From: Macrostomum lignano
Taxonomy: Eukaryota
Assembly (NCBI GenBank): GCA_002269645.1
Contig: NIVC01001174.1
Span: 62,001-126,000, forward strand
Direction of reading: 5' to 3'
Length of the DNA: 64,000 bases
Position 1 is the first letter of the stretch. Every line of letters begins with the position of its first letter. The notes under the pieces are model-generated. The model searched no databases and was not told the DNA's origin. It saw nothing but the letters and a program-made list of their open reading frames with translations. Both the position numbers and the translations under genes were made by a program. Below are positions 1 through 64,000 of the stretch, one piece after another.

Positions 1-512
1 GGATCCATGTTTACCCAAGAAACTGTTATGCATCCGTGTTTACCCAAGAAACTGTTATGCATCCGTGTTTAACCAAGAAACTGTTATGCATCCGTGTTTA
101 GCCAAGAAACTGTTATGCATCCGTGTTTACCCAAAAAAACTGTTATGTATCCGTGTTTACCCAAGAACTGCTATGTATCCGTGTTTACCCAAGAACTGCT
201 ATGTATCCGTGTTTAATTAAGAAACTGTTATGCATCCGTGTTTAATTAAGAAACTGCTATGTATCCGTGTTTAATTAAGAAACTGCTATGTATCCGTGTT
301 TAATTAAGAAACTGCTATGTATCCGTGTTTAATTAAGAAACTGCTATGTATCCGTGTTTAATTAAGAAACTGTTATGCATCCGTGTTTAATTAAGAAACT
401 GTTATGCATCCGTGTTTAATTAAGAAACTGTTATGCATCCGTGTTTAATTAAGAAACTGGTATGTATCCGTAATCAGTGTTATTATTACAAAAACTGGTA
501 TGCATCCGTGTT
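1..512. repeat. 30-bp tandem minisatellite (~16 units, runs off the window start)
   Basis: The unit atccgtgttt(accc/aatt)aagaaactg(t/c)tatg(c/t) repeats head to tail and decays after ~470. Confidence 0.95.
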
Positions 513-2036
513 TACTAAAAGAAGATTTTCACTATGTCATCATGTCTTTGCGCTTAACCGAGAAACAATAAATTTTTTACTCTAGAAAAGCTAACTCTGA
601 CACTGTTTGAGATCCCTTAATAAGCAGATAAAATCTTCACGATATGTTCAGGGCTTATTGATGCAACTATAATCGAAACAATTATTTTTAGGTGCTGGAG
701 GACTTAATTGTTTGCGTTGTTTACTGTAGTCTATAATGAAGTCAACCAAAATGATTTAATTATGGATGCCGCATACCAGAAAAAATGGTATAGGTTAACG
801 ACGCTAGTAAAGACGCGTAACGGAGAAAACCTTTTTCAACCAAAGGAAAAAAACAAAAAAACAAAACAAATGATGCATTCGATCGGTCAGAAAAAAAACA
901 CCAAAATATTGATTAACACTAACTATATGAATGAAAATCATGGTAGGTGTCATGTACCCACATGTAGCTAGCACGGAAAAGCGCTGGAAATGTACTCAGA
1001 AGCCTAAGATGACAACAATCGAGACGTTAGCAATCAAGAAAACAAGCTGGGTGGATCATGAGTAGTCATTTGCGTCATAAACGAAGAAAAGTTGGCTGTT
1101 GGAGTTGCTAAAATGTCAATAAAAGTCTAGATCAAGTGGATTCAGTACTTTCTATTCGGCTAGAATTTCTTGAGTAGACACGATCAAGCAAGTCGGATAA
1201 AAACAACGATAAAATTTATTGAAGTATTTGTGCGAAAAAAGAGTTAAAGTTTGAAACTACTAGCTGCTAAAAAATGAATAGTCAAAAGTAAAATCGATCT
1301 GTTAAGGCGATGAAGTTTAACAGTAAGATTTAATCGGATTGAGGTTTCAATTAAAATAGCGCAGGTATACAACCATAAAAATATGAGAAAATCAAGAGTT
1401 AATATACTAGCTTTAATTTTCTAGGAAAATAAAACAAAAAGAAGGTTCATGGAAATAAACAGACGAGCGCCACAATCCGAAATCGTTTGAATTTCGCAGA
1501 ACGAAATTCTAGAAGAACGAAACAACCGGAGACCGACAAGCAGGCAAAATTCTGAGGCTATATCGATTGTTCTTTCCCGGATTTTTTGTTAGAGTTTTGT
1601 TTACGAGTATGGTAAATCCGTTCGCAATACACAACTGTGCAATGCATTTTGCGTTGGGAAAAAGCTACGAGTATTTGACAAAGAGTTCAAAGGTTCTGTC
1701 AAATTAAAGATTAAGATACTGAGAACCTCCTATCCTTCGGATGCTCTTGACTCCATTGTAATCCGCACGACTTGCGAGTGTAGCGTCCAATTCTACTTTT
1801 TCCATGGAAGGATACCAACGTCAGAATCGAGCTAGATTTACTTTGTAGAGGCTTTCAAATTTTTAGGTTTAAATATTTTGACAATAAAAAACATTGCTAC
1901 ACCAAAGCAAAAACAATATACAGTACAGAAAAAATGAAAAATTAAAATGAAATATGATAAATATGAAACCAGTTTCACTAAGGATATTGTTTAGCAGCAT
2001 TAATTCAGTCCCAGTAGTCGCTAACCGTTCGAGTTT

Positions 2037-3805
2037 TCACGGCTCAACAGCATGATTGTCATATTTCAGATTTTTTCCGATCAGCATGCCACCCCAGTAC
2101 CAGTAGATATGAGATTGGTCCAGGGCTCTTAACGCCTGTAAAAACTTATCCTTGATTTCTTGCAAAAATCTGCTGATTGTGAGATGACCGGTGTAATGAG
2201 CATTCTTGAGCACGAAGAACTCCACTCCGACTGTCTGAGGCGTAGCGCACTGGAATGCGTCCAGGCAGAGATGAATGCACAGAGCATTCTCTGGCGTAGT
2301 GGGGTCAGCTTTCAAAATATCTTCAGTGAAACTTGCGCTAAATCCGTTCGTCAAAGCTTTTGGATCGAAGCACTGAGTGCAAAGCTTTTGCATGTGCCGC
2401 AAAATCTCAGTTGAGGCTGTTAGCCTCTTGACGCCTGAATCAACTGCAGCATAGATGCTCACGTGAGAGGCTGCTGGCTGATTGTTGTAGCTAGCTGCAA
2501 ACGGCCATTCTATTTTTGGGTCGGAAAAAAGTTCATACTCAAACTTTGTCGCTACAGCGGGGTCATCCTCATTTTTACATGTACAGTTCAGCTCTAACGA
2601 CGCTTGAACAGAGCGGTCATATAAATATTTACCGGTATTTTTTGAATTCGGGATTCTCGTATCTGTCGTAGTTTGAGATAACAACAGTATGAAATTCTTC
2701 TCTCCTTTTTCGAATTTATTTATCCTGACGTCTGATGCAGATAATTTGCTTTGAGGGAAACCAATATCATTAACATCAAAGTCTCCCATGACGATAATCC
2801 ATTGGCTTCCTGCGTTGAATTTGCTTGTCAGAAAACTTTTGAGCTGCTTCCAAAAAGTGTCGTGCTCTAGTTTAACATTTTTCTGTCTTGGCGCGAACAC
2901 TTGCACTACGGTGCCGAAACCTTCCGTGCAGTTCAAATCCACACCAATGATTCTGCTCGATACGAAATCGAAATTAAGGACGGACTTCTGAAGCTCATCG
3001 CCTCTAACGACAATTGCCACTCCTCGGTAGGCCGTGTCGCTATTACCACAATGAGCGACTAAGTAGTCGCTAGAGTTTTGCTGTTCGGTAGTAGTTCCTT
3101 GATCCCTTGATTCATTGATTCGAAACATTCCTTCTCCCATCCAATGTGTCTGTCCGATGCCTAGGAGGTTCACTTTGTTATCTTCACTTTGCATCGCTTT
3201 CAAAAGTGCCGCAAAATTATGTTGGTTTTGGTTTTCTTTCTTATTGATTTCTGGCAAAATATTGCATCCATGTATTCCTCTATTGACTGTTGCAACTTGT
3301 ACTTGGCCTGAAATTAGATACAATTGATTTTGATTGAAATTCGATCCAGCGCACAAAATACGTTTATAATTAAGGGATTGACTTTTAACCCACTCTGAAG
3401 TGTCTTACTCTGAAAGAACATATCTAACCTAAATAAAGAATTAAAAAAATTCTGTTCTGCTTCTATTCACAAAAGTAGTTTATATCTTGGTCTTTTGCAT
3501 ACGAAAAGGGGGTTTTCATGCATCCCCCATCATCAAAATATATATTCAAAATATCTTATTTCTATAGAATTTCTATAGCAGTTTGCAACTGCAACTGCAA
3601 TCGAGCTACAATTCATTTTAGTGCATGTTAACTATGGTAGGCCAGGCTCTATCCAGTCTGATTTTCTAAGATCTGAGTGTCAGAACCTGCGAGCATATTT
3701 TGGGAACATTCACCACTGAACCAAATGCATTTCTGATGTACAACGTACGAGCCAATTTGCAGGTATTAACCAGTACTTACCTTTAACGGTTGAGGACGAG
3801 GCCAT
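2037..3805 (-). CDS. Spliced gene for a LINE(RTE)-type APE/EEP endonuclease-like protein (~431 aa), probably catalytically altered, no RT
   Basis: Exon 3805-3781 (ATG GCC TCG...AAA G|GTAAGT) and exon 3307-2037 (tttcag|GC CAA), a phase-1 match. EEP motifs: VATVN, LLGIGQTHW, GVAIVV, SSRII, VVQVFAP, IIVMGDFD. A further acceptor at 3847/3846 allows an extra upstream exon. Confidence 0.75.
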
Positions 3806-6089
3806 GACAGACAATTTTTGCGAGCCTAGCTGTTGTTGTTTTGCCGCTGAAAAGGCATGACGTGCAAAATCTATTTAGACTTTGAAATCCATTATTTTGT
3901 CGCTGATTCGTACTCAACAACGAAATCTCCATAACAGGCTCTACGCGTATGCTTGCTTTCTGGTAAAGGCTTTTCGGGATTAAAATTTTTGAAGCAAAAA
4001 TTGTAACCCTAACTTTAACTTCGAGTCGATGCGTTTCTACATAATCAAATAAGCTACTCGCATAGTACACTTGTACTATAGCAATTCGTATTCTAGCACT
4101 TCAAGCACTTCCAGATCCATAGTTAGTTTCAGCACTCTTTTTCTATTTTGTTGGTTTTGGGGTGCGGTCGTTAGGGTGAACGCTTCAACGCAAGGGTGGT
4201 TAATAATCTTAACTTTGATTGAATTCAATTTGTAGTACAAACAATTCAACTGAAAATCTTAGACTCAGCTGTAATAATCTAGATAGATATTCTTTATCAT
4301 TCGATCGAGTCAACGAGTACAAACTCTGTGAGATAATTCTCAAAGCAAATCGTAATTTTGAGAATACCACGACAAAAATGATTTGTGGCTGATAAATACT
4401 TACACAAAACGTCGAAGTAGAAGCTTTTGTTCAAATAAAGGCCGAGTCAGTCGGTCGCAATCGGTGGCAAACTGGCGAGCTCGGGAACTTTCAATGGAAT
4501 TAGTAGCGGGTGTCGTTTTGAAATACCAAAATGGGGTGAAGAGGGCTGACTCTGGCTTGTCTTTACTTAAAGCCTTTTGGGTTTAGTCAGAAAATCGATA
4601 CAACCTCTGCCAGCCGGGCAGGCAGACAGCATGCACAGATACGTGGGTGGAGAAGAAGTGGAAAAGTGGGTGGGGTATACATGATCGCCTTCCCTTTTTC
4701 GATCTTAAGCTCATTAGAGTACTCAGCAGAATTTTTTTTTCAATTTTTCTCTTTTTCAGTGTACACAAGTGTCCGGGACTGCAGTTGGGCAACTTGACCT
4801 GGGCGGTTGACAAACGGAGACGGCTGGCCGAAGAATTCTGAATGAGCCCGGCGCGGAGGCCGCTCCTGGGGAGCCCAACCCCGACTTGGCATGGCTACCG
4901 AGGGGTGGATGCATGTGGGCCAGCCCGCACAGAAGGACAATGAACTTGCCTTTGAAGTTGCCTTTCGCTGTCCGAAAAGCCGAATCAAAGTGCGACTTAA
5001 GAAGTAGAAGGGCGGGACACTTGCTTCTTAAAAAATGCAATAGGAACGGCTTGGTTATACACTGTAATACACTGTAGAGATAACAAGGCTGGTGAAGTTG
5101 AGGACTGCTAGCAAAAAATGCAGCTTAGAGTGTGCGGTCAGTCCAAAGGTCTCATTGCCAATGACTGAAAATCCTTAGCAGTCCCCTTCTGTTGTTGAGC
5201 AGTACTCGAGGCTTTATCTCTCTTTATTTCGAAAGTCGATTTTATGAAGAACAGGAATTACATGTAGAAACATTTTCAACTTTTTGTGTATTTACGAATT
5301 TTTTGCGTAATAGTCGTCTCAATATTCGTTCCAACCCGTGCTAATACTAAGGTACATGTATATGAACTAATTTTATATATCAAAGATATGATTAGTCAAA
5401 TCTTATTTAATGCTAGTATCCAAATTCTGAATGAAAACTTACATGTAGCTTCCAAATCGGTACAGAGGTTTGTAAAAGCTTCTGTCGGCACGTCGGAATG
5501 GTTTCGTGAGAAAAAAGACAACCGACTGCTTAAGCATGCCCCGCATTTACTCAGGACAGGCTCACCTACCTCGGCCCAAACCCGGACCTCTCCGACGTTT
5601 TCAGGCCCCCGCGAGAATCTCTGCCAGCTCGTCCGCTAGCTACCTAAGGGCTACCGGGCTAGCGACCATCCACCTCCTGGACTCTCCCGGAGGGGGACCG
5701 CGCTGCGGACACCGGCACCACCGCAGTGCGGTCCAGTGAATGCTACTTCAAGTGAAGGTAGCCAAAGCTTAAGGCAAATAAGTTTAAAATTTAATTCATA
5801 TATTTAGTCATTATAAGTAGTAGAATAAAAATTTTAATTTCAGGATCTATTTTAAAAAAAACAAAAAGTATAGCCATTAAATACTACGAGCATAGATTTT
5901 CAAATGAGACAAGCTCAAAAAGGATGCTTGAGTTCTTTTTCACAGCTTCTTGTCCTTAAAAAGTTGAATTAAAATAAAATTTGACACGATATGAGCGGAA
6001 AATTATTAAAAATTATAAAAATCTAATAATGAGATACTTAGAAGGCTTTTTATACTGTCTGCGTGCACAGTTTCAAGATCTAAAATGAG

Positions 6090-9000
6090 CTACTGCTTGG
6101 CAGTGGACATCTGCCGCTGAATCTCAGCCAGCCCTTTCATCAGTTCCTTCATCTGCTTTGCCAGCTTCTTCTGAGATTTCCGTTGTTTGCTCAGCTGCTT
6201 CTCAATTGCCGCCAGGTGGTCGCCTCCGTCGCCTCGCGACTGCGTCAACAGCTCCCGATGAAACTCCCGACGAAAATCCTTGAGCAGGGATCGATTCGAC
6301 TCAGCCAGGATGTTCTCGTTGTGCGCTTTGAGACCATCGTAGTCGCTTTGATGCTTCTCAAGTCCCTGCTGCAGGGTGGGCCGGCACAGTCTCAGCTGCA
6401 GAGCTTGGTAGATGAGGAACTGTCTGTAGTCCTCTGGGTAGCCTTCCATACAGTCTGTGCGCTGCCACCACTCCTGGTGCTGATAGGGACAGGGGGAATA
6501 TTTATGCATTGTTATTAATGGCTAAATAAATATTTGATATGCTGCTTTGCTGCCTCGATGGCTAAGAAAAATCCAGCAGCCAACAGACCAACAGACAGTG
6601 GCTCTCACCAACAGACAGTGGCACTCACCAACAGACAGTGGCTCTCACCAACAGACAGTGGCACTCACCAACAGACAGTGGCTCTCACCAACAGACAGTG
6701 GCACTCTCACCAACAGACAGTGGCTCTCACCAACAGACAGTGGCACTCTCACCAACAGACAGTGGCACTCTCACCTTCAGATAGTGGCACTGTCATCTTC
6801 AGATAGTGGCACTGTCACCTTCAGATAGTGGCACTGTCACCTTCAGATAGTGGCACTCTCACCTTTCAGATAGTGGCACTGTCACCTTCAGATAGTGGCA
6901 CTCACCAACAGACAGTGGCACTCACCAACAGACAGTGGCACTCACCAAGAGACAGTGGCACTCTCACCAACAGACAGTGGAACTCACCAAGAGACAGTGG
7001 CACTCACCAATAGACAGTGGCACTCTCACCAATAGACATTGGCACTCACCAACAGACAGTGGAACTCACCAAGAGACAGTGGCACTCACCAACAGACAGT
7101 GGAACTCACCAATAGACAGTGGCACTCACCAATAGACAGTGGCACTCACCAAGAGACAGTAGCACTCACCAACAGACAGTGGCACTCTCACCAACAGACA
7201 GTGGCACTCTCACCAACAGACAGTGGCACTCTCACCTTCAGATAGTGGCACTGTCATCTTCAGATAGTGGCACTGTCACCTTCAGATAGTGGCACTGTCA
7301 CCTTCAGATAGTGGCACTCTCACCTTCAGATAGTGGCACTCTCACCTTTCAGATAGTGGCACTGTCACCTTCAGATAGTGGCACTCACCAACAGACAGTG
7401 GCACTCACCAACAGACAGTGGCACTCACCAAGAGACAGTGGCACTCTCACCAACAGACAGTGGCACTCTCACCTTCAGATAGTGGCACTGTCATCTTCAG
7501 ATAGTGGCACTGTCACCTTCAGATAGTGGCACTGTCACCTTCAGATAGTGGCACTCTCACCTTTCAGATAGTGGCACTGTCACCTTCAGATAGTGGCACT
7601 CACCAACAGACAGTGGCACTCACCAATAGACAGTGGCACTCACCAATAGACAGTGGCACTCACCAAGAGACAGTAGCACTCACCAACAGACAGTGGCACT
7701 CACCAACAGACAGTGGCACTCACCAATAGACAGTGGCACTCACCAACAGGCATTGGCACTCACCAACAGACAGTGGCACTCACCAACAGACAGTGGCTCT
7801 CACCAACAGACAGTGGCACTCACCAATAGACAGTGGCACTCACCAATAGACAGTGGCACTCACCAACAGACAGTGGAACTCACCAAGAGACAGTGGCACT
7901 CACCAACAGACAGTGGAACTCACCAAGAGACAGTGGCACTCACCAACAGACAGTGGCACTCACCAACAGGCATTGGCACTCTCACCAACAGGCAGTGGCA
8001 CTCTCACCAACAGACAGTGGCACTCTCACCAAAGCGTAGGTACACCCAACCCGAGAGACAGGGGTGCAAACTAAAACAATAACGGCGTCCTTAGGATTCC
8101 GTGCTACTCTATCCATTACAAATTACTATGTACGTCCCTGCATAAAACGATCTCAGAAAAAGTTTAAGAAAACTTACATCTTCAGGGATTCGCTGGTCAG
8201 TGTTAGATTCCGTCTCCTCAGGAGTTGGGTGCACTTGACATCGAAGCTTTTTGCAGCAAGTATGCAAAGCTCGCAATGGTCGAATCAGAGCATAGTCCAG
8301 CAGGGAAAGCGGCAGGGGCAGCACGCTGACCATCCGGAACTGCTGCAGCATGTCGTAGCTGGTCTTGCGCCAGATGACCACCGTCTTGCTGGCCAGACGG
8401 GACACCGACAGGCTGAACAGGGCGATGAGGAGATTCCACATCACGATGTTCACCAGAAGAAGAAATACGAACAGCATGAATCCGTTGAAAGCCTCTCTGA
8501 GGTTCAATGGGAGTAGGGAAATGCATACTAGTCTTACAATAATTTTTGCAGTCTGAAAGCTTAAGAAAAGTTTTTGAGAAGTGTAAGAATTTCAATAAAA
8601 ATTACTAAGACTATTTGCCTTTGACCCTTTAGCCCCCCCACCCCCCTGCTTTAAATCAGTAACATTCTGATTCTAACAAACAGATAAAGTACCTGCCGTC
8701 AGGATGCACGCAGGTGAGGTTGGCGGTGTGTCCCGCAGCGATGGACGCCGTGGAGCAAGCTGTTAAGTCGGTCTTCTGGTACATCGTGTACGCAACAAAG
8801 CCGGGAAGGCTGAAAATCTCTCGTACGGTTGGCCAAACAGGTCGAGAAATGGTTGCTACGGGGCTTCCGTTAATGAAACTGAACGCCGGGTACAGCAACA
8901 CGAGAAAGAACACGCCAAATGAGACAATCATCACAGCCAGAATTAGCAGGAACGGCATTAGATCATCCAGCAATAGGCACTGCAGCATGGAGACCTTGGG

Positions 9001-12000
9001 CCCGATAGTTTTCTGGTAGGCCAGCAGCCGAAGCGTACGAAAGCCCCATAGTAGAAAGGAGGTCGCCAGAGTGACCTGGCAGCCATAGGACTCGCCCGAC
9101 ATGGTGGCGAACAGGTGAGCCTTCAATCCCAGGCCCACCCAAAGAAATAAAAGCGCCAATAGGTCGCAGTAGTTGTAGAAATCAGTTGCGTAGCGAGGCA
9201 CCTTGCGCTTAAGCCAGTACATTTCCACCGGCTGCCAACTTGAGGCCATGTCGGCGATCTCGTGAGCGGTGAGCGCGGCCGCAAACAGCCACATCAGCGT
9301 GTCCGGAGCAGCGTTGGAAAACGTGCGAGAGAAGTCGGTCACGTACCAGGCAAAGTAAGCCAGGAACACGAAGTACGAAATCACAAAAGAAAGGAACCTG
9401 TCTCGAGTGCTGCAACCTGATTGCGAGTTTATTTCGACATCTTCCCCAGTCTCCGAGGCCTGCTTCTGCCAAGGGAACGGCTCTCGTTGTTTCCAAAGCT
9501 CTTTAGTGAGCTTACTCAGACATTCGGAGGCAAAGAGAGCTTCACTGTCTAGCAGATTGATTAGCTCGAGCACAGTAAGATGCTGCAGCTCCGGTGATGT
9601 CTGCTCTGTGTCTGCACCAGACATCTGCAATTTGTAGTATGCGAATTTTGGTCCGTACTCGGAACGGCTGATCCCATTGTAGGTGACTGTTTTGACAAAG
9701 CGACCTGTCAAGTAGCGAAACACCAGCGGCTTCATGCTTGTGTCAGCATTCAAGTAAAGCTGATCCAGAAGGTTCACCAGTGTTGAAGTTACTCGGTCCA
9801 TCAGGCGACGCATCTGTTCATGCTTTCCTCGCCGTTGTTGTACCATTAGTCGAATGTTGATCAACACGCGGAGACAAGTAGGTACCATGTCGAACTGTGA
9901 CGTCAGAAGCAAGTCGTTTAGAAGGCCGTCCCTGCTGGTGAGAACGGCTACATCCGCAATGGTGACACCCGGTTGATCTAGGACTCTCGGGTCCAGATCC
10001 GGGAACCAGTCCTCGGTAGTGACCGACTTCTGCGATTGAAGCAGACGAGCCTGGATCAGCTGGCAGAAGCTGGCGTCTTGAATTTTATCCAGGTAGCCCA
10101 GCACCATCAGGCTGCGCAGCATGTCGGTGGAGTTCAGCTCAAAAGCACGAGCAAGCAGCATCAGCTGGGCCGTGTACCGCTGACCATCCACCTCAATTTC
10201 GCTGCTTCTGCCAGACAGTGCGGAGTCAACCGAGTATGAGTCCAGCAGACTCTGAGCCGCGTCTCGTTCGGGCAGTTGCAGAGCTCGTTTCGCTGGGTCC
10301 ACCAACCGTAGAACGTCCGCCAGATAGGTTTCGGAGTTCGAATCCCCCGTCGCAACGACACTCAGCAGAGCTTCAAAACGACCCTTAAACAAAATTTTAA
10401 AACTCAAGTTCAAGTTATTATTCCTTACGCTAGTGCTCTATAAATTTATTTTTGTTTAAGTCGGCTAGTTATACTAGTACCCTTTATTGGTTTGCTTTTT
10501 TCGTACATGCGCATAAGTCGACTCTACTAGACTCCTCAATAGACTGCCAGAACTTCAGGACCTTCAAAAACGATAAAAACAAGGCTTTCTCGTATACAGT
10601 TTGGGTTTCAATTTTTAAGGTTTTCAGGTTTACGTGTGACGTTGCTAGTTTAAGTGGTCCCGCAAAAGGGCCGTTGGACTATAGTTTCCCTTGCAATTTC
10701 TCATTTTAATTTCTCCAATAGTTTATTTTAACGTTTACTTATAGTAGCGTGCAAATAATTTGTATCAACTGCTAATTCACTGTGTATTTGGTAGGCCTTG
10801 CGCTCGTCTGTAAATTTTGGCACGATCGATAATTTCAAGTTCTCTCGCCAGCCAATGAAAACTCTCCGTGTTTGCGCTACCCCCTTTTGCGCTCTTTATT
10901 AACCCCCCGTCTGGCGGCGGGCTGGTTTTTCACTTTCGTTCTGCCGTCCCTTCGCGGCCTTGTTTTCCTTCTCTCTGTCTGGCTGCCTCGAGCCTCCTTA
11001 TCTCACGCCACGGCTGACGCCAACCTCGCCACTGCTCATCTGCCTGCCTACTGCGTCTCACTGCCTTCACTGTGCTCATTGCCATTGCTCATCACGTTAC
11101 GTCGCCATTGCATCATTCGTCTGCCACTTGACTTCATATCCAATTTATCTTCAAAGAAACCATTGTTGCAGCCGCCAGTGCCCAGAAAGCTATAGTTTGT
11201 TTATTAACAGTAATAACCAAGCCTAATATTGATACTACCAATAAAACCAACTACGGCAGTTCCTGCCTTTATCGCCAAGTGCTCCGCTACAAAATCCGCT
11301 TTACAAGAGTTGACTTCAACTTATTTTGGGACTAAAACGGCCCTTTTAAGGGTCATAGTCATAGCTAACTACGCCAACATCGTGACATACGAGTCTGACT
11401 CTTGCGCCACGACTCCTTGTTCGATTCCGGCCAAATTCATTAGGGGACTGCGCTCGAAAATTGATCGAGGGGTGCCGTGTTATTTACAAGTATGAGGGGC
11501 CAATCCCCCCCCCCAAGACACAGAGTGTACATACCTGACGACTAGAAAGGCTGTGCCACTGTACACCCTGTGTGAGCGAGTTTATGAGTGCGTGCTTGCG
11601 TCAAGTATCTGCGCGCTTGTGGGATGATGTCGCCGAAAGCATGGAACAAGGATGCCCCACAACCATTCTTATAACATTATTGGTCATTTTAATGCGTCCA
11701 ACTCTCGGTCCGAATTCTCCCAGATCGAAAACTGGGGGCTACAACCCAGGTCACGGTGTTCGCAAGCCATTGTACGTATCCGTGTGTGTGTGTCTGTGTG
11801 TGTGTGTGTGTGTCTGTGTGTGTTTGCGCACGGGGCATTTGTTGGGCCATCCGCGTACAACGGGACCCGCACTGTTGGGCCAAAAAAAATGTTGGGACCA
11901 CAGATACTATAATAACTAGATAGGCCACTTAGGCAAATGTCCTTGGTTATTTGTTTTTCTACTTTCAGTTCAGTAGCAAGTAAAGAATTCATAAGCTATA

Positions 12001-15000
12001 TTATATAAAACGACAGTGGGGGGCTTACGAGTGGAGCATGCAGACGTAAACAACTTAATGAGTTCAGCTGATTGTACATTGACTTAATGCCACTAAAATG
12101 TACGAGTATATAGCAGTTGGACGAGAGAGCGCTTGGGGAGGAAATAAAAAGAGGTGGGGGTTAACTGTACAGGGTTATATCTATATAGGCGCGCGGAGTT
12201 GGAGTGGGGAGGGTTATAAGGGTCGCTACGTGAGCCAATAAGAAGTAAGGAATTAAGAATTAAGATAGGATCGCAACAGTCTAGCCCACCCACAGTTAAC
12301 CCACCCACAGAGCCCACCACAGATGCTATAAAACAGACTAGATTTCGCTAACACAATTAATAAGACAAGCTCTGTTCATTTTCTCGACTCGAAGTGCCTG
12401 CCTTTATTAATATAAGATATTGTATAGATTTCTTCAATAAAATAAGATTCATTAAGATAAAATTGATTTGCTGACTATGCTAAATAGTCGGCTTTGCTGC
12501 GCTTCTGGCTGTACGAGTTCCGTTACATCGCCAGTTAAAGACGGAATTCCGATTCGCTTTCATCGCTTTCCAAACGACGACAATGTGGCAAAACGCTGGC
12601 AGCAAATCTTAGAGCTCAACTTCATGGATCTCAATGAAATAAGAAGAAAATGCCTAAGAATATGCAGTAAGCATTTTACAGACTCTGCCTATAATTGTGA
12701 GCTTCAACGACATGACCAAACTTCTCGCCTGCGATGGAACGCTTTGCCAGACAAGGAGCTAGTAATGCCTCGCCTTGTTCGAGAAGACCTGGAACCATCT
12801 GTTGTGAGAACGGATGAGGAGGCGGATAATATGTACCCGCCCGAACTTCAGCGATTTGACTGCATTTCGACAAGTGCCGAGAAACCATTACAATGGGAGC
12901 AAAGGTCGACAAAATCTGCTTCGTCCATCATTTTCCCGAAAAGATTGCAGCTATCCGATGTCCCGGTTCAGCAGAGGAAAAAATCCTACATGGATTGCAT
13001 CTACCGACAGCGCGTAACCATCAAGCGACTTCAAGACCAGATCGCCAAGGCAAAAGCAACAAAATTCAAAAGTGCGACAATGAGTCGAGTGATTCAGAGC
13101 AGCATCAAGCAGCAGTTTGTTGATTCCCGTGGAATGCGATGGTCAAAGAAAAGTATTTCCGAATCTATCCAGCTGCACCACAAGAGCCCAGCTGCCTACC
13201 GAATGCTGCGCAACAAGTGGAATTTTCCACTTCCATCCGAGTCATCGCTGAAGCGGCGAACCCGGCAGTTCTTTTCATCCCCTGGTGTCTGCCAAAAAAC
13301 GATCAAGCTGTTGCATGAAAAGCTTGCTAATGACCCCGAGCCACAGCGACTAGCAACTCTCTGCTTGGATGGCATGAGTTTATCAGCCAGCATCCGCTAC
13401 GACCATCATGGTGACCGAGTCGTAGGCTATGATGAACACTCTGCTGAGGACCTTGAGCAAAATCTTCAGAGACCCGTAAACGAAGCAGTTGTTGCTGTTC
13501 TCCGTGGAATCTGGAGCAACTGGAAGCAACCAATTGCATACTATCAAGTACATAGAACCCTCGGTCAGCTTCGATTTAAGTCTGCGATAGACGAGTGCCT
13601 TCGCGCTGCCCATGAAGCTGGAGTTCGGGTTGTCGCACTGGTTGTTGACCAAGAAACTACACAATGGGCCTACCTCAGCAAACTGGTGAGTTCAGTACTT
13701 TAATGATATAATCCCTTATAAATATTAAAGCATAGAGGAAATAATTCTCAAGTTTGGAAATATTAAAAAAATTATTTCGCACTAAAAATTATATTGCTAT
13801 TGTTTCGAGATTTAAAACTTCAAAATAAAAAAATCAATGCTTAATTTGTGCCAGTAAACGTTTTGATTACTTTAAGCCTTGCAACTTTTTATTTGTTTAG
13901 GTAAATCCTGCGGCTCCATTTCTAAACCATCCTGTGACGCAAAAGCCCATATTTGTGATTATCGATGTCCCGCACTGCCTAAAGAATGCGCGCAATGCCC
14001 TCATGAAGAACAACATCATTTTCGATGGAGACAAGCAAGCAAGATGGCAAGACCTAGTCGACTTCTACGAAAGGGACAGCAGCCGATCGCTTAGACTGGC
14101 GAGTCGGCTGAGCGATGCGCACTTCAACCTTCAATTGGGCCAGAAAATGAAGGTCTCCCTAGCCGCTCAGATCTTTAGTCACTCGGTTGCCAGCGGAATC
14201 AAGACACTAGTGCATCATCAAGAACTGCCTATCGATGCCTTGCAGACAGCAGATTTTGTGCAGAGAGTCAATGATGCATTCGACTTGTTGAATTCAACGC
14301 ACATTTTCGACAAAGGATTTAAGCAGCCGATCACGCGAAATTCGCTTGCAGAGAAGATTGACGAGTTGCGCAGCGTCGAAGCCTTCATCAGAAGCTGGCA
14401 GTTCCTTCCTAGCAGCGGAAAGTCGCTAAAGGCGACTATGAAATTCAAAGAAGCATTGATTCTGTCGACTTCTGCAATACGACAGCTCAGCACAGCGTTG
14501 ATTCAAGATGAGCACTACGAGTTCGTGTGCACGCGAAGACTAACACAGGATCACGTTGAGGTGAGTTACCTTGATACTCGTACTTTAAATCAAACATTTT
14601 ACAAATGTAAAAATAGTGTAATCACAGGTGCAGAGAGCAATAGTACTTAGCTGAAATATGTACTTCTAATATACCATATTGATGCACGCACAGAGTCAGA
14701 TGACTCATCAGTCACAGAATCAGATGACTCAAGTCACTGAATCAAATTCAATGAGATGCCACTGCTCAAGGGGGAATCAATGAGGACTCACTGACTGACT
14801 GACTGACTGACTGACTGACTGACTGACTGACTGACTGACTGACTGACTGACTGACTGACTGACTGACTGACTGACTGACTGACTGACTGACTGACTGACT
14901 GACTGACTGACTGACTGACTGACTGACTGACTGACTGACTGACTGACTGACTGACTGACTGACTGACTGACTGACTGACTGACTGACTGACTGACTGACT

Positions 15001-18000
15001 GACTGACTGACTGACTGACTGACTGACTATCTAAAGTTGTAAATTTATTTAAAGTAAAATGCATGTATAAACTTGAATTACAGAATCTGTTCTGCATCAT
15101 CCGTGGCCGCAATGGCTTCAACGAAAAGCCTGAGATTGCAGCGTTTCTTGGGGCACTGCGATCTGTAGCTGCCAGTGGCCTCTCCCAGCCAGATTCTGCG
15201 GCCAGAAACTGCGAAGACGACGGCTGTGTAGCTGCAGTCACAGCAGACTGTGCAGCTGTTGAACTCAGCACGACCAGCACGTCTGCCGCGAGTGATTCAA
15301 AGGCTGATGATCGGGGTGATGCGACTATTTCCAAAATATTGATACAACAAGAGCAGCCGGCTCATGATTCAATTCTAGAAGAAGCGACCGAGTATGTGGG
15401 CGGCTTTGTGCTCAATAAGAGTGGCGTCCTGGAATGCCAGAGCTGCAAGTTGGTTTTGACTGCTACGAATCCTACTGGAGTGCATCTACGGCATAAGACG
15501 CTGTCTCACGCGGTCTGTGGCCTAAAACTGCCTTCGCCAACTGCACTGCAAAGCTTTAACAAAATGGAAGCCATCTTCAGCGCTCAATCAGCAGCCTTCA
15601 TTGTGCAGCCGAAAGTTGCATTCCGAGTAAAACAAATATTTGTATCATCTGGAATTTCCTTCCCAGCTTGTGAAACGCATTTCGAACAAGTGCAAGACCG
15701 TTTATTTAAAGCATTTTTGCGTCTGCGTTTACACCATTGGTGCCGATGTAGGATGCGCGCGGATGTCCATTCTAAGTACTCTGCATTGCGAAAAGTCAAG
15801 AAATTTAACTAGATATTTGCATTAACAATACTTTTTACATCGATGGTTTGCTGCTATTCCGGAATTTAGTTGGTTCTATATTTTTCTGACAAAATTCGTC
15901 TTGAAGAGAATTTTCGGCGCTTTCTATAGCATTTTTATTTTTTTGCCAGCGTCTATTTTGTACTTATTATGGTTTTTATCATCTAAGTATGCATTAAAAT
16001 GTATGTATTAAAACGTATATATTAAAGTGAATTGCTCATTTTCATACATCTGCTACTGTTTGCTGTAATTTCTGTTTGTGCTATGTATTCTCCTCACGAT
16101 ACTATCGCAAATATATCATACTCATCCTCCTAAAAAGGATAAAAAATATCTTTATCGATTTTTCCTTACCAAAATTACACATTTTATGGAAAAAAATCGA
16201 AAAATGCCTATATTTCTACTGAACTGAAAGTAGAATGTTAGCGTATGTGCTGAGTGGCCTATCTAGTTATTATAGTATCTGTGGTTGGGACTGTCCCATC
16301 AAGTCCGTCCAACACTTCCAAAAAACTTACAATAGCAGCTCAAAAAAATACTCATTGGATTCAGCTCGACAGCCTCTTTTTGATGGTGCAACTCATTTTT
16401 AATAATTTTACTTTCTGAGTCCATAATTAAGCAAAAACTGGCGTCCCAATAATGAAAAATGATACAAAATTCGACCAAATCACTATTGGGACACTGAAAT
16501 GGCTAATCTGCTCCCGCATATTTTTATTGGTTTTTTCTCATATTTTTACTAATAGTAGATTTCAAGCGCATTCATTTGCTGCAGTCTTTGTTTCAAGACT
16601 TATATACATAGCATACATTAAATACATACATAGCAAAACATAGCAAAATACTTTTAAGGGTATTTTATTGTCAAAGGATGGTTCTGGATGGAGATAAACC
16701 TAAAGAAATGACAAGGGCTTACATGTACTTTTGACTGTGATGGGCATCAGTACTCTATACGAACTAAATTGTTAGGACAGTGTTGCAGTGTTGAATACAA
16801 CAGCCCACTCTTGTTAGGACTCATGCTATTGACTGCTGCGCGCATTCGATATTCTATAAATTGTTGGGACTGTGTGCTAGAGTGTCGTTTACAAAAGCCC
16901 ACTCATATTAGGACTTACCCCGTACATGTTAGGACTAAGCCCTACCCCCCTGTGTACATGGCTCCAATTTACCAGAGTCCCCTTGCTAGTTAAGTGTACA
17001 TTTATTTTTTGGTCTATTATTGACGCCACCCCGCAAACGTACAGTAAACAAAATTGGCATGTACTCGCTATGCTGAAATCAATGGTCAACTCTGCCTCTG
17101 CCATGGCACCCGAGTCACCATGGTATGGAAAGGAACAGCATGGAATGGCACAGCGAGAAACATGTAAGTGGTATTAAAAAACTTTGTCGGAAACAAGAAG
17201 CATTTATATTTAAATGCTATAAAAAATACTGCTCCTGCTAAGCAGTACCTACCTTTACTTTAGGTATATCACCTTTGATCAACTGCCATGTGGCGCAATT
17301 GCCAAAGGATCCGTCGACTTTAACCGGTAGGCTGTAAAAGCTTTGAGTAAAACTTGACATTTCGTCTGAATCCATTAATATTCAATAGCCTACGTGTCCA
17401 ACCACAAATATTATAAGTTTTGTACTTTTAACTCTCAGATTGGGTCTTAGCAGATTCTATAGCTATGCATGCAAGGGCCCCTCAGAGGAGATACTTAAAC
17501 ACTGCAGTGCATTTTTCCTAGCAATTATTGGGACACGAAGTGTTGGGCCACTGTGTGTGTGTGTGTCTAGTTTTTTCCGCATTTGTTAAGTCACCTAAAG
17601 AACTCAATTAATAAAGGGCTCCAGAACAAATTGATGGGCAAACGGATGACACACTGCACAGAGACTTGTTGGGACATATTAAAAACAGCTTATTTTAGAA
17701 TGGGTACACTTTACTAAAGTAGAATGCTCCTACAGAAAGCTGCAAGCAAACTAGCATCTTCTGGAGCTGACATGCAGAGAAGAATGATTTTGTCGTCCTT
17801 GAAATCACTAAATAGATATGCGAAATCGATCTTTTGCTAATCCCACCACAGGTTCCAGTGAAAAGAAGAAACGAAACCCATTGACTAAATTGGCAGTCGA
17901 CTCAATCGATGCCGACTGCAACGGACCTGTCAGCTTCGAACTCAGGAGAGCAGCTAATTTATAATCTGCAAGCGTAATGCTGGATGCCAGAGTGCTCTAA

Positions 18001-18501
18001 TAACGAGACTCCTGTTTTCTCACTCGACCGGAATTTGTTGTTCAATCTGCTTAACTAATCTCTGCGTTTCAGTTTTTCAGTCTCACTGTCAATTTTAGGT
18101 TTTTTCCTAAGCGCAAGTGTAATTGAATTTTTTATTCATATTAGTCAGGCATATTGCGTACAGCATTATAGCGTATTAGTAAAGGTAAAGGTAAATAGAC
18201 TGCTTGTAACTAGTTTTTCCTTCATGTGGATTGGCTTTAACGAAGCTTTTTGTATTTCAATTCGCTGGACTGAGGACAATATAGTTACACGATGTTACGC
18301 TATTACTTCACTTTCAATAGATCATACTATTAGTATCGGACGTGCTTTTTTATTTCAATGTATGCTTTTTTTCATCATTTAAATGCTAAAAATACTTAAT
18401 AGGTCATTGCACTGTGTGTATGTTTGTGGTTTCGTGTGTCAAAAAAAATTGCAAAATAAGTGCCCACCATTGTATACCGTACCAACAAGTGCCCGGTGCG
18501 T

Positions 18502-18543
<42 letters not shown>

Positions 18544-21500
18544 ATGGCAGGTTTTTACAGCCTAGGGTTTTGCTTTCCTAGTTCTCCCACTAAATTCCTC
18601 ACCTTGTTGTAGGCCAGGTCCGCGCAGGTCTGGCCAGCCTCGGTTTCTTCGCCGAGCTGCAGCCCAGCGCCAGTCAGGTAGCGAATGTTGGCCGAGTGCC
18701 CAGCCTCGCAGGCCAGGTGCAGGCAGGTGGCGCCCTTCAGCGGCCCGCCGGTCGGCATCCTGGCGGACATCTCCATTTTTTCTCCCGCTATCTTCAGCAG
18801 GGAATCCTGCAGCTTGGCCAGGTCGTATTTCGATGCGAACAGGTGAATGGCGTGCAAACCCTCGGAGTTGGTCAGCAACGGTCTGTACTTCTCAGGCTGG
18901 CCGGCCATTTTCTGAAGAATGCCGAGCAGCATTGAGTCGCTGATTTCAGAGGCCATCAGACAGTTGCGCTTGTCGGAGTTCTCGGCAGTCAACGATATGC
19001 CGCCCTCCGTTTGAAAGCGTTCAAATTCAACAAAGAAGTTTTCGACGTCAAAGTCTCGCGACCAGAATTCCTGGCGCACTTTGAGCAGAGCGTGCAGCAG
19101 AGTGTTGCCTTTCTGATCCATGCAAGCCTGCCGTTTTGGCTTTATAAAGTCGGCAGACAAGAAGTCGAAGTTCTTCAGCAGGCAGGCTATGAATACCGGG
19201 TTGCGACCCTGGCGAGATAAGGCGAAATCAAAATAGGCTACTGCAAGTAGTACTGAATGAAAATTACGCTTGTAGTTGTAATTTTTGCTACCAGAGTGGC
19301 TAAATCTAGTCTTATTGTAAATAAAATATTTTTTCGCTGCACGAAAATGTGCGCGATTGTTCAGACCCATTGCATCCACTGCACTAGCTCGCCGCTACGT
19401 TTTCCGAAAATCAAAACCTCAATAGTTCCACCTGAGGAATCCGGCAGGGTCTGACAGTAGATACGAGCTACAACGGGACTTATATTTTCTTGATGAAAGG
19501 TTCAAAATACATGTAAGAATATTTATAAGTCAGTAGAGTTGACGAGAAGATGCTACGAGCGTACTTGCATTAGTCAGCTTCTTTGCTTGTGGTTTGAGTC
19601 TCCGTTAGTAAATTGCCTAGTTTTTAGCAGTTTCTATAATCATTAACTCGGTCCCCAGGATTTGTTTAGATGCAGATATTGCAGGATTTCCGCCATAGTA
19701 GCCTCATTAGGAGCCCATAAGGGGTTTTTTCAGACATTAACGTTTACCTTCTGGTCTCCTAAACAAATAGTAGGTAAGAACAGATGTCTATGTAAGCTAA
19801 AAATGAAGATCAAAGCCTCACCTCATGATCAATGGATCCCTCTATAGCCGCTGACGGAGTGTAAAACCCGAGCGCATCAGCAGCAGCTCGGAAGTACATC
19901 TCTCCGTAGTATCGGTTCGCGGCGCAGTAGTGCAGACAGTTCCGACCTTCGTCGTCTGCCGAGCTGAGCGTCACGCGCAAACTGCTCGCCTCCTCGCTTA
20001 GCAACCAGAGAAAGGCGCTCTCCTGACCCTCTGGCAGACGTGTCTCGTTGGCAGCCGCGCAGTGAACGGCGGTGCGACCTTCGGCATCGCGCCAAGTGAA
20101 GCACTCGTCGCCAAGACGGTTTCGAATGGACCGAAGGCAATCCGCACCCTGTTATTCATAATGATAATAATAACTGATTGCATCTGCCTCAATTGAGCCG
20201 GATGTGCAACCGACAGCTCAGCCGCAACTATTGCGCGACGCATTTGAAGGCTGCGTACGGCTGTTCAGTCCAAGGACTGGGGGGTCGCCACACACCCTCA
20301 ATTGCCCCAGCTAATGCTGGCACCCATTTTACAGCTGGGTGCACTGAAGCAATGCAGAGTTATGTGTCTTGCTCAAGAACACAAATTGTTTCGAGTGCGA
20401 TTGGGAATCGAACCCCCGACCTTTCAGTTGTTATTCCGACGCTCTAACGACTGGGTGGCTACCTCCTCAGTTGTTCAACAAGTTCGTAGCAAAGATTCAT
20501 TTGAATAAAACTGTATCAGGAATGCTTTTGCCTGCCTGTCGCCATCAGTCAGCCTGCCGCCTTATACTACAAAAAAGGTGCTTCTAAGGTGACCTGTTGA
20601 ATACGTAGATATAGAAAGAGTTCTACGATCGATAAAGTTTAATTTAAGGTATAATTGACTCCGCATCACTGATTGCTCATGGAAAAGCGGTTTTTTCTGG
20701 CAATAAAGCAGTAAAATTCTGCTAACGAGTGGGTAAAAATGTCAATAAATATAGTCGAAATTCACCTGAAACCAAGCCGCCAGATGAATTGGGGAATTTT
20801 TCTTCTCGTCCCTCTCTTTGAGACAGTCAGGAGTCAGCTGCTTGACGAACCAGTCCAGCGCGTCAGGAGAGTTTCGATTTTTGGCCGCGTACATCACGGC
20901 AGTCCGGCCGAGGAAGCCCTTTCGCAGGAAGCCGTCCAGTTTGCCCAGTTGCTTCTTCGCCCTCTCCAGCAGCTGCACGCTTCGCTTCTCGGCGCACGCG
21001 TGCAAAGCGTTCGTGTTGCTGATGTTGCCCAAGATGAAGATCTCCTTTGGCAGGTTGTTCAGGTGGAGCATCCATTTGAATGTCGTCTCGTTTGGATTGT
21101 GCGCTGCGTAATACGCCACGGATCGTTTCGAGTCGTCTAGAGCTTTGAAGCAGTCTTCTCCACAGAGTCTCTTCATCAACTGCATCGCGCTGCTGTCCAG
21201 CTTCCAGGCGGCGAGATGAACCGGTGTAGCACCCGATCGAGTCCTGCTAGTCATGTACTCAACTCCGAATGAATCCGCCAGTATTTCGAATGTCTTGCAC
21301 ACAACAGCTGGGTCCTTTGTGCTATCGACTGCCGCCATGTGAGCAAGATTCCAGCCCTGCTCAGGGTCAGTCTCATCAGCTAAAGTGCGTTCTCCTTGTC
21401 CTTTTCCTTTTCGTACTTTGCTGTGATTCTTTACTGAAACGCCTGTTCTGGGCGGCAGCAGCCGTTCCAGTGCGTTGTTGTCCCCATCGGCAATGCATTG

Positions 21501-21677
21501 AACTGCCCGATTGAAAAGTTCTTTCAGATCTGCGTCTTCTGGCTTTGGCGAAATCTGAACTGACGCCGAACCGCTCGCGCCTCGACGCAGTGATTCCGAG
21601 TCCACGAGGGTGCCCCCGTAAGGATTTGTGGCAACAAATGACGCCGTGGTTTCTGCTTTAATTGTGGTTCCGGTCAT
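6090..21677 (-). CDS. Ankyrin-repeat TRP channel with TRPM-like transmembrane core (~1476 aa, 6 coding exons)
   Basis: Exons 21677-20766, 20148-19822, ~19394-18603, 10383-8693, 8496-8178, 6479-6090, all with GT/AG and matching phases (0,0,0,2,0). About 14 ankyrin-type motifs (GATPVHLAA, GRTAVMYAA, GNTLLHALL, GATCLHLAC). S4-S5 TIGPKVSML..DDLMPFLLILAVMIVSFGV, S6 LVNIVMWNLLIALFS, TRP-box-like IWRKTSY, LPLPLSLL, C-terminal coiled coil. The exon 3 acceptor is the weakest junction. Confidence 0.85.
6580..8032. repeat. 20/22-bp composite minisatellite in the last intron of the TRP gene
   Basis: Units ggcactcaccaacagacagt, ggcactctcaccaacagacagt and ggcactgtcaccttcagatagt, with repeated multi-unit blocks. 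Confidence 0.95.
11492..11590 (+). repeat. Dispersed repeat, copy 1 (related to 30729-30815)
   Basis: atgaggggccaatcccc..aagacacagagtgtacatacctgacgactagaa..tacaccctgtgtgagcg aligns with atgagggccaaccccaaggcacagggagtgcacatacgtgaaaattagaa..cacaccctgtatgagcg. Confidence 0.6.
11782..11823. repeat. (TG)n microsatellite, left flank of the CAC...GTG element
   Basis: Near-pure TG run; a matching run at 18505-18541 lies on the other flank. Confidence 0.9.
12477..15812 (+). CDS. P-element (THAP9-like) transposase, 3 exons, ~865 aa, apparently intact
   Basis: Exons 12477-13685, 13901-14560, 15084-15812 with phase-0 GTGAGT donors. THAP C2CH finger (CCASGC..FHRFP..RW..ICSKHF), LCLDGM, VVDQ, DVPHCLKNARN, and QDHVE|NLFCIIR across a junction. 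Confidence 0.92.
14790..15028. repeat. (GACT)~60 microsatellite in transposase intron 2
   Basis: Pure gact run of ~240 bp. Confidence 0.97.
18505..18541. repeat. (TG)n microsatellite
   Basis: Pure TG run directly right of the CAC...GTG element. Confidence 0.9.
20158..20468 (-). mobile_element. tRNA-derived SINE
   Basis: On the minus strand: A-box-like gtagccacccagtcgttag, B-box ggttcgattccc, a central segment tgtgttcttgagcaagacac..cacccagctgtaaaatgggtgcc resembling widespread metazoan SINE core domains, and a (tta)n-like tail. Confidence 0.75.
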
Positions 21678-22984
21678 GCAATAAATTTAATTTTTTAAAC
21701 ATTGATAAACATTAAAAACGTTTTGACTTTTAAATGTGTATGAACGGTTACTCTGTTAGCGCTTTATTCTTATACGCTCGTCCTTTGCTTTAAAAAATTA
21801 TAGATAAATTTTCTGGACGTACAGTGTTTACAGAATTGAAGAACTATCATTAATATATTTCACTAAGTGAAGTGATGAAGATTTGTTGTGATGTTTCGCT
21901 ATGTAGGAGTATAATTCTAGGCTTAATTCATTAATATTGTGATTGTCTTGTGCTGATAAAACTTAAAAAATCGACAAGGTTTTGAGTCTTCGTAGTAGAG
22001 TTTCGCTCTACTACAAAGTAACTTTGGCCATTTAATTATTTTTTGAAGTTTTTGATTCGAGTAATTCTACATGCTATTAATACTCAGCTCAAAATTAAAG
22101 GCGAAAAGATGGAATCGATCTAAAACGGCCAAAAAAATAAAAATATTAGGACGCGGTTTTAATGCATAGAATTAATGCAAAAGAAATAATATTAAAATAT
22201 AAAATTTAACTATATACTAATTTAATGCACCAATTGAAATTTGAATTATATCTATCATAAAATTTTACTGAACAGAAAACAGAAAATAAACGAAGAAGAT
22301 TTTTCTCTGACAAGAAGAGGACTATTTAAAATATTGTTTTTAAGTTTCTATTAAATTTTTCTTTACTTTTTTGTCAGTCTAAAACCTGTTTATGTAATCA
22401 TTTATTATAACTCGTATGCGAATCCTGATTAGTAAAAATGATTGTGTTACTGTATATAAAGTTTTTAACATTTTAAATTCTAGTCACTTTCCTGCATACT
22501 GATATAAATAGCACTTTTCGGTCATCATTAGCATGTGCAGATCGTTGATATATTATGGTCTAGACGATTATATAAGTATACCGAAAATCATCAACTAGGC
22601 TCCAAGTTAAATTCCGATATTTACATTAGCTGCATAAAGCATCCTTTTATTGACAAATTGATGCATTTTTTTGTTTTAAAAGTTATTTTAGAATAGGGGC
22701 AACTTTAAAACATTACCGATGTTTTAAAAAAGAATAATCAACAACCAATTTTTGTTTTTTTTCGTGCTATTAAGAAATAAGTTACGCAGTGAAAAATTTT
22801 ACAATTTGCTGTTGAAATTTCCGTATTCAAAAACAGTTTTTTACAATGGCTTGCATGGATTTCAAATTATAAAAATTTTAAATGCAATACTGCTGGATCT
22901 AGGAGGCGAAAGGCATGGGTCGGAGTCTAAAAGGACTACATGTATATAGTCTGCACTAAATTGTATGTAATTCTCGGACCTACG

Positions 22985-23450
22985 CAAAACCGCGTTCAGG
23001 TCTCCAAGGACGACCACTGTGTCACGCTGCGCCGTCTCCTCCACCTGCATCAAGAACTGGCTCGAAGTAGACTTGAGGTCAGGTGGCAGGAAGCTCGTAT
23101 GCGCAGAACCGAGCATTCCGGCCGCGAAGCCGGACGTCGACCCGAAGCAGCCGGTCAGACAGGAAGATGCAGCGACAGCTCTGCTGCAGCTTCGGTCCAG
23201 TCAGCGCTCCAACTCCTCCACGGCCTCGTTGGACCGCCGACGTGTACCAGAGGGTCCAAGGTCCTCTCAATGAATTCCCGGGTCGGCCCTGAAGGTACTG
23301 TGCGCACCCCTTCCAGCAAGATGATATATCAAGGACCACTAGAAGTTACAACGGTCCTTTGATGACATCATCGCATCTAATGTCGAGCGCAACAAGCTGC
23401 GCTAGGGCGGTCCTCTCTGCCAGGCGGCAGTTCAGCGTCCCGACTTGGTT
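22985..23450 (-). mobile_element. Degenerate RTE-like LINE endonuclease fragment
   Basis: Frameshifted minus-strand pieces in EN order: VGTLNCR, RGRGGVG..SDRLLRV..CAYE, and TVVVLGDLNAV. Confidence 0.7.
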
Positions 23451-24159
23451 TTGTCGCTGTTCATGGCAGCAGTTAAGCGCGGCTCTCCGACATGACTACA
23501 CCACGGGGAGGTCGCAGCATATCCGCTCGTATTTGCATCGAGATGCAAATATAAGTCGTGCAAATATACATGTAATAACAAACGTTAAACTAAAAAAATA
23601 ATATCTATCGATCGTAATTAAACGCATGGAGAATGCACAAGTACATGCTGCAGTACATAAGTATTTTTAGTGAAATAACAGCAAATATGCAACTTGTAAA
23701 ATCCATACATGTATGCATCTGCGTCAGCTGACCAAGTCCAAGATATGCCAGCCATTGCCAAATGGTATCCAAAATACATGTACACGGCGCAAATGCATGT
23801 TTTTTAATAAATCTTGACGAAATTAAATAAGAGGCCTGTCGTCCGCTTGAAATTAATCAAGATTCGCATCGCGCATCTGGGTGCATATGTGACACACCTG
23901 CTTGTAACAATCCCTTTACATATGTTAGTTTGTCGGTGCATTTCAGGGTCATTTTCATACCCGCCTGCATGATATGTATACCATAGGTGTATTTATACAA
24001 TTTTGCGGCTGAATGCATTGGCTACGAGTGCTTGTTTATAACATTTAACGAAATCTTTAATTGTTAGCAGCTTTGCAGTCATTCGCAGATTAGCACCAGT
24101 AACTAACTTGTACAAAACCAACTGACAGCATTTAAGCTGCATGTCAGAATCTCTCCCAG

Positions 24160-25369
24160 ATGTCCGAGCGTCGAGCGATAAAGTGCGTTGCAGTCGGCGA
24201 CGGAGCCGTGGGAAAAACCAGCCTGCTGATCTCCTACAGCACCGGCCAGTTCCCCAGCGATTACGTGCCCACCGTGTTCGAGTCGTACGCCGTTGACGTT
24301 GACATCGGCGGCCGGACCTGGACGCTGGGCCTGTTTGACACGGCTGGGCAGGAGGGCTTCGATCACGTAGGTTTCTAGGATTGCTAATTCTGGTGCTGTG
24401 CTGGCGCCTGTGGTGCTGGCGCCTGTGGTGCTGGCGCCTCTGGTGCTGGCGCCTCTGGTGCTGGCGCCTCTGGTGCTGGCGCCTCTGGTGCTGGCGCCTC
24501 TGGTGCTGGCGCCTCTGGTAGTTTCTCTCGTCTCTTTGTTTTTGTTAGCTACCTGTACATGCACCCGCCACTGCAGAAACTGTCACCAGTCACGTGACTT
24601 TAACACAATTAGCTTTCTTTACATGTAGCACTGAGTTCGTAAATAGTCGAATGTGTAAGCCTAGCAAACTGCTGATAACCCCCCCCCTCTAGGTGCGCAC
24701 TCTCTCCTACCACAAAACGGACGTCTTCCTGGTTTGCTTCTCACTCGTCAATGACGCTTCGTATCACAACGTTCGCGAGCTCTGGGTGCGCGACATCCGA
24801 CGCAATTCGCCACGCTGCCCCATCGTGCTGGTTGGCACGCAGCTGGATCTTCGCTCGGCCTCCGACCGGCCGGTGGTCACCCACGAGATGGGACGCCGGC
24901 TTGGCTGTCGGATTAAGGCTGCCAAATATGTGGAGTGCTCCGCAATGACTGGGGTGAGTTGCGCTTCTGGTCTACGACGCTTGCTAGCCTGTTACTAGCT
25001 AGCCTGGCATTAGCTAGCCTGGCATTAGCTAGCCTGGCATTAGCTAGCCTGGCATTAGCTAGCCTGGCATTAGCTAGCCTGGCATTAGCTAGCCTGGCAT
25101 TAGCTAGCCTGTCATTAGTGCCTTGTGTGCACTGTGATTGATTGCTTTGAATACACTTAGGCTAAGTGCTTTGCATGCCAACGCTACCCACATGAAATTC
25201 CGTATAAGCTGCTATAGATTGCTTTATTAACAATGAAAATACTTCTGCTCACCCGCAATGATCGTACAAACCACCGCAGGAGAACGTGAACACGGTGTTT
25301 CAAGAGGTGATCCTGGCTGCCACTCAACACAACCGCAGCAAGTTGAACAGTGCGTGCGACCTGCTCTGA
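24160..25369 (+). CDS. Rho-family small GTPase, Cdc42/RhoQ-like, 185 aa, 3 exons
   Basis: Exons 24160-24366, 24693-24953, 25280-25369, all phase 0. Motifs [33 protein letters not shown], and C-terminal CDLL*. Confidence 0.93.
24390..24519. repeat. 15-bp tandem repeat in Rho intron 1
   Basis: (ctggtgctggcgcct) x ~8. Confidence 0.95.
24996..25118. repeat. 15-bp tandem repeat in Rho intron 2
   Basis: (tagctagcctggcat) x ~8. Confidence 0.95.
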
Positions 25370-26406
25370 CTGATTTGTTTGAAGTGTCGAAATGTTTAGA
25401 GACAAAAATTTTTGTCAATCGGTTAAGCCACATAAGTACTGCTTAAGTTTCTAAGGATTAAATTACATGTAGGTAGCCATAGTAACTAACATGCCATGCT
25501 TACAGGTTCGACTACAAGTGACATTTTCAGTTTGTACAGCGAGGCTTCAATGATTCATCGAAATTTTACATGCAATATAGATTTTTGCAGTCAGTTTGAG
25601 CTTAAGATTAAGTCTTTACTCACCAGTAGCTTTTGGGCCTTAGACTAAGGGCAGCAGTTGTATTGAATGAAGCGTTCTGCCACTCTGGATTAAGTCAAAC
25701 TGACTGCGTTGTAAAGTGTTTTTAATTTAAATAAGCAGCACACACTTATCTCTTCTGTTTCAAAAAAGTTTCTATTTGGCTTAAGCTGGTTTGAGATGGT
25801 TGGCTCAACTACCTTTTTTCTATCGATATTAAATAAGATGGAAAGCCTTTATTTAACAGTATGACTGGTAGTCTAGAAAAATTGACAAGTCAATTCATAT
25901 TTGCAGACGAAAAGAGGTGAGTAAACGATAACACATAGGCAAACCTTTTTATTGATAAGTCGCGTACGTATGACAGGGCAGGTGCAAATAAAACATTGAA
26001 TCAATTAAATTTGGGATTAAAAGCATGCACAAATGTGCAAGTACGAAGCTGAATATGAAAGGGCATAGAAAGAGCGCACGAAGTAAAAGAGAGAGAGATA
26101 AGTGCAGCATGCAATGGCTGAGCATAAGCTACAAACACTAACCCTGCTCCCCTCAGAAGAAAGACTTTGTTTAATCTTTGTAACAAATTGGCTTGCGTGG
26201 CCACAAAACATATGAGCTATGACACTCAGCACAGTTATCACCTGGACTCGGCTCAGAGCTGCAGCCAGCACCACCCGGTCCGCTCTTCAAGCTTTTGCAG
26301 AAACTGATCGAATGGCACTACTTTCGTCCACGTCTTCAAACCGCTTTTCAGACTTCTGACTAACCGCTCAGCCTGTCCGTTCGATGCTCCGCTCAAGGTT
26401 TGTGTC

Positions 26407-26520
26407 TCTTCTCAGCTCTCTCTACCCTCTTCTCTCTTTTCTCTCCTCTCCTCTCCTCTCCTCTCCCCTCTCCACTCCTCTTATCTTCTCTCTACTCTTC
26501 TCTCTCCTCTATTCATTTTC
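26407..26520. repeat. CT-rich low-complexity tract
   Basis: Almost only c/t (ctctc, ctcct runs). Confidence 0.85.
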
Positions 26521-26617
26521 CTTTCTCAGCTGGCCCGCAGTAATGATCTAGATTCTTTCTGTGGCTCTTGCTGTAAACAGTTTGCTGACTTAGAGAGTCC
26601 AGTAGAGTCCGGTGGCG

Positions 26618-27264
26618 CCAAATGAGAGACATGACGCACCAAATGAGAGTCATGAGACACCAAATGAGAGTCATGAGACACCAAATGAGAGTCATGAGAC
26701 ACCAAATGAGAGTCATGAGACACCAAATGAGAGTCATGAGACACCAAATGAGAGTCATGAGACACCAAATGAGAGTCATGAGACACCAAATGAGAGTCAT
26801 GAGACACCAAATGAGAGTCGTCATGGGACACCAAATGAGAGTCATGGGACACCAAATGAGAGTCATGAGACACCAAATGAGAGTCATGAGACACCAAATG
26901 AGAGTCGTCATGGGACACCAAATGAGAGTCATGGGACACCAAATGAGAGTCATGAGACACCAAATGATCGAGAGTCATGAGACACCAAATGAGAGTCATG
27001 AGACACCAAATGATCGAGAGTCATGAGACACCAAATGAGAGTCATGAGACACCAACTGAGAGTCATGAGGCACCTAATGAGAGTCATGAGACACCAAATG
27101 AGAGTCATGAGACACCAACTGAGAGTCATGAGGCACCTAATGAGAGTCATGAGACACCAACTGAGAGTCATGAGGCACCAAATGAGAGTCATGAGAAACC
27201 TAATGAGAGTCATGAGACACCAAATGAGAGTCATGAGACACCAAATGAGAGTCATGAGACACCA
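26618..27264. repeat. 21-bp minisatellite (~30 units)
   Basis: Unit ccaaatgagagtcatgagaca with 24-bp and point variants. Confidence 0.95.
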
Positions 27265-27934
27265 AAGGAGAAAATCACAGCAAGTGAATTCCAATCGATG
27301 TCAACCAATTAAGGTAACAATTTTGGCTCAGCATTAGCCCCGCAAAAATCCCATTTTCAATCCGGGAATTGATGGGAAATCCACGGCGCTGATTATTCCC
27401 AAAGGGCTGGCAAGTGTTTTCCCCACCTCTCAGGCGAATAATAATTTATCCCCCAGGTCCGCTGAGTTGGGAAAGATTTCCCACCGGCTGGGTGGATGCC
27501 GCAAAGTGTCGAAGTTATAAAGTGTTCTGCTGCCTCTGATTTATTGCTCAAATAAAAACGCTTGATAGGGAGAGCATTTTTGCTTTCTTTGGCTCTCAGG
27601 GAAGTTTTTCTGGAGCAATTTATTGGGAAATATAAAGCATCGCACATTGGGTGGAAAATGACTCAGCCAATGATGCAGCCATAGGCCTTGGAGCAGATGC
27701 CTTGAGCATTGATAAATTTCATATCTAAGCATAGTTTAATAATTTAGTTCTGGTTTCAAACCTTAAAAGACTCTTTGTTCAACAAAGGCAATTTTTTATC
27801 AAGCTGAAATGCAGCAGGTTTTCGATGAGAAAAAATCAGCGTCTGGTCGAAGTTCGCGCGGTTTTGGATTTCTCAGCCAGCCACGAAAATCGAAAAGTTT
27901 CACGTCCGGCTTCAATGGCCGCGGCGGGGTGAGT

Positions 27935-28825
27935 GTTGGAGGCGCTTGTGTGTGTGTTGGGGGCGCCGTGTGTGTGTTGGGGGCGCCGTGTGTGTGTGTT
28001 GGGGGCGACGTCTGTGTGTGTTGGGGGCGCCGTGTGTGTGTTGGGGGCGACGTCTGTGTGTGTTGGGGGCGCCGTGTGTGTGTTGGGGGCGCCGTGTGTG
28101 TGTTGGGGGCGCCGTGTGTGTGTTGGGGGCGCCGTGTGTGTGTTGGGGGCGCCGTGTGTGTGTTGGGGGCGCCGTGTGTGTGTTGGGGGCGCCGTGTGTG
28201 TGTTGGGGGCGCCGTGTGTGTGTTGGGGGCGCCGTGTGTGTGTTGGGGGCGCCGTGTGTGTGTTGGGGGCGACATCTGTGTGTGTGTGTTGGGGGCGACG
28301 TCTGTGTGTGTGTTGGGGGCGACATCTGTGTGTGTGTGTTGGGGGCGCCGTGTGTGTGTTTTGGGGGCGCCGTGTTTGTGTTGGGGGCGCCGTGTGTGTG
28401 TTGTGGGCGCCGTGTGTGTGTTGGGGGCGCCGTATGTGTGTTAGTGGCGCCGTAAGTGTTAATGGCGCCGTCTGTTTGTTGGGGGCGCCGTGTGTGTGTT
28501 GGGGGCGCTGTATGTGTGTTAGTGGCGCCGTAAGTGTTAATGGCGCCGTCTGTGTGTTGGGGGCGGTTTTGGTGTTGGGCGCCATTTAGAGTGTTGGGGC
28601 GCCATTTAGAGTGTTGGGGGGCGGTTTTGGTGTTGGGCGCCATTTAGAGTGTTGGGGCGCCATTTAAAGTCCCTGGGGCGCCATTTAGAGTATTGGGGCG
28701 CCATTTAGAGTGTTGGGGTGCCATTTAGAGTGCTGGGCGCCATTTAAAGTGCTGGGCGCCATTTAGAGAGTTGGGGCGCCATTTAGAGTATTGGGGCGCC
28801 ATTTAAAGTATTTGGGGTGCCATTT
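27935..28825. repeat. G-rich 20-bp minisatellite, two subtypes
   Basis: gtgtgtgtgttgggggcgcc units (to ~28560) grade into gccatttagagtgttggggc-type units. Confidence 0.95.
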
Positions 28826-28933
28826 AGAGAGTTAGTTTGCGGTCCAGTATGCTTATTTCTCTGTCGCTCAGACTATCCAGCGAGTATATACTCAAATATC
28901 AAAGTGCAGTGCAGTGCAAGGAAACTCAAGCAA

Positions 28934-31900
28934 ATGGGAAAAAGGCAGAGTTGCAGGATTTATGCGGCAAACTGGGAAGAAAGTGTTGCTCCCAAAACAG
29001 ACTCATCAGTCAGCTGGTATGGAGTCCCGAAAGAGATTCGTGTTTTTTCTCTCCTAGAAATTGGGAATAACATTCTGGTTGCTGTAGACAGAATTAATTG
29101 GGAGATGCTTTTTGCCTGCTTGACTTTGCTTGCGGTTTTTCGTCTTGACTGCCACTTTTTTGTGCGGATCGGCCAGACAAACACTGAGAGAGTGTTGTGT
29201 AAGTGTGACAGCCACTGCTCACTTGCTCAGGACATCATTCGCTTGACTGTTAAAGCTAAGAGTAATTTATGGATATCTTCAGCACAGGAATCCATGGGAG
29301 ATGAGGATCTCACTCCCTAATCTATCAGAGATTAGGATCTCACTCTCTAATCTATCAGAGAGTAGGGTCTCACTCCCTAATCTATCAGAGAGTAGGGTCT
29401 CACTCTCTAATCTATCAGAGATTAGGATCTCACTCTCTAATCTATCAGAGAGTAGGATCTCACTCCCTAATCTATCAGAGAGTAGGGTCTCACTCTCTAA
29501 TCTATCAGAGAGTAGGATCTCACTCCCTAATCTATCAGAGAGTAGGGTCTCACTCTAATCTATTAGAGATTAGGATCTCACTCCCTAATCTATCAGAGAT
29601 TAGGATCTCACTTTCTAATCGATGAGAGATGAATGAAGATTTCATTCCATGAGAGATAGGTAAGATTTCACTACCTAATCCATGAGATGTTCCGAAATCT
29701 CAGCCGTCCAATTCTCTCCGCAGCTGGCGGGCCATTTCGAGGGCATCAACCAGCTGGACAGACTTCGCTCACGGGCAATCGATAAAATGCTGGTGGCCGA
29801 TCAAGAGGCCAAGAAGCGAGAGGTGCAGCTGCTGATAATTGGTGAGTCGGGAGAGGCAGGAGACTCAGATGACAAAACTGCCTGACCTTCTGCTGCAAGG
29901 CGAATCCCAGGGCTTTAAACAGGTTTTCACAGTTAACCCCCACCTGAAGGGGAGCTGAAAATCAGCTTTGTAATTGTCTGTTTATCTGTGTACTAACCGC
30001 GGCCAACTCCGCTTAACTTGACAGGAAAAGTTCAATTAGCGTAATTTCAAAATAGGATGCGTTAAACTCGATGCGTCCCCTTATTCTGTTTGAAAGATTG
30101 TCAAATTTAATAAAAAAGTTCCTTTTTTCAAGAGATCTGAGGCGCAGTAGTCGTCTTTTGAGTCTACAGAAAGACTTTGCCAAAGAAAATTATTGTTAAA
30201 AGAACTGACACGGAATGTAGAAAGATTTTCGTGCTTAAAAATGTAATGATCTTTTTACATTCGTAGGCCGCAGCCTCGTGACCCGCGAATTCTTTATTGC
30301 ACTCCGTGCCCCGCCGCAATGACCGCACGCAGGGACCGCCGAGGTTGAGTTAAAAAAAAAACTCTACAAATAAAAAAGCTGAACTGGCTACGCACGAAGT
30401 GAGCGGGGTTCAGAGGGGAAGAATTGGTAAAGTCATTCCTGTCTGACGTTTTTGTCCTCTTTCTCATAGACTGATTGCACAGGTCCTAGTTCCAATGATT
30501 GATAAAATTTCGACAGTCCCAGGCAGATAAAAGTTAAGGACAGAGACCAGGTTCTGATGATGGACCAGACGTCAATTAAAGTCGAATATTAAAATGTCTC
30601 TAAAAGTGGCTCTGTAGACTCCGTAGGGGTAGAGCAGCTCAGTAGGGGTGGACTCAGGGTTGGAGTCCGGTCCCTGGATCGATTCCGTGCGCGAAAATTT
30701 GCCAGGAGGTTGTCGTCTGACGCACCATCATGAGGGCCAACCCCAAGGCACAGGGAGTGCACATACGTGAAAATTAGAACTCAGGGCCGCTGCACACCCT
30801 GTATGAGCGTGTGTATCTTCGCGGCCTAAAGTTCTTCGCGGTTAAGTAACAACTAACAGGACGCAAACGTGTCAGAAACTTCAACCGATCTGTACGCGTT
30901 TTTGTCCGGCTTGACTTTTTGTTGTGGTTTTGTAATTGCGTCGACAAATGGGGACTCTTACTGTTCATAAAGCCTGTGAAAACAATGCTGGCACGAAGCA
31001 CACTCAAAATCACTGGTTTCTAAGCCAATCTACCCCCGAGTCTCTTCACTCATCTCTCTCAACAGGCGGCACGGGCAGCGGCAAAAGCACGCTGGTCCGA
31101 CAGATGCGGATCCACCACGGCGACGCGTTTCCGGACGAGAAGCGGCGGCGACTGGCCGACAGAGTGCTGGAGAACCTGGCCGACGGAGTGCAGATTGTCC
31201 TGGAGAATATGCGGTCCAGGGACTGCTGGTTCAAGGACGAATATGTCAGGGTACAAACTGTGCACGTTGCAGTCAAGCCTATGTCCACATGCTTTCAGTA
31301 GCTATGCAATAATTCAATTAATAATTAACGATCAAGTTTCATTTTCAAAGCGAAGGCTTAAGGGGCTTAAAAGGACAGATAAAGGAGGCGAGGGGAATAC
31401 CCGTATCTCCTGGTTGAAAACTACGTGTCTTTTTGTAGAAGCAGACATAAGCTTAGGGCAATACTAAAAAAATTGAAACAGATTATAGAGAGAAAACCAT
31501 CCCTTCTCTCCGAGTTGATTGAAAAATGCTCGGCATCAGAAATTGATGAATGTCATAAAATGCTTGATTAATGCTAATTCGTGTCAGTGAATACGTTACA
31601 GAAGTTACAGGTCTCTTAGTATGCAGCCAATTGTATTCCTATAAGTTTTCGATCTTAGTCTAAAACTGCTTTCCTAATGAGAAGACTAAAGCAATAATCT
31701 TGATGCCCTGTGCCGCCCTGTGCCGAATCTCCTGTTACCATTGCACACAAGTTCGAGTAATTCACTAGTAGATTAACTGCTACATGCATTTGACACTCGC
31801 ACAATAGTTGTTTGCTATGAATTGCTGGTCTAATTACTCAAAAGGATTATTCTCACTCGTTCCCATCCAGGACATGGCTGCGGAGTTCCTGGCGCACTGC

Positions 31901-34129
31901 CCCCGCTTCAACCGCTGCATCTTCCGGGTGCCGAACCGACTTGAAAACATCGCCGACAGCATCCATTATGCCCGCGTCGAATTCGCCGACGCTGGCATCG
32001 AGGACGAGAAAGATGAAGACTCCGACAGCGAGGAGCAGTTGGAAGCCGATCATAACGATGATAGCGGAAACTGCCAGCGTAGACGTCGACAGCATCGTCG
32101 CGGACTTTGCCAGCTTGTTGAGGCGGAAGAGATTGATGACCCCGACGGTGGACCAGGCCGTATGAAAGGTTCCGAGTCACCTTCGTTGATCTTCTACTAC
32201 GATTTGCAGGTCAAGGAACCTTTAGATAATGCTGGTGCTACCGATAGCGTCGAAAACCCGTCATTGACAACCAGCAACTCGCTGAACTCCCGCTCCTTGG
32301 CGCCCAGTTACGTCAGTACGCTCGACTTTGCGTCATTGCGTCGAAAGCTGGACGCTTTGGCGGCGGAAAAAACGCCACGGAAGGCGCGGGTGGGCCGCGG
32401 CACGGACGGCACTACCGTGGCGAAGTACTTCGTGCGTCATCTGAAGAACATCACGGCGCAACCGGAGTTCGAGGAATGTCTTCTTGACGCTGAATATTTT
32501 AGACCAGAAATCACCTATGCTGAGATTTAGTAAGTGTTGCTGTCTTTTTTTATCGAAATTGCGCCAGATAAACTGTGTAGTTTTGAACTTCTGAGGCTCT
32601 TACGAGCGAAACTTTGGTGCTCGTTGGTCAAACGACCAAACTGTGATGATCATTAGTCAAACTTTGATGCTGTTAATCAAGTTTTAAACGTCGCCTGTAA
32701 AGCTTTGAGTCTGTGGGGTAGATAAAAAAACAATTTTCTTTTAAAAAATAATTATGAGTAATAGCTTTGATATCTATTAACCTTCCTATTGCGATACACA
32801 TTAATTCGATTTCTTCTTCAGTTTCATTCGTCACGTGGACCGGCTAATCCAAGAGGATTATACGCCCAGCCTGCAGGACATCCTAGCCATACGACGGCCG
32901 AATCACGCCGTAAAGGAGGCGAGCTTTTCAATTAGCGGTTGCTCGTTTAGGTAAGCCAATTTAAGAGAAGTTCAGGTTGTTCCCGAAAATTCTAACCCTT
33001 ACCATATTAGCATATATTTCAATTCTTCTCAATGTTCTTCAATGTTTCCTATCGGCGTGATAGGAAAACATCTTTTCCAATGTTTGAAAAGATAGGAAAG
33101 CCGATCGCTCTTTGCAAACTTTACGAAATATTCAGAATCATCGACTTGGCCGATTACCGACGCCAGCGCTGTCGCTGGCTGCACTACTTCGAAGACGTCA
33201 GCGCGGTGCTGTTCGTGGCGTCGCTGACCGGCTTCTCCGAGCTGATTGAGGACGGCGATAGAATCGTGAGTCAAATCGTCTTGTGACAGAAAATTTATCT
33301 AAAATGTTCGTCTAAATTACCTTTTTTATTCTTTCCAGACCGTAAAAATGACCGAATGCCTAAGGCTATTCGGCGAAGTGGCTAGTAGCAAGCACCTGTG
33401 GAAGAAGGACCTATTTCTGTTTCTAAATAAGTTGGATCTGTTCGAGAAGGCGCTGCAGAAGAAGAGCATTGCTGGCCTATTTCCCGATTATCGAGGTCAG
33501 AAAATGAGCAGATTTTATTTTGAAACATATTACTCTTGTTTGTGGGAAATAAATTCTGTAGGCTCCAACTGTAGGATATTTTGCAATTCTCACTGAGAAA
33601 CATGATGTGCGGATGTACCGAGCTTCAGTTATAAATGATACAAAAGTTACGTGAAATGGTTGCAATTTCAGTAGAAAGTAAGAAAAGGACGTTGAGGTGT
33701 TGGTTCGAAGGAGGCATTTTGCAGCTGACACAAATCAAGGTGGCAGTGAACCCACAGCCACCGAGGAAGACATGCAGTTGTGCGTACCACAACTCTCCCA
33801 TCGTCATCCATGTACATGCAGGCTCTGTCTTGTAGGTTGACTTGACTACGTGTCCGGGATCCGGTACGTCAACCTGTATTTCAGTCCATTTTATCTGTAG
33901 CTCTGCATAATCCCCAACTTCTCATCCAGGCCGCGACGATGTGTCAGAGAGCAGTCAATTCATCAAGGAAAAGTTCCTCAGCCTGCTGCCAAAGAATCTA
34001 CCCAAGTCGAAGCGTGTATTCGCCCACGTAGTGAGCGCTATCGACATCGAGGGCATGCGAAAAATTTTCGGCGAGGTGCTTCGCAAACTTGCCGAGGCCA
34101 ATTTGAAAAGGAGCCTGCACGTGTTCTGA
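28934..34129 (+). CDS. Highly divergent heterotrimeric G-protein alpha subunit (~550 aa, 8 exons)
   Basis: Exons 28934-29008 (tentative, MGKRQSC), 29724-29841, 31066-31250, 31871-32529, 32822-32950, 33136-33265, 33339-33495, 33930-34129, with consistent phases (0,1,0,2,2,0,1). Motifs RSRAIDKML..EVQLLIIG, SGKSTLVRQMRIHH, DYTPSLQDIL, WLHYFEDVSAVLF, LFLNKLDLF. Confidence 0.88.
29305..29620. repeat. 30-bp tandem repeat in G-alpha intron 1 (~10 units)
   Basis: Unit ggatctcactccctaatctatcagagatta with variants. Confidence 0.95.
30729..30815 (+). repeat. Dispersed repeat, copy 2 (related to 11492-11590)
   Basis: See the alignment given for 11492-11590. Confidence 0.55.
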
Positions 34130-36162
34130 CTAAGACACCAACGTCTTTAGTGGTTTAGTGTCAGTGACATTCAATGTAAATTAATTCATGTAAAGAGACC
34201 AACCCAAAAGCTCGTAAAATCAAGTATACCATGTCCATTTATACTTGATTTACTGATTGATGGTATCGTTTATGTCGATCACGGCTTACTTTCATGGCTT
34301 ACTGCTACAGTCTTCACTGCAGTTAAAGCTTCTTTACTGGACTTTTTCAGTTTACACTGGCTATCGGTCAAAGAGAAAATTCTTTCTCACCTTGGTCAAT
34401 GCAACATCTCTGACTGAAAAACTTTCCAAAGAAATCCTAAGCGAGGAAAAGTGTGCCAGTTGTAGCAGGGCCAGCCTTGAGTCTCTCCGGCTCCTTTTGT
34501 CCTTTGGCGCTTTTTCTCTCCCCGTTCTCATGCAGTCACGCAACATTTTCTCCTATGGACTCTGGCGAACGTCAGTCTCTTTACGCTCCATCTCGAGGGC
34601 AGCCTTTCCGCCATTTGAATGCGACGGCATTCTGTCGCAGATGCCGAGTGTTATTGAGGCTGGCTCTGAGTGAGGGTAATATTAGTGAGAGTAAAATTGT
34701 GCAAGCCTGAGCATGAGACGAGAAGTGACTAAGTAAATGGTGTTAGTTGTGAATTCAACTTGGCGATCATTTGGATACTTATGCCAGTCACTATATTCTT
34801 GTAGATAAAAATTTTTTAATGCGCTTCTAGACGTCAGGTGTAAAATTATTCTAAAGTTTTACCCCAGTAGTCCGAAAAAATGATGCTAAAAAACATACAA
34901 ATCAACCTACTTTTAGTAGTAAAGAGGCCCCTGAACGGATCGGCGGCTAAGAATTTGAAACACGGAGAGCGAGAATCACGAGAACTTACAATAATGAATG
35001 TTTTTAGGCTGGTTCGCAACACCGTTTAAGTATTCTTTCGTCTGAAAAACTTACTCACAGTTTTATTGTGTGTCAAAGAGTGTCAGCTTTCTAAGAAGTC
35101 AATATTTAATGTTTGTTTAGAAATCGTAAGATGTTAAGAATTTAATGTCACGAATAAAAAATGAACGCTAACTCTACATTTTAACAAAATTAATTATGTT
35201 GGGACCAAAAGACCAAATAAAATACCAAATACCAAAAGACGCATGCAAATAAGTAGATGAAAAATCATGCAAAGGCTAAATAGGATGCAAAATGAGTTTC
35301 TTTGTGCAATATCAAACTTTTTTTGACAGAGTACATCAAATATTCGAACCCACGCCTATTAAATAAGTATATATGATTTGAATGTTTCCAGAAAAACTGA
35401 AATAAATAAATTTCTAGCCGCCCAAACGAGCTTCAAAAGTGTTTGAGACACGAAAAAGTTTCAGAAAAAAAAGTCATTTAGAAAAACAGTAAGACTAAAA
35501 AAGCAAAACAGCAACAACTCTGAAACAATCAAAAAGCACGCCTTTATTGTAAGATTGACCATTCTCGCCATGTTTAACTAAATTTAATGACTTCTACTGG
35601 TTCTATCGAGCTGATTGGTTTTAGAGCTCCTTGAAGTGACAGTTTACTGTTGAAGTACTTAACGATTGTGATTGACGAGGGTAGCCAACTTAGCTAACTT
35701 GTAACCAATTGTTTTACAAAACCTTAATGTGCATAACATACTGCTTAAGATAATAGCAGTAGTTAGTGCGCGTCAAAGATTAACGAAGGCAAAGGTGGTA
35801 AAAGAAACAATTAAGTTGTGACAATTATGAAAATTAAGTTGCAAATTTACTCATCACACATAATAATCCAGTATTGATCCAACGGTTGGCACTCACTGAC
35901 TCTTAACCAAGTAACTGAACTGCAATAATTTCTGTAAGTTACACTCGTACGCACATCTAATGAGTTCTAGAATTTTTTCTTATTGTGATATTTAAATTCA
36001 TTCAAACCGTTTGGCTTCTGCACCTGGAAGCAAACAAAATTACTAAATATTCGTCTTTAAAATGAAAACCTTAAATACTACTAAAATCTGAGGAAATTTG
36101 CATCCAAAATAAATAAAAACGGTCAGTGCAAAACCACTTAAAATGATGAACACCGACTTCTC

Positions 36163-39100
36163 TTAAACTTCGGTAACGACGCACTGCACAACCGCCTGTG
36201 CAGCCTGCACGGCCAGTACCGCCTTCTCCCGATTCGAACTCTCCGACAGATCCAACGCCCGACCGTTGCGCTCGTCCACGAAGGCGCTCGCCAGCTGTGA
36301 GACGTGATCCAACACGGTCTGCGTCAGATCGGTGTCCGAAATGCAGCACAGATGCTGGCTCAGCTGCTGTTGACGATCCACTGCTTTACCCTGCTTTGTC
36401 AGCAACGCCTTCAGCGCCTTCTCCGCTGCCTGCCAGCTGATGAAGCTGGCCCATTCGAACTCGCCCGCTTCGATCCATCGCTCTGCTGAGCGCAGTTTTG
36501 TCTCTGCAGTTTCCAGGCACTTTTCTGCACTGTCGGCAGAAGCTCGGCCAGCACTGGAGCCTTCGGAGAAGTGCAGCCCGCCGCCTGCGACGCCTCCGCC
36601 GTGGCGTCTCAACCAACTGATGACGACCTCTTCAGCAGTGAATATGAGGCGACACCTGGCTACTCGCTCAGCCTGCTTCTGCCAATCGTTAATGAACTCA
36701 TGGAATTGGTGAGTCCAGTTGTGCTCAGCAGCGAATGATTTTATCTGTTCAAATGAATTAGCAGTACTTGAGTAGTGAGTCAGAGTCCGTTGCAGTACTT
36801 GACGCTGCTTGTCGGTCGGCAGCGAAGCTGCACTGCTCAACAGATGGTCAATGGACGCTCTGACATCAGTGTTTCCATGTGGAACCGATGAATAAACTGA
36901 AGCTGGTTGGTTCTCGAGTAAGAACAGCTCAGCTGTCGTGGCTTTGACGTGAGCACTTTCGCCAGCGTCAATGATGTACTCACTGGTCCATGGATTCTCG
37001 ACTTCAACAGGGAGCTTCTCTAGCACTTTGGCGTACACAAAGCATCCGTACTTATCCTTGTAAGCCACAGTTTTGCTCACTAGGTCTATCGGCTTTGCTG
37101 GCAGATGCCTGAGCAGGCAGTTTTTAAGCTGTGGCAAAGCCTGGCCAATCAAGGAAGCGCCCATGGTACTTAGCTCCATGCTCTTCTGACTCTTCACTTT
37201 GTGCAGAGAAACTTTACGCTTTTCCAAAACTTTCAGCATACCTTCGGGACTGTCCATCAGAAGCACAATTGTCAAATGATTTCCATGCTCCGGTGATATT
37301 TTGAAGCCATTCTGTAAAACTTTCTGAACGATATCCACAAAGTCCATCTGCCAAAGCATTCCCTTACTACCGCTGAGGTGTTCAGGGATGGCTGCATGGC
37401 TCATAAGAATCTTCCGTCCTTGCAGCAGAAAGTTCTTGTCTTCAGCTGAGTCGCGTTGCTCGACACCGTCAAACTGCAGGCAGGTCCGCAGCTCCGACAG
37501 GCAGACAACCGAAAATCGGGACAGAAGAGAAGAGAGAGAAGCAAAAACTTCATCACCTTTGACGGATAAGTCTTTCGAATTGTGCAAAATGATGCTAGTG
37601 ATGCACTGGAGCAGCACTGGGTGCCTCAGCTTAGCTTGAAGATTGCATCGGGCTGCACAGTTTTCCCCAGCGCTGCACCGATCGCTGACCTCCGTCAGCA
37701 GCTTCTCGCTCACATTCTCGCTCAGTCCTTTGAGCCCCAAGTCGGCTGCGAGGCTGAAGTACAGCCTGCGCAAACTGTCACTACCCAGCTCGCAGAAGCT
37801 GAGATCGAGAAATTTGACACACTTAGATTCCGCTAGCCTCTTCTGGTAGCCGTCCGAGTCGTTGATTGTGAGCTTCTGGCAGTCCACCAGCTCGAACTCG
37901 GTATCTATTGCGTCCTGGAAGTCGTCAGGTAGCACCAGTTTAGTAGGTAGGAATAGCCTTTTTGTGGACTCAAATTTCAGCTTTCCGCCTTGTTCTAATA
38001 AACCGATCATTGTGGTCAGGCATCGGTGCACGGAAGTAAGCTGATTTTCAGTTAGATAATATTGCTGATGCTGTTCGTCGTGAATGAGCTCCAGGACCAG
38101 CCTCAGTTGCTCCAATGTTGCTGATTTGGTGGCGCCCAACTTAGTAAACAGATTTAAATGACATCTGAAATCACCTGGACAGACCTGGATGTACGGTGGC
38201 ACCGAGGTTTTTTCTTCGAATGTGATTCTGTTTGGGGTGACGAAGCACGGGTCCCATCTAGGGCCTGTGAAAATGCAAGGAATTTTTCTCAAACGTGCAA
38301 TCACATTTCCCATTTTGGCACTGTTCATCCTCGTCAGATGTTCATAAATAGAGCTCATGGTCTTGAGCCTTAAACTCGCAGCAGTGTCGTGCATTCTAGA
38401 TGAAGTGAATGCTTCGTTGGACAAAATGTTCTGCAAATGACGCTCAAAAGCCTCATCGGAAACAGTCTTCATGGACTTATTCAAGCAAGGTCCGCAGTCA
38501 AGACAAGCGTACGACTCAACAGTCCAACAAAGGTAACGTGAGCTAAATTTTACGCACTGGGAGGGACTTTTCATGCAAACAGCATCGCCTGGACAAAGAC
38601 TGTGTAGGTCCTTGTCGTCATTCGCTACTAAAAATGGAATCTGAGATAGTTTCTGGACAAATTTATCTGTTAGATGCGTCCGAAAGCCCACACTGTCGAT
38701 AAATTTCAGCAGCATTTTCGATCTGTTTTTAAGATCATCAGAAATGCCAACAGTCCCTTCCGTGCTGATGTCATTGGCAAACTTAATAACAGTATCAGCT
38801 GAGCACTCAGTAATTAAGCCAGCATGGAGCATCAGCTGTCTCCAACGGCCACACTGGAACCGCTCTGGAAGAAAGTTTTCTGAATCCAAAGTTTTTTCGA
38901 ATATAAATACCGTGTGATCATAAAACGCATTAACCCTCTTCCAGCCGCATTGTGTCGGAATGATACTTGCTTCCTGTAGAGAGCTTTCGAGTTTCCTTAA
39001 GTTTTGAGATTCATCTGATTTCATAAACGGAATTCGATCAAAGTTTCTGCTCATTTCGCAGAGTTTCTCTAAATGCTTCTCTCGAGTTGGGTCGGACAAT

Positions 39101-42100
39101 TTAGAGAAGGCAGGAAGGATGAAGTTTGCGTAGACTTCAGGTTCCGATATTTCATCGCATTTTAGTTTACTGTACAGTGATCTGAGTGCGGTGTTGTCCT
39201 TCAGGAAGATGGCCTGGCTGGAGCTCTTCCACTCGTCCATCTCGTCGGCAACGAGCGTCGCCGGCAAGATGCAGGCCTGCTCACAGTTGAGCGCTCGGCA
39301 GTGACCGTCAGAAGTGACGAACACGGGCCACTTTCGCAACCGTTCCAGAATGTTTTTCTCGCCTTGATTTTCACTTAGCTGCCGCCAATGATTTTGAATG
39401 TACTGGAGAAAGATCACAGCTTCCTCTTCCGTAGCTGAAGTTCTTTCGGGATTTTCAGTCAGAGCGAATTCAATCACTCGAAGCATTGACTCGTGCCTCT
39501 GGAAGTTGCCGCATAGTTTTTCAACAAGCTTTAGGCTGGACATACTAAGCATTGGAGCATTCAGCTTCCGAAGAGACTTCTCGACGGCTAAGCTGTAGTC
39601 ATCGAGACCATCAACTTGGACGACAGGCGCGTAAACACACGAGGCCCGTGATATGCTAACTAGACGATGCTCATTGACAGGAACCAGATGAGCATTTTTG
39701 AGCCCGGCAGACACTAGAGAATGCAGCGGATCTTTTTGATTCGGGCAGCTGAGATTGAAAAAGTCCCACGCTCGAATGAGCCAATTTTCCAGAGCCTCTG
39801 TGTCCATGCCAACCTGGTGCATGGGCGCGTAAATGCTTTCTGCACTGAAGATTTCACTGTTTTCTTTTCGCAATATGTTGCAGAAGTCCGTCACTTGAAA
39901 GTCTCTCACAATATTAAACGTTTTTAGTTTGTCAATCTCAGCTTTGGAAAGACAAGAAATGAATGTTTTGTGCACAAACTCTTGCCTAGCTTCTGTGTGC
40001 ATAAACAAGTCGAAATATTCCGTAAAGAAGAGTCCTTTGTCTCCGGATTAAAAAAATGACAGCTGTCCTCCAGAACTTAAATTTAGAGGCGCTCCATTCA
40101 AATTAGTCGACTTTGTTTCCAACAAATACTTGATAAACTTCAAGACGGTTTCAGGACGCTCGAAAGGAGTCTGCTCTACATCTACAGGTACAGAGGCTCG
40201 CAATGCTGCACAGACTGGGCCGTTGAGAAACGCAATGATTGATGAAGCATCCGCGAGCAGGAAGGAATCCAGTTTGCTGGACCTCAGCGATTCTACCAGT
40301 TGCCGTTTTTCGGACAAAACGAGCGGGAACTTCAATTTGTAAAGAATCTGCTTTATTGGATCTTTTAGATCGCCTGCAGCGAGAAATACAGCAGTCCCAT
40401 CGACTTCGCTCAAGCGCTGTGCAAGTGGAAGCCACTTCAAAGTCTGCGGCTGCTCACTTGTAGCTGGAAATATTTTCAGTCGGTTTCTAAACGCATTCTG
40501 GAAAAAGGCCTTTGCAAGCTCGTCAAAGAATGCCATGTCTTTTTCATGACAATCTGGGAGAAGCTTAAAATACTCAGGCACACTGGATTCAGTTAATACA
40601 AAGGTCCTTGCTGTTTCTAGAATACTTCCATAGCATTCAGGTAGCAGCTGCGTTGCCAACATGCGGTTCCATTGTTCCTTATAGTCAGAATTTCCGCTCG
40701 CTTTCCAAAGAGATCTTCGCGACGGGTCCAGAATGAAGTGACCGTTTACGTGAACAGGCAGCCCAGTGGTCACTGGCAGTGGAAGCAGGCAGTAGGCACG
40801 GCCCTTCACTGCCGATGTTGCTGCTGATCCAGGCAAAAGAGCGGCTACTCCGGTCTTTGGAAGAAGACCCCACTTTCCTGTAAATACTTCCTGTTGCACT
40901 TTTTCTGTGACAGTGATGTTTCTACTGCTCAACTTTTGACAAACAAGCCACCTTGCTTTTGAGTCCACAGATTTCCCCGTACAAGTTGTGGTGAGCTCAT
41001 AAGTTACTGAGCTGATTGGAAGAGCATCAAGCCTGATTCCTTTAGTCATTAAACTTTGACTGGCCACTTCGCATTTATTCTTGAAATCGTCCAAGCCTTC
41101 TTTAGAATCTGGCAGCCTGTCTGCTTGGACTCTTACGGTGTAGAGCGTATTGAGAACGCCGTCCTGCGATACTTCACCAAGCTTTACCTCCTTGACATTA
41201 ACCAGAAACAAAACTGCTTGTTCCAGTTCTTCTTTTGCCAACTGCTCATCAAATAGCGTCTTGATTTCGTTTGCATCCACAACCTTTTGGCAAATCTTTG
41301 ATTGATTTGAAAACCTCAGTGGTAGACGGAAAACAGTACCTCCTTTCTGCTGCAAATGTTCTGGAAGGTATCCAGCAAATACATCCGTAAATGTATCTTT
41401 CAGATTCTCCAACTCCTTGAACATTCCTCCAGGAGTAGCGGCCGTCGCACCAGGCATGTATTTGCAGTGCGGATCCATCACACACAGTACTTTGCCGTCA
41501 GAAAGAAATGACGGCGCGTCAGTAATATTGTACACACAGTTGAACCCAATTCCGTAATTCCCTGCTTTCCACAACTCGTCACGCTTGGATCCAACGCCGA
41601 GATCCTGGATGCCTTCAATGTCAGCATCGGAGAATGTCGAGTCGTTATAGACGAGTAGCGCAGGTCCCTGTAGCTCCTTCCAGTTGTCGCTCAAAACTCG
41701 TTCGGTTCCGTGATGCCGATGATCGATGATGAAGCTGATCGTCGATGCTCCCGCGTCATCAGCATTCTGGATGAGTTCTTTGAAGAGTTCGCTGCCGAAT
41801 GGATAGCCAGCCAGAATGCTCTTCAGTCTAGTTGTGAGATCCTCATGCTGACCAAATGGCAGCGGCCTCATCGCCTGCGATATCATGCTCTCGCGCTGGC
41901 TCCGGATGCCAAGCTTTTCGCACAGATCGAATGACAAAGTTTGGTGACAGAAGTAAGTGCCATCTGCTAGCTGGACAATGTCCATCCATGGAATATTATT
42001 GAAGCATAGCTGGCTACATGGCCTCAAGACGCCAGTCTTATCTGGGGCGAGAAGTTCGTTCTTATGTTGGAATTTCTCTGTAGAGTTCACAATTTTATAA

Positions 42101-45042
42101 AGTAGACCCAAGCTTAGTTCTAAATCATCATCTGACAGACGTGTTGATGCGCGTTGCTGTGCCAAATTTCCGAGAGCCCACACAAAATGCTTGGTTTTAA
42201 ATTTGGTTAGAACTCCTGCTGCCTTGAAGAAGAGCATGAATGCTTCGTCGATCAACTCTGGTGAGAGCTTAAACAAGAACGGCGGAAAATCAGTGTCTAA
42301 TTTCCACATTGATACCTGAGTCGGCCTTCGGAATCCATGAGGTGACCAGATTACGTTGGGTACCTGCTTTATCAGGTTAGTCACATCTGGTTGGGTAATG
42401 CCCTTTTCAGAAAGCTTTCGACTAAAATATCTGTAGACGCACTGACTGACTCTGAGTGTTTCTTCATTGGTCTGTCTCGTATTAATTACTGTGACTAATT
42501 GCTGCCACGTAACTAGACGCGTGACATTATTCAAGACACCTATCGACTTCATTAGCTCTATTCTTACGCTTTTTTCAACTTCGCTGAAAAGGGATTCATC
42601 TATAACCAACTGTGACGCTGACACCAAATCTTTGCAATTTGGAGTGTACAGCTTGTCTGGCTGGAACAGTGCACCTGGTAGATATTTATCGGACTGCCAA
42701 TTAAAGCAGCAGTCTTGTGGTTTCCGCATAGCAGGTAGAAACTCAACACTTTTAAGTTGCTCGAACGGATGCCGAAATTTCCTATTAAGAAGCGACCCTA
42801 AGTAAGACAGCAATACCTTTGTTCGCTCCTCTCTGTGTGGCTCAGCCAGGACAGTAAGCGACGCTGCTCGACGCATCACTTCCGCCCACAGTAAGTCATT
42901 GCGCATGCCGATCAGCCGTAGAGCCTTCAGCCGGTCCTCTGTCCTGAGGTCGCTGTGCGGAAATATCGGATCTTCAGAATCAAAAAGACGCGCGGCGAGA
43001 CACTTTTGATCCAGAATTTCGGACGGCTTACACAATGCATTATTGGCATTCGGAATGCAGCAGTACTTTTTTAGAGCATTATTAACCATTTCTGTCACAG
43101 TCTTTGACGCTGACTTCAACTCTCTGCGCTCATCTTGGCAGATTTCATCCAGAATGAACTTTAGTGCTCCGAAGCAGTCCTCAGAGTAGCCCGACTTCCA
43201 CAAACGAGACATGTTCGTCACCAAAATAACAAGCAAAGTTTCGGCCGACCACTGATGCTGCAGAATCTTGTTCGTCAGTCCCAGCTGCTCCACAGTTCGT
43301 CGAACTCCATCGGTCAACGATGCTACACCTTCGTGCTGACCCACGAGTCTTGTGGCGAGTCGACTCAAACAATCTGAAATCCCACCCAGTGACAGGATGC
43401 TGGGATCCAGAAACACTGTGTGTCCGAAACTCTTCCAGCTGGCTGATGTGTGAAAGATTGGTGCCTGGCCGTCAAGCAGGGAAGCGTAGAACTTCTCAAT
43501 GAGAGGCCTCCACACAGAATGAGTAGCTCTGTCGAATCGAGGCCACAGCTCTTGCGAAATCTCTGCATTCACCAAAGACATTCCGCTTAGAATCTTCAGA
43601 GCGTCGATGTAGGCAGGACAAATGACGTCAGTGAGCAGCACTCGGTTCCACTCGCCGAGACTCCACACGCCCTGCTTCTCGTCGACCGTGACCTCGTTGA
43701 GGTGTCGTCGGCTCGAGGTGACGGAGAAGCTCGCGTTCAGCATCACTGGAAATGGATTTTCTACAGGCAGCGGTAGGAAGCAGAACAGCAGCGAGGCCGG
43801 CTGTGTGTCACGTGACAGCGGCACAATCCTGTGAGACTGCTCGATGGGCAGCGCCACGGCTCCCACAGGCGCCAGTCCGAGACGACGCTGCTCCAACGCG
43901 ACAGCGAGCGACTGCCCAGTGGCGACAGCAGCGCACACGAGCCACACTCTGGTGGAGGCGACTGTGCTGATCTGGAACTGGTCATGAGCTGAGTCTCCAA
44001 GCTGAACCTCTACCTCGACAGTCGCTTGACAGCGATGTGCTTGATTTCGTCCAGACCCTCCTTGAGTAGCAGATTCGATCAGAGCTTCGGCTACCTTGAG
44101 AATGGAGCTCTGAGCAGCGAACTCTTGATCCGCTTGTGACATTCCTGATATTGGTAGCGGTGGCAGTGCAATGGCATGTCGCTGGAAATATTTGAGAGGG
44201 CTCTTGTGAACGCAGAACACGAGTTGAGTTTGATTTGAAGGATCGGTCGCATTGGACGGCAGGAACAGACACCGGAATGTTCGCACTGTCTGGGTGAACA
44301 GAAGCATAGTGTCGGCTTGCTCTGCAGCCAGTCTTAGTAACCCGCCAATCTCCGAGTCAGAGTACACGCGATCGCAGATCTTCGACTTCGCTGCCTGAGC
44401 CTCAGTGCGCAGCGGAAGACGCAGCAGCGTGCCGGCGAAGTTTCCTTCATCTGCTTGCAGATTGCAGCCTGAGACTCCAGCGAACGGTGCAAACTGGTTG
44501 GCGTACCGATCCAGCAGACTCGGCTGTGCTTGAAAGTCGAGCTCAACTCCAGTGTCCCTGTCCCCATGACTCGCGTACACCGCCTCCAAGTAGCCCTCGC
44601 CCCTGCGCTCACCGTGCGGGTCGAGAATCAGCATGCGGTGCCGACTGAGGATCTGCGGCACGTCAGTCAGGTTGTACACCGAGTTGAAGCCCAGACCGAA
44701 GCGACCGACCTTGGCCGTCTTCTCCAGTTTGGTGGCTCCGCTCAGCTGCAGGATGTTGTCGAAGTCCTCGTCGCTGAAGGTGGCGTTGTTGAAGGCCCAC
44801 AGCGCCCGTCCCTGACAGTCGGCCATCGCCGGATCGAGCAGCGACTCGGAGCCGCGCCAGTCGGAGTTCTCGCGACAGTCGTAGAGCAGCGTGACCTCGG
44901 TGGCACCCGCGTCGTCAGCGTTCTGCAGCAGCTCCTTGGGCACCGCCAGACCGTCAGAGTACTCGTCGAGCAGTCGCTTGAGTCGTCGGGTAAGCAGCTC
45001 AGACTGGCCGCGCAGACGTAGGCCGTCGGAGGCCTGGGCCAT
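36163..45042 (-). CDS. SACS: Sacsin-like protein 1 (2 HSP90-like SRR repeats, HPD-less J-like region, HEPN), ~2960 codons with one in-frame TAA at 40050-40048
   Basis: ORFs 40048-45123 and 36163-40008 are in the same frame, split only by TAA. Motifs ELLQNADDAGA..GRFGLGFNSVY, ELIQNADDAGA..GNYGIGFNCVY, and HEPN WASFISWQAAEKALKA. Likely ATG at 45042, just after an acceptor (acacag|gcctccaaaATG). Family-level call, not proven orthology. Confidence 0.9.
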
Positions 45043-45122
45043 TTTGGAGGCCTGTGTGTAGGGTTTTGAGAGGCTTGAACTGTGATTGAAGTACATGAGA
45101 ATGCGTGACTTGCACGCATGCA

Positions 45123-45169
45123 TGACTGACTGACTGACTGACTGACTGACTGACTGACTGACTGACTGA
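45123..45169. repeat. (GACT)n microsatellite upstream of sacsin-1
   Basis: About 11 tgac units. Confidence 0.95.
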
Positions 45170-45305
45170 TAGAAAAAAATATGTTAAAAACAGCGGATAA
45201 CTTAGATCTTAAGTGGCATTTTTTAACTTTGATTTAAGCTTTGGACTACATGTTTAAGGCGCAAGGGTAAAAACTTTAAACAATGTTTATTTAGAACTGT
45301 ATTTG

Positions 45306-45665
45306 ACAACGTGGCATCATCAAATCAAATCGTGCGCGCACCTTTGTCAGAGTCCTGAGACTCTGGAATCGAAAAATGCATGCTCAGCTGCTACGCTCGT
45401 GGGAAGAACCGATTGTAGGGCGGCTAGGGCCTAGGGCACTACTGATGTCTGTTGCTATCTGCTGCTGGGTATTGTTACTGTATCTGCTACACAAGCTCCT
45501 AGCTCGTACGCCACTACTGCTGATTCTGCCGATTCTTGAAAAAATGTCGCAGCATTGCTAGCTTAGACAACGTGGCATCACCTGATTGTGCGCGCACCTT
45601 TGTGGGAAAGAGTCCAAAGGCGGAAAATGCGCGCTCAGCAGCTACATGTACGCTCGTGGGAGGAA
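45306..45665. repeat. Local direct duplication (~100 bp; 45306-45410 and 45567-45665)
   Basis: Both copies contain acaacgtggcatca..tgcgcgcacctttgt..gagtcc..gaaaa(a)tgc..gctcagc.gctac..gctcgtggga. Confidence 0.7.
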
Positions 45666-47509
45666 CTGAGAGTAGGGCATTTGTAGTGATCCGCTAGTTT
45701 GGTGTTAAGCGTCACACTATTGTCAGCAGCTTCCTTCGCCCTCGCCCTCGCCCTGGGTTGCTGTCTTCCGCTGGGCAGCCTCCCTCCCCTTCTGCTTGTT
45801 CTCGGTCGCCCCTCCTTTTCTCTACGCTCTTGCTTGCAGCCACGAGCTACTCTGCTGTGGCCTGCTCTGTGTTTCGTTCCTGTCCTGAGGACACGCTGGC
45901 GGCCTGTTTCCCTTGTCATGTGAGCAAGTCACCTGACAAGTCTTGTTTTCTCGAAGTCCCAAAGTGCAGTAAACATTTTTACTGCACTCGTTGGCCCGTG
46001 TTTACGGGAGGAATCACATGCTTCGGGGCCCTTGCCTTCTCTAAGGTAATAGGTGACTCATGTTTCTAAAAATAGATACTGAGTCATGCGGCCCTGTGCA
46101 CTTTACCCGCAGACCCCGCCTTCCCTAAGGCGGAGGGTGACGTCAGTTTTAAAAATAGAACAGAGTCACGAGGTCTGGCGCACACTGGCGCAGCGGGGAT
46201 TTCCTGGCTATAAATACGTGCCCCTCACCCTTGGTTCAGTCAAGGAGTTGTCGTCTTATTACGAGCGATCCTTCCTCCGAGCGTTCCTCCTATGGTTCTT
46301 CTTATTGTTCTTCTAGTTTTCCAGAATTAATTCAGTTGCCAATTTAAGCTACGAGTATCTGTAATTGGCCTGACGAAACTTATACGCCCAAGCCTAAAGG
46401 AGGCTAGCGCTGCCTTCCCAGCCACCCCCTGAGCCCGGCGGGATCTGCTGACCAGGACGCCTTGTTCATTAATCTGCAAATCTGCACGCTGTGCTGAGTT
46501 CGTCGACTTGTTTATTTCGTTCCAACGGGAAGCTCACCTCACCGAAGGCCGAGACCTGAAGGAACTGGTGGCAGGACTACCTATGCTACTAAGAGCTAGT
46601 AGAAGGCTTCCGAGTGAGAAAACGGAGAGCCCAAATCACTGTGCTAGACAGCAGGAGAAGCACAGGTACAACACATTGCATTGTATAGCAACTGGATAGC
46701 AGCAGTTATGCGGTAATAGAGCGCAGACAGTGTTTCAATCAGCTTTCTGTGTCAAATCATTTTCTTATTTAAACGGCAGAAATTAAGTTGCAAATTTATT
46801 TTTTAATACTTTTTTCTCCTTGGGGTCCCCGGTCCAATTCCCCGGGGAGTATTCTTTGACAAGAATGAGTCAAACTCAGAACGTTACGTAAGTTAAGAGT
46901 GCTTTACCGTTAGTGTCGGTGAGTGAGGGAGATGATTTGCAACTACTGGTATTTATTACTCGTAGTAGAATATGGAGCGTGGGAAGAAAGGTAAAAGAAG
47001 ACCTAAATCACTCAAATACAGACCCAAGTCCCTGACGTAGCACTTAGACCAACGTGACCATAAACAGGCACACAGACTCGCAGATATGGCCAAAAAGTTC
47101 ACAGCATGTCATCATCAATTAATTCGCAGGTAATCCCAACGAAAAATGTAGATGAATAAAAGTTCTTACCGTTTTATTAAAAGAGCTGCGGAAAAACAAT
47201 AGTTGAAATTATTTTCTTTATTTGGAGAGGTTTCACGTCGAGAATTGATTGCGAGCTGTTAACGGCTTCCGTGCACTGTGTATAGCATTATATAGTTTCT
47301 GAGATGCTATTTCCAGGAAATTCACTGTACATAAACATTTTTCAATGTACTCAAATTGTACTCAAAGACGTGAAGACTTTTTTCTATTAATAACAACTCT
47401 GTACAAGTCCCAGACTCCCAGCCCCTGCCAAGAGTTTGAAGAGATCACAAAATACTCTGGAAAATGGGGCTACGGGCAGTGTAGTGGTGGCCTATCTATC
47501 TCTACATAT

Positions 47510-47698
47510 CAGGGGCGTAGCCAAGGGGGGGTCATGGGGGTCATGACCCCCCCCCAGCCGGCTAATCCAGGCCAAACTTTCAGGTCCCCTCCCCCGTCAC
47601 AGAGGCCCAGCACCCCCTGCCCCCCCCCCCCCCCAGTTGCTGCTGTGAGCCTATGACTGACTGTGACCCCCCAGAAAGAAATCCTGGCTACGCCACTG
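47510..47698. mobile_element. hAT-type MITE (189 bp)
   Basis: Termini caggggcgtagcca ... tggctacgccactg; 8-bp TSD ctacatat (47502-47509, 47699-47706). Confidence 0.88.
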
Positions 47699-50093
47699 CT
47701 ACATATAATAAAAAATTCCGGCTCTACCCTTCTGTACCTGTCTGTCTGTATGTACATTGCTATGGACTCCCAAACCAGAAGCTGTAGGCATGCGAATTGT
47801 AAATTTTGCCTGCATTTTCTGGCTCACTCATTTCCCTAAAGCAAGAGTCGTTTGCCAACGATATTAAATTTCCTGGAAATTCACTGTACATTAACAACTT
47901 TAATATACACGAATTTCTTGGAAACTGTTTTTAAATCAAATTAAATGATCATAGAAGACGAGACGAGATCATGGGCTTCTTTTTGTAGCGGATAAATTGA
48001 TTAAATCTACAAGCTAGCAGCCGATTCTTCCCTTAGCGGACTTTGCAGATTTGGTATATTTAGATAGATGGTTGATCTGATGCTTAATTTTGATGCGTCT
48101 AGCACTTTGATGAGACAGCTCTAAAGGGCCCGCGAGAAGCGGAGCGAAGACGCAGAAGCGAAGGGAGAGAGCGGCCGCTGACTGCAAGTGTATATTTAGA
48201 GTAAACAAGATAACACCACCCCTAATCCAAAACCCAGACAACCCCCCACGCGCAATGTACATGTACACATTAATGGATAATATATATCGTGCAAGAATAC
48301 CATAACGTCAGTACATGTACATAGATAGAACTACTTTACGAGAAATAATAACGATATGAATGAAATACAAAAAATAAAATAAATACATACGAGGCTACAA
48401 AAAACGAAACATTAAACAGTAATATAAGCGCGATAATAATACGTATAGAATATTGCTAAAATAAATTAAAGAACACAAGTAGTACGGCGTGCATGTGAGA
48501 TCAGGAAATGCGATACATATATGCTTCTACGAATTGCACTGTCACCAGGTGTATCACAATATAGCTCGTAATAAAAGAGTCTAAAAATATTCTCTCTCTC
48601 TTCTCTCTCTCTCTCTCTCTCTGGATAAAAATGAGTACACACAGTGTGGCGGCTTACATTCGTACAGTAAAGAAGCATAGCAAAAAACATTATTGGGGTA
48701 GAAAGTCGAGAAGTAGCTAAGGGAAGAGTGGCGGGTTTTTTACTTTATCGGCGCGTGAGCTGTCAAAAGTCTCTTCTTCTAAAGTCTCAGTCGTTAATGT
48801 GTCTCCTGCACCGATGTTCCCAGCGCTATTCTCGGAACAGTCACAAGAGCTCCAAAAAACACCCAGTTTTCCTATAAAAATCCAATACTTTTGTCCAGTT
48901 GAATTGTCCATTTACCATGGACTTGAAATGAACTTATTTTTTATCAACAAAATATCAAACTTTGCGAGCACCGGCCTAGTTTTTTCAACAATTTCCTGTA
49001 AATCCTTTTTTCATAAGCTGATGCTGTATATTTCATACAGAAAATACTAGACAGAGTAACAATTGCCCATGCGCTGTGCCACACTTCCCTGCGTTGCAAC
49101 CTACCCAGAGCAGTATTGAATCCCCCTGGGTCCTTTCCTTCGGTGCCAAATTATTGATTTGATTCTTCTCGATGTCCCCACATGCCCGGACTGAGTTGGA
49201 AGAGGGCTGTGAGAGCGGGAGCGGTCGACCCGCCTAGCTCGTAATCCCGCATCTCTCTGACATCCACAGCCTCAGCCCGCCTTTCTGTCCTCCCCGCCTC
49301 TATACCCTGGGACTCAAAAATAGCAACACTGGACTGGAAACTCCCCGCACGCATTAAACTTAGGGTAGCATTTTACGAGTATCCCTCAGAAGGTTTTTAC
49401 GAGAGTAATTGTAAACGCCAACAGCATACAAAAGCGGTTCGTTTGGAGACTTTGCTGCTACTGCGGATATCGTGCGAAGTTCCAACATATTCTTGAACTC
49501 TCCATGAAATGATCATAAAAATCATAAATCATAAACAAGCTAGCCATTGCTGCTTTCAAGTTCAGGGCGGCCTTCGCTGTCAGGGCCGCTTGAAGTCCCA
49601 ATTCTCTTGCGGGTTATATGGACCTCAGCGGCGATCAGACAGGAGACAAATGGGATCTCAAAATTTCAGCTGGAACTTATGAACAACTTTGGTGTTAAAA
49701 ATCAAATCAACCTGGACCAACTAGAAGTCTCTGAAGTCGAGTTTACTTGATATACGTATTTTTTTTACAATGGCTTACTTCACTTTGAGATCACACTCTA
49801 CTCATTCTCATGCTTATTTGTTCGAAATTATTTGCGCTCTTAACCATTTATGGTTTTATAATAACCCATAAATAACCAATGTAATAACCCATAACCCAGA
49901 AAGTCCCATATTATAGCAGTAAATATGACCCCAAACTGCAGCTAGACTGCTCTCAAACTGCTGTCCCACTTCCGCATGTACCTAAGGAATTTGCATGTAG
50001 TTGACCCTGATTCACTGACGTCATTTCGACAGTCAGATTCCATCAACCTATTTATTGCATTTTGATCACACTGCGGTGACACTGCTGTCTCAC

Positions 50094-50282
50094 TGTAACG
50101 CGAGGTATTTGGCAGTGTAGAAAACTCAACGAAGGCCCCGTGGGGCAGTGATGGCTATTTTATGCGAGTCAATGATGTACATACTGAGAGCGAACGTACA
50201 TTACAATTATTCAGCAAAATATTTGTCAATACGATATCAGTTCAAGAATTCTGCCAATAAGGCGAGGAATAAAACAATTAAA
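50094..50282 (-). repeat. 3' LTR of the Gypsy element
   Basis: Matches 53258-53447 with ~8 substitutions and 1 indel by my count; PPT ggggaggagaaa (50283-50294) is adjacent. Confidence 0.93.
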
Positions 50283-50517
50283 TTTCTCCTCCCCGAAACA
50301 AGTTTAAAAAACGGAGGAAATTAAAACACGTCAGCAATGAATCCTAAAATTGAAACGCAGAACCTTTTAAAAAGCATGCATTCATGGTCTCTGACAGCCC
50401 ATCAGTGCTCACACCAAAGAAGTCCGGAGGCCGTCGCTCCCGCTCCGGGTACCGCCGCTCGGCCTGGCTGGGCTCCGGCGCAAACTGGTAGGTCACCGGC
50501 TGCTGGCGGAGCTGGTC

Positions 50518-51740
50518 CTAGTCGGGCTGGGCTGCGAACCGCCTGCGCAGCCGGTTCACGTGCACCCAGCGGACCGGCCGGCTGCCGAAAGCACGGCGGA
50601 TGCACACCGAGTGGCCGCGCTGCTCAAGCACCGTCCAGTCCGGCTCCCAGTAGGGCACCAGCTTCGAGCGCCGCATCTCGATGCTGAGCAGCACCTCGGC
50701 GCCTTGCGGGAACTGCGGCAGGTCAGACGCCTTCTTGTCGTGAGCCGCTTTCTGCTGCTGCCCGGCGGCTACCAGGTTCTCCTCGACGAACTCGCGGATC
50801 CGGGCCAGCCGCCGCTCCAGCTGTGCCGAGTAGGTGCCGATGTCGAACTGCCGCTCGCTGCTCTGAAACTGCGGCGGGAGCTGCGGGTCGCGGCCGGTCA
50901 TCACCGTCAGCGGCGCCACCTTGGTTGAGCTGTGGACCTTGGAGTTGTAGGACAGGACCACCAGCGGCAGCTGCTCCTCCCAGCTGGACTCGGTCTCGGC
51001 GAACAGCCGCAGCAGCTGCAGCAGCGACTTGTTGCCGCGCTCCACCAGTCCATTTCCCTGCGGATGGTACGGCATGGTGCGCGTCTTCTTGATGCCCAGT
51101 GCTCGCAGCGTCTCCTGGAACAGCTCGCTCTCGAATTTCGCGCCCTGGTCCGAGTGGATGACGGACGGGACTCCGAGCAGGGAGAAGACATTCGCTGCAG
51201 CGTCCACAATGGTCTTGGCGGTCTGATCTGGCATCGGCACAACCGTCAGGAACTTGGAGAACTGGTCCTGCATCACCAGCAGGTAGCTGTTGCCTCGGTC
51301 TGATGTCGGCACCTTCAGCACGTCGATCGCCACCGTCTGCCAGGGCTTGCCGATCGGCATCTCACCGAGTGGGGCTGCGGGCCGGTGCTGCGCCTTTTTC
51401 AGCTGGCAGGTCTGGCACTCTTGGCAGAAACTCACCGCGTCGCTCTGCAGCCCAGGCCAGTACGCGGTCTGCTTCAGCGTGTCGGCCATTTTCTCCGGTC
51501 CGAAGTGGCCGCCGATGCCCTCGTGAAAGTCAGTGAGGAACTGGAGCCACAGCGACTCCGGAATCATGGGCACCTCCCTCGGTCCCGCAGCGTCGTTGAA
51601 GGCGCGACAGAGAAGGCCATCTTGAATCCGCAACTTCCGCCAGTTGCGGCTGAGGTGTCGCAGTCCGCTGTCCGACCATCTTGGCGGAGTCGTGCTGTCG
51701 TTCTCCAGTGCATCGATGACCAGCTTGAGCTTCGGATCAG
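50518..51740 (-). CDS. Gypsy integrase (linker + HHCC finger + DDE core)
   Basis: FHEGIGGHFG..CQECQTC, VAIDV, HSDQGAKFES, GLVERGN; the frame extends upstream of the listed ORF to EQADPKL. Confidence 0.9.
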
Positions 51741-51808
51741 CTTGTTCACCTCGGGCTCCCAGTGCACCGGCAGCTTCCTTGGCGAGGTCCGCACCGGGAC
51801 ATCGTCGA

Positions 51809-52432
51809 TCAGGGGATGCTGTGCTCGTTGCGATCTGTCCGCCCCGGCCGCCTTGAGAAGATTTCGCTGAACTCGTGCACCAGGGCTCGGATGTCTGGGT
51901 CCTTTACCACAGGAAGGTCGACCTCTTCTTTGCTGAAATCCGGCACCAGCTTCTCTTCGAGGTCCTCCAGCTGGCTGTCAGCGTTAAGGTGGCTCACGCC
52001 GTCTATCGCGCACGAGCTCCTTGGTGGTGCCTCTGTGTGGTCGCTGAAGTCCAGGCAAATTTTGCTAGCCTTGATGAAGTCCAGCCCGATGATGACGGCG
52101 GCTACCAGGCCTTCCGACACGTAGAATGGATGCCGCCGCTCGATGCCGCCGAGCGACACCGCCAGGCTGGCCACCTGCCGCACCGGCACCGCCTGCTGGT
52201 TGACTGCCCGCAGCTCCAGGTGCACGCTCTCCAGCTGAACTGGCTGTATCCTCTGCAGGACCCGCTTGTCCACGATTGACACCTGGCTGCCAGAGTCGAT
52301 TAGCGCCGTGACGTCCGCACCTCCGATCCTGCACTGCAGCTTGGATGTCGACGGATTCGGCCTGATGACGACAGCTGCTGCGCTGCTGCTGGCTGCACCG
52401 CCCCCCTCTGCGCCCCGGAACAACCCACTCAC
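51809..52432 (-). CDS. Gypsy aspartic protease (pol 5' part, -1 frame to gag)
   Basis: ALIDSGSQVS, VIIGLDFI; A GGA AAC slippery-like site at the gag end. Confidence 0.9.
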   Translation of the reverse strand: MSGLFRGAEGGGAASSSAAAVVIRPNPSTSKLQCRIGGADVTALIDSGSQVSIVDKRVLQRIQPVQLESVHLELRAVNQQAVPVRQVASLAVSLGGIERRHPFYVSEGLVAAVIIGLDFIKASKICLDFSDHTEAPPRSSCAIDGVSHLNADSQLEDLEEKLVPDFSKEEVDLPVVKDPDIRALVHEFSEIFSRRPGRTDRNEHSIP

Positions 52433-52446
52433 GCTGGGGCCCGTGC

Positions 52447-53238
52447 TCAGAACTGGGCAGGGGTGCGGGCTCTGCCCCGGCCTGTGCCGTTTCCTGACGG
52501 CTGCTTGTAGTTCCTGGCGATGTGGCCGCGGCGATTGCAGTTCCAGCAGGTCACCTCACGCCGTCTCCTTGCACTGCGAACCGCGCAGGAGTCCGAGGCC
52601 TCCGAGCCCAGCTTCGCCGCCAGATCTTGGACCGTCGACTGCAGCGAGCTGACCGTAGCCCTCAGATCTGCCGTCTCGGCGCTGCCGCAAGCAGTTCCGG
52701 CTGCGGCCGCAAGAGGCTGCCGGCTTCCATCCGTGGTGGCAGAATGCAGCTCCAGCAGCAGTTGTGCCCGCGCAAGAGCGTCACTCGCCGTCTTGACTGT
52801 CACGTCGGCTCTGATCTGCCTGCTGACATCCGCCGGCAGTCCGCGGATTAAGTGATGGGTCAGCATGGTGTCCGCGGCATCCTTGTTGCTGATGCCAGCG
52901 TCCTTGAGCAGCTGCTTCAGGTGGTATAGGAACAGCCGAGGAGGTTCACCAGGAAGCAGCTTCCGGCTCTCGAATGCCTCCAGCGCTGAGAAGTGCTGGC
53001 TGTCTGGGTGGAAAGCCTCGGTTAATGCTTTGGTCACCTGACTGTAGTCGCTCTTGCCCTTGTCGCCGAGCTCAAGGAAGACCGCCAGAGCCTCGCCATC
53101 CAGAAACGTTGGCAGATGCAAGTGCTTGTCGTTCGTCCACTTGTTGGCTGCCGCACACAGCTCAAACCGCTGCAGCCATTCACTAAAGTTGCCAGAGCTA
53201 AAAGTTCCCGGAATTGCGCGGTGGCTGCCCTCTGCCAT
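52447..53238 (-). CDS. Gypsy gag
   Basis: FSEWLQRFELCAAANKW; zinc knuckle CWNCNRRGHIARNY (last Cys replaced by Tyr); ATG at 53238. Confidence 0.9.
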   Translation of the reverse strand: MAEGSHRAIPGTFSSGNFSEWLQRFELCAAANKWTNDKHLHLPTFLDGEALAVFLELGDKGKSDYSQVTKALTEAFHPDSQHFSALEAFESRKLLPGEPPRLFLYHLKQLLKDAGISNKDAADTMLTHHLIRGLPADVSRQIRADVTVKTASDALARAQLLLELHSATTDGSRQPLAAAAGTACGSAETADLRATVSSLQSTVQDLAAKLGSEASDSCAVRSARRRREVTCWNCNRRGHIARNYKQPSGNGTGRGRARTPAQF

Positions 53239-53244
53239 TCTGAG

Positions 53245-53255
53245 CTCTGCTACCA
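53245..53255 (-). promoter_or_regulatory. Primer-binding site (initiator tRNA-Met type)
   Basis: TGGTAGCAGAG, 2 nt inside the 5' LTR, complementary to the 3' end of animal tRNA-iMet. Confidence 0.85.
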
Positions 53256-53257
53256 CT

Positions 53258-53447
53258 TGTAACGCGCGGTATTTGGCAGTGTAGAAAAATCAACGAAGGT
53301 CCCGTGGGGCAGTGATGGCTATATTTATGCGAGTCAACGATGTACATACTGAGAGCGAACGTGCATTACAATTATTTAGCAAAATATTTGTCAATACGAT
53401 ATCAGTTCAAGAATTCTGCCAATAAGGCGAGGAATAAAACCATTACA
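53258..53447 (-). repeat. 5' LTR of the Gypsy element
   Basis: tgtaa...ttaca termini; direct repeat of 50094-50282. Confidence 0.95.
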
Positions 53448-53448
53448 T

Positions 53449-54201
53449 TACTGCGGTGACACTGCTGTCTCACTGCGGTAACAATGCTGTCTCACTGCGG
53501 TAACAATGCTGTCTCACTGCGGTAACAATGCTGTCTCACTGCGGTAACAATGCTGTCTCACTGCGGTAACAATGCTGTCTCACTGCGGTAACAATGCTGT
53601 CTCACTGCGGTAACAATGCTGTCTCACTGCGGTAACAATGCTGTCTCACTGCGGTAACAATGCTGTCTCACTGCGGTAACAATGCTGTCTCACTGCGGTA
53701 ACAATGCTGTCTCACTGCGGTAACAATGCTGTCTCACTGCGGTAACAATGCTGTCTCACTGCGGTAACAATGCTGTCTCACTGCGGTAACAATGCTGTCT
53801 CACTGCGGTAACAATGCTGTCTCACTGCGGTAACAATGCTGTCTCACTGCGGTAACAATGCTGTCTCACTGCGGTAACAATGCTGTCTCACTGCGGTAAC
53901 AATGCTGTCTCACTGCGGTAACAATGCTGTCTCACTGCGGTAACAATGCTGTCTCACTGCGGTAACAATGCTGTCTCACTGCGGTAACAATGCTGTCTCA
54001 CTGCGGTAACAATGCTGTCTCACTGCGGTAACAATGCTGTCTCACTGCGGTAACAATGCTGTCTCACTGCGGTAACAATGCTGTCTCACTGCGGTAACAA
54101 TGCTGTCTCACTGCGGTAACAATGCTGTCTCACTGCGGTAACAATGCTGTCTCACTGCGGTAACAATGCTGTCTCACTGCGGTAACAATGCTGTCTCACT
54201 G
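53449..54201. repeat. 22-bp homogeneous tandem array (~34 units)
   Basis: (ctgtctcactgcggtaacaatg)n, essentially identical units; one variant unit lies on the far side of the LTR element (50072-50093). Confidence 0.97.
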
Positions 54202-54812
54202 TTTGTACCGTTGAGCAATCATTGTTGCGAATAAGAAATGGAGACTACGTAATATAATATACAAACAATAAGAAACATTTAGACAAAATGACGAAAAAAT
54301 CGCTTAAAACCGACGGTTGACCAAGAGTTAAGGCTTGTGACGCTTCAAAAAAAACACACTGAATCGATTTTATTGAAAGTTTATTAGTGCAACATGGTAG
54401 AGGAATATTTGCGTAAATATAGCCATTGTGCTGAAGCACAAGAAAAAAACTGGATAAAAACTTTATTGGATAAATATAGTTCACACTGGACAGAGAAATT
54501 AGCGGCTAATGACGTGTTAGAGAGCCAACCGCTGAAGCCATGACAGCACAGAATGATAAGCAGAGCGGGGTGAATTAGTACTGAAACCATAAGCTTACCT
54601 ACAAACAGTCCTTTTACGAAGTAATAAAACTTTGACAACCTTGGAATTATAAATTCAAAATTAAAACATAAACAGCATACCACTCGAATTTGCAGTACAC
54701 ACACAGTAGCAGTTATTACAAACAAAAGGTTTTCACTTTTACTACAATATTTTAGTAACGATTTCAAACTTTATCTTTAAATATTTTCAAAAGGTCATTC
54801 TATGAACTCGGT

Positions 54813-56026
54813 GGTGAGCAATAAATGGGTGAATTAAAGATATAGTAGAAAAAACTACTCATGCCAGACTCGACTGCTGTCACTGTTCGGTCAATTGGTT
54901 GTTGGCCGTCCCAAACTTATTTTAAACCTCAAAATACTGCAGTCTGAGAGAACTACCCAATTAGGAATTAGTTCCGGAAAGCATAAATGCTATTATTAGT
55001 AATAGCTAATATAGTTTATAACCTATTAACTAATGACTAAGCGTAGGGTCTTGAATATTTTAGGTCTTTTGAATATAGCTTTTTGCAGCCCATTTGGGCT
55101 TACGCGCATCGAATTTAATCCAAGATATGTTTGTCAAAGTAATGGAGCTTTTGTCTATGGTAGCAAGGCCGGCACAGCGGCATTTAATTTAGTCCAACAA
55201 GCATCAAGTTGGTCCATTCAGTTCATTTGCAGCTCAGTCCCAGAATTGTGGACCATATGCTAGGCTATTGAACGAATGTCATTGGCTTGTGATCGAAGCA
55301 CTCGACTGAGGTGAACACCCAAAGGACATTGCAAGGTTGCTGATTGTAAAAGAAAATGTGGTTTACAGCATCCAGCAGCGCCTTGAAACTCTGCCGGCAG
55401 AGATTGCCTGCGAAAGGGTGGCCATCGCCAAGGAAAGTTGCTCGAGAGCCTCAGGTCCAACTGCTACTCGATGCAGTGGAGACGAACCTTTTGTTGACGT
55501 TTCAGAAAATGCAGCAGAAGTTGAGGGAACAGCTCCAGTTGGTTATCAGATTTCGACTATCAGCAGAGCTCTGGAAAAGCAACTGAAAATTTTTGTTAGA
55601 GACGCTGACATTCCAGCGGTGCGCAACAACCTGTAGACGGTTGAGAGAAGGCAAGAGTTTGTCCAATGGCTCACGAGTGTTTGGACCAAATGGATGCTTG
55701 TTGGACCAAATCAATGCCGCTGCGCCAGCCCCGCTACCATAGACAAAAACTCCGTTACATTGGCAAATGTATCTTGGATTAAATTAAATGCGCGTAAGCC
55801 CAAATGGGCTGCAAAATGCCATATTATGTGTAACAGTAGTCGCTTGAGTGAAGAGCATAGCATAAGAAATCACTAGAGATTAGAAACAAGTATCCGCATG
55901 TATATACAAACAGACAGTAGATAACTGAACGGACAACTGACAGGCACATTTTCAATGACAGGCACCTCACTCCACACGTATCAATAGCTTTCCTGCTTAG
56001 TTGCGTCCAAAAACTCATTGCTCACC
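54813..56026 (+). mobile_element. Possible decayed Tc1/mariner-like element
   Basis: 10-bp inverted match ggtgagcaat/attgctcacc, and a stop-interrupted HTH-like stretch VIEALD*GEHPKDIARLLIVKENVVYSIQQR at ~55280-55390. No DDE domain seen. Confidence 0.3.
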
Positions 56027-56306
56027 CCTCGCAGTTGGTGTATCAGATAGGGATGAATAAACAGAGATGTCTCTAAACACTAATTTTTCTTTTAAACGGT
56101 TGTAACAACCTGTGATTTTAACTAGACATGTCTCCTCTGCAGCTGTTCACTGTCTTAAACTCTGTTGAATCGCAAGTGCTCCTTCGAATCCAACAAGAAA
56201 CGCATGAAAACAAAAAGCAAAAAAGATTTTCACTACTGCATCGCGCTACACGCGCAAACCAGTTGTCTGCAGAAAAACAAAGCCAACTCCAAGTCACTCA
56301 CTCGAG

Positions 56307-59300
56307 TCACTCGGAAAACTCGGACGAGACGCACCGTTCGACGCCTTTCGCTCCCTGCAGAGCCCGCGCCGCCTGCTCCGCTCCGAAGACCTCCGACGGA
56401 ACCCGCGGTCGGCTGCGGTCGCTCGGGTAGCGACAGTCGTCCACCATGGCGCCCGCCAGGTCGGCAACGTGACCGGCCAGGCTGCTCTGCAGGTCGCTGC
56501 TCGAGACGCAGCTCAGATGCTGGCTCAGCTGGTGGCTGCGCTCGATGGGCTGACCCTGTCTCAGCAGCAATGCCTTCAGCGCCTTCTCAGTAGCCTGCCA
56601 GCTGATGTAGCAGGCCCAGTTGTACTCTCCGGCCTCAGCCAATCGGGATGCCGAGCGCAGGTCGTGCCGCGCCGTCTTCAAGTACCTCGTCGCATCTTCA
56701 CGCGACGGTCTGGAGAAGTTCGCGCCACCTGAACTGCAGAAAAAGCTGGCAGAACCGCCGCCTCTCGAACTGCCAGACCGGCCAGGGTAGCGGAAAGCGC
56801 AGCCACCGCCGCCGCCGCCACCGCTCCAGCCTCCTCTTGATCGCATGGTGACGACAACTTCCTCTGCGATGCGAATCTGCCGGTACCTGGTAACCCGAGT
56901 TGTCTGCTCGCGCCATCCACCAATGCACTGATCGAACTGTCGGGTCCATACATGATTAGCAGCGCGAGTTCGCACCTGGTTGAATGACTCATCCGAGTTC
57001 GAGTAGTGAGCCAGTATGCGCTGAAAAATCTGATGCTGCTGCTTTGTCGGCAGGGAAGCTGCGCTGCTCAGCAGATGATCCACCGTTGTTGCAACGTCCT
57101 CACCATTATTTTGGTTAGCTTGGGCGAAAGACCGCTCTTCAAAGGAGAAAAGCGCAGACATTGAAACTCTTAGTTTTGAGCCTCCACCGAATTCAATAGT
57201 AAACTCGCTAGTCCACGGGTTATCGCTGCCACCAGGGTGTCTTTCCACTACCCGAGCGTAAACAAGTCTTCCATCGCCATTTCTGTAAGCCACAATTCGG
57301 TTCACAATGTCCCTTGGTCTATCCGGCAGTTGCTTCAGTATACACTGCTCAAACTCCGGTACAGGTTCACCGAGCATTGAGTCATCGGTTGCGCTTGGCT
57401 CTGCAAAATGCTGCTCACTGGTCTGGTGCAGTGCAATTCCTAGTCCGTGCAGAACGGCTAGCATGCTGTCTGGACTGTCCATAAGAAGCACCTGAATTAA
57501 ACAACTTTTCTGCTCTGGCAAAATGTTGACACCGTTATTCAAAACCTGCATTATAATTTTGATAAATTCCATCTGCCACAGCTGCCTTCGGTCACCGCTC
57601 ATCTCGTCCGGAATCGTAGAGTGATTCATGAGAATCCGCTGCCCATCCAGAAAGAAGTTCTTGTCCTGCCCCGAGTCCTGATGCTCGACACCATCCAGAA
57701 GCAGGCACGTACGCAACTCGGAAAGACACACAACCGAGAAGCGAGATATCAGAGATTTCACTGCAGCCAGTCGCTCGTCTCCTTTGCCAGAAAGATCCTT
57801 GTTGCCATGCAGCATGATGCTTACGATGCACAGGTGCAGCACTGGGTGGCTCAACTTAGCTTGCAGACCGAGTAGGGACTCACAGCGCTCACCATCGCTG
57901 CACAACTTATTGGTGTCTGAAAGCAGCCTCTCGCTTACGTTGTCGCTCAGTTTCTTCAGGCCCATGTCGGCTGCGAGATGAAAGTACAGCCTCTGAAGCT
58001 TGTCAGTGCCCAGCTTGCAGAAGCTCAGATCAAGGAACTCTACATCCTGTGCGTCCACCAATCGATTGTTGTGCACCTCTGAGTCGTTGATGGTCAGACA
58101 CCTGCAGTCTACCAGTTCGAAAGCGGCTTCCGTGCTGCTGTCTTGATGCTGACTTCTTTTAGGCAGGAAGAGCACTCTGTCGGACTGGAACTGGAGCCTG
58201 CCGCCCCGCTCCAGCAGCACTATGATACTCGATAGACAGTGCGAAACTGAGTTCAGCTGCTCTGCACGAAGCGAGCCTTGCTGCTCATTCCGAATCAGTT
58301 CCAATGCAAGTCGAAGTTGCTCGATTGTGGCAGACTTTGTAGCTCCCAGTTTTGCAAACAGCTTGCGGAACTGTGAAAATTCTTGAGGACACTCGTAGAT
58401 GTAAGGCAGAATAGCAGAGTTTTTATCGTGAGTAATTCTGCTAGCTGATATAAAAAATGATTTACATGTATAGCCTTCGGTTTTGATTAGCACACACGGA
58501 ATATCTTTCAGAAATTTAATTGACTGAAATGCCGTAAAAAGCATAATGGTACTCAGCCTTGAGTACACGGAATTCATGACATGACTTCTCAGTGCTGCAA
58601 CTTCGCTTCGAAGATCAGCTGACGTGAAGGTCGCTGCAGAGAAAAGGTTGACAACGTGGCGCAGAAAAATGGCATCAGAAACTGGCATCGCTGAGCTTGC
58701 AAAGCAGATGCCCTGGCCAACACAGCTCGGTCCGTAGGGCACGGCCGTCCAGCAGAGGAAGCGAGCCTCGAACAGGGCGCACTGGGACAGACTCGCCATT
58801 CGAAGTCGTTCGCTCTGACAAAGCCTCTGAAGAGCGCCGTCACTGTTGGCTACAATAAATTGAATTCCTGCCAGTTGTCGGACTACATGTTCGGTTATCT
58901 CTTTGCGGAATTTATAGCTGTCGATAAACTTGATCAGAGCTTCCGATTTCTTAGATAATTCATCTGTGATACCACTGGCTCCTTCTGTTTGCAGCTCACT
59001 GGCGAAGCTGATGGCAATTGCGGCCGTGCATTCCAAGATTAGACCGGAAAATTTCATCAGCGTTCTCCATCGCTCTTCATTGTACGGCGTTGGCAAGAAA
59101 AATTGTGGCTGAAGTAGCTTCTGAAAAATGTTTACTCTGCTATCATAAAACGTGTTGACGCTCCGCCATTGTCCGTCAAACGGAATGAGTTTGGCTGTGC
59201 TGAGAGACTGACTGAGCATTTGAAACTTGTCAGGGTCCTCCACTTGAACTCTTTCGAACTTCCAGCTCAGCTTTAGAAGTTTTTCGAGATGCTTTTTTCG

Positions 59301-62300
59301 AGTGTTGTCGGTGAATTTGGAGAACAATGGCAGGATAAACCTGGCATAAACCTCAAGCTCTGCCATCTCGTCGCATTGAAGCTTTTCGTACAGCATCGTG
59401 AGAGACCAGTTTGCCTTCAAGAAGATGACCCGGCTGGAGCTCTTCCACTCGTCCATCTCGTCGGCCACGAGCGATGCCGGCAAGATGCAGGCCTGTTCAG
59501 AGTTGAGAGCGCAGCAACGACCGTCAGATGTGACAAACACCGGTAATTGACGCACTCTTGCAAGGAGGTTCTGCTCTCCCATTCTCTTACTTAGCTCTCC
59601 CCAGTTGCTCTGAATGTACACCAAAAAGCTCACAGCTTGCTTCTCAGTGGTCGCAGATCTCTCAGCGTTCTCATTTAGAGCGAACTCCATCACTCTCAGC
59701 ATGGACTCGGGCTGTCTGACGTTGCCACACAGACTGCCGACCAGCTTCAAGCCCATCCTGCTGAGCGAGGGAGCGTTGAGTTGCTGCAGAGACTCCTCGA
59801 CTGCTTTGCTGCAGTCATCGAGACCGAATCTGATTGGCTCATAAATACAGGGCGCCAGTGAGAGGCTTGCAAAGCGAGACTGGCTGACAGGAATCAGATG
59901 TGCGCTGCCCAGTCCTGAAGAGGATAACGTTTGCATTGGTGCATTCTTATTAGTGCATTTGTTGTCTAGAAACTCCCACACTCGATTCAACCATTGTTCG
60001 AGAAACTCGGCTTCAGTACTAAACTCCCAATTCGATACGTAGTCAGTACGAGACATGCAGACTGCGGCATGCTCTCTGTGCAAAAGAGTGCGAAAATCCA
60101 TCAGCTGAAACTTTTTACACAACTGTCCCTGGCATAGATTGATTTTCTTCTTCAGATCGAGCTGAAGTGAAACTTTCTTGTGCACAAACTCGTGCTTTGC
60201 TTCGCTGTGTGAAAACAAGTCGTGGAATTGAGTGAGAAACAGAGGCGTCGATCCATTGCCAAACTCAGTGAGTCGGTTACCGGCTCCTAAATTCAAGGGC
60301 ACTCCGATGAGATGCTGCACCTCGTCTTGTAGTTCATCAAGCAGATATGCGAGCAGGCTTCAACGGCTTCTGGGGTTTGAAATGATGTCGCGCTCACATC
60401 ACTCGGCAACGAATCTCGAAGTCGCTTGCACGCTGGACCCCTGAGAAATGCGCAAATGGACACAGCATCAGCCAAAGGGGTGAATTCCAGCTGGGTCGAC
60501 TCAAGCGACTGACGAAGGCCTATATAATCCGGGACCATGATGGGAAATCGCAGTTTACTCAGAACGTTCTGAAGATACTCGGTCAAATTGTTCGGAGTCA
60601 GGAATGCAGCACTACCGCTGACATCACCTGAGCTCTGTGCTAGCGGCAACCACTTCTGCTGTTTTTCAATTACAGAGTGCACAGGGAAGATTGCCCACCG
60701 AATTCGAAAGGCGTTTTGGAAGACAAGCTTTGCAAGCTGGCCCCACAGCGTCTGATTGCTTGCGTGGTACTCTGGAAGAAGGCTGTAGAAGTGGTGTACG
60801 CTCTGCACATTCGGATAAACTGCTTTTGCTGCTTCGAGTAGACTGCCGTAGCAGTCAGGCAGAAGCTGAGTGGCCAGCACTTGGTTCCATTGCTCCTTGA
60901 CATCTACAGCTCCATCAGCCTTCCACAGAGATCTGCGCGATGGGTCCATAATGAAGTGACCATTCACGTGTACAGGAAGTGCAGTCGTCACAGGCAATGG
61001 CAGCAGACAGTAGACGTGACCTTCTATCTGACATGCTTTAGTTATGGAGATATGAGCGGCGACTCCGGTCTTTGGCAGAAGACGCCACTTTCCGGAGGCC
61101 ACTTGCTGCTGCAGCTGTGCGGGCATGTTGTCCAGTCGACCTCCGAGTTTTTGGAAAACGAGCCATCTTTGCTTGAAATTGGTGCCAGTCCCGCTTACCT
61201 TGAGTTCGTAGGTGATCGAGCTGATTGGAATGCGGCTTAACTGAGCTCCCCTGCTCCGCAGATGCTGACTGGCGGTTCCGCACGCCTCCTTGAAGTAATC
61301 GAAGCAACCTGATACAGTTTCAACTTCCAACTTGGCTGCAAAAACTGTTGTGAACTTGTTGTCAGCCGATACTTCGGAGAGTTGCACTTCACGGATATTC
61401 AAGAGAAACAAGGCAGTTCGCCCAAGTTCATTCTTGAATTCGTCGAATAGATGCTTGATGTTATCAGCACTGATGGAGCGTTTGCATATTCTAGATTTTT
61501 TAGCTGAGCTCACCGTTCTCAATGGCAGTCGAAACACGGTTCCTCCCGTTTGCGGCAAGCTCTCAGGACAGTACCCCGCAAATACGTCACGAAAAGTATC
61601 TTTCATACGCTGCACGTTCTGGAACATACCCCTGGAGAAGCCAAATAGCACCAGGCATGTACCTGCAGTGCGGATCCATCACGCAGAAAATCTTTCCATC
61701 GGACAGAAACGAGGGCGCATCCGTGATGTTGTACACACAATTGAACCCGATGCCGTACTGTCCAGCTTTCCATGCGTCGTCTCGCTTGGACCCGAGACCG
61801 AGGTTCTGGATGCCTTCGATGTCCGCATCGGAAAATGTCGAGTCGTTGTAGACGAGAAGCGCGGGTCCCTGCAGCTCCTTCCAGCTGTCACTCAGCACTT
61901 TCTCGGTCCCGTGATGCCGACGATCGATGATGAAGCTGATCTTTGATGCCCCAGCATCATCTGCATTCTGAATGAGTTCCTTGAAAAGCTCGATTCCAAG
62001 CGGGTATCCGGAAATGATGTTCTGCAGTCTGGTTGTGAGGTCCTCGTGTTGGCCGAAAGGCAGAGGCTGCATCGCTTGAGCCAGCATGCTTTCTCTCTGG
62101 TTTGGAATTCCAAGCTTCTGGCACAGCCCAAAGGAGATGTTCTCGTGGCAGAAGAAGGTCTCATTTGGTAGTTGCACAGATTTCATCCAAGGCAGGTTGT
62201 TAAAGCACAATTGCGTGCAGGGTCTCAGAATGCGGCTGTGGTCGGGTGCGAGCAAGCTCTCAGTCGCCAAGGCTTCATCCTGACGGCCGATCTGATCGAG

Positions 62301-64000
62301 TATTTTAAGGCTCAAATCTAAATCGCCAAGCGTTAGTGGTTCCGAGGAGTAACGCTGAGAAAGAAGTTTAAGCACACCTGCATAGTGCGATGCTGTGAAC
62401 TTTTGATTGACTCCGGCTGCCTTGAAGAAGCTGTCGCACTGGATGCCGCTTAGTTCGGAAGGCAAAACATGAAGAAATGGCTCGAATCCCGCATCAGATC
62501 TCGACAGACTTACTTGAGCAGACCTTATGAATCCTTTCGGGGACCAAATAATGTTCGGAGTCTGTTTCACCATGCTAAGGACGCTATTCGCATTGAGATA
62601 ACCGGAAGAGATTTGGGCACTGAGGTGTCGATAAACGCACCGACTCACTCGCAGAGTTTCTTCATTGCCAGCTCGGGTCAGAGCTACCAGCTGCTGCCAA
62701 GCCACCTCATTGGCAACGTAACTCACGTTCAAAACTCCGATTTGAGCCAAAAGATCTTGTCTCCTTGATGAGGCAACATCACGCAGCACCGTTTCGTCCA
62801 AAATAAGCTGCGATGCGGATACAAGATCTTTGCAGCTGGCATCAAACAGCTGACTAGGCTGGAAAAGTTGCGTTTTTGGATACTGATCAGCTCGCCAGAC
62901 AAGGCAACTGTCGTTAGCTTTCTTCAAGGCAGGTAGAAATGCTACGTTTCTCAGCTGACCAATCGGCTGGTTTGAAAACCGAGAACGGAACGAATCCAAG
63001 TACGAAAGCAGCAACACCGTGCGCTCGGTTCTCTGAGGCTCGGAGAGCGCAGCAACTGACTGGGCGCGACTCAGCAACTCGGCCCAACTGAGATCCGCGC
63101 GGAGCCCGACTGAGCGGAGCGCTCTCAGCCGATCCGGTGTCTGCATGTCCTTGTGAGGAAACACGCTTACGTTCATTTCGAACAGCCTCGCAGCCTGACA
63201 GCTGGTGTCCAGAAGCTGTAGAGGCTGACACAGGGCGTTTCCAACGTTAGGAATGCAGCAGGACTGCTTTAACAAATTTAAAACGTTTTGAGTTACAATT
63301 CTAGAAGCGGAGCTCCAGTCTGCATTGCCTCCACCACTGATAACATCCAGCATGAATTTCAGCACTCTAAAGCAGTCCTCAGAGTAGCCTGACTGCCACA
63401 GGCGAGACATGTTCGGCACCAACTTAAGCAGCAGTGTCTCGCCCGACCATTGACGCTGCAGAATCTTGTTCGTCAGACCCAGCTGCTCCACAGTTCCTCG
63501 AACTCCATCGGTCAACGATGCGACACCTTCGTGCTGACCCACGAGTCTCGTGGCGAGTCGACTCAAACAATCTGAAATCCCAGCCAGTGACAGGATGCTG
63601 GGATCCAGAAACACTGTGTGACCAAAACTCTTCCACCCAGCTGATGTGTGAAAGATTGGCGCCTGACCGTCAAGCATGGAAGCGTAGAACTTCTCAATAA
63701 GCGGCCTCCACACAGACTGAGTAGCTCTGTCGAATCGAGGCCACAGCTCTTGCGAAATCTCTGCATTCACCAAAGAGATTCCACTTAGAATCTTCAGAGC
63801 GTCAATGTAGGCAGGACAAATGACGTCTGTGAGCAGCACTCGGTTCCACTCGCCGAGACTCCACACGCCCTGCTTCTCGTCGACCGTGACCTCGTTGAGG
63901 TGTCGTCGGCTCGAGGTGACGGAGAAGCTCGCGTTCAGCATCACTGGGAATGGATTTTCGACAGGCAGCGGTAGGAAGCAGAACAGCAGCGAGGCCGGCT
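56307..64000 (-). CDS. SACS: Sacsin-like protein 2 (5' end outside the window), with apparent frameshifts near 60360 and 61640
   Basis: Three consecutive ORFs (61587-63944, 60293-61651, 56307-60320) are collinear with sacsin-1. Motifs ELIQNADDAGA..GQYGIGFNCVY and HEPN WACYISWQATEKALKA..CRYP. Frame breaks sit at short homopolymers. Confidence 0.88.

Follow-up and report, generated by a model that had tools for sequence, protein, structure and literature searches.

Host genes and exons derived from LINEs, such as L1TD1, form a rare class in which part of a LINE protein has been co-opted by the host, as outlined in a review (PMC12129022). Very few host genes go back to ORF2, which encodes the LINE enzymes, and the only one named in the review text consulted is the ruminant BCNTp97/CFDP2, whose role is obscure (PMC12129022). 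BCNTp97 is reported there to contain an intact endonuclease (EN) domain, from an RTE-1/BovB LINE, fused to parts of the pre-existing host gene BCNT (PMC12129022). The gene analysed here, from the flatworm Macrostomum lignano, differs from the L1TD1 class, which derives from the RNA-binding protein ORF1p, in that it derives from the endonuclease, and it resembles CFDP2/BCNTp97 in carrying an RTE-type LINE EN without a reverse transcriptase (RT) in an intron-containing host gene. A piece of a mobile element turned host gene is of a kind already known; the LINE origin of this one was previously unannotated. It would be a second, independent ORF2-derived case, in a tractable flatworm with transgenesis and RNAi.

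The gene lies on the minus strand of contig NIVC01001174.1 (assembly GCA_002269645.1, Macrostomum lignano), and positions are given within the 64,000-nucleotide stretch of this contig that was analysed, referred to as the window. Exon 1 (3805–3781, minus strand) consists of 25 nt starting at the ATG, which encode MASSSTVK and the first base of Gly9, and is followed directly by a GTAAGT donor. The sole intron (3780–3308, minus strand) is 473 nt long, runs from GTAAGT to TTTCAG and interrupts the frame in phase 1. The terminal exon (3307–2037, minus strand; 1271 nt) comprises 2 nt, 422 codons and a TGA stop (2039–2037), so that the junction is in phase 1 and the coding sequence (CDS) measures 1296 nt. 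The spliced product of 431 aa is identical at every residue to PAA71308.1 ('hypothetical protein BOX15_Mlig002176g1', Macrostomum lignano), and the splice junction is the same in the GenBank model. The small ATG exon spliced in phase 1 to a 422-codon exon, which the preliminary description had proposed from the letters of the sequence, thus matches an existing gene model. The 431-codon frame is far beyond chance: read in any of its five other frames, this 1.3 kb of DNA contains 16–34 stops, and none of 20000 shuffles was open, the mean being 26 stops per shuffle. The locus, BOX15_Mlig002176g1, is a genuine protein-coding gene with one intron and few copies, annotated before and uncharacterised.

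The M. lignano annotation is a genome-guided RNA-seq transcript assembly produced with StringTie, TACO and the TBONE boundary pipeline (PMC5730564). Since PAA71308.1 comes from this transcript-based annotation, the 3781/3307 junction inferred from sequence is that of a transcript-derived model. Expression of the gene is supported by the RNA-seq origin of the PAA71308.1 annotation rather than by reads across the junction. The structure is of host type, a CDS derived from a transposable element (TE) with a GT-AG intron and its own ATG exon, and is identical to the RNA-seq-built model. The transcript identifiers Mlig002176 and Mlig002126 do not occur in the papers searched or in the text-searchable supplementary tables of three M. 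lignano papers. UniProt has a different, 259-aa model for this locus, A0A1I8HCE9, under the name 'Mediator subunit 20'. This name is unsupported at the sequence level: no Med20 family appeared in Pfam at E ≤ 10, and no Mediator chain was found in a PDB sequence search at E ≤ 10 with the whole protein, P0002 or the C-terminal 147 aa as queries. As the GenBank entry reads 'hypothetical protein' with no mention of a LINE origin, and the Mediator name of its UniProt sibling misleads, correcting both would be a small annotation gain. Elsewhere in the window, a 593-aa open reading frame at 8659–10437 has no match at 1e-20 in the protein collection searched and is not a known protein.

Residues 10–213 (2694–3305, minus strand) are what is left of an apurinic-type endonuclease from an RTE-like LINE and correspond to the initial two-thirds of the EEP fold, with a confidently homologous core at residues 50–187 (3185–2772, minus strand). 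A phmmer search of 1.84e9 representative proteins yielded 35 matches with E-values of 1e-3 or lower, the strongest being 5.6e-7, and each of them lies over residues ~45–213. Exo_endo_phos or Exo_endo_phos_2 domains (PF03372/PF14529) were present in all ten matches that were scanned, two of which also contained RVT_1, and the matches are therefore LINE EN(-RT) proteins. The environmental LINE matches come with no taxonomy; those with source names are called 'craniofacial development protein 2(-like)' and come from Sitophilus, Solenopsis and Cacopsylla. This label is given to sequences that resemble the EN of RTE/BovB-type elements, so the names of the nearest relatives indirectly support an RTE-type assignment and provide a further likeness to CFDP2. 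A profile of eight complete relatives aligned with residues 50–187 at 86 bits; because these eight had been picked for their similarity to the query, the valid statistics are the E-values of the whole-library phmmer search, by which the similarity to LINE EN is significant. A profile search with one alignment (A1) in a collection of 5.8e9 proteins returned 6 proteins. The protein falls below the Pfam threshold for Exo_endo_phos and Exo_endo_phos_2: relaxing the cutoff to E ≤ 10 still lists no EEP family for it. Neither the full-length protein nor its halves had any relevant match when searched against Pfam or PDB sequences. The homology is remote but significant, and these searches show that residues ~10–213 descend from the apurinic/apyrimidinic-type EN, of EEP fold, of a non-LTR retrotransposon resembling RTE. 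The phmmer matches and their EN domains bear out the LINE EN origin first suggested for this part, and the CFDP2-like names lend indirect support to the RTE type.

The AlphaFold2 (AF2) model obtained with a 38-sequence alignment had a pLDDT of ~90 at residues 10–200 and below 50 at residues 208–331; this model depends on the LINE alignment, the single-sequence prediction having a pLDDT of 31. When the model was compared with the PDB using Foldseek, the best matches were human L1 EN (8sp7, 1vyb; E ~1.5e-7), with a TM score of 0.57–0.60 relative to the target, which indicates that about two-thirds of the EEP fold, a four-layer alpha/beta sandwich when complete, is matched. These were followed by Exonuclease III, APE1, TDP2 and Crc (4jg3, 8bvm, 8bvj). 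Residues ~10–200 accordingly share the fold of LINE ORF2 EN (human L1 EN, PDB 1VYB/8SP7; PF03372/PF14529), and the motifs follow in the LINE order: WN.., ..SETHW, GVAI, QVYAP and GDFN. Crc of Pseudomonas, an EEP-fold protein that is not known to have nuclease activity and works with Hfq in translation-repression complexes, is a precedent for an EEP protein that binds and does not cut. Crc differs in being bacterial, in having a complete fold and in lacking transposon ancestry, and is related to the flatworm protein by fold alone.

The catalytic columns were compared in the 38-sequence alignment, which consists of the query and 37 LINE EN relatives; L1 residue numbers were taken from a profile alignment with L1 EN, and the established APE1 equivalents are N68, E96, Y171, D210 and N212. 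Two residues are kept: N17, the counterpart of L1 N14/APE1 N68 (N in 23 of 26 relatives), and D184, the counterpart of L1 D145/APE1 D210 (D in all 33 relatives). The other three of the five alignable positions are replaced. Q61, within LGIGQTHW (codon 3150–3152, minus strand), stands in place of the metal-binding Glu, L1 E43/APE1 E96, which is E in 29 of 31 relatives; F146, within QVFAP (codon 2895–2897, minus strand), in place of the catalytic-site Tyr, L1 Y115/APE1 Y171 (Y in 36 of 37); and D186, within GDFD (codon 2775–2777, minus strand), in place of the GDxN Asn, L1 N147/APE1 N212 (N in 31 of 33). For the IDY and SDH motifs, ten relatives in which these are intact were used to make a profile that starts at GDFN and extends beyond SDH; it matched nothing in the protein, the real sequence scoring no better than shuffles. 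The three replacements and the missing IDY/SDH motif, all claimed in the preliminary description with reference to APE1 residues, are upheld by the comparison with the 37 relatives and by the profile search. The catalytic set of N, E, Y, D..N, D (IDY) and D-H (SDH) is incomplete, with only N17 and D184 remaining. The flatworm protein differs from the LINE ENs in its E>Q, Y>F and N>D changes, in having undetectable IDY/SDH motifs, in lacking an RT and in giving no reportable Pfam score.

Judged from sequence, the replacements are near-isosteric and conservative, yet predicted to be chemically disabling. The substitution or loss of catalytic residues makes the canonical nuclease chemistry of the EEP family implausible here. 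Family knowledge gives good support to the view that the canonical Mg2+-dependent phosphodiester cleavage of LINE and APE1 nucleases would be beyond this protein. The parallel with CFDP2 drawn in the preliminary description consequently holds for the origin, the nearest relatives being named CFDP2-like, but not for the state of the nuclease, which is reported to be intact in BCNTp97 (PMC12129022) and is disabled here. The flatworm gene retains only the first two-thirds of the EN in recognisable form, with substitutions at three catalytic positions, and this EN is joined to a sequence for which no relative is known. The flatworm gene and CFDP2/BCNTp97 are independent events in unrelated animals.

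On this evidence the locus is probably, with a good deal of room for doubt, a genuine host gene that derives from a TE and whose protein is non-catalytic. The sequence data support a LINE-EN-derived, RT-less and putatively catalytically dead host gene: the RT of the RTE-like LINE is gone, and the last third of the nuclease, which in LINEs contains a catalytic Asp and an Asp-His pair, can no longer be recognised. In the product, a beta-sandwich remnant of the nuclease would be followed by a C-terminal region that is specific to the lineage and probably helical. If functional, the protein would act without catalysis, and the remnant together with the C-terminal region might serve as a binding or scaffold module; the idea, present from the outset, that it binds rather than cuts is speculation. 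The visibly disabled nuclease chemistry would offer an experimental handle on the use to which a LINE EN fold is put once cutting is lost. Were its coding capacity maintained, the gene would be an exapted TE fragment.

Maintenance of the gene can be considered with the help of its copies. The assembly contains three annotated copies, PAA71308.1 in the window and, on two further contigs, PAA51016.1 and PAA62017.1; the latter two are identical to each other and both differ from the window protein by S200P. The window copy differs from the other two at 14 sites in 3134 bp, of which 1 lies in the 1296 CDS positions and 13 in the 1838 non-coding positions (Fisher p = 0.011, a weak signal given the small numbers), and the sole CDS difference between the full copies is non-synonymous. 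A 4.6-kb block containing the gene is 99.6% identical between contigs and the adjoining sequence 94–95.5%, a step that may reflect conversion or assembly mosaicism. One contig (L001) carries an additional local copy of the last 147 codons and the 3' flank, in which the frame is still open; the dN/dS of this partial duplicate is 0.64, from the small numbers of 14 non-synonymous and 6 synonymous changes, and is compatible with relaxed constraint. No orthologue in another species, and no relative carrying the C-terminal part, was found in any protein collection searched or in JGI metagenomes.

These data bear most directly on the possibility that the gene is a transcribed but functionless relic, that is, an old rearranged LINE fragment whose frame is open because the copies are young or gene-converted, and whose protein is not made or is idle. 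We regard this as unlikely, though deserving of real weight. The lack of orthologues and paralogues in the collections searched, the dN/dS of the partial duplicate and the non-synonymous nature of the lone CDS change all agree with it, the identity step at the 4.6-kb block suggests recent conversion or mosaicism over constraint, and the gene is missing from the published expression tables searched. However, divergence sufficient to erase a third of a domain should have brought stops, as it has in the other frames (16–34) and in shuffles (mean 26), and the residues of the EN-core structural motifs are well kept, as the score of 86 bits against the profile of relatives illustrates. A relic would also have to account for active-site replacements that are conservative and near-isosteric, and for an ATG exon that completes the N-terminal strand of the fold across a canonical intron. 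The intact 431-codon frame, in sequence far from any LINE, argues that coding capacity has been kept; its persistence in a sequence otherwise diverged past recognition over half its length, combined with the good preservation of structural motifs in the EN core, is the strongest argument for maintenance. Domestication under selection is plausible.

A TE-derived host gene has also to be distinguished from a member of an RT-less repeat family, non-autonomous or dead, that would so far be uncatalogued in M. lignano and whose other copies would not be annotated as proteins. The genome of M. lignano is rich in repeats, and the additional copy of the last 147 codons and 3' flank on one contig might be taken as a further member. 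That partial copy, however, is a local tandem segmental duplication and not a dispersed insertion. All three full copies lie between the same two neighbours, an ankyrin-repeat gene that precedes them on the same strand and, downstream, an ankyrin/protein-kinase gene, and their flanks align for about 20 kb. Mlig_3_7 is a redundant assembly of a neopolyploid (PMC5730564), and the shared neighbours and one-residue difference of the three annotated copies fit a polyploid, redundant assembly and not a dispersed repeat; the annotated copies are few and syntenic. The rest of the window, 59 kb, contains no second copy of any part of positions 500–4700, and two independent annotation sets, that of GenBank and the older one of UniProt, give this locus only. 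The locus has no LINE-type 3' end. The window together with 10 kb to either side was searched by tblastn with eight LINE relatives, of which five are full-length EN-RT proteins; only the EN part was matched, in keeping with the claim that no RT lies downstream, and no RT remnant is present to indicate a member of such a family. We therefore consider a repeat family improbable.

The remainder of the putative host gene product, residues 214–431 (2040–2693, minus strand), is a region without a detectable homologue that contains 7 Cys and low-confidence helices. No relative of residues ~214–431 was found among 1.84e9 or 5.8e9 proteins, in Pfam, in the PDB or in a scan of JGI metagenomes. An unrelated C-terminal stretch had been noticed before, with an estimated length of ~150 aa; since homology already ends at about residue 190–213, the part without a relative in fact amounts to ~220–240 aa. 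The seven cysteines are C250, C252, C318, C321, C352, C356 and C362, with the spacings CxC, CxxC and CxHxC, and no zinc-finger family was recognised in this Cys-containing region. Both AF2 runs placed helices at about residues 308–321, 333–341, 347–361 and 386–403 with low confidence. What the preliminary description called a new C-terminal domain is accordingly new in that no homologue can be detected, but its status as a domain is not carried by a structure predicted at such low confidence.

A more specific version of the host-gene reading would be a lineage-specific pseudo-nuclease under selection, in which the dead LINE EN is fused to a novel helical, Cys-containing domain and the protein binds nucleic acid at LINE target-like sites or acts in a dominant-negative manner against RTE-type retrotransposition. 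Truncated transposase and gag/env-derived restriction factors are models for dominant-negative action of this kind. If true, the gene would be the first endonuclease-derived anti-LINE factor, but we consider this highly improbable.

The region directly after the recognisable EN was also considered as a degenerate last third of the nuclease. MAFFT sets 'AASH' (His290) opposite SDH and 'DDPAV' opposite IDYIL. Residues 188–310 were rejected as such a remnant, for lack of support, as the profile of this segment gave no match, the real sequence did not outscore shuffles and hhalign posteriors were near zero. A still active EEP enzyme (nuclease or phosphatase) with a remodelled site, in which residues 190–305 supply catalytic residues such as His290 of 'AASH', could appeal to the retained N17 and D184, to these MAFFT pairings and to a segment of about the right length for the missing third of the fold, but is barely credible given that the placement lacks statistical support by all three measures, that the metal-binding Glu, the Tyr and the GDxN Asn are all replaced, and that AF2 confidence is below 50 at residues 208–331.

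For the C-terminal part of the presumed non-catalytic protein, an origin from the helical linker that precedes the RT in LINEs is an unsupported lead from sequence resemblance. The hhalign comparison gave E = 0.3–0.7, the profile score was –0.8, a value equalled or exceeded by 872 of 5000 shuffles, and Smith-Waterman comparison gave z ≤ 1.9. By eye, the segment SIYAAVDSGVKRLTASTEILRHMQKLCTQCF resembles the LINE pre-RT linker motif 'I.D.dG..iT...eI...W..Y...Ly', the pattern common to the C-terminal part and the linker being 'I.D.G..(I/L)T...EI...(W/M)..(Y/L)C..(L/C)(Y/F)', and the BLASTP alignment with the Sitophilus relative P0041 runs to residue 344.

Around BOX15_Mlig002176g1, the window is 99.6% identical to the two sister contigs that carry other annotated copies of this gene with the same neighbours (L001 and L002) over positions 1–4631, which include the gene, compared with 94–95.5% upstream. 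The change in identity is abrupt, falling at ~4617–4631. Such a pattern suggests that homeologues have recently undergone gene conversion or recombination, or that the assembly is mosaic. L001 also holds a local second copy (L001 16062–18556) comprising the gene's final 147 codons together with the 3′ flank, in which the frame is still open, with 91% amino-acid identity and a dN/dS of 0.64. No such second copy was found within 10 kb on the contig of the window or on L002.

Most of an ~8 kb segment of the window (10634–18597) is missing from both sister contigs, and the segment probably represents a polymorphic insertion that differs between homeologues or haplotypes. Inside it lies a plus-strand ORF (12456–13700); since this ORF encodes THAP and TNP-like RNase H N-terminal domains, its predicted domain content points to a P-element/THAP9-like DNA transposon.

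Two tandem repeats occur near the gene. A 29-bp satellite, ATCCGTGTTTAATTAAGAAACTGTTATGC, is present in 16 copies at the window edge (3–471), ~1.5 kb downstream of the stop codon of the gene, and its arrays are much longer on L001 and L002, where they are likewise downstream of the gene. The second, a 20-bp repeat, ACCAACAGACAGTGGCACTC (6587–8025, 69 copies), is located within the span of the upstream ankyrin-repeat gene and gives rise to repetitive pseudo-ORFs in several frames ('QQTVALTNRQWHS...'). Also within the span of this upstream gene is a 593-codon open frame on the minus strand (8659–10437), which apparently lies outside the annotated protein; no Pfam domain was detected in it, and no homologue was found at E ≤ 1e-20 among 5.8e9 proteins.

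For the locus of BOX15_Mlig002176g1 itself, UniProt holds an older model of 259 amino acids (A0A1I8HCE9) with two additional predicted introns. The name given to this entry, 'Mediator of RNA polymerase II transcription subunit 20', has no backing similarity in Pfam or PDB and was rejected.

Elsewhere in the window, two very long open frames are arranged in tandem on the minus strand (36166–45183 and 56310–63998). Both contain Sacsin (SACS) domains, with HEPN domains at the C-terminal end, and they are a duplicated sacsin-like gene pair.

What the first reader, a model, noticed from the sequence alone, without database searches (positions are those of the whole stretch)
28934..34129. Pseudo-GTPase G-alpha: intact gene with G1, switch I and G3 catalytic residues replaced
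Seen: a full, in-phase 8-exon model with an N-terminal MGxxxSC lipidation-type motif and intact G4 (NKLD). P-loop GGTGSGKS replaces GAGESGKS (G42>T, E43>G in G-alpha-i1 numbering); switch I RRPNHAV replaces RVKTTGI (R178 kept, Mg-binding T181>N); G3 DLADY replaces DVGGQ (G202/G203 lost, catalytic Q204>Y); G5 VSAI replaces TCAT. Established: Q204 is needed for hydrolysis, and T181/G203 for Mg/GTP-driven switching and beta-gamma release. Inference: a maintained G-alpha that may bind guanine nucleotide but cannot run the normal cycle, i.e. a scaffold, constitutive or dominant-negative signalling component. This is the strongest novelty candidate in the window.
Basis: partly seen in the sequence, partly recalled or inferred. 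Interest (0 to 1): 0.85.

Follow-up and report, generated by a model that had tools for sequence, protein, structure and literature searches.

The report
Flatworm G-alpha with dead GTP switch
This is an intact but unannotated gene of the flatworm Macrostomum lignano for a G-protein alpha subunit that keeps its nucleotide-holding residues but has lost those that sense and split GTP; the same odd gene is conserved in flukes and tapeworms, so it looks like a working "switch-less" signalling protein, not a dead gene.

Summary
Only the 5' end is uncertain: exon 1, which carries MGKRQSC, needs a weak GTCAGC donor, and two other in-frame starts exist.

The window is Macrostomum lignano contig NIVC01001174.1. 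No gene is called over exons 3-8, and no matching protein exists in about 15 billion sequences.

The gene is not a one-off. It is the sister of a clade of 590-750-aa G-alphas in trematodes and cestodes (NJ bootstrap 100%) and shares their intron positions. All members lack G203, T181 and G183 and carry a large insert in the helical domain. The Opisthorchis/Clonorchis pair gives dN/dS 0.20 (core 0.10), so the degenerate family is under purifying selection. Its nearest relatives are less degenerate mollusc, brachiopod and cnidarian G-alphas, outside the five classical classes.

In the window protein all near-invariant GDP-contact residues survive and all gamma-phosphate and switch residues are replaced. 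The best reading is a maintained, non-cycling G-alpha: a natural analogue of G203A-type dominant negatives and of plant XLGs. Biochemistry and expression in M. lignano are untested.

The parts
28934..29008 (+). Candidate exon 1 (MGKRQSCRIYAANWEESVAPKTDSS). Uncertain: it needs the weak donor GTCAGC at 29009.
   Evidence: (GC 0.45, intron-like); not conserved in the orthologues
29682..29723 (+). Alternative unspliced start: the ATG at 29682 is in frame with exon 2 (MRCSEISAVQFSPQ-). The acceptor at 29724 is phase 0, so the ATG that ends the M. lignano spliced leader would also be in frame.
   Evidence: PMC8629364
29724..29841 (+). Exon 2: the alpha-N helix (LRSRAIDKML...EVQLLII). It ends in a phase-1 split of the first P-loop Gly, which by my recollection of human GNAI1 is where the GNAI/GNAQ exon border lies.
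31066..31250 (+). Exon 3 (185 nt, the same length as in the trematode orthologues): P-loop GGTGSGKST (29841+31066..31091) and helix alpha-A.
31871..32529 (+). Exon 4: the helical domain, with a roughly 165-aa acidic/basic/Ser-rich insert (about 31910-32407) placed between helices alpha-B and alpha-C by alignment to Gai1.
   Evidence: a single-sequence fold was uninformative
32822..32950 (+). Exon 5 (129 nt): switch I RRPNHAV at 32892-32912 (R178 kept, T181N, G183A).
33136..33265 (+). Exon 6 (130 nt): G3/switch II DLADY at 33143-33157 (G203D, Q204Y), followed by RRQRCRWLHYFE, which keeps R208, W211, H213, F215 and E216.
33339..33495 (+). Exon 7 (157 nt): G4 NKLD at 33426-33437, intact.
33930..34129 (+). 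Exon 8: G5 VSAI at 34031-34042, the alpha-5 helix and C-terminus (...ANLKRSLHVF), and the stop codon at 34127-34129.

Best explanation
The locus is an intact gene of Macrostomum lignano, uncalled over exons 3-8 in the record held here. It belongs to an old, flatworm-wide lineage of G-protein alpha subunits that has given up the canonical GTP switch.

Shown: the protein has the full G-alpha architecture. It keeps every near-invariant residue that holds the base and the alpha/beta phosphates: Walker A G40, G45, K46, S47 and T48; D200; N269, K270 and D272; and A326. It also keeps most switch-II and alpha-N residues that by my recollection contact G-beta-gamma, and a normal alpha-5 C-terminus. It has replaced every residue that senses or attacks the gamma-phosphate: T181N, G202A, G203D and Q204Y, plus G42T and G183A.

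Inferred: it can probably hold a guanine nucleotide, most likely GDP, and dock to G-beta-gamma and perhaps to receptors. It probably cannot undergo GTP-driven switch-II rearrangement, release beta-gamma, respond to RGS proteins or hydrolyse GTP at a useful rate. It would then act through binding alone, independent of nucleotide state. It could be a beta-gamma or receptor sink (a natural counterpart of G203A-type dominant negatives). It could also be a scaffold whose long, probably disordered helical-domain insert recruits partners, much as plant XLG proteins work.
For: Family and motifs.

Orthology with the trematode and cestode proteins:
- NJ bootstrap is 100%, and the topology follows the species tree. 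The clade stays clean in a 244-sequence tree.
- Exon lengths are 118/185/.../129/130/157/200 in the window against 112/185/977/129/130/145/191 in Opisthorchis and Clonorchis.

Shared derived states across all flatworm members: loss of G203 (to D/E/L/Q), of T181 (to S/N/C) and of G183 (to A), and a large insert in the helical domain. V201L and C214Y are shared with the trematodes only.

Purifying selection in the degenerate family: Opisthorchis felineus against Clonorchis sinensis gives dN/dS 0.195 (CI 0.13-0.28), 0.095 for the core and 0.32 for the insert.

The trematode orthologue is predicted to fold as a G-alpha with a mostly disordered insert.

Within the window gene: open frame, GT-AG splice sites and coding-type composition. 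It retains 27 of 43 near-invariant G-alpha positions, including all nucleotide-scaffold ones. Its Pfam score lies between the mollusc/brachiopod relatives and the neodermatan orthologues.

Precedents: the engineered dominant-negative Gai1 carries S47N, G203A, E245A and A326S (PMC9130316; PDB 1gg2 and 5tdh). Trematode orthologues naturally carry S47N and a non-Gly 203. Plant XLGs act without nucleotide cycling (PMC8584482).
Against: - There is no biochemical evidence.
- There is no expression evidence for the M. lignano copy. The record calls no gene over exons 3-8, and nothing closer than the ~39-44%-identical flatworm orthologues turned up in the two large protein collections, which include Logan assemblies of public sequencing runs.
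- Selection was measured in trematodes, not on this copy.
- Q204 is kept in most orthologues, R178 in the non-schistosome trematodes, and T181S is conservative, so some family members might still hydrolyse GTP.
- Losses of near-invariant residues in the window protein are not statistically concentrated in the P-loop and switch segments (8 of 20 against 8 of 23, Fisher p=0.76). The contrast between the GDP scaffold and the gamma-phosphate sensors was drawn after the fact.
- The 5' end is unresolved, and with it membrane anchoring.
Confidence: 0.55

Rival explanations
1. The protein is GTP-locked and constitutively active. It binds GTP normally but cannot hydrolyse it, because G42T, Q204Y and G203D resemble Ras G12/Q61 lesions and the Rnd/RhoH type of GTPase. 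It would then signal permanently to an effector rather than acting as a sink.
For: Walker A, NKxD, D200 and R178 are intact. G42 and Q204 are the positions of classical GTPase-killing mutations. The C-terminus and switch-II effector face are partly conserved.
Against: T181 is lost, G203 is replaced by an acidic residue and G183 is lost. These should prevent the GTP-specific closed conformation of switches I and II that an active state requires. G203A mutants stay bound to beta-gamma despite GTP (PDB 1gg2 and 5tdh; PMC9130316). Trematode orthologues add S47N, a substitution that weakens nucleotide and Mg binding.
Confidence: 0.15
2. It is still a working switch that uses non-canonical chemistry. 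It would cycle slowly, or with a lineage-specific GAP supplying the catalytic residue in trans, as Rap/RapGAP and HAS-GTPases do without the catalytic Gln.
For: R178 (the arginine finger) is kept in the window protein and in the non-schistosome trematodes. Q204 is kept in nearly all orthologues, and T181S is conservative there. Strong purifying selection on the core (omega 0.095) is compatible with a retained enzymatic role.
Against: The DxxG glycine, almost universal in switching GTPases, is absent in every flatworm member. The window protein also lacks Q204 and T181. The family scores 130-230 bits against the G-alpha profile, against 300-400 bits for its nearest relatives.
Confidence: 0.13
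3. The M. lignano copy is silent or a recently disabled copy, even though the family is functional elsewhere. Q204Y would be a private lesion, and the open frame would simply not have decayed yet.
For: No gene model lies over exons 3-8 in the record. No protein with this sequence turned up in the two large protein collections searched. M. lignano is a recent polyploid with redundant copies (PMC8629364; homeologous contig). Q204Y is unique to this copy.
Against: All eight exons are open and every splice site is canonical. GC3 and codon usage are coding-like. This is the least degenerate flatworm member by Pfam score. Annotation of this contig is patchy anyway: the neighbouring sacsin-like ORF pair (2972 aa in all) has a called product of only 1342 aa.
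Confidence: 0.12
4. The model is a gene-prediction artefact, and the odd motifs come from wrong exon choice.
For: Only exon 1 is doubtful.
Against: Switch I, G3, G4, G5 and all of the P-loop but its split first Gly codon lie inside exons and align without gaps to Gq and Gai1. The exon borders match those of the orthologues.
Confidence: 0.02

Closest known systems
Uncharacterised trematode and cestode G-alpha proteins: Opisthorchis felineus CRM22_002084, Clonorchis sinensis and Fasciola gigantica 'alpha-15 subunit', Fasciola hepatica D915_002867, Calicophoron, Trichobilharzia, Schistosoma mansoni XP_018652500, Taenia, Echinococcus, Sparganum
   Same: These are the orthologues. NJ bootstrap is 100% and the intron positions match. 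All lack G203, T181 and G183 and carry a large helical-domain insert. NKxD is kept in the trematodes (TKxD in the cestodes), and the HYFE motif (C214Y) is shared with the trematodes. Identity over the conserved parts is 34-44%.
   Different: The window protein is less degenerate. It keeps S47, K46, R178, D200, W211 and N269 together. It alone has Q204Y. Its insert is shorter (about 165 against about 270 aa) and lacks the confident 4-helix module and the PPP...FEDELL motif of the parasite proteins.
Mollusc, brachiopod and cnidarian G-alphas: Terebratalia 'G-alpha 12a' M9V136, Potamilus, Sinanodonta, Candidula, Nematostella A7RLH8
   Same: This is the sister group in the NJ trees (90-100%). The mollusc and brachiopod members share E43G, G202A (DVAGQ) and a hydrophobic residue at T182.
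   Different: They keep T181, G183, G203 and Q204 and have at most a short insert. They look like working switches, with Pfam scores of 298-332 bits.
Engineered or disease dominant-negative G-alpha mutants (Gai1 G203A; S47N/G203A/E245A/A326S)
   Same: The DxxG glycine is replaced. Trematode orthologues also carry S47N. The expected result is a heterotrimer that GTP cannot dissociate (PMC9130316; PDB 1gg2, 5tdh, 7ts0).
   Different: Here the change is natural, ancient and under selection. The residue is acidic (D) rather than Ala. E245 and A326 are unchanged. The catalytic Gln and the switch-I Thr are also lost.
Plant extra-large G proteins (XLG1-3)
   Same: They are G-alpha-derived proteins with degenerate nucleotide motifs. 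They bind G-beta-gamma and act independently of nucleotide exchange, and they carry a long extra region (PMC8584482).
   Different: They arose independently. The XLG extension is N-terminal, Cys-rich and carries an NLS. The extra region here is an insert inside the helical domain, and Walker A and NKxD are intact.
Classical metazoan G-alpha classes (Gi/o, Gq, Gs, G12/13, Gv)
   Same: The fold is the same. By my recollection of the human GNAI1 exon lengths, the GNAI/GNAQ exon borders are shared (exons of 185, 129 and 130 nt; PMC5896119 for the class rule). The best solved-structure matches are Gq and Gi/o.
   Different: The clade falls outside all five classes in the NJ trees. It is not G12/13-like in gene structure or in similarity, despite the brachiopod name.

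Membership tests
Heterotrimeric G-protein alpha subunit (Pfam PF00503) | Profile match above the curated threshold over the whole domain | tested here: met
   230.3 bits against a cutoff of 48.8, profile positions 3-330 of 333
Heterotrimeric G-protein alpha subunit (Pfam PF00503) | Ras-like domain with an inserted all-helical domain, an alpha-N helix and an alpha-5 C-terminus | tested here: met
   Alignment to Gq and Gai1. The orthologue P0001 model matches solved G-alpha structures with target-normalised TM 0.7-0.8. The window protein itself could not be folded because the tool does not accept spliced sequences.
Heterotrimeric G-protein alpha subunit (Pfam PF00503) | G1 Walker A GxxxxGK[ST] | tested here: met
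   GGTGSGKST
Heterotrimeric G-protein alpha subunit (Pfam PF00503) | G2/switch I Arg finger plus Mg-binding Thr (RxxT) | tested here: not met
   R178 is kept, but T181 is Asn
Heterotrimeric G-protein alpha subunit (Pfam PF00503) | G3 DxxGQ | tested here: not met
   DLADY: only the Asp remains
Heterotrimeric G-protein alpha subunit (Pfam PF00503) | G4 NKxD and G5 (T/S)CA | tested here: met
   NKLD is intact. G5 is VSAI, with Ala326 kept.
Heterotrimeric G-protein alpha subunit (Pfam PF00503) | GTP binding, GTP hydrolysis and GTP-dependent release of G-beta-gamma | not testable with these tools
   Needs recombinant protein
Flatworm degenerate G-alpha clade (unnamed) | Monophyly with the trematode and cestode proteins and conserved intron positions | tested here: met
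   NJ bootstrap 100%. A clean 18-member clade in a 244-sequence tree. Exon lengths 185/129/130 are shared.
Flatworm degenerate G-alpha clade (unnamed) | Loss of G203, T181 and G183, and a large insert in the helical domain | tested here: met
G-alpha 12/13 class | Groups with GNA12/13, and has a GNA12-type gene structure that shares no exon borders with GNAI/GNAQ | tested here: not met
   It lies apart from human GNA12/13 in the NJ trees. It has the 185/129/130-nt exons that I recall for GNAI/GNAQ, whereas PMC5896119 reports no shared borders for GNA12. The best solved-structure matches are Gq and Gi/o.
Gi/o, Gq, Gs or Gv class | Groups inside one of these classes | tested here: inconclusive
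   The clade plus a Nematostella and a Pigoraptor sequence is separate, with 100% bootstrap. Its link to Gi/o has only 52% support. The trees are NJ only, with few reference taxa.
PseudoGTPase (concept) | GTPase fold in which one or more catalytic or switch motifs are lost | tested here: met
   T181N, G203D, Q204Y, G42T
PseudoGTPase (concept) | Demonstrated lack of hydrolysis and/or of nucleotide binding | not testable with these tools
Plant XLG proteins | N-terminal Cys-rich extension with an NLS fused to a G-alpha-like domain; plant origin | tested here: not met
   There is no N-terminal extension. The extra sequence is an insert inside the helical domain. It is an analogue, not a member.

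The most novel reading that the evidence does not exclude
Cnidarians, molluscs and brachiopods carry a sixth, so far unnamed metazoan G-alpha class that vertebrates lack. In the ancestor of rhabditophoran flatworms this class lost its GTP switch. It has since been kept under purifying selection as a nucleotide-cycle-independent subunit: a natural dominant negative or scaffold that buffers G-beta-gamma or receptors. That would make it the first animal counterpart of plant XLG proteins, present in all major parasitic flatworms.
Probability: 0.3. Interest if true: 0.8.

Novelty: new variant of a known kind. Interest (0 to 1): 0.62.

Why it matters
G-alpha subunits are the textbook GTP switch. Outside plants (the XLGs), I found no description of a selectively maintained G-alpha that has lost the DxxG glycine and the switch-I threonine, as this whole family has, and in this copy the catalytic glutamine as well.

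Here the loss is phylum-wide. It occurs in Macrostomum, flukes and tapeworms, including Schistosoma, Fasciola, Opisthorchis, Clonorchis, Taenia and Echinococcus. In the fluke pair tested it is under purifying selection.

If the protein acts as a beta-gamma or receptor sink, or as a scaffold, it adds an unrecognised layer to flatworm GPCR signalling. It would also be a natural experiment on nucleotide-independent G-alpha function. Because the flatworm form is so divergent from the five classical G-alpha classes found in vertebrate hosts, it may be a parasite-specific node. M. lignano is genetically tractable, so the question can be tested directly.

The practical consequence is smaller: the gene needs a model in the Mlig_3_7 record, and the 'alpha-15' labels on the parasite orthologues are misleading.

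Tried and rejected
1. The spliced protein could not be given to the exhaustive HMMER search or to the structure predictor, which accept only sequences found exactly in the window. I used the orthologue P0001 for both instead.
2. Aligning the separate exon peptides to the orthologues to build a profile gave a scrambled MAFFT alignment and was dropped. The same happened for exon 4 aligned with full-length G-alphas.
3. The first word-indexed search was swamped by the low-complexity insert and returned three hits. Removing the insert helped.
4. I looked for a homeologous M. lignano copy to measure dN/dS on this gene. The homeologous contig NIVC01003517.1 was reached through the sacsin-like neighbour, but the 10-kb flank stops short of any G-alpha. 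No other handle was available.
5. An exact look-up of the neighbouring 1691-aa ORF failed.
6. Single-sequence AlphaFold of the exon-4 peptide gave mean pLDDT 33 and says nothing either way.
7. Enumerating alternative first exons upstream gave 550 chance candidates, mostly inside minisatellites, and was not informative.
8. A test for concentration of lost invariant residues in the P-loop and switch segments was not significant (p=0.76).
9. Literature searches for a described flatworm or animal pseudo-G-alpha found nothing specific. The planarian survey mentions one unclassified 'G-alpha-x' without detail.
10. Assignment to G12/13, suggested by the name of the brachiopod hit, was rejected on gene structure, similarity and tree position.

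Full report
WHAT IS THERE. Reading window 28500-34600 and assembling the exons gives a plus-strand gene of eight exons. They are 28934-29008, 29724-29841, 31066-31250, 31871-32529, 32822-32950, 33136-33265, 33339-33495 and 33930-34129. All introns are GT-AG, and the CDS is 1653 nt (550 aa) with its stop at 34127-34129. The product matches Pfam G-alpha PF00503 at 4.6e-68 (230 bits, cutoff 48.8) over profile positions 3-330 of 333. It aligns to solved Gq and Gi structures in two blocks separated by an insert. tblastn finds only this one G-alpha in the window.

THE MOTIFS.
- P-loop GGTGSGKST: G42T and E43G, with Walker A GxxxxGKS/T intact.
- Switch I RRPNHAV: R178 kept, T181N, T182H, G183A.
- G3 DLADY: D200 kept, V201L, G202A, G203D, Q204Y.
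- G4 NKLD is intact.
- G5 VSAI: C325S, A326 kept.

I defined 43 columns that are at least 90% identical in 225 other G-alphas. The window protein keeps 27 of them.
- Kept are all those that contact the base and the alpha/beta phosphates: G40, G45, K46, S47, T48, D200, N269, K270, D272 and A326.
- Also kept are R178, E186, R205, R208, W211, F215 and E245.
- Lost are all the gamma-phosphate and switch positions: T181, G183, G202, G203 and Q204.

Taken over whole segments the losses are not statistically concentrated (Fisher p=0.76). The scaffold-against-sensor contrast is therefore descriptive and was drawn after the fact.

NOT CHANCE, NOT A MODELLING ARTEFACT. Intron sequence has stop codons at 5.9% of positions, which makes a 550-codon open frame very unlikely by chance (about 3e-15). 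The other two frames of the CDS hold 20 and 23 stops. Exons have GC 0.55 against 0.30-0.46 for introns, and GC3 is 0.67. Apart from the split first Gly codon of the P-loop, the motifs lie inside exons.

THE 5' END IS UNCERTAIN. Exon 1 (MGKRQSC...) joins in frame only through the weak donor TCA|GTCAGC at 29009. The stronger-looking GTATGG at 29017 is out of frame. Exon 1 has intron-like GC of 0.45. Two alternatives are equally open.
- An ATG at 29682 is in frame with exon 2 and needs no splice (MRCSEISAVQFSPQ-LAGH...).
- Exon 2 begins in phase 0 behind a good acceptor. The 35-nt M. lignano spliced leader ends in ATG and is added to about 30% of genes (PMC8629364), so trans-splicing would give M-LAGHFEG....

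The trematode orthologues start in the exon homologous to exon 2, and their N-termini have neither Gly2 nor a conserved Cys. The 'lipidation motif' is therefore unverified.

ORGANISM AND ANNOTATION STATUS. The neighbouring sacsin-like ORF found a 100%-identical protein on contig NIVC01001174.1 of GCA_002269645.1. By my knowledge this is the Mlig_3_7 assembly of Macrostomum lignano, and the best named hits are M. lignano BOX15_Mlig proteins. The window is record positions 62001-126000 in the same orientation. In window 31004-55042 the record calls only the sacsin-like gene, so exons 3-8 of the G-alpha carry no gene model. The word-indexed search with the window protein and the exhaustive HMMER search with its orthologue P0001 over 1.84 billion cluster representatives, re-scored locally against the window protein, found nothing closer than 39-44% identity. 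I therefore found no transcript-derived protein. This is absence of evidence, not proof that the gene is silent.

IT BELONGS TO A FLATWORM-WIDE CLADE. The closest proteins are 590-750-aa products of trematodes and cestodes. The trematodes are Opisthorchis, Clonorchis, Calicophoron, Fasciola, Trichobilharzia, Dicrocoelium, Schistosoma, Heterobilharzia, Paragonimus and Echinostoma. The cestodes are Taenia, Echinococcus, Spirometra and Sparganum. They are named 'hypothetical', 'uncharacterised' or 'alpha-15/alpha-11 subunit'.

In an NJ tree with 200 bootstraps, the window protein plus these proteins form a clade at 100%. Macrostomum is sister to (cestodes, trematodes), the branching I expect from the accepted flatworm phylogeny. 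In a 244-sequence tree the clade contains only these proteins and their mollusc and brachiopod relatives.

I reconstructed the Opisthorchis and Clonorchis coding sequences by exact spliced alignment. Their exons are 112, 185, 977, 129, 130, 145 and 191 nt. The window gene has [75], 118, 185, 659, 129, 130, 157 and 200 nt. The intron positions are therefore conserved.

THE DEGENERATE STATE IS ANCESTRAL AND SELECTED. Every flatworm member lacks G203 (D/E/L/Q), T181 (S/N/C) and G183 (A) and has a large insert in the helical domain. V201L and C214Y (HYFE) are shared with the trematodes only. Further losses occur within the parasites:
- trematodes and Sparganum have S47N;
- cestodes have R178Q and N269T;
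- schistosomes and cestodes have D200N or D200H.

Q204Y is private to the window gene.

Pfam G-alpha scores fall in steps: 398 bits for Pigoraptor, 332 for a mollusc, 317 for the brachiopod, 230 for the window protein and 128-202 for the neodermatans. Between O. felineus and C. sinensis, dS is 0.20 and dN is 0.039. That gives omega 0.195 (bootstrap CI 0.13-0.28), 0.095 for the G-domain core and 0.32 for the insert. An open frame shared in this state by Macrostomum and Neodermata cannot be a decaying pseudogene lineage. Selection on the M. lignano copy itself could not be measured, because the homeologous contig reached through the sacsin-like neighbour does not extend to a G-alpha.

WIDER RELATIVES AND CLASS. 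The sister sequences are mollusc proteins (Candidula, Potamilus, Sinanodonta), the brachiopod Terebratalia 'G-alpha 12a' and one Logan transcript. These carry GGxGSGKST, R[KRW]PTxGV and DVAGQ, so they keep T181, G183, G203 and Q204. Next out is a Nematostella protein with canonical motifs.

Its attachment to Gi/o has only 52% support. Its best solved-structure matches are Go/Gi, or Gq for the window protein, and not G12/13.

The exon borders match the GNAI/GNAQ pattern as I recall the human gene: a phase-1 split of the first P-loop Gly, 185 nt equal to GNAI exons 2+3, then 129 and 130 nt. Lokits et al. report that GNAI, GNAQ and GNAV share borders while GNA12 shares none (PMC5896119). The G12 label is therefore probably wrong. 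Whether this is a separate sixth class needs a proper ML analysis.

STRUCTURE. The spliced window protein could not be submitted. The orthologue P0001, folded with a 92-sequence alignment, gives a confident Ras-like domain and helical domain (pLDDT 85-97). Its insert is mostly disordered (residues 119-190, 254-277, 285-361 and 366-380 have pLDDT below 50), but it contains a confident four-helix module at about 191-256. Foldseek returns only G-alphas, with target-normalised TM 0.7-0.8, among them the G203A and G203A/A326S dominant-negative heterotrimers 1gg2 and 5tdh.

The window protein's insert is about 165 aa and rich in D, R, S and E, with a DEDSDSEE run and an RRRRQHRR run. It lacks that helical module and has only a vestige (SPSLIFYYDL) of the parasite motif PPPxxPxTPPPxxFEDELL. 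Folding exon 4 alone was uninformative.

HOW IT MOST LIKELY WORKS. What is shown is the pattern of kept and lost residues, the orthology and the selection. What follows is inferred from established G-alpha biochemistry, from my own knowledge.
- The DxxG glycine amide binds the gamma-phosphate, and its flexibility lets switch II close.
- The G203A (Gai1) and G226A (Gas) mutants bind GTP but stay on beta-gamma.
- T181 ligates Mg in the GTP state.
- Q204 positions the attacking water.
- G42 substitutions, like Ras G12 substitutions, impair hydrolysis.
- G183S makes G-alpha insensitive to RGS proteins, and T182 is a key RGS contact.

The protein should therefore still hold a nucleotide, probably GDP. 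It should dock G-beta-gamma, since alpha-N and R208, W211, H213, F215 and E216 are kept. It may dock receptors, since the alpha-5 ...ANLKRSLHVF is kept. It should not switch, release beta-gamma, respond to RGS proteins or hydrolyse GTP.

That predicts a sink for beta-gamma or receptors, or a scaffold, that works independently of nucleotide state. The engineered dominant-negative Gai1 used for cryo-EM carries S47N, G203A, E245A and A326S (PMC9130316). Trematode orthologues carry two of these four kinds of change naturally. Plant XLGs are the known natural precedent for a nucleotide-independent G-alpha (PMC8584482). The rivals are a GTP-locked always-on form, a working switch with non-canonical catalysis, and a silent M. 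lignano copy. I weigh them in the Rival explanations section.

NOVELTY. I found no paper that describes this clade or any animal pseudo-G-alpha. A planarian survey lists one unclassified 'G-alpha-x' and ten truncated 'G-alpha-like' genes without discussing residues. The orthologues exist in databases but are uncharacterised and partly mislabelled. I rate it a new variant of a known kind. It is of moderate to high interest, limited by the complete lack of biochemical and expression data.

Noticed in passing
window 12468-15812 (+): ORFs with a THAP domain, a TNP-like RNase H N-terminal domain and a TNP-like GTP-binding insertion domain. This is a P-element/THAP9-like DNA transposon split over at least three ORFs. 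It possibly sits inside an intron of the ankyrin-repeat gene on the other strand.
   Followed up: partly
window 50518-53256 (-): Pieces of an LTR retrotransposon: a gag zinc knuckle, an aspartyl protease and an integrase (H2C2 + rve). No reverse-transcriptase ORF of at least 130 aa is listed between the protease and the integrase. A 22-bp tandem array follows at about 53450-54200.
   Followed up: partly
window 36163-45123 (-) and 56307-64000 (-): Two tandem sacsin-like genes (SACS repeat region plus a C-terminal HEPN domain). The protein P0267, from the homeologous counterpart of the second gene, is about 77% identical to the first gene's N-terminal ORF. The record's called product for the first gene has only 1342 aa, although the two ORFs total 2972 aa. 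A homeologous contig, NIVC01003517.1, is 96.6% identical to window 53450-64000, consistent with the hidden polyploidy of M. lignano.
   Followed up: partly
window 26618-28833 and 29304-29629: Dense minisatellites lie directly upstream of the candidate ATG: 21 bp x 30, 20 bp x 31 and 20 bp x 14, the last ending about 100 bp before 28934. A 30 bp x 10.9 array lies inside intron 1. Together they create long spurious ORFs on both strands.
   Followed up: no
window 8656-10413 (-) and 18555-21677 (-): A 585-aa ORF with no Pfam hit lies near two ankyrin-repeat ORFs on the same strand. They may be one large ankyrin-containing gene (channel-like?) interrupted by the THAP9-like element.
   Followed up: no
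L003 (Opisthorchis felineus SJOL01003685.1) and L004 (Clonorchis sinensis DF144032.1); protein P0001 residues 191-256: The helical-domain insert of the parasite orthologues contains a confidently predicted four-helix module and a conserved PPP...FEDELL motif. The insert evolves at omega 0.32, so it is constrained and not mere filler. The M. lignano protein lacks the module.
   Followed up: partly
proteins P0119, P0122, P0124-P0126, P0129, P0134, P0201 (those looked up, P0119, P0122 and P0134, are from chytrid fungi): These 590-740-aa proteins contain two tandem G-alpha domains. They are either fused gene models or true double G-alphas. They are unrelated to the finding.
   Followed up: no
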